Positions 1 through 64,000 of a stretch of 64,000 nt of DNA are shown here, piece after piece. The translations under genes were made by a program, and so were the position numbers. The notes under the pieces were generated by a model. It did no database searches and was not told where the DNA came from. It saw only the letters and a program-made list of their open reading frames with translations. How positions within the stretch are numbered: position 1 is the stretch's first letter; each line of letters opens with the position of its first letter. This DNA comes from a candidate division FCPU426 bacterium. GTDB lineage: Bacteria > Oederibacteriota > JAAXVQ01 > JAUVAV01. The stretch lies in assembly GCA_040756875.1 (NCBI GenBank), contig JBFLYH010000002.1:831078-895077 (forward strand). The letters are read 5' to 3'.

Positions 1-66
1 CACGAGCTGCAGCAGGCCTCCGAAAATGACAGGGAGGAGCAAGGGCAATCCGGGGCAAGGACGCAT
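1..66 (-). CDS. 5' end of a probable exported protein (partial, runs off the window)
   Basis: ATG at 66 preceded by GAGG; reads MRPCPGLPLLLPVIFGGLLQLV, signal-peptide-like; divergent from the 251 gene. Confidence 0.5.
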   Translation of the reverse strand, partial: MRPCPGLPLLLPVIFGGLLQLV

Positions 67-178
67 GAATTCCAGCCTCTTTCTGAGAATCAGGAAAACG
101 CTCGGGAAGTCTCCATTGTAGCCGAAAAGTCCACTGATACAACAGTCAAAACCGCATGCGGTTCAAACGACTCGGGCA

Positions 179-207
179 TTGACGGTGTTCTGCGCCAATG
201 GTAAACT
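179..207 (+). promoter_or_regulatory. sigma70-type promoter for the 251-11878 gene run
   Basis: TTGACG-17 bp-TAAACT with TG extended -10. Confidence 0.6.
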
Positions 208-250
208 CGTGGGAAACCCATGCCATGTCTGAAAAAACAGGGGAGTCCGT

Positions 251-1471
251 ATGACCGGACGCGTCCTATTCAGAACGCTGATCTGCTCGGTCGGGGTCGT
301 ACTCGCATATACTTTTACTGCCCTCTCCGTTCACGCCGAAGATCCTTCGGAAAACACTCTCGCCGAACAGGCCGATTTCGTATCGCCAGAAGACCAAGCG
401 CTAGCCCTCAAATACCTGGAAATGGGGAAAGAACACCACCTGGCGCAAAGATATCGGGAAGCCATCAACCAATATGAAAAAGCGCTGGCACTGTATCCGG
501 GATGGCAAAAGGCCCAACAAGCGTTAGCGTGGGCCAAGCGCGACCAACGGCGCCACCAGTCGGAAGAAAACCCTCAGGAGTATACGCTGGAAAACCTGGT
601 TAGCGAGGCACAGGACCATTATCAACGGGGGCGCAGTCTGGAGCGCGAGAACAAGGTGATCGAGGCGGCGGCCGCGTACAAGGACGCACTGCGGCTGATC
701 CCGGGTTATCCCGAAGCCAAGGAGGCTTTAAAACGCGTCCAGGCCAAGGGCCAGAAAACCTTAGCACCACTGCCCGCCTCTGCAGCCGCGGTAAGCAGCC
801 AAGCGCCGCGTCCGTATCAACAGCCGGAGTTCAAATCACTGGGAGTGGATTACCGTTCGGCAGCGCGCATCGAAGCTCCAGAGGCGCTGGCCGAAGCCTC
901 GGCGTCCAAAGCATCGCGGCTGCCCGACGGTTTGCCCCAGACGCGTAAAGCTGCTTTGCAAGCCCAACCACCTGCCGATAATTCCAAACAACTCATCCGC
1001 ACCGCCATCCAAAACCATTACTTGGCGGGCAACCAGGCCATGGACCGCGGCGATTATGAAATCGCTATAAAGGAATTTGAATTGGTTCTGGAATTTATGC
1101 CTGACCACCGTGAGGCCCAATACAAAATCAACGTAGCCAAGAAAAAGCAGGCTTTGGCGATTAAAACCGCCAAACGCCAAGTGGAACTGGCCCAGAACAA
1201 GGGCGACATGGTTGAAATTTTAGGCGCCTTGCGCAATGTATTGAACATCGACCCCAAAGACGAAGAGGCGTTGTCGGCGTGGGAGCGTACCAAGCGGGAA
1301 AATCCGGGATTGGTTGAAGAGCTTTACCGCAAGGGCGTAAATGCCTATGCCAAAGGTGATTACCAGATGGCTCAGCAGGCCTGGGAACTGGTTTTGGATA
1401 TTGATCCCAAGCACGAAAAGGCCAAGGAATCTCTGGAGAAAGTGCGTGAAAAACTCGAGTTGATTAGATGA
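251..1471 (+). CDS. Exported tetratricopeptide-repeat protein
   Basis: Signal peptide (…ALSVHA); several TPR-pattern helix pairs (YEKALALYPG, YKDALRLIPG, FELVLEFMPD, WELVLDIDPK); low-complexity linker. Confidence 0.85.
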   Translation: MTGRVLFRTLICSVGVVLAYTFTALSVHAEDPSENTLAEQADFVSPEDQALALKYLEMGKEHHLAQRYREAINQYEKALALYPGWQKAQQALAWAKRDQRRHQSEENPQEYTLENLVSEAQDHYQRGRSLERENKVIEAAAAYKDALRLIPGYPEAKEALKRVQAKGQKTLAPLPASAAAVSSQAPRPYQQPEFKSLGVDYRSAARIEAPEALAEASASKASRLPDGLPQTRKAALQAQPPADNSKQLIRTAIQNHYLAGNQAMDRGDYEIAIKEFELVLEFMPDHREAQYKINVAKKKQALAIKTAKRQVELAQNKGDMVEILGALRNVLNIDPKDEEALSAWERTKRENPGLVEELYRKGVNAYAKGDYQMAQQAWELVLDIDPKHEKAKESLEKVREKLELIR

Positions 1472-1539
1472 TAAAGGATGGTATCGAATAGCATCCGGCG
1501 GCCAGAGTGGTTAATCGGGCGGTCGGCGCTGGAGGGGAA

Positions 1540-2991
1540 ATGCACATGCAAGCAAAAATCAGCACGTGGTTCATTGCCGGATTGTGGGTGCTCTATGCCT
1601 GCGGCGCAGCCGACGGCGCCTGGACCCAATTGGGATCAAGCCTGAATATCAATTCGAACCAGAGCGGACTGCGTCCCAGAATCGCCATTTACAACAACCA
1701 GCCGTATGTGACTTGGCACGAGAACAATCCCTCCTATCCGGCAACGCATATCTATGTCAAGCAATGGAACGGCAGCAATTGGGTGCAAGTGGGCGGCGCC
1801 TTAAACTTCAATGTAGCTACGAACGCCAGTTATCCCAGTATCGCTTGTTCCGGCAGCCATCAGTATGTTGCTTGGATCGAAGGCTCGCCCTCACAAACGT
1901 ATGTTTCCGGATGGAACGGCACCGGGTGGACCTCCGGCACCAACCTGAACGTCAACGGCGCCAACACCAGTTACACTCCGGAAATTGAAATGTTGGGAGA
2001 ATCGCCCTATGTGACCTGGCGGGAGAGCTCGGATGTTTATATGAAGTTTTATAACGGGACCGATTGGCAGCAACTGGGCTCGGGTGCCATTAACACTAAA
2101 ACGTCGGCGTTTTATCCTCGGGTTGCGTTTCGTGGCACCACACCACTGGATCTGTTCTATGAAGAATCATCGCTGACCGTGAAGCAGTATACCGGTGGGA
2201 ATTGGGACTTCGTGCATGGCGCGGTGAACAATTTTTCCACCGGATTGGGCATGGGAGGAATAGCCACCTCGAGCATCGGGACGTATGTGACCTGGTTCGA
2301 AGGGTCTCCCACGCAAATTCTCGTTAAAGTCGATTACGGCAGCGCGTGGGAAGCGGTGGGCGGCACCCTGAACGTTGACCCGCTCTATAACGCGTATAAT
2401 CCCAGAATCGCCCTGGTGAGCAACACGCCGTATGTGACCTGGTATGAATACTCCGCCATAGCGAACCAGGTTTATGTGAAATATTACAACGGCACCAGCG
2501 CCAGTTGGCAAAACTTGGGCGGCAGTTTGAATGGGAACACAAGCAATGCCGCCACCACTCCGGATATTGCCATTTCCAATTCCGGGGTCTATGTGGTTTG
2601 GTGCGAGAACGACGGCGTGGCCCAGCAAGTTTATGTCAAGTATTGGGATTTCCCGGCGCCGATCGCCACGCCCACCCCCACGTCCATACCCAGTCCGACG
2701 CCGACCCCGTGGGTCCATGGCGGGCTGAGTAAGAACTCCTCCCTGGCTTATCCCAATCCCGCGGCCAACCGCGTCACCGTTAGTTTCTGGGCGGACAGCG
2801 GCAGCGGCGAAGCGGTGGTGCGTTTTTACAATACCCACTATCGCTTGGTGGCCCAGGCCAGCGGCACGGCAACTGACGGTCAGGGTGAAATCAGCCTGGA
2901 TATTTCCGGTATGGCGCCAGGAGTGTATTTTTACCAAGTCATGACAGGCGGGACTAAATTGCCCATGGGCAGGGTCGTGGTGGCCCGATGA
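1540..2991 (+). CDS. Secreted ~7-bladed beta-propeller protein with PT linker and T9SS type-A-like C-terminal sorting domain
   Basis: GGAGG before ATG 1540/1546; signal peptide; seven ~50-aa repeats centred on PYVTWxE; TPTPT linker; YPNP…GVYFYQV…GRVVVAR tail. Confidence 0.8.
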   Translation: MHMQAKISTWFIAGLWVLYACGAADGAWTQLGSSLNINSNQSGLRPRIAIYNNQPYVTWHENNPSYPATHIYVKQWNGSNWVQVGGALNFNVATNASYPSIACSGSHQYVAWIEGSPSQTYVSGWNGTGWTSGTNLNVNGANTSYTPEIEMLGESPYVTWRESSDVYMKFYNGTDWQQLGSGAINTKTSAFYPRVAFRGTTPLDLFYEESSLTVKQYTGGNWDFVHGAVNNFSTGLGMGGIATSSIGTYVTWFEGSPTQILVKVDYGSAWEAVGGTLNVDPLYNAYNPRIALVSNTPYVTWYEYSAIANQVYVKYYNGTSASWQNLGGSLNGNTSNAATTPDIAISNSGVYVVWCENDGVAQQVYVKYWDFPAPIATPTPTSIPSPTPTPWVHGGLSKNSSLAYPNPAANRVTVSFWADSGSGEAVVRFYNTHYRLVAQASGTATDGQGEISLDISGMAPGVYFYQVMTGGTKLPMGRVVVAR

Positions 2992-4550
2992 ACCGGGCAG
3001 CAAGATGGATGACCGCCGGAGCATTGCTGCTGGCTGTTGCGGGACCGGCAAAGGCGGACTGGGTGTCATTGGACGGCAGCCTGGATGTCGTCGCCACCGA
3101 GGACGCCGCAAACCCGAAAATTGACGTCGCACGCCAATCAGCCGCGGAAGATGTGCCGTACGCGGTTTTTCAGGAGTTGAACACCTCCCCGGCTGTGTGG
3201 CGCGGTTATGCGCGAGTCTGGGATAATGGCGTTTGGCGAGATGTCACCTCCACCGCCGGCCCTTTTAACATGGATGCGGATATTAGCGCGGATGATCCGG
3301 ATTTGGCGGTTATGAATAACACCGGAACCCACTATGTGTTTGTAACCTGGTCGGAATACTCCGCCCTCTATTCCCGAATATTTGTGAAAATGTGGAAAAA
3401 CGGCGATGCGAGCTGGAGCCAGGTCCCGGATTTGCCCAATGTATGGCTGAACCGTTTCGACCGCGACGCCTACTACCCCACGATCGCCTTAATGGATTCG
3501 AATCCGCCGGTGCCGTTCGTGGCGTGGCAGGAAATCGCCGGAATGGGAACCAATATCTACGTGAAGACTTTTAACGGCACCAGTTGGACACCGCTTGCCG
3601 ATGCCGTGAACCGGACAGCCACCTCTACGGCCAAATGGCCCCGTATTGCCATCGGCACGGACGACCTCCCGGTGGTGACGTGGGAGGAGACACTGAACGG
3701 CAACTATGACATCTATGTGTCGCGCTGGAACGGCTCGGCTTGGGTACCCTTAGGGGCGGGATTGAAGGACCAGGGTCCGACCATTAAAGCCAATGAACCC
3801 GCACTGGCCATAGACGCCGCCAACCGGCCCTGGGTGGTTTTTTTAGAAGGGTCATCAACAGCTATGGAAGTGAAAGTCAAGCGGTTCGACGGCGTGAATT
3901 GGGGGCTGGCCGGCTCGGCGGTCACGACCGGACTCGAAGCCGAATGGCCCCGCTTGGAACTCGCCCAGGGCGGAGAAGCTTTTGTCAGTCTGGTGGATCT
4001 ATCCACTGCTCCCAGCCAGCAAGTCCGGGTTTACCAACTGGTCGACCAAACCTGGACGCGGCTGGGCGTTAGCACGAACGTGAATCCGGCGGACAACGGG
4101 GATCGGCCCGATGTGGTGGTCAAGAACGGGCAACCGGTCTGCGTTTGGAGCGAGCAGGCCGGCAACCGGAACGTTTACGTCAAGCAATGGGTGCCGCCCA
4201 CGCCGCTGCCCACCTCCACACCCACTACGACCCCCACGCCAGGACCTGTCCCAACCTCCACGCCCCCGGCCGTGGCCAGCGCGCTGAGTCCCAATACGGC
4301 GAAAGCCTATCCCATACCAGCGTCCAGCCACGTTACTTTCGCGTTCCGGGCGGACGGCAGCAGCGGCGAAGCAGTGGTGCGGTTGTACAACACCCATTAT
4401 CGTTTGATTACCCAGGTCCAGGGCGCGGCGGTTGGCGGCCTGGGAGAAATCAGCCTTGAAGTTTCGGATATCGCACCCGGAATCTATTTCTATCAAGTCG
4501 TGGTGGGCGATAAAAAATTGCCGATGGGCAAATTGGTGGTGGCGAGATGA
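2988..4550 (+). CDS. Paralogous secreted beta-propeller protein with PT linker and T9SS type-A-like CTD
   Basis: Signal peptide (…GPAKA); seven PxVxWxE-type repeats; PT linker; YPIP…GIYFYQV…GKLVVAR; ATGA overlap with the upstream gene. Confidence 0.8.
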   Translation: MNRAARWMTAGALLLAVAGPAKADWVSLDGSLDVVATEDAANPKIDVARQSAAEDVPYAVFQELNTSPAVWRGYARVWDNGVWRDVTSTAGPFNMDADISADDPDLAVMNNTGTHYVFVTWSEYSALYSRIFVKMWKNGDASWSQVPDLPNVWLNRFDRDAYYPTIALMDSNPPVPFVAWQEIAGMGTNIYVKTFNGTSWTPLADAVNRTATSTAKWPRIAIGTDDLPVVTWEETLNGNYDIYVSRWNGSAWVPLGAGLKDQGPTIKANEPALAIDAANRPWVVFLEGSSTAMEVKVKRFDGVNWGLAGSAVTTGLEAEWPRLELAQGGEAFVSLVDLSTAPSQQVRVYQLVDQTWTRLGVSTNVNPADNGDRPDVVVKNGQPVCVWSEQAGNRNVYVKQWVPPTPLPTSTPTTTPTPGPVPTSTPPAVASALSPNTAKAYPIPASSHVTFAFRADGSSGEAVVRLYNTHYRLITQVQGAAVGGLGEISLEVSDIAPGIYFYQVVVGDKKLPMGKLVVAR

Positions 4551-6235
4551 AACGATTGGCGAGCAGTCTGCTGATACTGTGGGGAATGCTTGGCTGTCCG
4601 CCGGGCGTGTGGGCGGACAACAACGTGGTGGCTCCGTTTCTGCAGGAGGGCCTCGGAGGACGGGGCGTAGGCATGGGCGAAAATTTCGCGGCCGTGGCCG
4701 AAGGACCGTTTGGCTGGCATTACAATCCCGCAGGTTTGGCCATGGCCCGCAATGCGGCCGTGGGGTATCAGCACGAAGCTCTTTCAGACTTGGTGCAGCA
4801 CAATGTTTTCGCCGGGTCCCTGCCCCTGGGCTCGGGCAGCCTGGCGGCGCTGATTAATTTCTTCAATTATGGTTCGATCGACGAGGTGGACACCAGCGGA
4901 CAGCGCACAGGCAGCGTACTGACACCGCAGGACGGCTCCTTTTTTCTGGGCTACGGAATGGCGGTGAGCGATGCCTGGGGCATCGGAGCGAACGTCGGTT
5001 ATTTCAACGAGGCCCTGGGGCCCAGCAGCGTATCCGGATTGACCGTGGATTTGGGCGGGAAGTGGGATCTGGCGCCGGATTGGTCCTTAGCCGGCGTGAT
5101 TAAAAACCTGGGCGGAAAACCGCAGGGCTATTCCTTGCCCGGCACCATGCTGTTGGCTGGAAGTTACCGGCCATTTCCCGACTGGCTGCTGCTGGATATG
5201 GAACTGGCTCTGCCCATGTACAGCGGCTTTACGGATCTGGGACTGGGTGCGGAGTTCAAGCCCTGGCAATGGCTGGACCTGCGTCTGGGCTTTAAAGTGC
5301 CCTTGCGCAGCCTGGAGGGGGCGGCTATGAATGGGTTGGTATTTGGCGCCGGCTTCTGGATGGGCGGGTTCTGCCTGGATCTGGCGCTGGCGAGCAAAGG
5401 GGACATGGGCTCCAAATTGTCTCTGGCCCTGGGATACACCTTTGGCCGTTCCACCCAGCCCGCGACTGCCGCGGCGCAACCCCCCCAGAAGGCCGTGCCC
5501 GCCGAAAGCACCGGGCATATTCCCGTGACCACGGGAACGGATCAAGCGGCATTTCACTTTAAGGCCGGCCAGGAATACGAGCGGTATGATCAATTGATTG
5601 ACGCCATTGTGGAATATAAAGCGGCTTTGCAGCTTCGGCCCAACTATCCCGAAGCGCTAAAAGCCCTGGCTGCAGTCAAAAACAAAGCCAAAAACCAGGC
5701 CGAAGCGGATCAAGCCGAATCCCAGGCTGCCAAAGCCACCGGCCAACCCGAGTCCCTGCAAAAACTCATCCGCAAGTACTACCACGAAGGCGAGATCGCG
5801 TATCAGCAAAAGGACTACACCACGGCCGTGCAGAAGCTGCAGCTGGTGATGGAAATGACCACTCAACACCGCCAGGCTACGGAGCTGCTGGAAAAAGCCC
5901 GCGCCGCGCTCAACAGCGAAATGGCATCGCTGCGGCGGCAGGCCGCCCAGGCCGAGGAGAACGGGGATCTGGCGGGCCAGGTCGAGGCGCATGAAAAAAT
6001 GCTCGATCTGCGCCCCGAGGACAAGCAAATCAAGGCCAAGCTGGAGGCGCTCAAGGTCCGCATCCCCCAGGAGGCGGAACGCCTGTATAAAACCGGCGTG
6101 GAGTATTACGCCCGGAGGGAATACCGCAAAGCGCTTAGCGTGTTCGAAAAACTGCTTACACTGCAGCCGGACCACGTGAAGGCCCGCGATGCGTTGAACA
6201 ACACCAAGGAGAAACTGATCCAGACCGGCCAGTAA
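4547..6235 (+). CDS. PorV/UPF0164-family outer-membrane barrel fused to C-terminal TPR region
   Basis: Signal peptide; FLxxGLGGRGVGMGENF…YNPAGLA N-terminal motif; amphipathic strands ending LALGYTF; then TPR repeats. Confidence 0.8.
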   Translation: MKRLASSLLILWGMLGCPPGVWADNNVVAPFLQEGLGGRGVGMGENFAAVAEGPFGWHYNPAGLAMARNAAVGYQHEALSDLVQHNVFAGSLPLGSGSLAALINFFNYGSIDEVDTSGQRTGSVLTPQDGSFFLGYGMAVSDAWGIGANVGYFNEALGPSSVSGLTVDLGGKWDLAPDWSLAGVIKNLGGKPQGYSLPGTMLLAGSYRPFPDWLLLDMELALPMYSGFTDLGLGAEFKPWQWLDLRLGFKVPLRSLEGAAMNGLVFGAGFWMGGFCLDLALASKGDMGSKLSLALGYTFGRSTQPATAAAQPPQKAVPAESTGHIPVTTGTDQAAFHFKAGQEYERYDQLIDAIVEYKAALQLRPNYPEALKALAAVKNKAKNQAEADQAESQAAKATGQPESLQKLIRKYYHEGEIAYQQKDYTTAVQKLQLVMEMTTQHRQATELLEKARAALNSEMASLRRQAAQAEENGDLAGQVEAHEKMLDLRPEDKQIKAKLEALKVRIPQEAERLYKTGVEYYARREYRKALSVFEKLLTLQPDHVKARDALNNTKEKLIQTGQ

Positions 6236-6257
6236 CCGGCGGCGGGAACCCCAAAGC

Positions 6258-7247
6258 ATGAACAAGAACCTGCAGGAGATCAACGATCTCATCAAGTACG
6301 AAAGTGCCTTTGTAGAGGATATTCTGGCCGAGATGGACAAGGTCATCGTCGGCCAGCTACCCATGGTGGAGCGGCTGTTGATCGGGCTGCTGGCCAATGG
6401 CCACATCCTGATCGAAGGCGTGCCCGGCTTGGCCAAGACTCTGGCCGTGAAAACCCTAGCCGCGACCATTGACACCAAGTTCCAGCGCATCCAGTTTACG
6501 CCGGACCTGCTGCCCGCCGATATTTTAGGGACGTTGATTTTCGACCAGAAGCAGCAGGAATTCATTCCCAAGCAGGGCCCGGTGTTCGCCAACCTGATCC
6601 TGGCCGACGAAATCAACCGCGCACCGGCCAAGGTGCAGAGCGCGCTGCTGGAGGCCATGCAGGAGCGGCAGGTAACCATCGGCGACAAGACCTATCCGTT
6701 GCCCGAACCCTTTCTGGTGCTGGCCACGCAGAACCCCATCGAACAAGAAGGCACCTATCCGCTGCCGGAAGCCCAAATTGACCGGTTCATGCTCAAGATC
6801 AAGGTGACCTATCCGGCCATGGCCGAGGAACTGGACATCATCCGCCGTCACGCCCGCGGCAAGACGTATAAAGTCTCGAACCGGACCGAACCCGAACAGA
6901 TCATGAAAGCGCGCCAGACCCTGTTCAAGATCTACATGGATGAAAAAATCGAGCAGTACATCGTCAGTTTAGTAATGGCCACACGGCAGCCCGCGGATTT
7001 CGGCCTGCCCGAGCTGGCGCCCCACGTTCAGTACGGCGCCTCGCCGCGCGCCTCCCTGTACCTCTCCCAGGCCAGCCGCGCCCACGCCTTTTTGCGGCGG
7101 CGGGGCTACGTGGCGCCGGAGGACGTGCAGGCCGTGGCTCTGGACGTGCTGCGGCACCGGCTGATCCTGACCTACGAAGCCGAAGCCGAAGAAGTGACTC
7201 CGGACGAAATCGTGCAGAAGATTCTGGAGAAGGTGGAAATCCCCTAA
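6258..7247 (+). CDS. moxR: MoxR-family AAA+ ATPase
   Basis: EGVPGLAKT Walker A; RIQFTPDLLPAD; LADEINRAPAKVQSALLEAMQE; ATQNPIEQEGTYPLPEAQIDRF. Confidence 0.95.
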   Translation: MNKNLQEINDLIKYESAFVEDILAEMDKVIVGQLPMVERLLIGLLANGHILIEGVPGLAKTLAVKTLAATIDTKFQRIQFTPDLLPADILGTLIFDQKQQEFIPKQGPVFANLILADEINRAPAKVQSALLEAMQERQVTIGDKTYPLPEPFLVLATQNPIEQEGTYPLPEAQIDRFMLKIKVTYPAMAEELDIIRRHARGKTYKVSNRTEPEQIMKARQTLFKIYMDEKIEQYIVSLVMATRQPADFGLPELAPHVQYGASPRASLYLSQASRAHAFLRRRGYVAPEDVQAVALDVLRHRLILTYEAEAEEVTPDEIVQKILEKVEIP

Positions 7248-7250
7248 GCG

Positions 7251-8156
7251 ATGGCCGTGGCCGAAGGTCCCGCGACCTCCCCTCAGGAACTGCTCCGGCG
7301 CGTGCGGCGGATCGAATTGGCGACGCGCGCCGTGGTGAACCAGATATTTTCCGGCGCCTACCACAGCATCTTCAAAGGCCAGGGCGTGGAATTCCACGAA
7401 GTGCGCCCCTACCAGCGCGGCGACGATGTCCGCACCATCGACTGGAATGTCACGGCCCGCACGGGCAACCTGCACGTCAAGCGCTTCAGCGAGGAACGGG
7501 AGCTGACCATGGTTCTGGCCGTGGACGTTTCCGCCTCCTCGGCCTTCGGCTCGGGCCAGCTGAACAAGGCCGAGCTGGCGGCCGAGATCTCCGCCGTGCT
7601 GGCCTTCTCGGCGATCAAGAACAACGACCGCGTGGGACTGCTCCTGTTTTCGGACCGGCGGGAAAAGTTCGTTCCGCCCCGCAAAGGCCGGCGCCATGTC
7701 ATGCGCATCATCACCGAAGTGCTGGCGGCCAAACCCACGGCGCGTCGCACAGACCTGAACTGCGCCCTGGAGTTTCTCGCCCGCGGCCTCAAGCGCCGCA
7801 GCATCGTGTTTCTGCTCTCGGATTTTTTCTCTCCGGCCTTCACCTCCAGCCTGCGCGTAGCCACGCGCAAGCACGACTGCGTGGCCATGGTGCTGAACGA
7901 TCCGCGCGAGTACGAGCTGCCCCCCCTGGGCTGGGTCAGCCTGGTGGACCCCGAAAGCGGGGAGGCGGCGGAAGTGAACAGCAGCGACGACCACTCGCGG
8001 CAGGAATACCAGCGCTTCGCCAGGGCGAGGGCGCGAGCCCGGCTCTCTTATTTCGCGCAGCATCGCGTGGACGCCGTGGACCTGTTTACGCACACTTCGT
8101 ATCTCGCGCCAATGATAGCTTTTTTCCGCGCCCGGCGCCGGAAACTGGCGGGATGA
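7251..8156 (+). CDS. DUF58 domain (VWA-like) protein
   Basis: GQGVEFHEVRPYQRGDDVRTIDWNVTAR; EERELT; DVSAS; follows moxR. Confidence 0.93.
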   Translation: MAVAEGPATSPQELLRRVRRIELATRAVVNQIFSGAYHSIFKGQGVEFHEVRPYQRGDDVRTIDWNVTARTGNLHVKRFSEERELTMVLAVDVSASSAFGSGQLNKAELAAEISAVLAFSAIKNNDRVGLLLFSDRREKFVPPRKGRRHVMRIITEVLAAKPTARRTDLNCALEFLARGLKRRSIVFLLSDFFSPAFTSSLRVATRKHDCVAMVLNDPREYELPPLGWVSLVDPESGEAAEVNSSDDHSRQEYQRFARARARARLSYFAQHRVDAVDLFTHTSYLAPMIAFFRARRRKLAG

Positions 8157-9082
8157 GCATGCGGCCCGGAGTGGGATGCCTGCTGGCCGCAGCAAGCCTG
8201 GCCGTTGGCCTGGTTGCGCAGCCGTCCCCGGCGTGCGCCGAAGAGGCGCTGTGGGTGGAGGCGGCCGTCAACACCCGCCTGGTCAAGTGCGGTGAACCCT
8301 TCAAGCTGGTGCTGACCGCCGGTGCCCGCAACGGTGTGGTGAAGCTTCCGGGAAAAACCGCGGTCATCCCCAGCGCACAGATCCTGGCGTACGACGAACG
8401 CGACGTCAGCGCGCGCCACGAGGGCTATGTGGCGCGCCAGGGCGTCTACCGGCTGGCGTTTTTCACCACCGAGGACATCGTTGTGCCGCCGCTGCCGGTC
8501 TGGGTGCAGTGGGCCGACGGCAGCACGGCCACCGCCTTTTCCTGGCCGGAGCGCCTGGGCCTGCTCAGCCTCAGACCCGAAGCCGGCCTCTCCCTGATCG
8601 ATCCCCGTCCGCCCCGCCGCTCCCTCAATGTGATCGGCACCGTGGCCTTGGCCGTGGTGCTGCTGGCCGCGGGTATGCGCCTGCTGATGGCGGGCCGCCG
8701 CCGGCCCAAGCGCAAGGCCGTGCAACCGCCCGCCCACCTGGAAGCCGTCAAACAGCTGGAAGCGCTGGGCGCTTCGCCGGTCGTGGCTTCGGCCGAATTG
8801 AGCCGCGAGTACTTTACGGCCCTGTCGCGCATTGTGCGGCGCTATCTGGCGCAGCGCTACCGGTTTCCGGCCCTGGAACTCGCGCGCACTACGATCCTGG
8901 CGCGGTTGGAATCCGCAGGCGTGGAGGCCAAGCGGCGGGAGCTCATCGACCAGCTGCTGTCCGAGACGGATCTGGTGAAATATGCGCAGGAACCCGCGGA
9001 CAACAAGCGCGTGGCCGCGGCCCACGGACTGGCCAAAGAAATCATCCGGCTCACGCGGGAATCGCAGGAGGCCAACGCATGA
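8153..9082 (+). CDS. Bat-operon-associated membrane protein (Ig-like N-terminus, TM helix, helical C-terminus)
   Basis: Signal peptide, TM helix, YFTALSRIVRRYL…ETDLVKYA typical of the gene between DUF58 and batA. Confidence 0.75.
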   Translation: MSMRPGVGCLLAAASLAVGLVAQPSPACAEEALWVEAAVNTRLVKCGEPFKLVLTAGARNGVVKLPGKTAVIPSAQILAYDERDVSARHEGYVARQGVYRLAFFTTEDIVVPPLPVWVQWADGSTATAFSWPERLGLLSLRPEAGLSLIDPRPPRRSLNVIGTVALAVVLLAAGMRLLMAGRRRPKRKAVQPPAHLEAVKQLEALGASPVVASAELSREYFTALSRIVRRYLAQRYRFPALELARTTILARLESAGVEAKRRELIDQLLSETDLVKYAQEPADNKRVAAAHGLAKEIIRLTRESQEANA

Positions 9083-10083
9083 CTTTCGGCCAGCCCTGGC
9101 TCCTGCTCGCGCTGCTGCTCCTGCCCGCGGCCTGGTGGCTGCGCCGCCAGGGCTGGGGCGAGCCGGCGGCTGTCGATTATCCGGAAGCCGCTTCGGTGCG
9201 CGGTGCCTTCCGGGGCGGCCGTCGTCCGGGCAGCGGCTGGGCTGAAACCCTGCGCGTGGCCGGCCTGATCCTGATCCTGCTGGCCGTGGCCCAGCCCCAA
9301 TGGCTGCACAGCACGCAGCAGCAGCAAGCCATAGGCCTGGATTTGCTGCTGGCCTTGGATCTGTCGGGGAGCATGTCCGCGCGGGATTTCGAGCCCCAAA
9401 ACCGGCTGCAGGCCGCCAAGGACGAAGCCCGGGCGTTCATCGCCAGGCAGCGGAACAACCGCCTCGGCCTGGTGGCGTTTGCGGCTCATGCGTTTACGGT
9501 TTGTCCGCTGACCCTGGATTACGGCGCCTTGCTGACGCTCATGGAGCACCTGAGCATCGGCATGACCACGGATGGCACGGCGCTCGGCATGGCCATCGCG
9601 ACCTGCGTGAACCGTCTGAAAGACTCTGAAGCGCCGTCCAAGGTGGTGGTCCTGCTCACCGATGGACGCAACAACGCCGGCCGCATCGATCCCCTGACCG
9701 CTGCCGAATTGGCCGCGGCCCTGAAGATCCGCATCTACACCATTGGCATGGGACAGCCGGAAGGCGGGCCGATTCTGCTGAAAAACGCGGCCGGTGAGGA
9801 AACCGCCATGCTGAATCCCGACGGCAGCGTGCATTTGGAAGCCATGGACGAGCCGACCCTGCAGCGCATCGCCCGGCTCACAGGCGGAAAATATTTTCGC
9901 GCCACGGACCGCAACAAACTGCGCGACATATACGCGGAGATCCAGGCCTTGGAAAAGTCCCGGCTGCTGTCCAAACGCTACACGGCCCGGGAGGATTTGG
10001 GCGGCTGGCTGCTGCTGGTTGCCATGTTGATCCTGTTGACGGAGACCGCGGTTTCGCAATGGTGGCAGCCGCGCGTGCCGTAA
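9079..10083 (+). CDS. batA: BatA VWA-domain protein
   Basis: ATG 9079 after GGAGG; MTFGQPWLL BatA N-terminus; MIDAS DLSGSM, GTALG, LLTDGRNNAG. Confidence 0.9.
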   Translation: MTFGQPWLLLALLLLPAAWWLRRQGWGEPAAVDYPEAASVRGAFRGGRRPGSGWAETLRVAGLILILLAVAQPQWLHSTQQQQAIGLDLLLALDLSGSMSARDFEPQNRLQAAKDEARAFIARQRNNRLGLVAFAAHAFTVCPLTLDYGALLTLMEHLSIGMTTDGTALGMAIATCVNRLKDSEAPSKVVVLLTDGRNNAGRIDPLTAAELAAALKIRIYTIGMGQPEGGPILLKNAAGEETAMLNPDGSVHLEAMDEPTLQRIARLTGGKYFRATDRNKLRDIYAEIQALEKSRLLSKRYTAREDLGGWLLLVAMLILLTETAVSQWWQPRVP

Positions 10084-10105
10084 ATTCAAAAACGGAGGAC
10101 AAAGG

Positions 10106-26167: not shown

Positions 26168-29083
26168 ATGCTGCTCATGAAAAGAAAGTGGCTGAGCCTG
26201 ATGCACGGGTGTCTGCTGGCCTGCCTGCTGGCAGCGGGCGGGAGCGCGGTTGCGTCCGCCGCGGACGACGAGAAGCAGCCGCCCTCCCCGGCCTGGGGCG
26301 GCCAACCGGTCAAGCGCACCTGGGGCTCGCCGGACAGCCAGGAGGAATTCGAGGAGCAGGTTCGGGAGCGCGCCGAGGAGGGCGGCGAGCTGCTTACCGC
26401 CCCATTGGCGGTTGACGAGGAGCCGACGGCTGCACCCACGTCCGCGTCCACGCCTGTTCCCGCGCCAGCGGTTCGCACTCCCCTGATCAAGCAGTACATT
26501 TACAAGCCCAAGGACTCCCCGCCGCCGGCGCCAGAACCCGAGGAAGGCGTGGAGCTGGACACCGCGCCCCTGGCCGGTTCCGAAGGGCCGGAGCAGCGGG
26601 TGATTTCGCTGCAGGCGCGGCTGGACCGGAACCCAGTGCATTTGGACGAGAGCTTTGCGCTGGTGGTGGAGATCCTGGCCGCGGACCTCGACCGCCTGCC
26701 CCCTGTCAAGCCCCCTCGCCTGCCGGAACTGAATCTGATCAACACCTACCAATCGCAAACGAGGATCGTGCGCCAGGGAACCGGCTGGTGGCTGAAAACC
26801 CAAGGGTTCGTCTATTTGGCCCGGCGTCCCGGCCGGTTCACGCTTCCGGGGATAAGCATGACCGCCGGCGGCCGGACGTACAGAACGCCAAACCTGGAGA
26901 TCGAAGTCGAAGGGTCGCGCAGCGGGCAAAGCTACCGCTCGCCGCTCTCCGGCGAACGGTACCAGCAGGGCGCGATCGTCCCCGGCGCCCCGGACATCGG
27001 CCACCTGGGCGAGCAAACCGGAGGAGCAGAGAGCGAATTTTTCGCCCGCCTGTCCGCGGCCAAGGCTTACGTCAATCAGGAAATCATCCTGACCGTGCAC
27101 CTGACGTATACAGTGGGCGAACGCACATCCGTGACCTACCGCCCGCCTGAAGCCGCGGGGTTTCTCATCGAGGAGCTGCCCGAGGAAAAAGCCGAGGAAC
27201 TGGTTTCCGGCGCCAGGCAGCGGAGCGTCGCGCACAAGTACCGGATGGCGCTGTTCGCCGTACGGCCCGGTGCCTTGACCATCGGCCCGGCGCAAGCCAT
27301 CTTTACCGACGCGGGCAGCAGCCGCACCCTGCAAACCGAACCCCTGGTGGTGGATATCACAGCCCTGCCGCCGGACCCCGAAGCACCGGACGCCGGCGGC
27401 CTGGTGGGCCGGTTCCAGCTGGAGCCGGATGTGCTGGAGATGCCTCGCGTGGGCAGTCCGGCCCGCGTCAGCCTGCGGCTCAGCGGGCAAGGCAACCTGC
27501 GGGCAGCGCCCGAACCCGCCTGGTCCGTGCCCAGCGGCTGCCGGTTGTTCCTGGAGAACCGGCAGGACGAATTGCAGCCGCAAGCCGAAGGGTTGTTCGG
27601 CACGCGGACGTATGCCTATTGGCTGATCTGCGACCAGCCCGGCGCCTTGCGGCTGGGGCCGGCCCGGATCCGCTATTTTGACCTGGGGCGAAAACAATGG
27701 TCCGAGGCCACAGCCGAGCTTCCGGTCCTGACTGTCGCCCCCAAGCCCGAAGCCGCCGCGGTCAAGGTTTCCTCGGCGGCAGCCCGGAAACTGAGTTTGA
27801 ATCCGGACCGCAGCAGCACCCGGCCGCTGCGCCCGGCGCCGCCCTGGAAATTGGCGACGCTGGGGTTCTGGGCCTGGCAGGGCATCGGGCCCGCGCTCCT
27901 GGGGATGTTATGGTGGGGGCGGCGCCAGCGAGAACGGGCGCGGGCCGAGGCCTCGACCTTGCGCGTCCGCCGCGCCTATGCCCAGGCCCGCAAGGCGCTG
28001 CGCCTGCTAAAGGGCTACATCCGCCGCCGCGAAGACCAGAAATTCTACGACGGCGTGGCCAGGACTGCGGCCGAGTACCTCTCAGCCAAATTAAACCAGC
28101 CCAGCGTGTTCGTCAACCTGGACCGCCTGCCGGATTTTTTCGGTCCGTACCACGTGCCGCCGGAATTATTGTCGCGTTTCCGCATTGCCTTGACGGCCAT
28201 TGAATACGTCCGGTACGCAGCCGTGGTCCTGCCCAACAAGGACATGGAATCCCTGAGGCAGGACCTGGAAAACGCAGTCGAGCAATTCGAGAAATTTTGG
28301 CAGAGCCGGCAGCGGTCGCAGCCGCGTCCGCCGTTGGCGCCCTGGGCAGGGTTGCTCCTGGTGGCGGTCTGTGCGCAGGCGGCCTGGGGGCAGGAGGAGG
28401 AATTGCGCCGCCTGCGGGGCGCCACGCTGGCCGAGCAGGGCGATTTGGCGGGGGCCGAGGCCGAATACCGGGCGATCCTGAACCTGGGCGTGACGGATCC
28501 GGAAGTGTTTTACAACCTGGGCAATGTTTATCTGCGGCAGGGAAAAGTCGGTCCCGCGGTTTTAGCTTACGAACGGGGCTTGCGCCTGGCACCCCGCGAC
28601 CCGGATTTAAAGCACAATTTAAAACAGGCCGAGGAACTTGTGGCCCAAATGTCGGAAGCGCCGCAGCCAAGAGACCCGGGTTGGGGAGGAGGCCTGTACC
28701 GGGCGGCCACGGCCAATGAACTTGCGGTCATGGCTTCTGTCTTCTATTATTTAATGCTGTTGCTGGTGGGGTTGAGAGGGTGGTGGCCGAAAAAATTCGG
28801 CCGCTTCCTCTGGGGCGTCTGGCTGGGAGCGGGGCTGGCGGTTGCTTTCGGCCTGTGGAGCGCGGCCCGGCAGTTTGAACCGCGTTGGCACAAACAAGGG
28901 GTGGTTTTGGTAGCCGGCGCGAGCGTCCATAGCCGGCCTTACACCCAGGCCGAGACCCTGTATGCCTTGCCCGAGGGGACGAGGGTCAGGGTTCGGGCCG
29001 AGGAAGAGGCTTGGGTCGAAATCGACTTCGCGCCGCACCAGCAGGGCTGGATCAGCCGCAGCGCGGTGGGCTGGATCGAATGA
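26168..29083 (+). CDS. batD: BatD-BatE fusion (BatD Ig-like repeats, TM, TPR, SH3)
   Basis: Signal peptide from ATG 26168/26177; BatD repeats (PGRFTLP, AYVNQEIIL, LSGQGNL); TPR YNLGNVYLRQG…YERGLRL; SH3 tail WVEIDF…GWI. Confidence 0.85.
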   Translation: MLLMKRKWLSLMHGCLLACLLAAGGSAVASAADDEKQPPSPAWGGQPVKRTWGSPDSQEEFEEQVRERAEEGGELLTAPLAVDEEPTAAPTSASTPVPAPAVRTPLIKQYIYKPKDSPPPAPEPEEGVELDTAPLAGSEGPEQRVISLQARLDRNPVHLDESFALVVEILAADLDRLPPVKPPRLPELNLINTYQSQTRIVRQGTGWWLKTQGFVYLARRPGRFTLPGISMTAGGRTYRTPNLEIEVEGSRSGQSYRSPLSGERYQQGAIVPGAPDIGHLGEQTGGAESEFFARLSAAKAYVNQEIILTVHLTYTVGERTSVTYRPPEAAGFLIEELPEEKAEELVSGARQRSVAHKYRMALFAVRPGALTIGPAQAIFTDAGSSRTLQTEPLVVDITALPPDPEAPDAGGLVGRFQLEPDVLEMPRVGSPARVSLRLSGQGNLRAAPEPAWSVPSGCRLFLENRQDELQPQAEGLFGTRTYAYWLICDQPGALRLGPARIRYFDLGRKQWSEATAELPVLTVAPKPEAAAVKVSSAAARKLSLNPDRSSTRPLRPAPPWKLATLGFWAWQGIGPALLGMLWWGRRQRERARAEASTLRVRRAYAQARKALRLLKGYIRRREDQKFYDGVARTAAEYLSAKLNQPSVFVNLDRLPDFFGPYHVPPELLSRFRIALTAIEYVRYAAVVLPNKDMESLRQDLENAVEQFEKFWQSRQRSQPRPPLAPWAGLLLVAVCAQAAWGQEEELRRLRGATLAEQGDLAGAEAEYRAILNLGVTDPEVFYNLGNVYLRQGKVGPAVLAYERGLRLAPRDPDLKHNLKQAEELVAQMSEAPQPRDPGWGGGLYRAATANELAVMASVFYYLMLLLVGLRGWWPKKFGRFLWGVWLGAGLAVAFGLWSAARQFEPRWHKQGVVLVAGASVHSRPYTQAETLYALPEGTRVRVRAEEEAWVEIDFAPHQQGWISRSAVGWIE

Positions 29084-29154
29084 ATTACCCCGCGATTAAT
29101 CGCGGGATTTTCAATATCATGCTCCCTTATCCCCGCCCTGAAAGGCGGGATTTC
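29081..29154. mobile_element. Miniature IS200/IS605-type palindromic element (two end hairpins, no ORF)
   Basis: CCCGCGATTAATCGCGGG (29089-29106) and CCCGCC-CTGAAA-GGCGGG (29132-29149), each followed by ATTT. Confidence 0.55.
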
Positions 29155-29196
29155 TAAAAAGCGAAAAGGTATGAACAGGCAAAAGGAGGAGCGAAG

Positions 29197-29721
29197 ATGA
29201 AAACAGCGGATCTGAAGGGCACTTTGGTCCGGGTGGCAGAGCAAATGGTGCTTGCCGCCACTACGGCGCCCAAAGGGCGGGGCCTGATGTTCCTGGAAGC
29301 AGCGATCATGGAGCGCGACGACATTCTCCGCCTGGCTGGCGAGATGGAGAAAATCGGAAACGAACAGAACGCGGCCGCTTTTACAAGGGACGCCGGTAAT
29401 TTGCGCGAGCATGTCCAGGTGGCGGTATTGCTGGGCACGCGCTTTCAAACCCTGGGCCTCAAATACTGCGGCTTGTGCGGTTTCGTCAACTGCGCGGACA
29501 ACGAAGCCCACAGCGGCATTTGCGTCTTCAATCCCGGCGATTTGGGCATTGCCCTTGGCTCGGCGGTTTCCGTGGCCGCCCAAGCCCACGTGGACAACCG
29601 CATTATGTACACCATGGGTATGGCTGCGCTTTCCCTGCAGTTGTTGGGGCCAGAGGTGCGGCTGGCTTTTGGGATTCCCTTAGCCGCCACCCACAAGAAC
29701 CCGTTTTTCGACCGCAAGTGA
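29197..29721 (+). CDS. DUF2148 ferredoxin-domain-containing protein
   Basis: AATTAPKGRG; CGLCGFVNC; DLGIALGSAVSVA…DNRIMYTMG…KNPFFDR. Confidence 0.9.
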   Translation: MKTADLKGTLVRVAEQMVLAATTAPKGRGLMFLEAAIMERDDILRLAGEMEKIGNEQNAAAFTRDAGNLREHVQVAVLLGTRFQTLGLKYCGLCGFVNCADNEAHSGICVFNPGDLGIALGSAVSVAAQAHVDNRIMYTMGMAALSLQLLGPEVRLAFGIPLAATHKNPFFDRK

Positions 29722-29846
29722 AAAGGCCGCGCGGACTCGCGGGCGGCGGGGTCTAAAGAACACAGCGTATTACCGGCCGACCCGGGGACGAGCCGGCGGT
29801 CAGAACCCGCCAGCGGGCGGATAAAAACCAGAAAGGAGCAAGTGCC

Positions 29847-30056
29847 ATGAAGAAGAACATGGGAACTGCGGATCGGGTCATTCGCACGTTGTTGGCCATT
29901 GTAATAGGAGTGCTGTATTTTACCAATGTGGTCGGCGGCACGCTGGGATTGGTGCTGTTGATCTTGGCCGTTGTGTTTCTGCTGACCAGCCTGTTTAGTT
30001 TTTGCCCGTTATACGCGCTGTTCGGCATCAGCACCTGCCCGGCGCCGAAGTCCTGA
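29847..30056 (+). CDS. DUF2892 (YgaP-like) small membrane protein
   Basis: MKKNMGTADRVIR…FCPLYALFGISTC; AAGGAG RBS. Confidence 0.92.
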   Translation: MKKNMGTADRVIRTLLAIVIGVLYFTNVVGGTLGLVLLILAVVFLLTSLFSFCPLYALFGISTCPAPKS

Positions 30057-30228
30057 CCGCCAGAGCGGCCAGCCCCACGGCCGGAGCGCGAGCAAACCGC
30101 TTGCGCTCCAGCTTTTTTCTGCCCGCCCAAAAAACCGTTGACGCGCCGCTTTTTTCCGGCAAAGATGGAAAACGCATTCACCCGCGCGCAAACTCAGCTG
30201 AACCCGTTGCCAGCCAAGGAGGCCATCG

Positions 30229-31593
30229 ATGCCCGCTAAATGCCAGCCTGCCACGCCTGCAATTCCGCCCCGAGAGGAAGGACTGTCCCTGGGCTTGCGC
30301 CTGTTTGTGATCGCGTTTTTGGCGGCGGCTCTGCTGATCCCATCGTTTCTCGTCAACCTGCTCGTGGACGAGCGCAACCGCCGCAAAGAGCAGGTGGTGT
30401 ACGAAGTGGCGGACCAGTGGTCCGGCGGTGGACAAATCTTGACCGCCCCGGTGCTGACGCTGCCTTATCGCTATGATTATCAGGACGAGAAGGGGCAGGC
30501 CCAGCATGAAGTCCGTTACGCCCACTTTCTGCCCGACAAGCTCTGGATCCAGGGGAAAATGGCGCCGGAAATCAGGTACCGCGGCATCTATCGCGTCGCG
30601 CTGTACCAGGCGGAATTGGTGGTCAGCGGACGCTTCTCCCGGCCGGATGTGGCGGCGCTCAACCTGGATCCGAACCGGGTTTTATGGAGGGACGCGTTCC
30701 TCACCCTGGGCTTGGCGAACACCAAAGGCCTGCAGGAGCAGGTTTACCTGACCTGGAACCAGAGCCCCATCCAAGCCGAACCCGGCGTGCTGTGCAAGGA
30801 CGTGGTGGAAGCGGGCATTACCGTCAGAGTGCCGGTCACGCCCGGCCCGGACGCGTACGACTTTATGTTTCCTCTCAAGCACAGCGGGCATGATTACCTG
30901 TCTTTCGTGCCGCTGGGAAAAATCACCGAGGTCAAGCTGGAGGCGCCCTGGGGCGATCCCAGCTTCATCGGCGCCTTTTTGCCGGACGAACGCCAAATCC
31001 AGCCCAACCGCTTCGCCGCCCGCTGGCAGGTGATCGACCTGAACCGCAATTTTCCCCAGCAGTGGCTCGGTTCCGGACAGCAGGTGGGAGCGGCCAGCTT
31101 CGGTGTGCGCTTGTTCCAGCCTGTGGACCACTACCAAAAGACCACCCGCACCACCAAATACGCGGTCATGTTTATCGGGCTGACCTTCCTGGCGCTGTTT
31201 CTGCTCGATGTGCTGGGTCGCGCCGGCCAGCGCCAAGTCCATCCGGTCCAATACCTGCTCATCGGCATGGCCCTGGTGGTTTTCTATGTCCTGCTGTTGT
31301 CGCTCTCCGAGCACATCGGGTTCGGCTGGGCCTACCTGGCGGCGAGCGCGGGCATCATAGCGCAAATTGCGCTGTATACCAAGAGCGTGCTGGCCAATGG
31401 GCGCCAGACCGGCCTGATCGGAATCATCCTGGCCGTGTTGTACGCCTACCTGTATATTGTTCTGCAGCTGGAGGATTACGCCCTGTTGATCGGCAGCCTC
31501 AGTCTGTTTGCCGTGATCGGGGTCGTCATGTATCTGACGCGGAAAGTGGATTGGTCCAGCCTGGGCAAAACCACGGTTACGCTCAAGCCGTAA
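30229..31593 (+). CDS. creD: Inner membrane protein CreD
   Basis: EIRYRGIY; PSFIGAFLP; SFGVRLFQPVDHYQKTTRTTKY; VHPVQYLLIG; LLLSLSEHIGF; MYLTRKVDW. Confidence 0.95.
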   Translation: MPAKCQPATPAIPPREEGLSLGLRLFVIAFLAAALLIPSFLVNLLVDERNRRKEQVVYEVADQWSGGGQILTAPVLTLPYRYDYQDEKGQAQHEVRYAHFLPDKLWIQGKMAPEIRYRGIYRVALYQAELVVSGRFSRPDVAALNLDPNRVLWRDAFLTLGLANTKGLQEQVYLTWNQSPIQAEPGVLCKDVVEAGITVRVPVTPGPDAYDFMFPLKHSGHDYLSFVPLGKITEVKLEAPWGDPSFIGAFLPDERQIQPNRFAARWQVIDLNRNFPQQWLGSGQQVGAASFGVRLFQPVDHYQKTTRTTKYAVMFIGLTFLALFLLDVLGRAGQRQVHPVQYLLIGMALVVFYVLLLSLSEHIGFGWAYLAASAGIIAQIALYTKSVLANGRQTGLIGIILAVLYAYLYIVLQLEDYALLIGSLSLFAVIGVVMYLTRKVDWSSLGKTTVTLKP

Positions 31594-31769
31594 ACATCGT
31601 CTAGCTGCATACAGGGCGAGCCCGGATCGAAACAGAAACATGTAATAAACCACGCCCAATAAACGTCCTACCTAAGACAAAACCGGAACGAGTATACTAT
31701 TTTTGCTTGCTTTAAGCGGTGACATCAGGTATACAAAAAAATGTGCAAAAGCGCCGGTAGGGATCAAGC

Positions 31770-33092
31770 ATGGCAAAATTAGGCATTTATATTTCCATAT
31801 CTCTTTCCTTCGTCCTTCCCTTGGCAACGGGTACAATCGTCAACGCCTCGATGCCGGCAAATGGTTATGAATATTGGTTTGACGATTTTGAAGGCATGCC
31901 CGGCGACCAACCTTCCAAATGGCAGGACCGCACTCAAAATCCGGCGTTTAGTTCGGAAATAACCTACGACAGCATTTCGTCCTTTGCCGTGGTTTCTCCC
32001 ACGGCGGATACGATCGAGCAGTTTAAAATCATACGCTCGGAGAATATCACCTGCGATACGACGTTCTATGACACGCTGGAGATCCGTGTGCCGGATATTT
32101 ATTATCCTGCAGCCACGCAGTGGACGATCGGGTTGCACGAAGGCGGATATGCAAATTATTTCAGTCTGCACAAACCGAGCGGGGCGACCGGGACGTTTGC
32201 CTTTGATTTTTTGCGCGATCTCGGATGGAGCGGGATAAAGACGTTTTATATCGAAGCCAGGGTCACGGCCGATCCCAGTGATTATTTCAAAATGGATTAT
32301 GTCCGTGTCTTTCATAATGCGACCGACAAAGTATATTTATGGAGGGAAGAATTCAACGGAGAAATCGCCCTGGCCTGCAAAAACTGGTGGGATGAAAACG
32401 AAGACAGCACGCTGAATGCCACCATTAGCCCGGATCCCACGCAAACGTACGCCCAAATCCAAATTGTCGGTCCTGAAATATTCGGAAAAGTAATAACACC
32501 GGGCGTGTATTGGAATCCTTCCAAATACAGCCGGGTATCGCTGGGGGTGGTTTCGATTTCTCCCAACACCGAGTGTACGGTGGAAGTGATCGATTTGATC
32601 ACCTATCAACATGCCACCCTGGGAACCATCACCCAGGAAGGGACATACGACTTCAATGTTTTCGAGGCGCCGGGCTGGAAATGGACCCAGGAAGAATTGC
32701 TCGCGATCCAGGTTTGGGTCAGCGCGGATCAGAGCGGGAAAAACTGCCTGATCGACTACATCCGCATTTATTCGTTCAAGGAGACCACGCCCACTCCCAC
32801 CCCCGATATAACGCCGTACTTTCCAGAGGGCGGATATGCCAGGCCGAATCCCTTCCTGCCCACCAGGGGGCAAAAAGCGTCTTTTAATTTCCGCCTCCCT
32901 CAGGCGGGTGCGGCTTACACCATCCGTATTTTCAATACCCGTGGCCGGCTGGTGCGGACGCTGGGGACGTCCTCGCGGCCGGAATGGGACGGCAGGGACG
33001 AAATGGGAAATATTTGCGAGGGCGGAATTTATTTTTATCAGATCGAGTCAGGCGGGTGGCGCATCAATGGACAGGTGGTACTGATTAAATGA
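31770..33092 (+). CDS. Secreted protein with two tandem jelly-roll/CBM-like repeats, PT linker and FlgD-Ig/T9SS-type CTD
   Basis: Signal peptide; repeats WFDDFEG…MDYVRVF and WREEFNG…IDYIRIY; TPTPTP; PNPF…IFNTRGRLVRTL…WDGRDEMG…GIYFYQI…VVLIK. Confidence 0.8.
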   Translation: MAKLGIYISISLSFVLPLATGTIVNASMPANGYEYWFDDFEGMPGDQPSKWQDRTQNPAFSSEITYDSISSFAVVSPTADTIEQFKIIRSENITCDTTFYDTLEIRVPDIYYPAATQWTIGLHEGGYANYFSLHKPSGATGTFAFDFLRDLGWSGIKTFYIEARVTADPSDYFKMDYVRVFHNATDKVYLWREEFNGEIALACKNWWDENEDSTLNATISPDPTQTYAQIQIVGPEIFGKVITPGVYWNPSKYSRVSLGVVSISPNTECTVEVIDLITYQHATLGTITQEGTYDFNVFEAPGWKWTQEELLAIQVWVSADQSGKNCLIDYIRIYSFKETTPTPTPDITPYFPEGGYARPNPFLPTRGQKASFNFRLPQAGAAYTIRIFNTRGRLVRTLGTSSRPEWDGRDEMGNICEGGIYFYQIESGGWRINGQVVLIK

Positions 33093-35275
33093 GGCGGCGG
33101 ATGAAAACGGAGAGCCGGTTCGTCTTTCGGTGTATCGCAGCCGGCGCCCGGCGGATCGGCACGGCGGCCCTTTTGCTGGCTTGGGCGGGTTCAGCCTTTG
33201 CCTATTTCCAGGATGCGGTGGATGGCGTGCGGCCCGCGGGCATGGGCGAAGCCTTTACCGGCGTGGCTGACGATGTCAACGCCATCCTGTTCAATCCCGC
33301 GGGGCTGGCGCAACTCCGGCAGATCGAAATCAATGGCATGTATTCCGATTTGTTTTCAGGTTTGCATACGCGGCTGTATAACGGGCAATTCGACCATGTC
33401 GGCTATAATTATCTTTCCGTGGCCGTGCCCATCGCCCCCTCGTTAGGGACCGTGGCCGCAGGCTGGGCGCAACTTCATTCGGTGTTTTATAAGGAAAACA
33501 CGTTTATTTTATCGTTCGGCCGCAGCATCTGGGCGCCTTACACCATGGCACTGGGAATCGAAGTCAGCGCCGGCGTCAATCTTAAAGGCTTGCACTGGCA
33601 AGTGGAACCCAACGAATATACCACCAATCCAGATTACTTTCCTTTCGGTGAAAAATACAAAGCGGCGTTTACCGCTGACGCTGGAGTGCTGGCGGCAGTG
33701 GGAGAAACCCTGCGGGTGGGAGCGAGCGTCGATAACATCATTCCCGCCGATGTAGGCTTGGCGGTCCATGAGCAGGTGCCCGTGGTTGTCAGGGCGGGGG
33801 GGAGTTATCGTTGGCCGTGGCGCTGCTGGTCCATGGACTCTTTATTGACGGCGGTGGAAGTGACGGCACGCAATCGGATTTACATACCCAAGGCCGGTGT
33901 CGAATCCTGGTGGTTCAACGAACGTCTGGGAGTCCGGGCGGGGATTCATACCGAAGGGGTAACCGCCGGATTGAGCATCCGCGAGCGGATACCCGAATCC
34001 CCCTTGGGCATTCAGCTGGACTATGCCTTCGCCTATCCTTTCTATGTCGCGGACACCCTGGGGTCCCATCGCGTCGGTTTTCTACTGAGGTGGGATCCGG
34101 CCCCCGTTCTCCCGCCGCCATCGCAATCACCGCTACAGCTGCCCGACGTCTACTTGATTCCCAAAATGCAACTGGCAACGGCGCTCGTGCAAGCGATTAA
34201 CGATGCATCTCAGACCGCCCAGGACCTAGCGGATCGAGCGGAACAGGTGGCCACGGAAACCAGGACGCTGGCCTCCCCCGAAGCCGCCAGCAGAGCGGCC
34301 GCTGAAACCGCCAAACTTACCGAGGCCGCGCAGCAGGTTCGGACCCTTGCCGAGCAGGCGGCGGCACTGGCCAGTCGCATGGCAAAGCTGCGCCAGTTGG
34401 CGGAGGCGGAAGCCGTTTTGAATGAATTGCAAATGATTGAGCAAACAGCCAGCCGCAGGACAACGGAATTAGGCAGGACGCTGGACGAGGTTTACACCGC
34501 GCGTTATTTTGTACCCGAAAAAGACCGAAATACCATTGTCGTCGGCATACAAACCGAAATTTTTTCGGATTTCGGGCCGCGGGAGCAAATCGACCCGAAG
34601 CTGATGATATTGAGAACATATCTTGAAGCGGAAACCGGGATGAAGATCGAATTTCGCGAATACAATATTGACAATCTTAAAAACGATTTCATTCATGGTT
34701 ATATCGATGTTTTGGCCGCCTATTCAGCGGTGTTGCAACCCTATGTGGAATATCAATCGCTTAAGCCGATTGCGACCATTCAGACCAAAGGCCAAACCAG
34801 CCAACCCTGCTGTTTGTTTGCGGCCAATGACCAACCGTTCGCCCGGCCCGAAGATTTGAAAGACAAACGGTTGGGATATTTCCACTCGGAAATCCTTCCG
34901 CACATCAAGGAATATTTTTATCCCGCGAGTGGGCTTTATAACAATCTTCATTATTTTAGAAACACCTTTAAATTCAAAAACGGTCCGGATGCCTTGGGTG
35001 CACTGCAAATGAAAGGCGTGGATGCCATCGTGGGGTTCGCTTATATGCTGAAAATAGCGGACAATCTCAATGCGGAATATCCCATTGGCATTAAATGCAT
35101 TGCGAAATCAAAGCTGATCCCCAATCAACCGCTCTATTACCGCCCGTCGAGAAATCCGGTGAAACAGCAGCAAATGAATCTGTTGGCGGATGCCCTGTTG
35201 CGTTTTCACGAGAATCCCGCGGCGGAGTCTTTCTTGAATTACTTCGGAATCGACCGCTTTGTGCCGGTCCAGTAA
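33089..35275 (+). CDS. PorV-family barrel fused via an Ala/Glu-rich coiled coil to a PhnD/SsuA-like substrate-binding domain
   Basis: GVRPAGMGEAFTGVADDVNAILFNPAGLA; barrel ends DYAFAYP…LGSHRVGFLLRW; coiled coil; YLEAETGMKIEF, DLKDKRLGY, KGVDAIVG, SKLIPNQP, FGIDRFVP. Confidence 0.78.
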   Translation: MRRRMKTESRFVFRCIAAGARRIGTAALLLAWAGSAFAYFQDAVDGVRPAGMGEAFTGVADDVNAILFNPAGLAQLRQIEINGMYSDLFSGLHTRLYNGQFDHVGYNYLSVAVPIAPSLGTVAAGWAQLHSVFYKENTFILSFGRSIWAPYTMALGIEVSAGVNLKGLHWQVEPNEYTTNPDYFPFGEKYKAAFTADAGVLAAVGETLRVGASVDNIIPADVGLAVHEQVPVVVRAGGSYRWPWRCWSMDSLLTAVEVTARNRIYIPKAGVESWWFNERLGVRAGIHTEGVTAGLSIRERIPESPLGIQLDYAFAYPFYVADTLGSHRVGFLLRWDPAPVLPPPSQSPLQLPDVYLIPKMQLATALVQAINDASQTAQDLADRAEQVATETRTLASPEAASRAAAETAKLTEAAQQVRTLAEQAAALASRMAKLRQLAEAEAVLNELQMIEQTASRRTTELGRTLDEVYTARYFVPEKDRNTIVVGIQTEIFSDFGPREQIDPKLMILRTYLEAETGMKIEFREYNIDNLKNDFIHGYIDVLAAYSAVLQPYVEYQSLKPIATIQTKGQTSQPCCLFAANDQPFARPEDLKDKRLGYFHSEILPHIKEYFYPASGLYNNLHYFRNTFKFKNGPDALGALQMKGVDAIVGFAYMLKIADNLNAEYPIGIKCIAKSKLIPNQPLYYRPSRNPVKQQQMNLLADALLRFHENPAAESFLNYFGIDRFVPVQ

Positions 35276-35287
35276 AAGGATGAAGGA

Positions 35288-36565
35288 ATGAGTGCGAGCA
35301 TCATGGTTAGAAAGCATTGGCCGGTGATCGTCGGCGGAGTCATCCTAGGCATGACCTTGTCCGCCGTGGGTGTCATATGGATGAATATCAGGGATTTCGA
35401 GCGTCAGCGTAATCGCGAACACTTTGATCTGGCGCAGAACATCGCCCGGACGTCCATGGTGTTCATTAACAACTTGCAGTACGATTATTTCCATCAAATC
35501 ATCAGACTGTTGACCCAGATCTCCTTTATTCCCTACATGGATGTCAATCTCGAAGGCAAGACCGTCCTGCGCAGCGGCTTGGCGCCGGAGCGGTTTCCGT
35601 CATGGCCGGAACGCGCCGCCGACTCGTGGGTCCATTTGGACGCGAAGCAAAATCTGGTGTTTGTTCAGCAGCCGCTGGAACTGAAAGGCGTCAGGAACGC
35701 GGAATTGCGCATGGTATTTTCGCAGGCCGGATTTCAGCAGTCCAAGCAGATGATCGGATATGCCATTGTTTTAATCCTCGTCCTGTTGAGTCTGACCCTC
35801 TTTTTCATGTCTCTGCTGGCCCGTGCCCACCTGGCTCTGGCCCAGGCGGAGAAAAACAAGTCGGAAATGATCCGCCGCATTGCCCACGACGCCAAACAGG
35901 AATTGACGGTCATTGTCGGAAAAACCGCGGTCAATCTGAGCAGACTGAAAAAAGGCCCCGGCAACGAGCAGTTGGAACGGGATTTGAAGCTGACGCAGGA
36001 GAGCGCCGAGTCCATCGAAAATTATCTGAACAACTTGAACGACCAGAGCAAACTCGCCGCCGGACAGACTGAAATCATTGCCGCGGACATCGATATTGTC
36101 AAAGTCATCAGAAACGTTTTGGAAAGCCACGCCGAAACCGTGGCGCAGTACGGTTTGAAATTCATTTTTGAACCGGCCGCCGCCCCTTGCCGCGCCTGGG
36201 CTGATCCGCACGCCGTCAAACGGGTCCTGGTCAACCTGATCCACAATGCCATCAAGTATTCAAGCCCCGGTAGCGTGATCGAGATCAAAGTCGAAACCAA
36301 CGGCTTATGGCAGAAATTATTCGTCCGCGACCAGGGCGCGGGCATTGCCCCGGAAAACTGGGAAAAAATCTTTGAACCGTATGTTCAAATCGATCCCAAA
36401 GGCAAAGGCATGGGGCTTGGCTTGACGAATGCCAGGCAATTGATCCGGCGTTTGGGAGGCGAACTGAAAGTGATCGCGAGCCAAAAGGGCAGGGGAACGA
36501 CTTTTGCATTCACGCTTCCCATCCACGAGATGTCAACCCCGGTCACGGAAGGAAGGGCGACATGA
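35288..36565 (+). CDS. Membrane sensor histidine kinase
   Basis: Two TM helices around a periplasmic domain; IAHDAKQELT H-box; NLIHNAIKYS; DQGAGI; IFEPY; GMGLGL. Confidence 0.93.
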   Translation: MSASIMVRKHWPVIVGGVILGMTLSAVGVIWMNIRDFERQRNREHFDLAQNIARTSMVFINNLQYDYFHQIIRLLTQISFIPYMDVNLEGKTVLRSGLAPERFPSWPERAADSWVHLDAKQNLVFVQQPLELKGVRNAELRMVFSQAGFQQSKQMIGYAIVLILVLLSLTLFFMSLLARAHLALAQAEKNKSEMIRRIAHDAKQELTVIVGKTAVNLSRLKKGPGNEQLERDLKLTQESAESIENYLNNLNDQSKLAAGQTEIIAADIDIVKVIRNVLESHAETVAQYGLKFIFEPAAAPCRAWADPHAVKRVLVNLIHNAIKYSSPGSVIEIKVETNGLWQKLFVRDQGAGIAPENWEKIFEPYVQIDPKGKGMGLGLTNARQLIRRLGGELKVIASQKGRGTTFAFTLPIHEMSTPVTEGRAT

Positions 36566-37959
36566 CCAAAATACTGGTATTGGACGACGAAGTCCTGGTT
36601 TTGGAAACCATCACCGGCATCCTGCAGGGCGAAGGCTACACAGTGGAATCGAGCCGGCAGACGGAAGGGGTCCTGCAACGCATCGCCGACTTTAATCCCG
36701 ATCTGGTCACTTTGGATCTTCGCTTTGGCGACGATGAAATGGCGGGCGTCAAAGTGATCCAGCAGATCCGGGGGAAGTATTCGCGGGAGCAGCTTCCCAT
36801 CATTGTGATCAGCGGCCGCGGAGACGCCGTGAAGCTTAAGCAGCTTCTCAAACAGGGGTTGGATGACTACATCTACAAACCGTTCAAATCGGAAGAGTTG
36901 CTGGAAAAAGTTCAAACCAGCTTGGCCAGACGCCAGCCCAGCCGTGAAAACGGGCGCGAGCGGATTGACACCGAGATGATCGGCGGTCAAGCGATCATGG
37001 ACCTGATGCTCAAACTGGAGCGCCGGGCGAAAGCGCAATTGGACACTCTGATTTTGGGGGAAAACGGAACCGGCAAGGACATGTTTGCGAAACTGTATCA
37101 CCAACTCAGCCCGAGGCAGGACCAGCCGTTTTACCACATCAACTGTCCGGCCATCCCGCCCACTTTATTCGAGGCGGAAATCTTCGGCCGGGAAAAGGGG
37201 GCCTATTCCGGCGCCGTGTTCAGCCGCGGAAAAATCGAAGAGGCGGCCGGGGGCATCGCCTTTTTCAATGAGATTGGGGAACTGAATCTGGACGTGCAGG
37301 CCAAATTGCTGCATTTGTTCGACACGGAAAAGAAGACTTTTTGCCGCGTGGGCGGCAATCAACCGATTGAACTGGATGTCATCGTCATTGCGGCCACCAA
37401 CCGCAATCTGGAGCAAATGGTCAAGGAGGGTCGCTTTCGGCAGGATTTGTTTTATCGCCTTAAAACCGAACCCATCGTGCTTCCTCCGCTCAGGCAGCGG
37501 CGCGAAGACATACCCCTGCTGATCGATTACTTCATCAAAAAATACAACCAGCGCTTCAGAAAAAACATACAGCCTGCCGCACCCTCCTTGGCGGCACGAA
37601 TTTCGAAACTGGAGCTGTCCGGAAACGTCAGGGAACTGGAGAAAGGGCTGGAAGTGGCAGTGGGCAATTGCCGCGGCAATAATTTGGCCTGGGAGGATTT
37701 TGCCGATTTTTTTCCATCCCACCCCGATACGCTGCCACAACCGGGCGGCGAGAAAAGCATTTACGAATTGGACTATCTGGCCATGCGCGAGTATGTCAAA
37801 GGCAAGACCGAAGAGTTGGAGAAGGATTACCTCCAATACCATTTGGCTCAAAACGGGTTTAATCCCACCCAAACTGCCGTGAAGCTGAACATGAAAAACA
37901 CCAAGTACATTTACGAGCGTATGCGTTTGCTCAACATTAAGTTGAATGAGTATAACTGA
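36562..37959 (+). CDS. NtrC-family sigma54-dependent response regulator (REC-AAA+-HTH)
   Basis: ILVLDDE/LVTLD receiver; GENGTGKD; GAYSGA; AATNRNL; FRQDLFYRL; GNVREL. Confidence 0.93.
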   Translation: MTKILVLDDEVLVLETITGILQGEGYTVESSRQTEGVLQRIADFNPDLVTLDLRFGDDEMAGVKVIQQIRGKYSREQLPIIVISGRGDAVKLKQLLKQGLDDYIYKPFKSEELLEKVQTSLARRQPSRENGRERIDTEMIGGQAIMDLMLKLERRAKAQLDTLILGENGTGKDMFAKLYHQLSPRQDQPFYHINCPAIPPTLFEAEIFGREKGAYSGAVFSRGKIEEAAGGIAFFNEIGELNLDVQAKLLHLFDTEKKTFCRVGGNQPIELDVIVIAATNRNLEQMVKEGRFRQDLFYRLKTEPIVLPPLRQRREDIPLLIDYFIKKYNQRFRKNIQPAAPSLAARISKLELSGNVRELEKGLEVAVGNCRGNNLAWEDFADFFPSHPDTLPQPGGEKSIYELDYLAMREYVKGKTEELEKDYLQYHLAQNGFNPTQTAVKLNMKNTKYIYERMRLLNIKLNEYN

Positions 37960-38227
37960 CTATAAAGATATTGAAGTAGTAAGGCATATCCGTACCGAAG
38001 TCAGGCCTCCCCTTACTTGATTCCCCTATTTCCTAGCAGTCGGCAGACCATGGGAGATCCCGGCGCCGGAGGCGCATCTTGAGTGGCAGTGGGTATGTTT
38101 TATGGGAAAGAAAAAACAGGACAAAACCTAAGCAAATAAAACGTTTTTGCAACCATCGCGAACGTTAGTTTCCCTGGCCTCCTTGGTGGCTTTTTTTGGC
38201 AAGCATACCAGAGGAAGGAATAAAACC

Positions 38228-38243
38228 TGGCACGGTTTCTGCT
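38228..38243 (+). promoter_or_regulatory. sigma54 -24/-12 promoter upstream of the ECF sigma gene
   Basis: TGGCACGGTTTCTGCT: GG and GC separated by 10 bp; near-consensus TGGCACG-N4-TTGCW; directly downstream of a sigma54 activator gene. Confidence 0.75.
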
Positions 38244-38291
38244 CTAACATAATAGCGGGCAAAAGCAGCTTTACCACGCCAGGGGGGAAGA

Positions 38292-38867
38292 ATGAAAAAC
38301 CTTGAACCGCTGAACGACGAAAAATTACTGCTCATGCTTCGCCGGGGATCAAAGGATGCCGGAGAAGTTATTTTTAAACGGTATTACCCGGCGGTGCTGG
38401 GGCTGAGCCGGAAATACCTGTGTTGCCAACATGACGCCGAAGACATTGCCCAGGAAGTTTTCTTACGCGCCTTGGCCATGGATAAAATAAGGAAGTTCAG
38501 GGGAGAAAGCAGCCTACGTACCTGGCTTTTTAGGATCGCCATCAATTTGTGCTATTCCAAGCACCGTAAACACCGGGAAAAGTTGCTGCTCAACGACGAA
38601 AAGCATCCGGAACCGGTTATTCCCTCGGGAGGCCCTGACCCCGAGGAAGAGGCCATGCGCCTGGAAGCGAAGCATCAACTGCGGGTGGCGCTGTGGAAGC
38701 TTCCGAAAAAGTATCAAACCGTGATCGCGCTTTTTTATCAGGACCAACGGACGTACAGCGACATCGCGAAAACCCTTCGGCAGTCCGTGGGAAGTATCGG
38801 CGTGTGCTTGAAACGCGGCCGGGCCATCTTGAACCGGCGATTGGCCTACCGGGGCGTATGGGTTTAA
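38292..38867 (+). CDS. ECF-family RNA polymerase sigma-70 factor
   Basis: DAEDIAQEVFL; FRGESSLRTWLFRIAIN region 2; region 4 LPKKYQTVIAL…TYSDIA. Confidence 0.92.
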   Translation: MKNLEPLNDEKLLLMLRRGSKDAGEVIFKRYYPAVLGLSRKYLCCQHDAEDIAQEVFLRALAMDKIRKFRGESSLRTWLFRIAINLCYSKHRKHREKLLLNDEKHPEPVIPSGGPDPEEEAMRLEAKHQLRVALWKLPKKYQTVIALFYQDQRTYSDIAKTLRQSVGSIGVCLKRGRAILNRRLAYRGVWV

Positions 38868-38883
38868 AATTCCTCAATAATGA

Positions 38884-38912
38884 TTGACGCGGCCTTTTTC
38901 AGCCCCTAAAAT
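38884..38912 (+). promoter_or_regulatory. sigma70-type promoter for the 38993 lipoprotein
   Basis: TTGACG-17 bp-TAAAAT. Confidence 0.55.
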
Positions 38913-38992
38913 ACTGCCCCAATGCAGGTCATTCGTTTCCCCGGCAAACCGGAGTCCTTCCGGCAGGGGCAAACTAAAACGGAGGAAAAGGA

Positions 38993-39538
38993 ATGGAAAG
39001 CAGGCAGTGGGTAGTAGGCACGATGGCCGTATTGGGTTTGTTGGTTGCAGCCGGATGCGCGCAACCGCCGGAGCAGGAAAAGGGCGCCGCGCAGACAGCC
39101 ATGCAGGCCGCACTCCAAGGCGGGGCCGAAACCTATGCGATGGCGGCTTGGAATGAAGCCAAGACCAAATGGGACGCCGCCGAGCAGCAGATGCAGCAGA
39201 AAGTGTATGCCCAAGCGAAAGTGGCGTACTTGGAAGCCAAAGCCGCTTTTGATTCATCTCTGGGCCAGGTCGAAGCCGGCAAGCAGAGCATGATAGCCGC
39301 CAACCAAACGGCATTGGCCGAGATGGAAAAGAGTTGGAGTGAAGCCACGGCGTTGTCTAAAAAAGCCATGAAAAAAATGTCGGTTGAATTAAAACAAGCC
39401 TGGACCGCGGAATCCAAAATGGTGGATGACGCGTTGAAAACGGCCAAGGACAACCTGGCGGCTCCGGCCGAAATTAAGCAAAAATTGGATGAAGTCAAAG
39501 CGTTGGTCGATAAATGGCTGGGTGAATTAAAAAAGTAA
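38993..39538 (+). CDS. Alpha-helical lipoprotein (DUF4398-like)
   Basis: Lipobox VAAG-C; Ala/Lys/Glu-rich helices, GAETYA motif; GGAGG RBS. Confidence 0.75.
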   Translation: MESRQWVVGTMAVLGLLVAAGCAQPPEQEKGAAQTAMQAALQGGAETYAMAAWNEAKTKWDAAEQQMQQKVYAQAKVAYLEAKAAFDSSLGQVEAGKQSMIAANQTALAEMEKSWSEATALSKKAMKKMSVELKQAWTAESKMVDDALKTAKDNLAAPAEIKQKLDEVKALVDKWLGELKK

Positions 39539-39556
39539 TCCTTTCCTGGTTTTCCG

Positions 39557-39590
39557 AACGCCCCGGGACGCTGTCCCGGGGCGTTTTTAT
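39557..39590 (+). terminator. Rho-independent terminator
   Basis: 13-bp perfect stem AACGCCCCGGGAC/GTCCCGGGGCGTT with 3-nt loop, followed by T-rich tract. Confidence 0.85.
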
Positions 39591-39901
39591 TTATAAACGT
39601 ATATAATAAAAGAAGCCTGCTTTTCCGGTTCGTCTTATCCGCAGTCGTCCCCAGTCGACAGCTCGTTTGGGAATTTGGTCTGGAGGCATAAAAAAGTCTT
39701 TCAATTCCTCCCGGGCGTTATATAGTAAAGCCGGGCGAAGGCCTGCGGCGCAGGGCAAACCGCCGCGGACCCGAGGCGGCTTTCGGCCAAAGAAACCCTG
39801 GACGCGTTCGTTCATCCCATCAAAAAGGAGTGCCTTCGCCGGGGTGATCTGGCGAGCGCATTTCCAATCCAAGCAACAGCCGTTTGCCAGGAGGAACCGA
39901 C

Positions 39902-40948
39902 ATGAAAAAAAACAATCTGGTTTTAACGGTACTAGTGCTGGGCATGCTGGTTTTTCTTTCGGTGGGATGCGGACCCGGGCAAAAAACGGGGCAAAGCCAG
40001 GTCCTTTATCATTGCACCATGCACCCTCAAATCATCCGGGACCATCCCGGGAAATGTCCGATCTGTGGCATGGATTTAGTTCCATTCACACCTCCGGCCA
40101 CCCCCGAAGCGACGAAGCCCGGCCTTTCGTCCGAAGGAAGCGCGATGACCATGCCGCAACAGGACCAGGCGGTCGAGGTGGATGTCCGCCGCCAGCAGCT
40201 CATCGGCGTCAAGACGGTCGTAGCTACGCGGCGAACGCTGGAAAAGACCCTGAGGGTGCAGGGAGAAGTGGCGCACGATCCGGAGATGTACCAGGCCCAG
40301 GCCGAATATCTCCGCGGCCTGGCAGCCGGTGGCGAAGGGGGGTTGCAGAGCGCCAGCCGTTTGAAACTGGAGCACATGGGCATGAGTCCTGATTTGATCC
40401 GCCGCCTGGAACGGCGCGGGCGGCCGCAGCGCAACCTGTTCGTCCGGGACCAGGACCCGGTATTTTGGATCTATGTTTATTTCTACGAGGCCGACCTGCC
40501 GTTTCTTTCGCTAGGGCAGCCGGTTGCCGTCCGGGTGCCCAGGCTGGGCGGACAACATGACGGCGTTTTGAGGGGTTTGCAGCCGTACGTGGAGCCGGCC
40601 GCCCGCACAATCCGGGGCATTGTGGAAGTGCGCGATCCTGAATTGCGGTTGTATGCCGGCTTGTATGCGGATGCCGAGGTTCGCCTGACGCTGCCCGAAG
40701 CAGTGGTCATCCCAGCCTCGGCCGTGCTCGATTCCGGCACCCGGCAGGTCGTGTTTGAGCTGACCGGGCCGGGCCGGTTTGAACCGCGGGAAGTGCAGAT
40801 CGGCGCCGTGGCGGGCGAATTCGCCCAGGTGCTAACCGGAGTGGAAGCCGGCGCCAGCGTGGTGACGGACGGGAACTTCATGCTCGACGCCGAAAGCCGC
40901 CTGCAGTCGGTGGTGAAAGAGACGGCTCCGGCCGGCCACCAGCACTAG
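39902..40948 (+). CDS. cusB: CusB-like RND periplasmic adaptor with heavy-metal-binding domain
   Basis: Lipobox SVG-C; YHCTMHP…CPICGMDL; IPASAVLDSG…VVTDGNFMLDAES. Confidence 0.85.
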   Translation: MKKNNLVLTVLVLGMLVFLSVGCGPGQKTGQSQVLYHCTMHPQIIRDHPGKCPICGMDLVPFTPPATPEATKPGLSSEGSAMTMPQQDQAVEVDVRRQQLIGVKTVVATRRTLEKTLRVQGEVAHDPEMYQAQAEYLRGLAAGGEGGLQSASRLKLEHMGMSPDLIRRLERRGRPQRNLFVRDQDPVFWIYVYFYEADLPFLSLGQPVAVRVPRLGGQHDGVLRGLQPYVEPAARTIRGIVEVRDPELRLYAGLYADAEVRLTLPEAVVIPASAVLDSGTRQVVFELTGPGRFEPREVQIGAVAGEFAQVLTGVEAGASVVTDGNFMLDAESRLQSVVKETAPAGHQH

Positions 40949-41023
40949 CGGACCCGCTCGCGGCGCCTTCCCGGACGGTCCGGATCGGCGCCGGAATCTT
41001 TGCTGCCAGGGAGAGTCGTGCCT

Positions 41024-44000
41024 ATGCTGTCCAAGTTAATCGCCTGGTCCATCCGCAACCGCATCCTGGTCACCCTGCTGACGATCCTGGTCATCGGCTG
41101 GGGGGCTTATGCCCTGGTAAAAACACCGGTGGACGCCATCCCGGATTTATCCGACGTGCAAGTCATCCTCTACACCCAGTATCCCGGGCAATCACCCCGC
41201 GTCGTGGAAGACCAGATCACCTATCCCCTGACCACGGCCATGGTCTCAGTGCCGGGTGCCCAGGCCGTACGGGGGTATTCTTTCTTTGGCTACTCGCTGG
41301 TCTACATTATTTTTAAGGACGGCACGGATCTGTATTGGGCCCGGAGCCGCGTCCTGGAGTACATCAATTACGCCCAGCAGCGCCTGCCTGCCGGCGTGCT
41401 GCCGATCCTGGGGCCGGACGCCTCGGGGGTGGGCTGGGTGTACCAGTATGCGCTGGTCTCGGACCAACGCCCCCTGCATGAGCTGCGCTCGCTGCAGGAT
41501 TGGTATTTGAAATACGAACTGGCGAGCGTTCCCGGCGTGGCCGAAGCCGCCAGCCTCGGCGGCTTCGTCAAACAGTACCAAGTGACCGTCGATCCCAGCC
41601 GCCTGCAGGCGCTGGGCCTCACGCTGGGAGACGTGGAGGCGGCCATCAAAGCCGGCAACCAGGACACGGGCGGCGAAGTGGTGGTGCTGGGCGAGCGCGA
41701 GTACATGATCCGGGGGCTGGGATACCTCAAATCCATCGGCGATTTGGAGCAATTGCCGGTGGCCTGGCGCCCCAACCAGCAGGGCGGCACCCTGCCGGTG
41801 TATCTCAAGGACGTGGCAGACATCCGGCTCGGGCCGGAAATGCGCCGCGGCGTGGCCGAACTCGACGGCCAGGGCGAAACCGTGGGCGGGATCGTGGTCA
41901 TGCGGTTCGGCGAAAACGCCCGGGACGTCATCCGCCGCGTGAAGCGCAAGCTGGAAGAGCTCAAGGCCGGGCTGCCGGCGGACGTGCGGATCGTGCCGGT
42001 GTATGACCGGTCCCGGCTGATCACGCGGGCCATCGACAATCTGCGTGGCAAGCTCTTCGAGGAAATGCTGATCGTGGCCCTGGTCTGCCTGATGTTTCTG
42101 TTTCACGCCCGGAGCGCGCTGGTGGCGGTGTTCACGCTGCCGACGGCCATCCTGATGTCTTTCATCGTCATGCGCAGCCAGGGCATCAATGCCAACATCA
42201 TGTCCCTGGGCGGGATCGCCATTGCCATCGGCGCCATGGTCGACGCCGCCATCGTCATGATCGAGAACGCCCACAAACACCTGGAACGGGAAGAGGCGCT
42301 GCCGGCCCGGCGGCGCCGGCCGCACTGGCAGGTCATCCTGGAGGCTTCGCAGGAGGTGGGGCCGGCCCTGTTCTGGTCCCTGCTGGTGATTACCGTCTCG
42401 TTCGCGCCCATTTTCGCGCTGGAGGCGCAGGAAGGGAGATTGTTCCGGCCGCTGGCGTTCACCAAGACTTACGCCATGGCGGCCGCGGCGCTTTTGGCCG
42501 TGACCATCGTGCCCGTGCTGATGGGGTTCTTCATCCGCGGGCGCGTTCCGTCCGAAGCCAGCAATCCCGTGAACCGCTGGCTGTTGCAGCGCTACCACCC
42601 GCTGGTGCAGTGGGTCCTGCGCCATGCCCGGGGCGTGCTGCTGGCCGCCGCGGGGGTCGTGGCTTTGGGCGCGGTGCCGCTGCTGCGCCTGGGCACGGAA
42701 TTCATGCCGCCCCTCTTCGAAGGCGACCTCCTGTATATGCCTACCACCCTGCCCGGATTGTCCATTGCCGCGGCCCGCGACTTGCTGCAGCGGACCGACC
42801 GCCTGATACGCTCTTTTCCCGAAGTGGAGCGCGTGTTCGGTAAAATCGGGCGGGCCGAAACCGCCACCGACCCCGCCGGGCTGGACATGATCGAGACCAC
42901 GATCCAGCTCAAGCCCCGCAAGGCCTGGCGCCGCGGCCTGACGGAAGCGAAGCTGATCGCGGAGCTGGACCGCACGGTGAAGCTGCCGGGGCTGACCAAC
43001 GCCTGGACCATGCCGATCAAGGCGCGCACGGACATGCTGGCCACGGGGATCAAAACGCCGGTGGGAATCAAGCTGTCAGGGCCGGACCTGGGCGAATTGC
43101 AGCGCCTGGGGACCCAGATCGAGGCGGTTCTGCGCCGCGTGCCGGGAACGGGATCGGCCTTTGCCGAGCGGGCCATGGGGGGATATTATCTGGACATCGC
43201 CATCGACCGGCCGGCCGCGGCCCGCTACGGCGTCAATGTGGAGGACCTGAACCGGGTGATTCAAATGGCCCTGGGCGGCATGAACGTCACCACCACGGTG
43301 GAAGGGCTGGAACGGTATCCGGTCAACGTGCGCTACAGCCGTGAATTGCGGGACAGCGTGGAATCCATCCGGCGCGTGCTGGTGGCCACGCGGACCGGCG
43401 GGCAAGTGCCCTTGGCGCAAGTGGCGGACATCAAGCTGTCGCCCGGGCCCATGGTCATCCGCACTGAAAACTCACGGCCGAACGCCTGGGTCTTCGTGGA
43501 CGTGCGGGGCGTGGATCTGGGGACGTACATCCACCGCGCTCAGACGGCCATCGGGAAAGCGCTGCGACTGCCGGAGGGGTACACCCTGACTTGGAGCGGC
43601 GAATTCGAATACCTGCAGCGGCTGCACCGCCGGCTGCTGCTGGTGGTTCCCCTGACGCTCTTCATCATCGTGCTGATCCTATATCTCAACACCCGCTCCC
43701 TGGCCAAGACCGCCATCGTACTGCTGGCCGTGCCGTTTTCCCTGGTCGGCGCCCTGTGGTTTGTCTACGCGTTGGGATACAATTTAAGCCTGGCGGTCTG
43801 GGTGGGCCTGATTGCGCTCGCCGGCCTGGACGCGGAAACCGGCGTGGTGATGCTGTTGTATCTGGACCACGCTTACGAGGCGGCGCGCAGCCGCGGCCGT
43901 ATGAACGGGCTTTCCGATTTGCGCGTTGCGATCGACCAGGGGGCGGTCCAGCGTGTGCGCCCCAAAGTCATGACCGCGGCCGTCATCATTGCAGGCTTGC

Positions 44001-44185
44001 TGCCGATTTTCTGGGGCGCGGAGGCCGGGTCGGACCTGATGCGGCGGATTGCGGCTCCCATGATGGGCGGGGTGGTGACCTCGGTGCTGATGGAGCTGGC
44101 CGTGTATCCGGCGATTTATTATTATTGGCGCGGGTGGCGCTGGCTGCGGCCCGGACGCCGCGCGGAAAAACCCTTGCCAGCATAG
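41024..44185 (+). CDS. cusA: CusA/CzcA-family heavy-metal RND efflux pump
   Basis: DAIPDLSDVQV; NIMSLGGIAIAIGAMVDAAIVMIEN; EFMPPLFEGDLLYMP; DMLATGIKTPVGIK; RVRPKVMT. Confidence 0.95.
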   Translation: MLSKLIAWSIRNRILVTLLTILVIGWGAYALVKTPVDAIPDLSDVQVILYTQYPGQSPRVVEDQITYPLTTAMVSVPGAQAVRGYSFFGYSLVYIIFKDGTDLYWARSRVLEYINYAQQRLPAGVLPILGPDASGVGWVYQYALVSDQRPLHELRSLQDWYLKYELASVPGVAEAASLGGFVKQYQVTVDPSRLQALGLTLGDVEAAIKAGNQDTGGEVVVLGEREYMIRGLGYLKSIGDLEQLPVAWRPNQQGGTLPVYLKDVADIRLGPEMRRGVAELDGQGETVGGIVVMRFGENARDVIRRVKRKLEELKAGLPADVRIVPVYDRSRLITRAIDNLRGKLFEEMLIVALVCLMFLFHARSALVAVFTLPTAILMSFIVMRSQGINANIMSLGGIAIAIGAMVDAAIVMIENAHKHLEREEALPARRRRPHWQVILEASQEVGPALFWSLLVITVSFAPIFALEAQEGRLFRPLAFTKTYAMAAAALLAVTIVPVLMGFFIRGRVPSEASNPVNRWLLQRYHPLVQWVLRHARGVLLAAAGVVALGAVPLLRLGTEFMPPLFEGDLLYMPTTLPGLSIAAARDLLQRTDRLIRSFPEVERVFGKIGRAETATDPAGLDMIETTIQLKPRKAWRRGLTEAKLIAELDRTVKLPGLTNAWTMPIKARTDMLATGIKTPVGIKLSGPDLGELQRLGTQIEAVLRRVPGTGSAFAERAMGGYYLDIAIDRPAAARYGVNVEDLNRVIQMALGGMNVTTTVEGLERYPVNVRYSRELRDSVESIRRVLVATRTGGQVPLAQVADIKLSPGPMVIRTENSRPNAWVFVDVRGVDLGTYIHRAQTAIGKALRLPEGYTLTWSGEFEYLQRLHRRLLLVVPLTLFIIVLILYLNTRSLAKTAIVLLAVPFSLVGALWFVYALGYNLSLAVWVGLIALAGLDAETGVVMLLYLDHAYEAARSRGRMNGLSDLRVAIDQGAVQRVRPKVMTAAVIIAGLLPIFWGAEAGSDLMRRIAAPMMGGVVTSVLMELAVYPAIYYYWRGWRWLRPGRRAEKPLPA

Positions 44186-44233
44186 GATCTTTTTTAGAAA
44201 ATAGGAACAACGACAACGGCAGGGAGCGGCGAC

Positions 44234-45094
44234 ATGGCCAACGAACGGATCGCGATTGTCACGGACAGCACCAGCGACTTGGGCGACGCGGTGATAAAAG
44301 GCCAGGATATTTTCCGTGTGCCGCTGCGGATCTATTTCGGCTCCGAGGAGTTCTTGGACCGCGAAAACATGACGCCGGACCAGTTTTACCGGCGTCTGCA
44401 AACCGACAAGCAATTCCCGCGCACCCAGCCGCCTAATTCCAAAAACTTTTTGGAGCTGTTCCAGCAGCTCAGCGACGGGGGATTCACGCACATCCTCTGC
44501 CTTTTCATCTCCAGCCAGCTTTCCAAAACCATGGAAAACGCTCAATTTTCGGCCAACATGGTGACGCGAGTTAAAATCAAACTGGTGGATTCCAAGACCG
44601 CCAGCCTGGGGCTGGGGTTCCTGTGCTTGTACGCCCGGTCGCTGGTCCGCCAGAATCTGAGCTTCGACGCCATAGTGGACAAAGTGGAACAGCTGGTGCC
44701 CAAGACTCTGGCGGTCTTTTCAGTCGACAATCTGGATACGCTCGAACGGGGCGGGCGCATCAGCAAAGCCAAGGCCTTTTTCGGCAAGATGCTCGGCGTC
44801 CGTCCCATTCTGGCGGTCCAGAACGGGACGGGTGTGATTGAGCCCGTCACCACGGTTAAATCCACCGAGGCTGCCCATGACTTCATGGCCAAGCTGGCGA
44901 TCGAGCATTATCAGCACCACGGCCTGGCTTACGGCATAGGGGTCATGCACACCGAAGTCGTGGAAAATTGCCAGGCGTTGAAGCAGAAAGTGGCGGCTTT
45001 GGGATCGAACTTGGGGACGATCAGCGATGGCCGCATCGGAGGGGTGGTAGGCTGCCACCTGGGCCCCACGGGCTGGGGCGTCGTCGTCTGTTAG
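44234..45094 (+). CDS. DegV-family fatty-acid-binding protein
   Basis: IAIVTDSTSDL; ISSQLSKT; VDSKTASLGLG; LERGGRISK; VGCHLGP. Confidence 0.93.
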   Translation: MANERIAIVTDSTSDLGDAVIKGQDIFRVPLRIYFGSEEFLDRENMTPDQFYRRLQTDKQFPRTQPPNSKNFLELFQQLSDGGFTHILCLFISSQLSKTMENAQFSANMVTRVKIKLVDSKTASLGLGFLCLYARSLVRQNLSFDAIVDKVEQLVPKTLAVFSVDNLDTLERGGRISKAKAFFGKMLGVRPILAVQNGTGVIEPVTTVKSTEAAHDFMAKLAIEHYQHHGLAYGIGVMHTEVVENCQALKQKVAALGSNLGTISDGRIGGVVGCHLGPTGWGVVVC

Positions 45095-45834
45095 ACGACG
45101 GGCAAAAACTGCGTTACGAAGCTCGCCGTCCAATGGCACGCCATGGCCGCTTCCAGGCCGCGGCGCCAGTAACACCATCCAAACAACAATCCTTGCAAGA
45201 CCGTTTGGGCCGCGAACCAGGCCGCAGGGCCGTTCCCGGCCGCGCCTCCCCGCAGGTGGGCGAATCCGGAAGCCAGGCTCACCACGGCGATAATGAGCCA
45301 GGCACTCCAGGCCGGAAGCCAAGCCCCGGCCCGTACGCGCAATAAGGCGGCCAGCAGCCACATTCCCAAGGTAACCAGCAGCCAGCGCATCCAGAGTTCT
45401 TCGCCGATCCCGGCGTAAAAACTGGCCAGCAACCGGTCCACCCACGCCTGGCCGGCTCCGGCCTGCAGGTTGACGCGCACCAGGAGCGCAAGGAGCTGCA
45501 GCAGCGTTCCGGCCAGCAGTCCCCAGACCGCGGGGAAAACCAGGGAGGATTTCAGTCGGTGGGCCACCGGCTGGCCGGAGAACCAGGCTTCAAGCAGCGG
45601 CGCGCCCAAACCTACGGCCGGTGCGAGGCGCGCCCCCAGCCAAACAGCCAGGCCCAGCAGGAGCACGGTTTGGGCATATTGCCCGGCGAAGAACCAGGCC
45701 AGGGGAATGGCGGACCCCGCCCGGGCGTGGGCTGAAGCCGCGATGGCCGGGAAGACAGCCAGCAGAGACAAGCTGCCTGCCGCCCACAGCGTGAAGAGCA
45801 CTTTCCAATTCATGCGCGCCAACGCGGGAGTCAT
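45091..45834 (-). CDS. CPBP (CAAX protease/Abi) family intramembrane metalloprotease
   Basis: Multi-TM; GIGEELWMR, GFAH and GLEAAMACH motifs; start uncertain (45834 or 45813). Confidence 0.8.
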   Translation of the reverse strand: MTPALARMNWKVLFTLWAAGSLSLLAVFPAIAASAHARAGSAIPLAWFFAGQYAQTVLLLGLAVWLGARLAPAVGLGAPLLEAWFSGQPVAHRLKSSLVFPAVWGLLAGTLLQLLALLVRVNLQAGAGQAWVDRLLASFYAGIGEELWMRWLLVTLGMWLLAALLRVRAGAWLPAWSAWLIIAVVSLASGFAHLRGGAAGNGPAAWFAAQTVLQGLLFGWCYWRRGLEAAMACHWTASFVTQFLPVV

Positions 45835-45929
45835 GACAGGAATAATAAGGGAAATGACCTTCCGGCGCAATAAATATGAGCAGGTGGATGAAAAGTCCGC
45901 ATCGCAGTCTTTTTCGCTCGCGGCGCGTT

Positions 45930-46008
45930 GAATACCTCTTGAAAAATCAGAGGTTTTTCAAGGGGTAATAGGGTGCTAGCGGAATATATTCGAGTTTTTC
46001 AGCACCCT
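45930..46008 (-). repeat. 79-bp two-hairpin dispersed repeat, copy 1
   Basis: Reverse complement matches 61316-61394 at 63/79 positions by manual ungapped alignment. Confidence 0.8.
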
Positions 46009-46034
46009 ATTAGGTACAATAAAACGGTTGCCAT

Positions 46035-46220
46035 CATCCCCTTCGCAGGAAACCCCGGTCTATGGCCGGGAATGAATGTGGATCTTCTGCTGCGGGGATG
46101 TCGCCCCGACCGGATGGATATGGGACTTTCCCTATAGGGACTTCCTCCGGTCGCCGCCTACCCTGCAAGAAGCACAGGGTAGGAATTGGTACCCCGGGCC
46201 CTTCGGCCGGGGAGCTCCAT
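46035..46220 (+). mobile_element. Non-autonomous IS200/IS605 (IS1341-type)-derived miniature element
   Basis: Left-end-like CTTCGCAGGAAACCCCGGTCTATGGCCGGGAATGAATG; right-end-like CCCCGG…CCGGGGAGCTCCA; internal stems; no transposase. Confidence 0.55.
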
Positions 46221-46231
46221 GCGCTCCGGGA

Positions 46232-48745
46232 ATGCTTATGCCAGAAGATTTCACCCAGCTGCCGGTCTATCCGTTCTTGAAAGAATTGGCCGCCACCCTT
46301 GCCGGCCAGGGGCTGTTGTTGCTCGACGCCGAGCCCGGAGCCGGCAAAACGACCCTGGTTCCCTGGAGGCTCCTGGACGAGCCGGCCCTGGGCGGCGGAA
46401 AGATTCTTCTGCTCGAACCCCGGCGGCTGGCGGCCCGCGCAGCTGCGGACAGGATTGCCGGCCTGCTGGGCGAACGCCCGGGCCAAACCGCGGGCCTGCG
46501 CACGCGGTTGGAAACCCTGGTGAGCAGCCGCACGCGCCTGGAGGTTGTAACCGAAGGCGTGTTGACGCGGATGCTGCAGGCTGATCCCGCCCTGGAAGGC
46601 TATTCCACGATCATTTTCGACGAATTCCACACCCGCAGCCTGCACGGCGATCTGGGGCTGGCGTTGGCGTGGGACGCCCGGCGCCTGCTGCGGCCGGATC
46701 TGCGCCTGGCCGTCATGTCCGCCACCCTGCCTGCGGCCGAGCTGCAGGCTGCCTACGGGCCCTGGCCCCTGGTGAAAGTGCCCGGCCGCTGTCACGAAGC
46801 GGAAGTGCGTTACCGGCCGCCGCTCTCCCCCCGGGAAAAGCCCTGGGAAGCGGCGGTCCGTTTGTCGCTGGAAGCTTGGGGGGCCGTCGCGGAGCAGGGC
46901 CAGGGCACGGTCCTTTGTTTCCTGCCCGGGTACCGGGAAATGTTCCGCACCCGCGAGATCCTCAGCCGGCAACGCCCGGACCTCGACCGCCAGGCGCAGC
47001 TGCTGCACGGCCGCATGCCGCCCGAAGCGCAGCGCGCGGTGCTGGACCCCGGCCAGGCAGCTGGCCTTCGCCTCGTCTTCGCCACCAATGTCGCCGAAAC
47101 CAGCCTGACCATTCCGGGCGTGCGCGCCGTGGTGGACATCGGGCTCGAGCGGCGCGTGCGTTTTTCTCCGCGCACGGGCATGGACCACTGGGAAACCGTG
47201 CCCATCAGCCAGGCCTCGGCCGAGCAGCGCAAAGGCCGGGCCGGCCGCCTGGGGCCGGGGATCTGTTTCCGTTGGTGGGACGAAACCGAACGCCGCCCGC
47301 CGTTCGCGCCGCCGGAGATCCAGGAAGCGGACCTTTCGGCCCTGCTGTTGGAAACCGCCGTGTGGGGCGCGGCCGGGCCAGCCGCCTTGACCTGGCTCAC
47401 CCAACCGCCCGAGGCAGCGGTGCAGCAAGCCCGTTCTTTGCTGGGGGCTTTGGGCCTGCTGGACAATCGGGGTGCGGTCACGCCCGCCGGGCGCCGGGCC
47501 GCGGGCCTGGGGCTGCATCCACGGCTCAGCCGGATGGTGCAAGCCGCGGAGGCGCGCGGGTGGTCGGACACGGCCATCGTGCTCGCCGCGCTGCTGGAGA
47601 CCCAGGATCAGGGCCGGGAACCGGAGCCGGACCTGGCGGGCCGTTTGGCGGATTGGAAATCCGGCAAGCAAGGTTCAGCCGGAAAAGCGTTCCGGTTTTT
47701 GGAGGAGGAGATCCGCCGCCTGGAGCGCGCGCTGGGCCGGCAGTCCGGAGATTCAGGCGGGCAGAACGTCGATCCGGATGTAGCGGGCAGAACGCTGCTC
47801 CTGGCTTACCCGGACCGGGCGGCGATGAGAACCAGACAGGATACGCCGAACGCGGCCCGCTATTTGCTGGCTTCGGGACGGGGCGCGCTCGTGGAAGGCC
47901 CGTTGTCCCGCCAGGAGTTCCTGGCCGTGGCCGAATTGGACGGAGGCGAGCAGGACGCCAGAATTTTTTTAGCGGCGGCCGTTACCCGTCAGGACCTGGA
48001 ATCCGGATTAGCGGGAAACCCGGTCGAGCGCAGGCAATTTAAATGGGAGGGATGGACCCCTGTGGCCAGCCTGGAAACCACGCTGGGTGCGATTGTGCTT
48101 CGCCGCCGCGTCGAGCCGCAGCCAGACCCGGCGGCAATCCAAGCCGGCGCCCGGGAGCGTCTGCGCCAGGCCGGCTTGCAGGCGCTGCCGTGGAATGCGC
48201 ATTCCCGGCGCTGGCTGGCCCGCTGCCGCTTCGTGGAACGCTGGGGACAGGCAGGGACCTGGCCCGCCTTTTCCGATGCAGCGCTGCTCGAGCAGGCCGA
48301 GGCGTGGCTCTGGCCGTTCGGACAGTGGTCCGGAGGCCGGGTTTGGGACGAGCACGCGTTGTTGTCCGCGCTGGAACACCGCCTGGGCTGGGAACGGCGC
48401 CGGCAATTGGATCAGCTGGCGCCCGAATCCTGGACCCTGCCTTCAGGCAGCCGCAAGCGGCTGGGTTACGAAACCCAGGAAGTGCCCGTGCTGTCCGGCC
48501 GCCTGCAGGAATTCTTCGGCACCCGGGAAACGCCCCGGTTGTGCGGCCAGGCTTTGATGCTGGATCTGCTCAGCCCGGCCAACCGGACCGTGCAACTGAC
48601 CCGCGACCTGGACGGGTTTTGGGACCGGGCGTATCCGGAAGTCCGCAAGGAACTGCGAGGGCGTTATCCGCGCCATCCCTGGCCCGAGGACCCGCGCGCC
48701 GCCCAAGCCACGGCCAGAACGAAAAAATCCCGGAGGGTGTCATGA
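46232..48745 (+). CDS. hrpB: ATP-dependent helicase HrpB
   Basis: AEPGAGKTT; LEPRRLAARA; DEFH; MSATL; ATNVAETSLTI; QRKGRAGR; LLSPANRTVQLTRDL…YPRHPWP; start 46232 or 46238. Confidence 0.95.
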   Translation: MLMPEDFTQLPVYPFLKELAATLAGQGLLLLDAEPGAGKTTLVPWRLLDEPALGGGKILLLEPRRLAARAAADRIAGLLGERPGQTAGLRTRLETLVSSRTRLEVVTEGVLTRMLQADPALEGYSTIIFDEFHTRSLHGDLGLALAWDARRLLRPDLRLAVMSATLPAAELQAAYGPWPLVKVPGRCHEAEVRYRPPLSPREKPWEAAVRLSLEAWGAVAEQGQGTVLCFLPGYREMFRTREILSRQRPDLDRQAQLLHGRMPPEAQRAVLDPGQAAGLRLVFATNVAETSLTIPGVRAVVDIGLERRVRFSPRTGMDHWETVPISQASAEQRKGRAGRLGPGICFRWWDETERRPPFAPPEIQEADLSALLLETAVWGAAGPAALTWLTQPPEAAVQQARSLLGALGLLDNRGAVTPAGRRAAGLGLHPRLSRMVQAAEARGWSDTAIVLAALLETQDQGREPEPDLAGRLADWKSGKQGSAGKAFRFLEEEIRRLERALGRQSGDSGGQNVDPDVAGRTLLLAYPDRAAMRTRQDTPNAARYLLASGRGALVEGPLSRQEFLAVAELDGGEQDARIFLAAAVTRQDLESGLAGNPVERRQFKWEGWTPVASLETTLGAIVLRRRVEPQPDPAAIQAGARERLRQAGLQALPWNAHSRRWLARCRFVERWGQAGTWPAFSDAALLEQAEAWLWPFGQWSGGRVWDEHALLSALEHRLGWERRRQLDQLAPESWTLPSGSRKRLGYETQEVPVLSGRLQEFFGTRETPRLCGQALMLDLLSPANRTVQLTRDLDGFWDRAYPEVRKELRGRYPRHPWPEDPRAAQATARTKKSRRVS

Positions 48746-49707
48746 GCCGAGACCTCAGCCTGTATTACGGCCAGGCCCTGGGGCAATATGGCTTTGGGCC
48801 CGGGCACCCCTTCAACCTGCGGAGGCAGGAGATTTTTTGGGAGGCCTTCAGGCTGCGGAGCTGGAGCGCGCAGTTCGAAATACGCGAACCCGTGACCGCC
48901 GGCCAGGAAGTGTTGGAACGCTTTCACACCGCGGACTACGTGGAACAGGTGAAGCGCGCGTCCGCAACCGGCGGAGGATTCCTGGACTGGGGCGACACGC
49001 CCGCCTATGCGGGCGTGTATGAAGCCGCGGCCGCCGTGGCAGGCAGCACGGTGGATGCGGCCGAACGCATCCTGGCCGGCGAATGCCGCAAGGCGTTCAT
49101 CCCCATTGCCGGCCTTCACCATGCGCGCCGGGACCGCGCGGCCGGTTTCTGCGTGTTCAATGACTGCGGCGTGGCGATCGAGACACTGCTCCGGCTGCAC
49201 GGTCTGGAGCGGATCGGGTACGTGGACATCGATGCCCACCACGGCGACGGCGTGTATTACGGGTTCGAAGCGGACCCGCGCGTGGTGATGGCGGACATTC
49301 ACGAGGACGGGCGGTCGCTTTATCCGGGCACCGGCCACGCGGCCGAGCAGGGGAGCGGCCAGGCGCTGGGCACCAAACTCAACCTGCCCCTGCCGCCGGG
49401 CGCGGGGGACCGCTCCTTTTTCGCGGCCTGGGAAAAAGTCCTGGCTTTTTTACGGGAGCGGCGGCCGGAATTCATCCTGTTGCAGTGCGGGGCCGACGGG
49501 TTGGAGGGTGATCCGCTGACGCATCTCAAATACTCGCCGCAGGTGCATGCGCGCGCCACCGCCGATCTCTGCCGTCTGGCCGAAGAGCTGGGGCACGGCC
49601 GGGTCCTGGCCATGGGCGGCGGAGGCTATCTGCCCGAAAACCTCGCGGCAGCCTGGGTGGAAACAGCGGACGCCCTGCGTCAGGCCGGGAAAAAATCCCG
49701 GCCGTGA
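48742..49707 (+). CDS. acuC: Acetoin utilization AcuC / histone-deacetylase-family protein
   Basis: GLHHA…GFCVFND; YVDIDAHHGDG; YPGTG; QCGADGLEGDPL; MGGGGY. Confidence 0.9.
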   Translation: MSRDLSLYYGQALGQYGFGPGHPFNLRRQEIFWEAFRLRSWSAQFEIREPVTAGQEVLERFHTADYVEQVKRASATGGGFLDWGDTPAYAGVYEAAAAVAGSTVDAAERILAGECRKAFIPIAGLHHARRDRAAGFCVFNDCGVAIETLLRLHGLERIGYVDIDAHHGDGVYYGFEADPRVVMADIHEDGRSLYPGTGHAAEQGSGQALGTKLNLPLPPGAGDRSFFAAWEKVLAFLRERRPEFILLQCGADGLEGDPLTHLKYSPQVHARATADLCRLAEELGHGRVLAMGGGGYLPENLAAAWVETADALRQAGKKSRP

Positions 49708-50258
49708 AGGCGCAAATCGCGGGCGCAATCCTGCTTCTGGCGCTGCTGGGCGCGGGCTGCCATCCGAGGCTTGAGAGCCGGCCCGAGGTCAAGGTCATCA
49801 CCCACGCGGACCTGGGCGTTCGCTTTACCGCCGCGGCCCGGGAGAAGGAAACCGGAAGCTTTCTGGTGCTGCTCAACCAATACCGCAAGCAGCAGGGCCT
49901 GGGCCCGCTGGCCGCGGACCGCACGCTGCAGCAGGCGGCCCAGTGGCTGAGCGAGGACATGGCAGCGCATGATCAGGTCGGGCACATCGATTCCCGCCGC
50001 CGAGACCCTTTCCGGCGCCTGGAGGATTTCGGCTACGACCTCAACACCTACAAAGCCGAGAACGTGGCTGCCGGGCAGGCCACGGCCGCGGAGGTCCTGA
50101 AATCATGGCGGGATTCGCCCGCGCATAACGCCAATCTGCTCAATCCCCATCTGAAATTCATCGGCATCGGGTTCACGTACCGTCGGAAATCCAGATTTGG
50201 CTGGTATTGGGCGACAACCTTCGGCGGGGAAGCGGGCCGCGGCCCGAAAAAGCGCTAA
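49704..50258 (+). CDS. CAP/SCP-domain lipoprotein
   Basis: Lipobox LGAG-C; LNQYRKQQGL; AENVAAG; WRDSPAHNANLL; YWATTFG. Confidence 0.9.
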   Translation: MKAQIAGAILLLALLGAGCHPRLESRPEVKVITHADLGVRFTAAAREKETGSFLVLLNQYRKQQGLGPLAADRTLQQAAQWLSEDMAAHDQVGHIDSRRRDPFRRLEDFGYDLNTYKAENVAAGQATAAEVLKSWRDSPAHNANLLNPHLKFIGIGFTYRRKSRFGWYWATTFGGEAGRGPKKR

Positions 50259-50274
50259 AGCGCCGCGGACCAGG

Positions 50275-50829
50275 TCAATCTTCACGCACGAGGTAAAGAC
50301 GGTTGTCCTCGACGCGGTACAGCAGGGGCGCGACCACGATGCGGGGATAGCGCTGGCGCAGGCGCTTGGTTTCGGTGAGCACAAAATCGATTTCGTCGCC
50401 GATCTCGAACATGGGGGCGAAGTTCATGAAGTGGGTCTCGGCCCATTCCCGCTCCCATCCGCCGTGGGCCACCAGCCCGTCCACGAATTCCTGGCGCCGG
50501 CCCATGAGGTTGCGCATGTTGCACTGGGTGTGGCTGATGAGGGCGATGGCCCGGACACGGCCGATGGCCACGGCGTAAGACACCTTGAACTCGCTGTAGC
50601 GCAGATTGCCGCCGCCCGTGCGCAGAATGTAGGCGAAGTTGTCCGGAAGGCGGAGCGTCTTGCGGTTGTCCATGCACATGCCGATAAGGAGCTCGGCCTG
50701 CTGGTATTCGTCCAGCGGCCGGTTGAGGTTGTGGTATTCGAGCAGACGGCCGATGGGCGTGTCCCGGTAAACGGGAACGATCGCTTCGGGCGTGGCGACG
50801 TCGATAAGGCGCCGCATGGGCTCAATCAT
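50275..50829 (-). CDS. Beta-class carbonic anhydrase-like protein
   Basis: CMDNR, RTGGGN and HTQC zinc-ligand motifs. Confidence 0.88.
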   Translation of the reverse strand: MIEPMRRLIDVATPEAIVPVYRDTPIGRLLEYHNLNRPLDEYQQAELLIGMCMDNRKTLRLPDNFAYILRTGGGNLRYSEFKVSYAVAIGRVRAIALISHTQCNMRNLMGRRQEFVDGLVAHGGWEREWAETHFMNFAPMFEIGDEIDFVLTETKRLRQRYPRIVVAPLLYRVEDNRLYLVRED

Positions 50830-51097
50830 CCTGGGAAGGCTCGCCGCCGCTGCGGCGCGCCTGTTCGATCAGTTCAATCAGGGTCAGCATTTTCGGTGGG
50901 GAGGGACGGGTGAGGCGGGCCAGCTCCGCCTCGCCGAATTCCGCGCGGATATACTCCTCGATGGGCAGGCGCTCGAACCAGCAGTTCAGGATCTGGCGGC
51001 ACAGCTGACTCAGGCCCTGGGAGCGGCAATAGCTGAACGCCACCGTATGCCCCAGCAGCCGGCAATAAGCTGTGAGCGAATCGTGCGCTTCGCGCAT
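50822..51097 (-). CDS. Small Cys-containing hypothetical protein
   Basis: YCRLLGHTVAFSYCR…CRQILNCW; GGAGG RBS; overlaps the carbonic anhydrase start. Confidence 0.7.
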   Translation of the reverse strand: MREAHDSLTAYCRLLGHTVAFSYCRSQGLSQLCRQILNCWFERLPIEEYIRAEFGEAELARLTRPSPPKMLTLIELIEQARRSGGEPSQDD

Positions 51098-51122
51098 AAG
51101 GCCTACACCCCTCCGACGTGCT

Positions 51123-52514
51123 TCACCACTTGCCCGTTTTAGCTGAACTGGCTTTGGGCAAAGACGCCAAGGGTTTGAGCGATTTCTGAAGCTCCTCTTC
51201 AGGCAGGCTGTAGTTGGTCAGCTTGCCGGAGAGATAGGCGTCGTAACCCGAAAGATCCATCAGGCCGTGCCCGCTCCAGTTGAAGAGAATGACCTTTTCC
51301 TTGCCTTCCTCTTTGGCCTTGCGGGCTTCGGAAATGGCGCAGGCAATGGCATGGCTGGTTTCCGGCGCCGGAATGAAGCCCTCGGTCCGGGCCCAGGTGA
51401 CCGCGGCCTCGTAGCATTCGAGCTGGTTGAACGCGCGGGGCGTGACCAGGCCCTCGACCACGGTCTGACTGACCAGGGGCGCCATGCCGTGGTAGCGCAA
51501 GCCGCCGGCGTGGATGGGCGCGGGCACGAAGGAGTGCCCCAGCGTGTGCATGGGCAGCAGAGGCGTCATTTGGGCCACGTCGCCGAAATCGTAGGTAAAC
51601 TGGCCTCGGGTCATGCTTGGGCAGGAGGTGGGCTCCACGGCGTAGATGGCGATGTCCTGGCCGTGGATCTTGTCGCTCACAAAGGGGAAGGCCAGGCCGG
51701 CGAAATTGCTGCCGCCCCCCGCGCAGCCGATGACCACGTCCGGTTTTTTCTCCCCGGCTTTCTTGAGCTGCTTCTGGGCCTCCATGCCGATGATGGTCTG
51801 GTGCAGGAGCACGTGGTTGAGCACGCTGCCCAGAGCGTAGCGGGTCTGGCCCGAACTGTCGGTGACCGCGGCCTCGACGGCCTCGCTGATGGCGATGCCC
51901 AGGCTGCCCGGCGTGTCCGGCATCTTCTGCAGGATGCCGCGCCCGGCTTTGGTTTCGTTGCTGGGGCTGGCCACGCAGGTGGCGCCCCAGGTCTGCATCA
52001 TGATTTTCCTGAACGGTTTATGGTCGAAGCTGATCCGCACCATGTACACCTTGCACTCCAGGCCGAGCAGGCTGCAGGCCATGGCCAGGGCGCTGCCCCA
52101 TTGGCCGGCGCCGGTCTCGGTGGTCAGGCGCTTGATGCCGAACTGCTTGTTGTACCAGGCCTGCGCCACGGCCGTGTTGGGCTTGTGGCTGCCGGCCGGG
52201 CTCACGCCCTCGTTTTTGAAATAAATCCGCGCCGGCGTGCCCAGCAGCTTTTCCAGGCGCGTGGCGCGGTACAGAGGGGAAGGCCTCCACATATACAGGA
52301 GATCCAGGACCTCGGGCGGAATATCGATCCAGCGTTTGGTGCTGACTTCCTGTTCGATCAGGTTCATGGGAAAGACCGGCGCCAATTTATCCGGGGAGAC
52401 CGGCGCGCCGTCCGGACCCAGGGGCGGCTGCAGGGGCGTGGGCAGATCAGCGGCGAGGTTGTACCATTGTTTGGGGATTTCATCTTCGGAAAGGAGAATT
52501 TTGACCGGGGGCAT
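51123..52514 (-). CDS. trpB: TrpB-like PLP enzyme (TrpB2)
   Basis: [53 protein letters not shown] before ATG 52514. Confidence 0.93.
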
Positions 52515-52710
52515 GCGACCTCCTGGGAATCGGCCAGAGGACAGCCGGACGTTGGGAATCATCATAAACCACGCCCAGCCAAAAGAAAATCGCAAAATGC
52601 AGGAAACCGGCAGAGCGAAGTTTCTGCCTCGGGCAACGGCTGACAGCAACGGGGCCGGTCGGTTTTGCGCTAGCCGGGCCTGGCCAAACCCAGTATAATC
52701 GGGACTTGCC

Positions 52711-53907
52711 ATGAAAGTGCTCTACCTTTCCACCATCGTGCCGTATCCCCTGGACGACGGAGACCGCCAGCGTTGTTACCACCTGCTGGAGGCCGTGGCC
52801 GCCAAACATCAGGTGCATTTGCTGAGTTTCGTGCGCAGTCCCGAGGAAGCCGCGCACCTGAAATCTTTGGACCGACTCTGCGCCTCCACGCAAGGGGTGC
52901 CCATCAACCGGGCGCGGGTCTATGCCAACAGCCTGGCCGCCTGGTTGGGGCCCAGCTCCCTGAACGTGTCCTCCTTTCAAACCACGGTCATGGCCGAGGC
53001 CGTAAAACAGGCCGTGGCCAGGCACCGGATCGAGGTTTTGCACGCCTACCGCCTGCGCATGGCTCCGTACGCGCTGGCCGCGCAGGTCCGCTGGCGCGTG
53101 CTGGACTATACGGATTCCCTGGCCAGGCAGTTTGCCAACCGGCTGGAAGAACACCCTGCGGCCTGGCAGCGCTGGTATTGGAGCCGCGAAGCCGAAAAAT
53201 TAGCGTCGTATGAAACCGAAGTGTCACGCCGCTTCGACGCGGCCTTTATCTCTTCCTCCGCGGACCGGGATTATTTGCAGGCCCTGGGCGCCGGGCCGAT
53301 CACGGAAGTGACCAACGGCGTGGACACGCGCGTCATCAAGCCGGCCAAGCGTCTGCCCCAGGAGCCGCGGCTGCTTTTCGTGGGCAACCTGGAATATCCG
53401 CCCAACCATTGGGGAGTGAAGGATTTTTGCCGCCGCACGTGGCCCTTGATCCGCAGCCAGGAGCCCCGCGCGCAATTGACGGTGATCGGCCGCAGGCCCC
53501 GCGATTTCAGCCGGGAGGCGGCTTACCGTCAGCCGGGCCTGGAATTCCTGGGCGTGGTGCCTGATTTAGGGCCGCACTACCGGTCCAGCCGGCTGGCGAT
53601 TTGCCCGGTGAACGTGGCCTCGGGCCGGCAGTTCAAGGTGCTGGAATATTTCGCGGCCGGCTTGCCGACCGTAACCACCCGGCGCGTGGCGGACAATGCC
53701 CAGGCCCGGCCTGGCCGCGAATGCCTGGCCGCGGATGCGCCCGGCGATTTCGCCCGGGAGGTGATCCGCCTGCTGAAGGACGACAAGCTTGCGGACCGGT
53801 TGCGGACTTCGGCCCGCGCCTTGGTCCTGAAAAAATATGACTGGCGCCTTGCGGCTGCCAAGCTGCTGGCGGTCTACCGCGCGCTTCCTGGAGGGCGGGC
53901 ATGTTGA
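52711..53907 (+). CDS. GT4-family glycosyltransferase
   Basis: [40 protein letters not shown]. Confidence 0.88.
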
Positions 53908-54956
53908 TCAGTTTCGGCGTTTTTTTATTGGCCCTGGCCGCAAGCCTGGCGCTTACGCCCCTGGCCGCCTGCCTGGCCAGGCAGTGGGGCTGGCTCGACC
54001 ATCCGGATCAGAAGCTCAAGAAGCACGTCCAGCCCGTGCCCTATGGCGGCGGGGTGGCGGTGTTTGTCTCCTTCCTGTTGGCCCTGGTCGCCTTTAAATT
54101 TTGGGAAGGCAGCACCCTGGTGGGTGTGGTCGGCGTGACCGCGGGCACCAGCCTGATCGTGCTGCTGGGGCTGGTGGACGACCGCTTCCAGCTTTCGCCG
54201 GCGGTCAAGTTCGCCGGGCAAACCCTGGCCGCGCTCACGCTGTACGCCTGCAACATGCGGCTGCAGTTCATCGAACCGCCGCTGCTCTCGCTGCTGCTGA
54301 GCCTGCTGTGGGTGGTGGGCGTGACCAACGCTTTGAACCTCATCGACATCATGGACGGCCTGGCCGCGGGCACGGCGGCGATTGCCGCCGCCGTGTTTTT
54401 CATGATCGCGGCCCAGAACGGCCGCTACAATGACATGTACATCCTGGCTGCGCTGGGCGGCGCCGCGCTCGGCTTTTTGCCCTATAATTTCCCGCGGGCG
54501 CGCGTGTACCTGGGCGATACAGGCGCACTCATGCTCGGCTTCGTATTGAGCTCGATCGCCATGGGCGAAGCCTACACCCGCGTCAACCCCCTGGCCGTGC
54601 TCACGCCGCTTCTGATCCTGGGCGTGCCCATTTTCGACACTCTGTTTATCATGTTTTTGCGCCACCGGCGCGGGGTCTCCATGTTCCGGGGCAGTCCGGA
54701 CCATCTGGCTCTGCGCATGGTGAAAACCGGGCTGACGCGGCAACAGACCGTGCTGCTGCTGTGGGGGGCGAGCCTGGCGCTGGGCGGCCTGGCTTATGCC
54801 GGCATGCGCCTGCCGCTGACCTGGTCCCTGTTCCTGTATTTAGGCGTGGCCGCGGCCGCCTTGTTCATCGCCGAACGCATGGGGAGTTTTTCCATGGAGT
54901 CCCACGCCCCGTCCCGTGAAAGCAAAAAGGCCGGCCACAAGGAGAAAAAGGCATGA
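53901..54956 (+). CDS. MraY/WecA-family undecaprenyl-phosphate sugar-1-phosphate transferase
   Basis: PYGGG; GLVDD; NALNLIDIMDGL; YNFPRARVYLGDTG; PIFDT. Confidence 0.92.
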   Translation: MLISFGVFLLALAASLALTPLAACLARQWGWLDHPDQKLKKHVQPVPYGGGVAVFVSFLLALVAFKFWEGSTLVGVVGVTAGTSLIVLLGLVDDRFQLSPAVKFAGQTLAALTLYACNMRLQFIEPPLLSLLLSLLWVVGVTNALNLIDIMDGLAAGTAAIAAAVFFMIAAQNGRYNDMYILAALGGAALGFLPYNFPRARVYLGDTGALMLGFVLSSIAMGEAYTRVNPLAVLTPLLILGVPIFDTLFIMFLRHRRGVSMFRGSPDHLALRMVKTGLTRQQTVLLLWGASLALGGLAYAGMRLPLTWSLFLYLGVAAAALFIAERMGSFSMESHAPSRESKKAGHKEKKA

Positions 54957-56260
54957 ACAGGCAGGCGGCAGGCGGGGGAACGGTGGTGCTGGGCGCCGGG
55001 CTGGCCGGCTTGTCCGCGGCCCATCACCTGGGCCGCAGCTGCCGGGTGTTTGAAGCCGCCGGCCGGCCGGGCGGCTTGTGCGCCACGGACCATGTCCAAG
55101 GCTACGACTTTGACCTGGCCGGACACCTGCTGCACCTGCGCGAGCGCTCCAGCCGGGAATTCGTCGAGCGCCTTCTGCCCGGACGCTGGCAGCACATCCG
55201 GCGCGACGCCAGGATCCATGTGCTGGACCGGGAAGTGCGGTATCCCATCCAGGCCAATGCGTTCGGATTGCCGGCCGACGTGAAAGCCCGGGTGCTGCAA
55301 ACCTATCTTGAGGCCAGAACCCGGCGCGGCCCGGCGCCGGAGAATTTCGCGGAGTGGGCCAGGCAGACCTTTGGATCCGCCCTGGCGGAACTGTTTTTTG
55401 AGCCTTACAACCGCAAGCTTTGGACGGTTCCTCCCCGCGAATTGATGCTGACCTGGATGGGCGCTTATGTGCCCGCGCCCGAGCCGGCGCGCGTGATCCG
55501 CGGCGCCTTCGCGGACATTCCCGAAGGCGGAGGGTACAATGCCCGCTTTTGGTATCCACGGAAAGGCGGCATCGGCGCGCTGCCCCAGGCTTTGGCCAGG
55601 CACGTGCCCGAACTCCGGCTGAACGCCCCGGCCCGCAAAGTGGACTGGCGCCGCCGCCGCGTGGAGATCGCGGGTTTGGGCTGGGTGCCCTGGCAGCGCC
55701 TGGTTTCCACCCTGCCTTTGCCCGCACTGGCGGCCCGCTGCCTTTCCCTGCCCGAAGCCGTCCGGCGCGCCGCCGGAAAGCTGCGGGCCAACTCCGTCCT
55801 CGTGGTCAATCTCGGCGTGCGCCGGGCCCGCCTGCACCCGGCCCACTGGGTCTATTTTCCCGAGAAGCGGTTCTGCTTCTACCGCGTCGGGTTTCCCTCG
55901 AATTACGGGCGCCTGGCGCCCAAGGGCCGCAGCACGCTCTATGCCGAGGTGGCCGTGCCCGCGGGCACGGGGTGGGAGCGCAGGCACCAGGTGGCGCGCC
56001 GCGTGCGGCAGGACCTGGTGCAAGCCGGCATCCTGCGGAACACGGACACCGTGGAAATCGAGCATATGCAATACCTGCGCCACGCCTACGTGATTTACGA
56101 CGAAGCGCACGCCCACGCGCGGAAACAGGTGCTGGATTTTTTCAGGAAGCAGGGGATTTGGAGCATCGGGCGCTGGGGGAACTGGGAATACTCGGCCATG
56201 GAAGACGCGCTGGCGGCCGGCAAACGGGCGGCCGAGGACATCCAGGGGGATTTGGAATAA
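54953..56260 (+). CDS. FAD-dependent oxidoreductase (protoporphyrinogen-oxidase/UDP-galactopyranose-mutase-like)
   Basis: GAGLAGLSAA; GGLC…FDLAGH; PYNRKLW; FWYPRKGG; GRWGNWEY. Confidence 0.85.
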   Translation: MNRQAAGGGTVVLGAGLAGLSAAHHLGRSCRVFEAAGRPGGLCATDHVQGYDFDLAGHLLHLRERSSREFVERLLPGRWQHIRRDARIHVLDREVRYPIQANAFGLPADVKARVLQTYLEARTRRGPAPENFAEWARQTFGSALAELFFEPYNRKLWTVPPRELMLTWMGAYVPAPEPARVIRGAFADIPEGGGYNARFWYPRKGGIGALPQALARHVPELRLNAPARKVDWRRRRVEIAGLGWVPWQRLVSTLPLPALAARCLSLPEAVRRAAGKLRANSVLVVNLGVRRARLHPAHWVYFPEKRFCFYRVGFPSNYGRLAPKGRSTLYAEVAVPAGTGWERRHQVARRVRQDLVQAGILRNTDTVEIEHMQYLRHAYVIYDEAHAHARKQVLDFFRKQGIWSIGRWGNWEYSAMEDALAAGKRAAEDIQGDLE

Positions 56261-56400
56261 AAAAGTGACGCCCGCTACGCTTTCGGCCTGAAACCTCAGG
56301 CTAGTTGGGCGTCACATGAATTGGTTCTGCTTGGCGTCTTGGCCGCCGTTCGGCCTCGGGCCTGTTCTGGGAGGTTGTGCCCAATGCAGAACCAACCCTA
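56259..56400 (-). ncRNA. Candidate orphan small RNA (~140 nt)
   Basis: Own promoter (56406-56434); 10-bp inverted repeat 56321-56330/56386-56395; closing 9-bp stem GTGACGCCC/GGGCGTCAC followed by T6. Confidence 0.6.
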
Positions 56401-56405
56401 AAGAC

Positions 56406-56434
56406 AGTATACCACGCGGCCGGCGCAAAAGCAA
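56406..56434 (-). promoter_or_regulatory. sigma70-type promoter of the candidate sRNA
   Basis: Minus strand TTGCTT-17 bp-TATACT with TG extended -10. Confidence 0.6.
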
Positions 56435-56482
56435 AACAATCGCCGGACGAACAGCCGCGGGAACACAGACAACGAGGCCGAA

Positions 56483-64000: not shown

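Follow-up and report, generated by a model that had tools for sequence, protein, structure and literature searches.

Members of one order of an uncultured phylum share a gene cassette that combines a CTD-tagged protein, a barrel-SBP fusion and a putative kinase, sigma-54 and ECF sigma factor pathway

In FecA-FecR-FecI, in SusC-like/anti-sigma/ECF systems and in the route from RcsF through OMPs to IgaA, the periplasmic signalling part of an outer-membrane barrel contacts an inner-membrane sensor, and an ECF sigma factor or a phosphorelay stands at the end of the pathway. These barrels are TonB-dependent transporters or porins that signal through an N-terminal extension or a lipoprotein to an anti-sigma factor or IgaA in the inner membrane. 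In LuxP-LuxQ and TorT-TorS, a periplasmic binding protein docks on the periplasmic domain of a kinase and modulates the kinase. Among T9SS proteins, PorA and PorU are held on PorV and PorZ on PorQ. PorX carries a PglZ-type effector domain and binds SigP. P. gingivalis PorA is described as a cargo with a C-terminal domain (CTD) that is partly PorV-bound and acts through PorY and PorX on SigP (PMC12152298). Two reports on AioX-AioS-AioR present a PF12974 binding protein (SBP) as the first component, co-transcribed with a kinase and with a response regulator acting at an RpoN promoter (PMC5908839; PMC8050422). In P. syringae, the ECF sigma factor gene hrpL is transcribed via sigma-54 and the enhancer-binding proteins HrpR/HrpS, and HrpL in turn switches on the genes for a secretion system and for the substrates of that system (PMC5263251).

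The window analysed here, a stretch of 64,000 nucleotides, comes from an uncultured groundwater bacterium. Among named relatives, the nearest are MAGs that bear the label Candidatus Firestonebacteria. Between positions 31770 and 38867 it holds five open reading frames in order, all on the plus strand: a gene for a CTD-tagged protein (P1; 31770..33092, 440 aa), a gene for a barrel-SBP fusion (P2; 33089..35275, 728 aa), a sensor histidine kinase gene (35288..36565, 425 aa), a gene for a sigma-54-dependent response regulator (36562..37959, 465 aa) and an ECF-type sigma factor gene (38292..38867, 191 aa). The first-pass annotation had described the first four as tightly coupled within a lower-GC block, and the coordinates match exactly: ATGA overlaps join P1 to P2 and the kinase to the activator gene, a 12-nt gap containing AGGA separates P2 from the kinase gene, and GC is 0.47-0.59 over 31.5-40 kb versus 0.62-0.69 in the flanks.

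Both this cassette and the P. gingivalis cascade include a small T9SS-type cargo that brings a CTD of its own; in P. gingivalis this cargo sits partly on the PorV barrel. In that cascade, however, the genes are scattered, PorV is without any additional domain and the CTD reportedly binds the kinase itself within the periplasm, whereas here all parts lie together, the barrel is covalently fused to an SBP predicted to touch the kinase, and an NtrC-type activator is combined with an ECF gene behind a sigma-54 promoter; PorX, unlike the cassette regulator, is not a sigma-54 activator. With AioX-AioS-AioR and the ArrX/ArxX systems, the cassette shares a Phosphonate-bd SBP, a kinase and a sigma-54 regulator, and ArrX and AioX are the nearest solved relatives of the P2 SBP. 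Yet AioX is free in the periplasm and its output is an oxidase operon, whereas the P2 SBP is barrel-fused with an ECF sigma gene as probable output, and the cassette has no arsenic genes nearby. The probable control of ECF sigma gene transcription by sigma-54 and an enhancer-binding protein is a likeness to the HrpR/HrpS-HrpL system, which serves a T3SS and has no outer-membrane or SBP input of the kind proposed here. Relative to FecA, SusC-like and RcsF systems, the inner-membrane partner here would be a histidine kinase with an SBP co-sensor. Docking of an SBP on a kinase, known from LuxP-LuxQ and TorT-TorS, is predicted for the cassette, whose SBP is tethered to a barrel; LuxP and TorT are free, belong to other SBP families and have no outer-membrane tether, and LuxQ and TorS have other sensor folds. 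In view of these close precedents (PorA/PorV-PorY-PorX-SigP, AioXSR and HrpRS-sigma54-HrpL), the initial claim that no system with such a layout had been described narrows to two features for which our literature searches found no precedent: a barrel and an SBP fused covalently, and sigma-54-to-ECF wiring next to a T9SS-type cargo.

P1 starts with a Sec signal peptide, followed by two jelly-roll (CBM-like) modules (residues ~34-181 and 187-336), a low-confidence linker (345-359) and a T9SS type-A/FlgD_Ig-like CTD (~360-440). In profile searches its C-terminus matched FlgD_ig, CHU_C and TIGR04183, each just below the cut-off, and an AlphaFold model (pLDDT 84.7) showed two jelly-roll sandwiches and a CTD sandwich, bearing out the annotated CTD-tagged protein with two CBM-like repeats. 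When 18 CTDs adjoining P2-type barrels in other genomes were compared with the CTD of P1, they scored 45-136 bits, with 17 of the 18 at 67 bits or more, versus 37 bits for the best other CTD of the window's own genome. By sequence comparison, the CTD subfamily beside P2-type barrels is thus unusually conserved. The jelly-roll module is present in only 7 of 14 cassette CTD proteins; at this sequence level, conservation of the cassette protein lies in the CTD and not in the passenger. Together with gene adjacency, this specially conserved CTD subfamily tips the balance slightly towards docking of the P1 CTD on the P2 barrel.

P2 is a single polypeptide in which a signal peptide precedes a PorV-like outer-membrane barrel (33203..34096, plus strand, residues ~39-336), a helical linker (34154..34504, plus strand; helices 356-394, 397-433 and 437-472 in the model) and an AioX/ArrX-like SBP (34532..35272, plus strand, residues 482-728). 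In the AlphaFold model (pLDDT 91.3), the barrel has 14 strands and is followed by three helices, each ~37 residues long, and by an SBP with two lobes. Residues 46-243 matched PorV_fam at 40.6 bits, below its cut-off of 90; the best solved-fold match of the barrel was PorV (8gl6_F, E 1.4e-9, TM 0.59). Residues 507-727 matched Phosphonate-bd (PF12974) at 57 bits with a cut-off of 27 (E 2.5e-15), and ArrX was the best match of the SBP both by sequence (~20% identity) and by fold (E 5.7e-16, TM 0.74), with AioX next by fold. Q572, C574 and C575 of the SBP show no variation, and in the alignment they fall on the ArrX segment containing Y138, a residue mutated in 6x8w. The PorV barrel and binding domain of the initial description stood; its periplasm-spanning coiled coil needs correction, since in the model the linker is made up of three short helices with turns of 2-3 residues between them and is closer to a three-helix module than to a single long coil. 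Linker length ranged from 50 to 274 aa among 27 fusion proteins, and in one close relative the linker is Ala/Pro-rich and not helical, which argues against a rigid mechanical relay.

Profile searches and modelling resolved the kinase into TM1, a periplasmic domain (~34-155), TM2, HisKA and HATPase_c; the sensor domain resembles small single-Cache/CHASE8/NtrY_N-type domains, resemblances that serve as leads only. The regulator matched REC (with D52), Sigma54_activat and the AAA lid and has an AAA+ domain with the Walker A motif GENGTGKD and a C-terminal HTH-like tail, in agreement with the annotation of a sensor kinase and an NtrC-type regulator. HrpR and HrpS are activators without a receiver domain. 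Where canonical GAFTGA is expected, the cassette activator reads GAYSGA, and we counted this substitution against the proposed pathway. Complex prediction for SBP residues 478-728 with kinase residues 34-156 gave a score of 0.63, the best of three controls reaching 0.26. Among solved complexes, 116 of 157 attain this mark, and among mismatched pairs 2 of 215 do; this calibration is approximate here because our own alignments were used. At least 96% of contacts agreed between runs and partner pLDDT was at least 87, with a kinase alignment of 9 rows only; the SBP contact residues 627-643 and 662-666 lie within stretches invariant in the three closest orthologs. The models thus make it fairly likely that the SBP docks on the kinase periplasmic domain, in line with the suggestion of a LuxP/LuxQ-style relay from binding domain to kinase.

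A sigma-54-type promoter (TGGCACGGTTTCTGC / TGGCACGGTTTCTGCT; 38228..38243, plus strand) lies 64 nt before the ECF ATG. In the window alone the pattern was not significant (2 matches versus 7.6 expected at 1 mismatch), and the site owes its significance to conservation across loci: TGGCAY-N5-NTGC[ATC] was present in 10 of 13 loci, at most 300 nt ahead of the ECF gene itself or of a small ORF that precedes it, with one near-match and none in two. This upheld the annotated sigma-54 promoter ahead of the ECF gene. A slightly stricter motif occurred only 17 times on both strands of the 3.2-Mb genome, which also encodes rpoN. The fifth gene product contains ECF sigma regions 2 and 4 by profile search. 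Probably co-transcribed with its gene is one for an all-helical, Ala/Lys/Gln-rich lipoprotein (38993..39538, plus strand, lipobox LVAAGC), which matched no Pfam or NCBIfam family and has an ortholog 21 nt 3' of the ECF gene in another locus (L013). A strong intrinsic-terminator-like hairpin (39556..39586, plus strand; 14 pairs, 10 of them G-C, and a T run) ends the unit.

A scan of 99 species genomes of the candidate phylum detected the SBP domain in 11, all from two families. There were 25 matches, 19 of them within open frames of at least 587 aa, and 16 of these 19 were barrel-SBP fusions, whose loci are spread over 10 genomes of a single order. Gene-neighbourhood conservation had been set beforehand as a test, and the cassette was conserved: of the 16 loci, 15 have a kinase gene next to the fusion, 14 an activator gene, 14 a P1-type CTD gene and 9 an ECF gene. 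One locus (L120) has neither kinase nor activator nearby, and another (L115) is without the activator. Orders seen were CTD-fusion-HK-EBP, CTD-HK-EBP-fusion and ECF first, and this variation suggests that selection has kept the genes together as a set, beyond simple synteny. In three proteins from two genomes, two to three P1-type jelly-rolls are fused straight to the SBP with no barrel and no CTD, one of them followed by HK-EBP-ECF; these fusions link jelly-roll and SBP functionally. Sequence, models and comparative genomics establish the parts, show that they are inherited together and demonstrate conservation of the sigma-54 promoter.

Within the same genome, the best paralogues of the window's kinase, activator and ECF genes form two other HK-EBP-ECF triplets, both directly upstream of giant CTD proteins carrying the P1-type jelly-roll repeat. 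A further paralogous layout in this genome reads TolC-like OEP, free SBP, HK, EBP, small ORF and ECF; it is complete in a second genome (L124), and in a third (L123) the contig ends after the EBP gene. Outer-membrane protein genes thus recur next to SBP genes. Of 42 barrel places in the genome, at least 13 are preceded on the same strand by a CTD match no more than 600 nt away. GldK and GldM models had no match in this 100%-complete genome, and SprA and PorU models gave weak matches only.

We propose that P2 would be seated in the outer membrane as a PorV-like barrel, with its C-terminal arm, a helical or flexible linker plus the AioX/ArrX-type SBP, extending into the periplasm. There the SBP would dock on the small periplasmic domain of the kinase as a co-sensor, as in AioX-AioS and LuxP-LuxQ. 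The kinase would phosphorylate the sigma-54 activator, which would open the promoter at 38228 and switch on the ECF sigma and helical lipoprotein genes. The ECF sigma factor would in turn act on surface-protein genes, in the two paralogous modules those for the giant CTD proteins with the jelly-roll repeat of P1. P1 may be the dedicated partner of the barrel, held via its unusually conserved CTD like PorA/PorU on PorV and PorZ on PorQ, and P1 and P2 would jointly form the input end. The chain from kinase through activator and sigma-54 to the ECF gene is very probable. We infer the stimulus as well as the ECF regulon; for the output regulon, gene position was the only guide, since the regions ahead of candidate target genes revealed no ECF-type promoter motif in common.

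Alternatively, the module could be a plain AioX-type small-molecule sensor, in which the SBP cleft binds a soluble periplasmic ligand, P1 is mere non-signalling barrel cargo and the barrel tethers or localises the SBP or admits the ligand. The SBP has indeed retained the PhnD/AioX/ArrX fold with its two lobes, the solved proteins closest to it are oxyanion binders, and the invariant Q572/C574/C575 residues align with the Y138 segment of ArrX; free SBP-HK-EBP-ECF modules without a barrel fusion occur, and variable, sometimes unstructured linkers suit a tether. Such a sensor, however, leaves unexplained why a P1-type gene with an exceptionally conserved CTD lies upstream of the sensor genes in 14 of 16 cassettes and why three proteins fuse jelly-rolls to the SBP, and no arsenic or phosphonate metabolism genes surround the cassette in the window; we give it a limited but real chance. 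Rather unlikely is a PorA-like secretion feedback, with the CTD of P1 as the ligand: P1 held up in the periplasm by slow export or an occupied barrel would bind, through its CTD, the SBP arm or the kinase sensor and raise ECF expression, matching sorting capacity or cargo genes to demand. This would parallel P. gingivalis, where the PorA CTD is reported to bind PorY in the periplasm and to activate PorX-SigP (PMC12152298), and would fit both the conservation of the CTD over the passenger and a kinase sensor resembling small domains that include the protein-binding LapD_MoxY_N type (a lead only). Against it stand the jelly-roll-SBP fusions without any CTD, a response regulator that is a sigma-54 activator and not of the PorX type, and a genome that yielded no canonical T9SS motor or ring genes. 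An ordinary cargo/PorV-like pair beside an unrelated two-component system, its barrel-SBP fusion serving uptake and not signalling, would accord with the common pairing of CTD and PorV-like barrel genes in this genome but is very improbable and already disfavoured, as the kinase adjoins nearly every fusion despite rearranged gene order, the predicted SBP-kinase complex scores above its controls, and the 11 window ORFs scanned include no match to an ABC-transporter permease or ATPase (the other loci were searched for cassette-type genes only).

The first-pass annotation had the signal start outside the cell and cross the outer membrane. A signal truly originating outside the cell is doubtful, as the linker forms no conserved rigid coil and the jelly-roll-SBP relatives, being without barrel or CTD, are wholly periplasmic. 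A conserved multi-part signalling pathway, found in one order of an uncultured phylum, is nevertheless the reading we moderately favour, and its wiring may connect secreted surface proteins to gene control.

The five open reading frames of the cassette lie exactly where the first-pass annotation had placed them: P1, a 440-aa protein with a T9SS-type C-terminal domain (CTD; 31770-33092); P2, a 728-aa fusion of barrel, linker and binding domain (33089-35275); a histidine kinase (35288-36565); a sigma-54 response regulator, hereafter the activator (36562-37959); and an ECF sigma factor (38292-38867). The sequence also bore out the tight coupling described there, with ATGA overlaps at P1/P2 and kinase/activator and an AGGA within the 12-nt gap between P2 and the kinase, as well as the lower-GC block (GC 0.47-0.59 at ~31.5-40 kb compared to 0.62-0.69 in the flanks). 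Past the end of the originally described region, a gene for a helical lipoprotein follows on the forward strand (38993-39538, lipobox LVAAGC) and, together with a strong terminator-like hairpin (39556-39586, +), closes the unit. The flanking regions (26048-31593 and 39884-44185) encode a 1011-aa BatD/TPR/SH3 protein, a protein with a DUF2148 ferredoxin domain and CreD, followed by a CusB-like protein that carries a heavy-metal-binding domain and by a pump of the CusA/AcrB type. We rejected a recent horizontal acquisition of the low-GC block, as a same-genus relative (locus L013) keeps the cassette between ORFs that, compared by size and order, are similar to those flanking it in the window.

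In a collection of 5.8 billion proteins, full-length matches to P2 were restricted to two other clusters with 58-59% identity, while an exhaustive search among 50%-identity representatives returned 2953 proteins at E ≤ 1e-3. Among species-representative genomes, the named relatives are labelled Candidatus Firestonebacteria, and more distant barrel matches Elusimicrobia. Scanning the phylum with the binding domain of P2 (SBP) detected it in 11 of 99 genomes, all within two families. These 25 matches comprised 16 barrel-SBP fusions, three fusions of jelly-rolls to an SBP and six short frames, three of which are preceded by a gene for a TolC-like outer-membrane protein (OEP). At the 16 barrel-SBP loci, a kinase gene adjoins the fusion in 15, an activator gene in 14, a P1-type CTD gene in 14 and an ECF gene in nine; one locus, L108, stops at a contig edge. 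The kinase is absent beside the fusion in L120 and the activator in L115 and L120; the two loci in which no P1-type CTD gene was seen, L109 and L118, are both on short contigs. Gene order varied between CTD-fusion-kinase-activator and CTD-kinase-activator-fusion, with the ECF gene coming first in L107. Because the gene set is kept and its order is not, this pattern is the signature of a functional unit, and the cassette most likely represents a single pathway with the ECF sigma factor as its end point. So far, it is confined to uncultured relatives of Firestonebacteria.

P2 matched the PorV_fam model (NF033709) over residues 46-243 with 40.6 bits (E 2.2e-10), which is under the family cut-off of 90 bits. 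Since 31 of the 44 PorV_fam matches in the genome (3.2 Mb, 100% complete) singly pass this cut-off, we consider P2 a divergent PorV/PorQ relative. The structural model of P2 (alignment A3, 48 rows; pLDDT 91.3, pTM 0.54) showed a signal helix, 14 strands, a disordered stretch (343-352), three helices (356-394, 397-433 and 437-472) and a two-lobed alpha/beta domain. The strands form a 14-stranded FadL-like barrel resembling solved PorV, and PorV was also the sole barrel among the top Foldseek matches of P2 (8gl6_F, E 1.4e-9, TM 0.59); by sequence, the barrel part matched no solved structure at E ≤ 10. The public gene call for P2 (P0004, 682 aa) begins 46 residues further in and loses the signal peptide. 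Initiation at the ATGA-coupled start at 33089 yields a plausible signal sequence ending in AFA-YF.

The SBP (residues 482-728) is of the AioX/ArrX type. PF12974 (Phosphonate-bd) matched residues 507-727 with 57 bits compared to a cut-off of 27, and a Foldseek search ranked ArrX first (E 5.7e-16, TM 0.74), followed by AioX and then PtxB and PhnD, the ArrX and AioX matches having TM scores of 0.72-0.77. ArrX was also the only solved protein matched to P2 by sequence (E 8e-5). The pocket differs from that of ArrX, with Q-A-C-C at the segment of ArrX Y138, and no arsenic genes were found near the cassette. A small ligand for the SBP stays conceivable, because the domain keeps a cleft in which Q572, C574 and C575 (Q-x-C-C, window 34802-34813), opposite the ArrX Y138 segment, are invariant among the three closest orthologs.

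The segment joining barrel and SBP had been described as a periplasm-spanning coiled coil. This did not hold: the model shows three helices of ~37 residues each, linker length varies and the linker of one close relative is Ala/Pro-rich, so that a rod of fixed length and conserved rigidity was rejected. In the 27 barrel-SBP proteins compared (P2 under two ids, the two full-length clusters and 23 further representatives), linkers ranged from 50 to 274 aa and clustered at ~50-96, 134-171 and 265-274. The clusters correspond approximately to zero, one or two units of a three-helix segment of ~117 residues. Together, the lengths suggest that the linker may serve as a modular spacer. When a profile of three orthologs was compared to solved structures, the sole match to the linker was non-significant (WzzE, E 0.1).

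The kinase has two membrane spans flanking a periplasmic domain of ~120 residues. Co-folding of SBP residues 478-728 with kinase residues 34-156 reached a score of 0.63, using a kinase alignment of nine rows, compared to 0.26 for the best of three controls. Of 157 solved complexes, 116 attained this mark, compared to 2 of 215 mismatched pairs; both counts are approximate because custom alignments were used. The SBP-kinase runs agreed in at least 96% of contacts, with a partner pLDDT of at least 87. On the SBP side, the contact residues (627-643 and 662-666) are located in segments that do not vary between the three closest orthologs; those of the kinase (91-96) lie next to G97, a residue shared by all nine kinases. 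To our knowledge, solved SBP-kinase complexes exist for other SBP classes only (LuxP-LuxQ and TorT-TorS), so that recall of a known complex by the prediction model seems an unlikely source of the score. The predicted interface is in line with the LuxP/LuxQ-like relay from SBP to kinase proposed in the first-pass annotation, and the model supports binding of the two. The adjacency of a kinase (15/16) and a sigma-54 regulator (14/16) is likewise as in AioX/ArrX-type systems, and we infer that the SBP acts on the kinase.

In P1, Pfam and NCBIfam signal was restricted to the C-terminus, where TIGR04183 (19.5 compared to a cut-off of 23), FlgD_ig (25.2 compared to 27) and CHU_C (23 compared to 27) all scored just under their cut-offs. 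The P1 model (alignment A2 of 27 rows, composed of orthologs and paralogous repeats; pLDDT 84.7) placed two jelly-roll sandwiches ahead of a linker of low confidence and a sandwich formed by the CTD. PNPF and WDG...G..Y motifs are typical of type A CTDs. Both are present in the C-terminal beta-sandwich of P1, which spans ~80 aa (model strands at 384-438), and the pattern A.PNPF.P..G...WDGR...G..CE.G.Y..Q...G..VL is conserved over 19 aligned cassette CTDs. A Cys at residue ~416 of P1 (CEGG) is kept in at least 80% of these 19 CTDs. The jelly-rolls had been labelled CBM-like, a description that is justified for the fold class only, because Foldseek returned generic jelly-rolls only (tandem CBM22, reelin, MAM, an Eph ligand-binding domain and a biofilm BSP domain) and the glycan-binding families found in the protein atlas were weak leads.

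When compared to the P1 CTD, 18 CTDs that other genomes encode next to P2-type barrels scored 45-136 bits, with at least 67 bits in 17 of them, while the best other CTD within the genome of the window reached 37 bits. On these scores, conservation of the P1 CTD far exceeds what a sorting signal would need. The passenger varies, with jelly-rolls carried by 7 of the 14 cassette CTD proteins. Adjacency of a CTD gene at 14 of the 16 loci and the co-conserved CTD subfamily are indirect evidence that the CTD may dock on the P2 barrel. The three jelly-roll-SBP proteins (L110:2875-5283; L111:221-2674; L117:9020-10780, the last followed by kinase, activator and ECF genes; all on the reverse strand) each combine the SBP with a signal peptide and with P1-type jelly-rolls, two or three in number, and lack both barrel and CTD. 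Because its gene lies inside the cassette, ahead of those for the sensor, in 14 of the 16 loci, its CTD is unusually conserved and its jelly-rolls are fused to the SBP in three proteins, P1 is probably part of the sensor. In the simplest reading, a non-covalent contact of CTD and barrel would link the SBP arm to an outer module that varies.

The activator is of the NtrC type, with matches to PF00158 (181 bits), PF00072 (76.8 bits) and AAA_lid_14 (58 bits), a Walker A motif GENGTGKD and a loop GAYSGA, a variant of GAFTGA. HTH_8 was not detected in the activator, whose C-terminal tail is HTH-like. The genome encodes rpoN (453 bits), and a sigma-54 site of the GG-N10-GC form (TGGCAC-N5-TTGC) is located at 38228, upstream of the ECF gene. 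Such a promoter had been noted for the window alone; extending the comparison, we found TGGCAY-N5-NTGC[ATC] at most 300 nt upstream of the ECF gene, or of a small ORF before it, in 10 of 13 ECF loci. One further locus has a near-match (TTGAA), and none was present in L105 and L117. The strict form of the promoter occurs 17 times in the whole genome on both strands, and two of these matches precede ECF genes that follow kinase-activator pairs. Judged from motif counts, the window site is not significant alone; its conservation across loci is. A second sigma-54-like site with one mismatch, TGGCGCAGGTATTGC, is present on the reverse strand at window 56068-56082. No shared activator-binding site was found upstream of the sigma-54 promoters among the loci compared: L118 and L113 carry tandem 21-nt repeats or palindromes, and the window has a short palindrome alone (38151-38166).

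The ECF protein matched TIGR02937 with 101.2 bits (cut-off 42.9) as well as PF04542 and PF08281, in agreement with a sigma factor limited to regions 2 and 4. We recognised no gene for an anti-sigma factor, and the gene next to that for the ECF factor encodes the lipoprotein. A search for ECF target promoters in 21 intergenic regions, downstream of ECF genes or upstream of the first genes of cassettes, using 5-mer/4-mer pairs with 14-19-nt spacers, returned AT-rich noise, with no pair in more than 5 of the 21 regions, and yielded neither a shared promoter nor a regulon.

The best paralogues of the window kinase, activator and ECF factor are two other kinase-activator-ECF triplets in the same genome. 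One, on contig C1 (C1:1393170-1439538, loci L010-L012), has the sigma-54 site TGGCATGGCGTTTGCT and is followed by ~40 kb encoding giant CTD proteins of 827-3163 aa with Kelch, FG-GAP and P1-type jelly-roll repeats; this stretch includes three PorV-like barrels. One of these barrels is a barrel-TPR fusion of 654 aa and the closest barrel paralogue of P2 in the genome. The second, on contig C2 (C2:353123-370220, L009), comprises three SurA-like genes, a TolC-like OEP, a free PhnD-like SBP, kinase, activator, a small receiver-like ORF and the ECF gene, directly after which a 2443-aa CTD protein with a P1-type repeat is encoded. Here, the gene for the free SBP shares 14 nt with that of the OEP and 4 nt with that of the kinase. 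Two more genomes show this layout: L124 has all of it up to and including the ECF gene, and L123 has OEP, SBP, kinase and activator, after which its contig ends. Because the paralogous triplets precede giant CTD proteins with P1-type repeats, we propose from gene position that the ECF output may drive jelly-roll surface proteins. A scheme of kinase, sigma-54 activator and ECF factor with no anti-sigma factor recognised occurs three times in this genome, before giant surface proteins.

The genome also contains about 46 CTD matches. At 13 or more of 42 barrel places (for example C1:1100072-1101168, C1:632943-634173 and C3:140887-142106), the barrel is preceded on its own strand by a CTD match that ends no more than 600 nt away, and because of this arrangement a separate PorV-like barrel for every cargo looks like the rule here. 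Of the canonical type IX components, the SprA model matched in several weak segments of one 2149-aa frame, each below cut-off, and the PorU model weakly, with 49 bits outside the CTD part. The GldK model had no match in this complete genome; neither had the GldM model, for which the control likewise matched nowhere. The sorting machinery of the lineage may, by these model searches, differ from the canonical T9SS. Among the papers listed in a literature search on type IX secretion and PorV, none contained Elusimicrobia.

The first-pass annotation had further proposed that a surface sensor docked on its dedicated barrel relays a signal through the tethered SBP to the kinase. The cassette itself is real and conserved, and its SBP-kinase step is model-supported. 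In the full relay, a T9SS-type cargo with glycan-binding-like jelly-rolls would be anchored through its CTD to a dedicated barrel of the PorV kind on the cell surface, where a ligand or contact would alter the barrel-bound state; the covalently attached periplasmic SBP arm of the barrel would convey this change to the histidine kinase, which would fire a sigma-54 to ECF cascade controlling giant adhesin-like surface proteins. The jelly-roll-SBP proteins look, by domain content, like a periplasmic version of the same sensor, and their Sec signal peptide, as the sole targeting feature, makes that version wholly periplasmic. Because of this version and because the linker is no conserved rigid rod, we regard it as doubtful, if conceivable, that P1 and P2 act together as a genuine receptor, assembled from secretion-system parts, that signals from outside to inside.

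Signalling via outer-membrane barrels has analogues in FecA-FecR-FecI, SusC-like/anti-sigma pairs and RcsF-OMP-IgaA, and PorX-type regulators combine a receiver with a PglZ/phosphatase-like domain. The cassette contains the same kinds of parts as PorA-PorXY-SigP of P. gingivalis, where PorA, a small CTD cargo, is described as found both PorV-bound and A-LPS-bound, as acting upstream of PorY-PorX-SigP and as binding PorY in the periplasm through its CTD (PMC12152298). It differs in its sigma-54-dependent regulator, an NtrC-type AAA+ activator, in the transcriptional control of its ECF factor and in the fusion of its barrel to an SBP; the likeness is therefore one of outline only. Its core works like AioX-AioS-AioR, in which a PF12974 binding protein is combined with a kinase and with a regulator that acts at an RpoN promoter (PMC5908839, PMC8050422), and sigma-54-dependent transcription of an ECF factor is described for HrpL (PMC5263251). 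None of these systems has a barrel-SBP fusion. Nor was one found in our literature searches on tethered SBPs, outer-membrane barrels and sensor kinases, and the main text of a 2021 review on binding proteins in signal transduction contains neither 'outer membrane' nor 'fused'. Within these searches, the claim that no described system has this layout hence stands for the fusion, but not for the parts. The novelty is that of a variant of SBP-assisted two-component sensing and of cargo- or barrel-linked ECF control.

P2 would be the first PorV-family barrel carrying a signalling domain, and its SBP the first periplasmic binding protein covalently tethered to the outer membrane as a kinase co-sensor. 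As the physical link is encoded in one polypeptide, sensing of the surface or secretion state is directly testable with purified domains, and the claims on the cassette can be addressed with these together with a heterologous reporter. With 44 barrels and about 46 CTDs in a genome without GldK or GldM matches, the question arises which sorting machinery these lineages use. The cassette would also provide, in a distant phylum, an independent example of the recently proposed idea, embodied by PorA-PorXY-SigP, that a two-component system and an ECF sigma factor receive their input from a T9SS cargo or its CTD. If the outside-in relay is true, these bacteria would signal from the cell surface without TonB-dependent transducers and without anti-sigma factors.

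Follow-up and report, generated by a model that had tools for sequence, protein, structure and literature searches.

An outer-membrane barrel fused to a periplasmic binding-protein domain: a candidate tethered sensor component

What does a periplasmic binding-protein domain do at the end of an outer-membrane barrel? In Gram-negative bacteria such proteins can diffuse within the periplasm (reviewed in PMC8050422), and AioX and ArrX are stand-alone proteins with PDB chains of 266-305 residues, whereas in the window (the whole 64-kb stretch of DNA analysed here) a domain of this kind is tethered to an outer-membrane barrel. Judged from its sequence, the fusion appears to be an outer-membrane-tethered sensor component assembled from known parts, in a combination that appears to be new. 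We consider it probable, with some reserve, that it is the ligand-binding first component of an AioX-AioS-AioR-type three-component system, fixed to the outer membrane by a PorV-like barrel.

The fusion protein and its barrel

Positions 33089-35275 of the forward strand form a single open frame of 728 amino acids with an ATG start. The protein consists of a signal peptide, a 14-strand barrel, a Pro-rich linker, three long helices and a PF12974 domain, in this order:

33089..33202, + strand: signal peptide (residues 1-38), read from the sequence, with predicted cleavage between SAFA and YFQD
33203..34093, + strand: PorV/FadL-type 14-strand outer-membrane barrel with an N-terminal plug segment (residues 39-335; AF2, Foldseek and profiles)
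34094..34153, + strand: Pro-rich flexible linker (residues 336-355, from the sequence; pLDDT below 50 at 339-355)
34154..34504, + strand: Ala/Glu/Gln-rich helical spacer (helices 356-394, 397-432 and 437-472; AF2, block pLDDT mostly 82-93)
34535..35275, + strand: ArrX/AioX-like periplasmic binding-protein domain, PF12974 (residues 483-728 and the stop codon)

An earlier note on this DNA had described an uninterrupted 728-residue reading frame, and the frame is indeed open from end to end. The internal boundaries it gave were also close: the barrel's final strand stops at residue 335 (nt 34093, against about 34095), and the helices span 34154-34504 (against about 34160-34500). The database call of the same gene (P0004, 682 aa) starts at residue 47, without the signal peptide. 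The A-YF junction at residues 38-40 is conserved in alignments of relatives, so the longer frame is favoured over the P0004 start. A word-index search found 8 further full-length relatives (31-59% identity, 94-99% coverage), and the full-length members aligned number 25 (27-58% identity, from several sources and contigs). That assembly or gene calling falsely joined two genes, a suspicion to which the later P0004 start lends only the fact that start calls differ, is next to impossible, being refuted by the open frame and by an architecture common to the 25 full-length members and to 5 fetched loci; the earlier note's concern about an artefact absent from homologs falls with it.

In the full-length AF2 model (pLDDT 76), 14 strands and three helices precede a binding domain with a pLDDT of about 90; modelled alone, the barrel again has 14 strands, with a pLDDT of 89.5. 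Like PorV, it is a 14-stranded barrel of FadL type, and PorV, which receives C-terminal domains in type IX secretion, is its closest solved structure: Foldseek ranked the PorV chain 8gl6_F first (TMq 0.63) and another PorV, 6h3i_F, fifteenth, with FadL and TodX as the next matches after PorV. The barrel family profile matches PorV at E 3.7e-4. The description "PorV-type" in the earlier note thus stands by fold and by weak profile similarity, but not by the NCBIfam model PorV_fam (NF033709), which matches residues 46-243 with 40.6 bits (E 2.2e-10), below its curated cut-off of 90. Pfam PorP_SprF (PF11751) has no match in the window's fusion at E up to 0.01; a full-length relative, P0009, is annotated with it, and it matches 13 of the 73 longer barrel relatives scanned. 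The modules that follow the barrel in these 73 proteins are OmpA (16), TPR (11), LysM (3), HHH_3 (2) and CarboxypepD_reg (1). OmpA and LysM are peptidoglycan-binding domains, and their position after the barrel in 16 and 3 of the 73 relatives supports a periplasmic C-terminus.

How far does the binding domain hang from the membrane? Barrel and binding domain are separated by 147 residues here (336-482) and by 58 to 275 among the 25 members, which argues against a fixed-length ruler. The coiled coil of the earlier note survives as a long helical stretch at the position it gave, but is modelled as three helices of about 37 residues with two breaks, a result that lets neither a three-helix bundle nor an extended rod be preferred. 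Structure prediction, which the note had put forward as a way to measure the stalk, gave these three helices, but with such variation among members the length of the stalk is no fixed property.

A sensor-type binding domain beside a kinase-sigma cassette

Is the C-terminal domain a transport protein or a sensor? Pfam Phosphonate-bd (PF12974), the family that the earlier note had suggested looking for, matches residues 507-727 at E 2.5e-15, with 57 bits against a gathering cut-off of 27. The fold is that of a periplasmic binding protein, a point on which the note had left room for doubt: Foldseek placed ArrX at the top (E 1e-15, target TM 0.69-0.74), followed by AioX, PtxB and PhnD (target TM to PhnD and PtxB 0.63-0.74). 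When the family profile was compared with the PDB, ArrX (5e-12) and AioX (5e-10) again outranked PtxB and PhnD. Among solved structures the domain is nearest to ArrX and AioX, which are sensor partners of kinases rather than transport proteins.

The likeness does not extend to the pocket positions that could be mapped. As listed in passages of PMC5908839, the AioX pocket is formed by Tyr88, Cys106, Tyr131, Ser161, Ser163, His192 and Asp210. ArrX Tyr138 aligns to Gln572 of the fusion, and the Ser-x-Ser of the ArrX motif MSFSGH aligns to Glu601 and Leu603; unlike in AioX and ArrX, all three positions of the arsenic-oxyanion pocket that could be mapped via ArrX are thus replaced. Of the 25 members, 20 have an acidic residue at position 601 and 23 have Leu, Ile, Val or Met at 603, and pocket positions vary within the fusion family. 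Going by these alignments, a phosphonate or an arsenic oxyanion is an unlikely ligand, and the domain may even lack a small ligand altogether.

The genes that follow the fusion are these:

35288..36565, + strand: sensor histidine kinase P0002, 425 aa, with HisKA and HATPase_c
36562..37959, + strand: NtrC-type response regulator with a receiver domain and a sigma-54 AAA+ activator domain, from domain matches
38228..38242, + strand: sigma-54 -24/-12 promoter, TGGCACGGTTTCTGC, with its end 50 nt before the start codon of the ECF sigma gene
38292..38867, + strand: ECF-type sigma-70 factor, 191 aa, with Sigma70_r2 and Sigma70_r4_2
38993..39586, + strand: helical lipoprotein ORF, 181 aa, lipobox LVAAGC, then a terminator with a 14-bp stem at 39556-39586

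The histidine kinase and the sigma-54 regulator, directly 3' of the fusion, are absent from the earlier note. By eye, two hydrophobic segments of the kinase flank a periplasmic loop of about 125 residues. The regulator start overlaps the kinase stop by 4 nt; with a second 4-nt overlap, between the fusion and the gene upstream of it (see below), this points to an operon. Kinase, sigma-54 regulator and ECF sigma factor adjoin the fusion in all six loci compared (the window, L001, L005, L008, L009 and L012). Four loci read fusion-kinase-regulator-sigma, the other two kinase-regulator-fusion-sigma; since L001 is closely related to the window (58-85% identity), the six represent about 5 independent lineages. 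The L005 copy of the sigma factor also matches Sigma70_ECF.

A sigma-54 promoter match with 8-10 of the 10 specified bases lies about 50-110 nt before the start of the ECF sigma protein match in 6/6 loci, and the observed score was reached by 14, 8, 3, 0, 68 and 0 of 2000 shuffles. Across the window, sigma-54-like matches with at most 2 mismatches number 59, fewer than the chance mean of 93, so that the promoter draws its support only from the position-specific test. The ECF sigma factor is likely to be the output of the cascade.

In passages of PMC5908839, AioX, AioS and AioR are a binding protein, a kinase and an AAA+ regulator that acts at an RpoN promoter. The fusion locus resembles this system in that a binding domain is accompanied by an adjacent kinase and an AAA+ sigma-54 regulator, in 6/6 loci; it differs in its output, an ECF sigma gene here and an oxidase operon in the Aio system. 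By analogy, the tethered domain would engage the periplasmic loop of the kinase, which would then phosphorylate the sigma-54 regulator; once the regulator had opened the sigma-54 promoter, ECF sigma factor would be made and would switch on its regulon.

A possible partner at the cell surface

Does the barrel only hold the sensor, or does it also bring a surface protein to it? The gene immediately upstream bears on this point:

31770..33092, + strand: P0003, 440 aa, with a signal peptide, two beta-rich repeats of about 150 residues, a Pro/Thr linker and a T9SS-type sorting domain

The sorting domain occupies residues ~350-440 (nt 32817-33089) and is the best-conserved part of the protein; its matches to FlgD_ig (E 1.7e-5), CHU_C (8.6e-5) and Por_Secre_tail TIGR04183 (7e-4) all lie under the curated cut-offs. 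The TGA stop of P0003 overlaps the ATG of the fusion by 4 nt (ATGA at 33089-33092), and in thus adjoining the gene of a C-terminal-domain protein the fusion gene resembles porP-like genes. A P0003 homologue adjoins the module in 4/6 loci (the window, L001, L005 and L008) and is absent beside it in L009, where a glycosyltransferase lies upstream, and in L012, where an unrelated secreted protein is divergently transcribed. The adjacency could equally mean that P0003 is a regulated product.

We modelled the barrel together with the P0003 C-terminal domain. The complex scored 0.84, against 0.00 for the best of 3 controls, a result that likeness to 8gl6, a solved PorV-substrate complex, may explain in place of binding by this pair itself; 116 of 157 solved complexes attained that mark, as did 2 of 215 mismatched pairs. 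The model was built from our own alignments, one of them with only 4 rows; at least 89% of contacts recur between its runs, with a partner pLDDT of at least 82. The modelled interface involves 7/7 odd and 0/6 even inter-strand connections, which puts docking on the side of the barrel away from the C-terminal stalk. Among the interface residues are the family-invariant Y134, E136 and W170, and in the model the conserved N-terminal Tyr-Phe plug segment of the barrel touches the P0003 domain.

A second connection comes from proteins that have no barrel. P0088, P0098 and P0151 carry the same binding-domain subfamily (profile E 9e-59, 6e-56 and 2e-47), preceded by 2-3 repeats of the P0003 domain, with neither barrel nor sorting domain. 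Two of them score 73.7 and 29.2 bits with the P0003-family profile, and the third matches those two at about 1e-64. From these matches, the P0003-domain and binding-domain modules appear to be joined by a peptide bond in all three, which would there replace the joint of barrel and sorting domain between the same two modules.

The prediction is thus that the outer face of the barrel docks the P0003 sorting domain, as PorV/PorP-like barrels do with type IX cargo, and that a surface module of two beta-rich repeats and a periplasmic sensor are held together through the outer membrane, with the fusion as the predicted link between a cell-surface protein and gene regulation. An extension of this idea, which we put forward tentatively, is cell-surface signalling built from type IX parts: a lectin-like surface protein would dock on the barrel by its C-terminal domain, and ligand binding or docking outside would be passed on by the barrel to the binding domain on its stalk, then to the kinase, the sigma-54 activator and finally the ECF sigma factor. 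A possible route for this relay is the conserved Tyr-Phe plug segment, and sorting domain and barrel would together form a joint that can come apart, where the barrel-less relatives have a peptide bond. If this is true, one sensor could straddle the outer membrane without TonB.

Anchor, feedback or uptake?

The barrel could also be a plain anchor, as in OmpA, with the binding domain sensing a small periplasmic molecule and P0003 a mere product or cargo, a possibility that we regard with the same tentativeness. Across the 73 relatives this barrel is followed by a variety of unrelated modules and so behaves as a general anchor, P0003 homologues are missing in L009 and L012, and the evidence from kinase, regulator and sigma factor needs no surface partner. 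Yet the three barrel-less relatives that fuse the P0003 domain to the binding-domain subfamily are hard to explain if the two are unrelated, and the docking prediction and the overlapping stop and start codons also speak for a partnership. The OmpA barrel has 8 strands. In both proteins the barrel comes first and anchors the periplasmic domain that follows it; the domain of OmpA binds peptidoglycan, whereas the proposed role here is that of a sensor.

Type IX systems offer nearer comparisons for a barrel-docked sensor. According to passages of PMC9143113, PorP interacts with the type B protein PG1035 and with periplasmic PorE, whose domains are TPR, beta-propeller, CRD and OmpA_C. In paralogues of the fusion barrel, by comparison, OmpA, TPR or CarboxypepD_reg modules are fused after the barrel itself. 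We know of no PorV or PorP with a binding-protein domain. In Porphyromonas gingivalis, PorA is a C-terminal-domain protein bound by PorV at the surface; the periplasmic partner of its C-terminal domain is the kinase PorY, and PorXY-SigP is activated by this domain, SigP being an ECF sigma factor (PMC12152298 and PMC7712824). The P. gingivalis genes are scattered and the C-terminal domain itself binds the kinase, whereas here a single cassette interposes a barrel-tethered binding domain. As in that system, a C-terminal-domain protein, a PorV-like barrel, a kinase, a regulator and an ECF sigma factor are all encoded at our locus. To our knowledge, the PorA-PorV/PorY-PorX-SigP pathway has neither a binding-protein domain nor a sigma-54 step.

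With this precedent, and with the same cast encoded in one cassette, the locus might serve as feedback on secretion status, reporting export or docking of the surface protein so that the ECF sigma factor adjusts secretion or surface genes. We think this improbable. It leaves the ArrX/AioX-like domain without an obvious job, and the regulator here is a sigma-54 activator, which PorX is not known to be. Type IX core families (SprA/Sov, PorK/L/M/N) are also missing among the 41 ORFs of the 64-kb window, a small sample, in which one further protein, at 1507-2991, has a sorting-domain-like tail.

Last, a FadL-like barrel might admit a nutrient, hydrophobic or of another kind, and hand it to the tethered binding protein, with the transporter encoded elsewhere. 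FadL and TodX are the next-best structural matches after PorV, PF12974 is named for binding proteins of ABC transport, and the PhnD-like sterol transporter 7t1m is sixth by fold against the binding domain. Uptake is nevertheless very unlikely: the nearest relatives of the binding domain are sensor proteins, an outer-membrane tether would hinder shuttling to an inner-membrane permease, and ABC-transporter Pfam matches are absent from the 41 window ORFs and from 24 ORFs of four related loci, whereas kinase and regulator are present in 6/6. The earlier note, which had seen no ABC permease or ATPase nearby and preferred sensing to transport, was right on the first count and is supported on the second, and the kinase, regulator and ECF sigma factor are stronger, positive evidence than the absence it argued from.

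For the three-component reading that we prefer, the output side also has parallels. In FecA-FecR-FecI, a 22-strand TonB-dependent barrel with an N-terminal signalling domain acts through an anti-sigma partner with energy from TonB. The fusion shares with it an outer-membrane barrel with a periplasmic signalling extension and an ECF sigma output, but its barrel has 14 strands, its extension is C-terminal, it is accompanied by a two-component system, and the sigma gene is under transcriptional control. In plant-associated Pseudomonas, the sigma-54 activator HrpR/HrpS drives the gene of the ECF sigma factor HrpL; control of an ECF sigma factor by transcription from a sigma-54 promoter is common to both cases, whereas input side and regulon are unrelated. 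The lipoprotein ORF at 38993..39586 is probably co-transcribed with the sigma gene; it lies outside the conserved core, with a homologue only in L001, the close relative of the window.

Architecture and gene context of the fusion

The earlier note had described an uninterrupted 728-residue ORF joining an outer-membrane barrel, a coiled coil and a binding domain; the ORF was confirmed, and it lies among the following features:

31770–33092: P0003, a 440-residue protein; its TGA stop overlaps the fusion ATG
33089–35275, + strand: fusion ORF; ATG start, 728 residues, frame open throughout
35288–36565, + strand: histidine kinase (P0002) with HisKA and HATPase_c domains and, by eye, two hydrophobic segments flanking a loop of ~125 residues
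36562–37959, + strand: NtrC-type sigma-54 response regulator; its start overlaps the kinase stop
38292–38867, + strand: ECF-type sigma factor, after a 332-nt gap behind the regulator
38993–39538, + strand: helical lipoprotein of 181 residues, Ala/Lys/Glu-rich, lipobox LVAAGC, between the sigma gene and the terminator
39556–39586: strong terminator with a 14-bp stem, 3' of the lipoprotein ORF

We modelled the full-length fusion with AlphaFold2 from nine full-length homologues (mean pLDDT 76, pTM 0.46). The model places 14 beta strands within residues 79–335, a low-confidence Pro-rich stretch at 339–355, three helices (356–394, 397–432 and 437–472) and an alpha/beta domain at 482–725 (pLDDT ~90), boundaries that agree to a few bases with those first read from the sequence. 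Residues 1–38 look like a signal peptide, cut between ...SAFA and YFQD, and this junction of Ala with Tyr-Phe is kept across the family. The database call of the fusion, P0004 (682 residues), begins at residue 47, 46 codons past the first ATG (33089–33229), and that of the upstream protein, P0166 (398 residues), begins 42 codons past its own (31770–31895). Because they begin late, both shortened calls would miss the apparent signal peptides.

A word-index search recovered eight other full-length proteins besides the window's own (31–59% identity, 94–99% coverage). Run against 1.84 billion representatives, a profile yielded 12,379 matches at E ≤1e-3 and 396 at E ≤1e-30, including further full-length members of 630–850 residues; we aligned 25 full-length proteins, 27–58% identical to the window protein. 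The full-length gene was also retrieved in five genome-assembly loci (L001, L005, L008, L009 and L012), of which L001 and L005 belong to the same assembly and L009 comes from Candidatus Firestonebacteria. The same architecture in the 25 proteins and five loci shows that the fusion is not a sequencing artefact, and the joining of two genes by faulty assembly or gene calling is excluded by these homologues and related loci. One database protein, P0084 (287 residues), holds the binding domain alone and appears N-terminally truncated.

What is the role of the fusion? The decisive evidence is gene context. By tblastn and Pfam, the fusion, kinase, regulator and sigma genes adjoin in all six loci, in the order fusion-kinase-regulator-sigma in the window, L001, L005 and L009, and kinase-regulator-fusion-sigma in L008 and L012. 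This linkage outlasts rearrangement, which suggests that the four genes form a functional unit. No ABC transporter was matched in 41 window ORFs or in 24 ORFs of L005, L008, L009 and L012, so that the reported lack of a nearby ABC permease or ATPase holds at this scope. The preference for sensing over transport is supported by the six-locus adjacency and by the nearest relatives of the binding domain, the sensors ArrX and AioX. Thus both the original observation and its interpretation stand: the fusion is very probably the outer-membrane-tethered binding-protein component of a cascade of kinase, sigma-54 regulator and ECF sigma factor. A search for an anti-sigma factor near the sigma gene gave no candidate in the ORFs at 38993–39538 and 38874–39314; the latter is antisense and matches no family, and the former, the lipoprotein ORF, is kept in L001 alone of the compared loci, where the copy has a weak DUF4398 match.

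Binding domain and sigma-54 promoter

The PhnD/SsuA-like fold proposed for the C-terminal domain was borne out by Pfam, with PF12974 (Phosphonate-bd) matched at residues 507–727 (E 2.5e-15, 57 bits, cut-off 27), and by structure. With the full-length model, the top Foldseek match was ArrX (E 1.1e-15, target TM 0.69–0.74), followed by AioX, a PhnD-like sterol transporter (7t1m), XAC2383, PtxB and PhnD. A profile of the 25 members run against the PDB likewise put ArrX (5e-12) and AioX (5e-10) ahead of PtxB (1e-7) and PhnD (3e-7). ArrX and AioX are ligand-binding partners of kinase-regulator pairs, and the cassette would work like a three-component system of the AioXSR type, whose AAA+ regulator acts at an RpoN promoter, as described in the accessible part of PMC5908839.

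The same part of that paper gives the AioX pocket as Tyr88, Cys106, Tyr131, Ser161, Ser163, His192 and Asp210. In our HMMER alignment to ArrX, Gln572 of the fusion is the counterpart of Tyr138, and Glu601 and Leu603 are those of the two serines in the MSFSGH segment. Position 601 is acidic in 20 of the 25 members, position 603 is Leu, Ile, Val or Met in 23, and a Q-x-C-C-L motif at 572–576 is common, not invariant. With the aligned Tyr and Ser positions replaced, a phosph(on)ate or arsenic oxyanion would be an unlikely ligand.

The sigma-54 consensus is TGGCAC-N5-TTGC. Its best match in the window, at 38228–38242, agrees at nine of the ten bases specified and stops 50 nt short of the start codon of the sigma gene. 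For each locus we compared the best match at the equivalent place upstream of the sigma gene with 2000 shuffles of the region.

Table. Best sigma-54 match upstream of the sigma gene in six loci (locus; specified bases matched; shuffles reaching the score).
Window; 9/10; 14/2000
L001; 9/10; 8/2000
L005; 9/10; 3/2000
L008; 10/10; 0/2000
L009; 8/10; 68/2000
L012; 10/10; 0/2000

Matches with at most two mismatches are not enriched across the window (59, where shuffles average 93), and the promoter call therefore rests on positional conservation in six loci, not on the count. Inspection by eye of the sequences preceding the operon in four loci revealed no convincing common ECF-type promoter. Because the sigma-54 site keeps its position before the sigma gene, we infer a cascade that would run from the binding domain to the kinase, from there to the sigma-54 regulator and on to the ECF sigma gene.

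Barrel, spacer and predicted surface partner

Modelled by itself from 60 sequences, the barrel reached pLDDT 89.5 and pTM 0.82. Its best PDB fold match was 8gl6 chain F (E 4e-10, TMq 0.63), part of a type IX secretion complex with bound RemA C-terminal domain, followed by FadL, TodX and OmpG, with 6h3i_F at rank 15. A barrel family profile also reached 8gl6 chain F (E 3.7e-4), named PorV in that table. Sequence searches with the single protein or the full-length profile found no barrel relative in the PDB; these came from the barrel-only profile and the fold search alone. The label 'PorV-type' is thus upheld by fold and barrel profile; as a family assignment it fell short, since the NCBIfam PorV_fam match (residues 46–243, E 2.2e-10) scored 40.6 bits where the cut-off is 90. 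Pfam gave a weak UPF0164 match at residues 46–108. Overall, the barrel looks like the PorV/PorP-type receptors for C-terminal sorting domains. In L005, a second, stand-alone PorV-like barrel (13547–14497, + strand; 316 residues, UPF0164 E 1.9e-4) lies directly 3' of the ECF sigma gene, in what is a paralogous cassette in the genome of L001.

We scanned for modules 73 longer or otherwise notable proteins drawn from the 150 matches listed. PF12974 stood behind a barrel in 14 and occurred without one in four; the others included OmpA (16), TPR repeats (11), LysM (3), HHH_3 (2) and CarboxypepD_reg (1), and 13 proteins had a PorP_SprF match within the barrel part. The barrel family is large and modular. 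OmpA and LysM are peptidoglycan binders, and the C-terminal extension of the barrel family is for this reason placed in the periplasm. The fused modules resemble in type the domains of PorE, the periplasmic partner of PorP, for which the accessible part of PMC9143113 gives TPR, beta-propeller, CRD and OmpA_C domains.

The spacer that joins the barrel to the binding domain has 147 residues in the window protein (34094–34534) and 58–275 across the 25 members, in about three groups (58–97, 141–173 and 266–275); some short spacers are Pro-rich and not helical. The groups look as if the spacer were made with no helical unit of ~120 residues, with one, or with two. Since its length varies so widely, the stalk is not a fixed-length ruler. 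The coiled coil of ~110 residues put forward in the earlier note does correspond to a helical spacer at that place, but it is modelled as three helices and its length is not fixed in the family. At a helical rise of 1.5 Å per residue, the stalk would measure ~5–6 nm as a three-helix bundle and ~17 nm as an extended rod.

P0003 consists of a signal peptide, two repeats of ~150 residues, a Pro/Thr linker and a C-terminal domain, its best-conserved part. This domain weakly matches FlgD_ig (1.7e-5), CHU_C (8.6e-5) and the type IX sorting domain TIGR04183 (7e-4), all below the curated cut-offs. P0003 homologues adjoin the module in L001, L005 and L008; L005 has two proteins with the C-terminal domain (1617 and 954 residues, the latter with a weak CBM_4_9 match). 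Upstream of the module there is instead a glycosyltransferase in L009 and a divergent, unrelated secreted protein in L012. ESM Atlas look-alikes of the repeats score just 0.90–0.92, and the named rows are the glycan-binding families SGBP_B_XBD, CBM27 and CBM_4_9, a hint of glycan binding to be taken as no more than a lead. Among TPR proteins, at 1507–2991 (+ strand), lies a further protein that clearly has a type IX sorting tail (Por_Secre_tail, E 2.7e-11; 44 bits, cut-off 27), so cargo with such C-terminal domains is not confined to the cassette.

We modelled barrel residues 36–340 (60-row alignment) in complex with P0003 residues 350–440 (4-row alignment). The pair scored 0.84 (runs 0.84, 0.85 and 0.83) and the best of three controls 0.00; of 157 solved complexes 116 reach this mark, and of 215 mismatched pairs 2 do, figures that are a rough guide here because custom alignments were used. 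The runs agreed in at least 89% of their contacts, with partner pLDDT of at least 82. In the model, several features of the interface emerged: (i) it comprises residues 37–43 and all seven odd inter-strand connections (88–104, 129–136, 170–185, 223–231, 262–264, 288–289 and 317–322) and none of the six even ones, which places the docking face opposite the C-terminal stalk; (ii) it takes in Y134, E136 and W170, invariant in the 25-member family, as well as the invariant CEGG-Y segment and last strand of the sorting domain; and (iii) Tyr39-Phe40 (33203–33208), the first residues past the predicted signal-peptide cut and nearly invariant or invariant in the family, contact the docked domain. The FadL N-terminus has a gating role, which Tyr39-Phe40 recall, and several FadL Phe3 mutants are among the barrel fold matches. 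The pass may reflect likeness to the solved 8gl6 (PorV with a substrate C-terminal domain), not binding of this copy. The barrel probably docks the C-terminal domain of the neighbouring surface protein.

Three further database proteins, P0088, P0098 and P0151, carry the same binding-domain subfamily at the C-terminus without a barrel (profile E 9e-59, 6e-56 and 2e-47), behind a signal peptide or lipobox-like leader and two to three repeats of the P0003 domain. In BLASTP, P0003 matched P0098 (4e-9, 5e-8 and 2e-6), P0088 (7e-6) and P0151 (4e-4). The P0003-family profile gave 73.7 bits for P0098 and 29.2 for P0088 and, among 169 proteins, no match to P0151 at E ≤0.01; a comparison of N-terminal parts matched P0151 to both P0088 and P0098 at ~1e-64. 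A word-index search with P0003 returned four clusters including its own, the fused forms not among them. Two architectures thus occur: repeats with sorting domain plus barrel-spacer-binding domain, or repeats and binding domain in one chain. On the simplest reading of these sequences, repeats and binding domain would act as a single unit, the sorting domain and barrel standing in for the peptide bond of the barrel-less relatives. A true relay of the signal across the outer membrane is possible, and we consider it unlikely.

Relation to known systems and other genes in the window

The kinds of component are already known and the combination is new; as a whole, the cassette has its nearest functional precedent in Porphyromonas gingivalis. 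In the accessible part of a 2021 review (PMC8050422), solute-binding proteins in signalling are diffusible in the Gram-negative periplasm, and the words 'outer membrane' and 'fused' do not occur there; among openly accessible full texts, supplements aside, we came across none that describes a solute-binding domain fused to a barrel. A conserved family with its sensor covalently hung from an outer-membrane barrel alters this free-diffusion picture and gives PorV/PorP-like barrels a signalling role beyond cargo shuttling or anchoring. The cassette is compact and self-contained (surface protein, barrel-sensor, kinase, sigma-54 regulator, ECF sigma factor and its own promoter), and if transferable to a test host would make it possible to test directly whether information can pass the outer membrane without TonB. 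Members of the family come from uncultured lineages about which little is known (the five retrieved loci are from an uncultured bacterium or Candidatus Firestonebacteria), and the public name of these proteins, 'PhnD/SsuA/transferrin family substrate-binding protein', conceals the barrel and implies transport.

Just past the cassette terminator lie genes for a CusB-like membrane-fusion protein with a heavy-metal-binding domain (HMBD) and an AcrB/CusA-type RND pump (39884–44185, + strand); the other loci carry different genes there. Bat-like (aerotolerance-type) genes at 8509–11878 and 26048–29083 (+ strand) encode two VWA-domain proteins and a 1011-residue protein with BatD, TPR and SH3 domains, and L001 shows synteny for the genes of the BatD protein, DUF2148 and CreD upstream of the module. 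Two neighbouring ORFs of very large size (14425–21420 and 21552–26126, both + strand) have Tc-toxin-complex-type domains, unusual in an uncultured environmental lineage: the 2331-residue product combines SpvB, TcdB middle N and C regions, FG-GAP and RHS repeats, and the 1524-residue product a TcA C-terminal TcB-binding domain with PKD domains.
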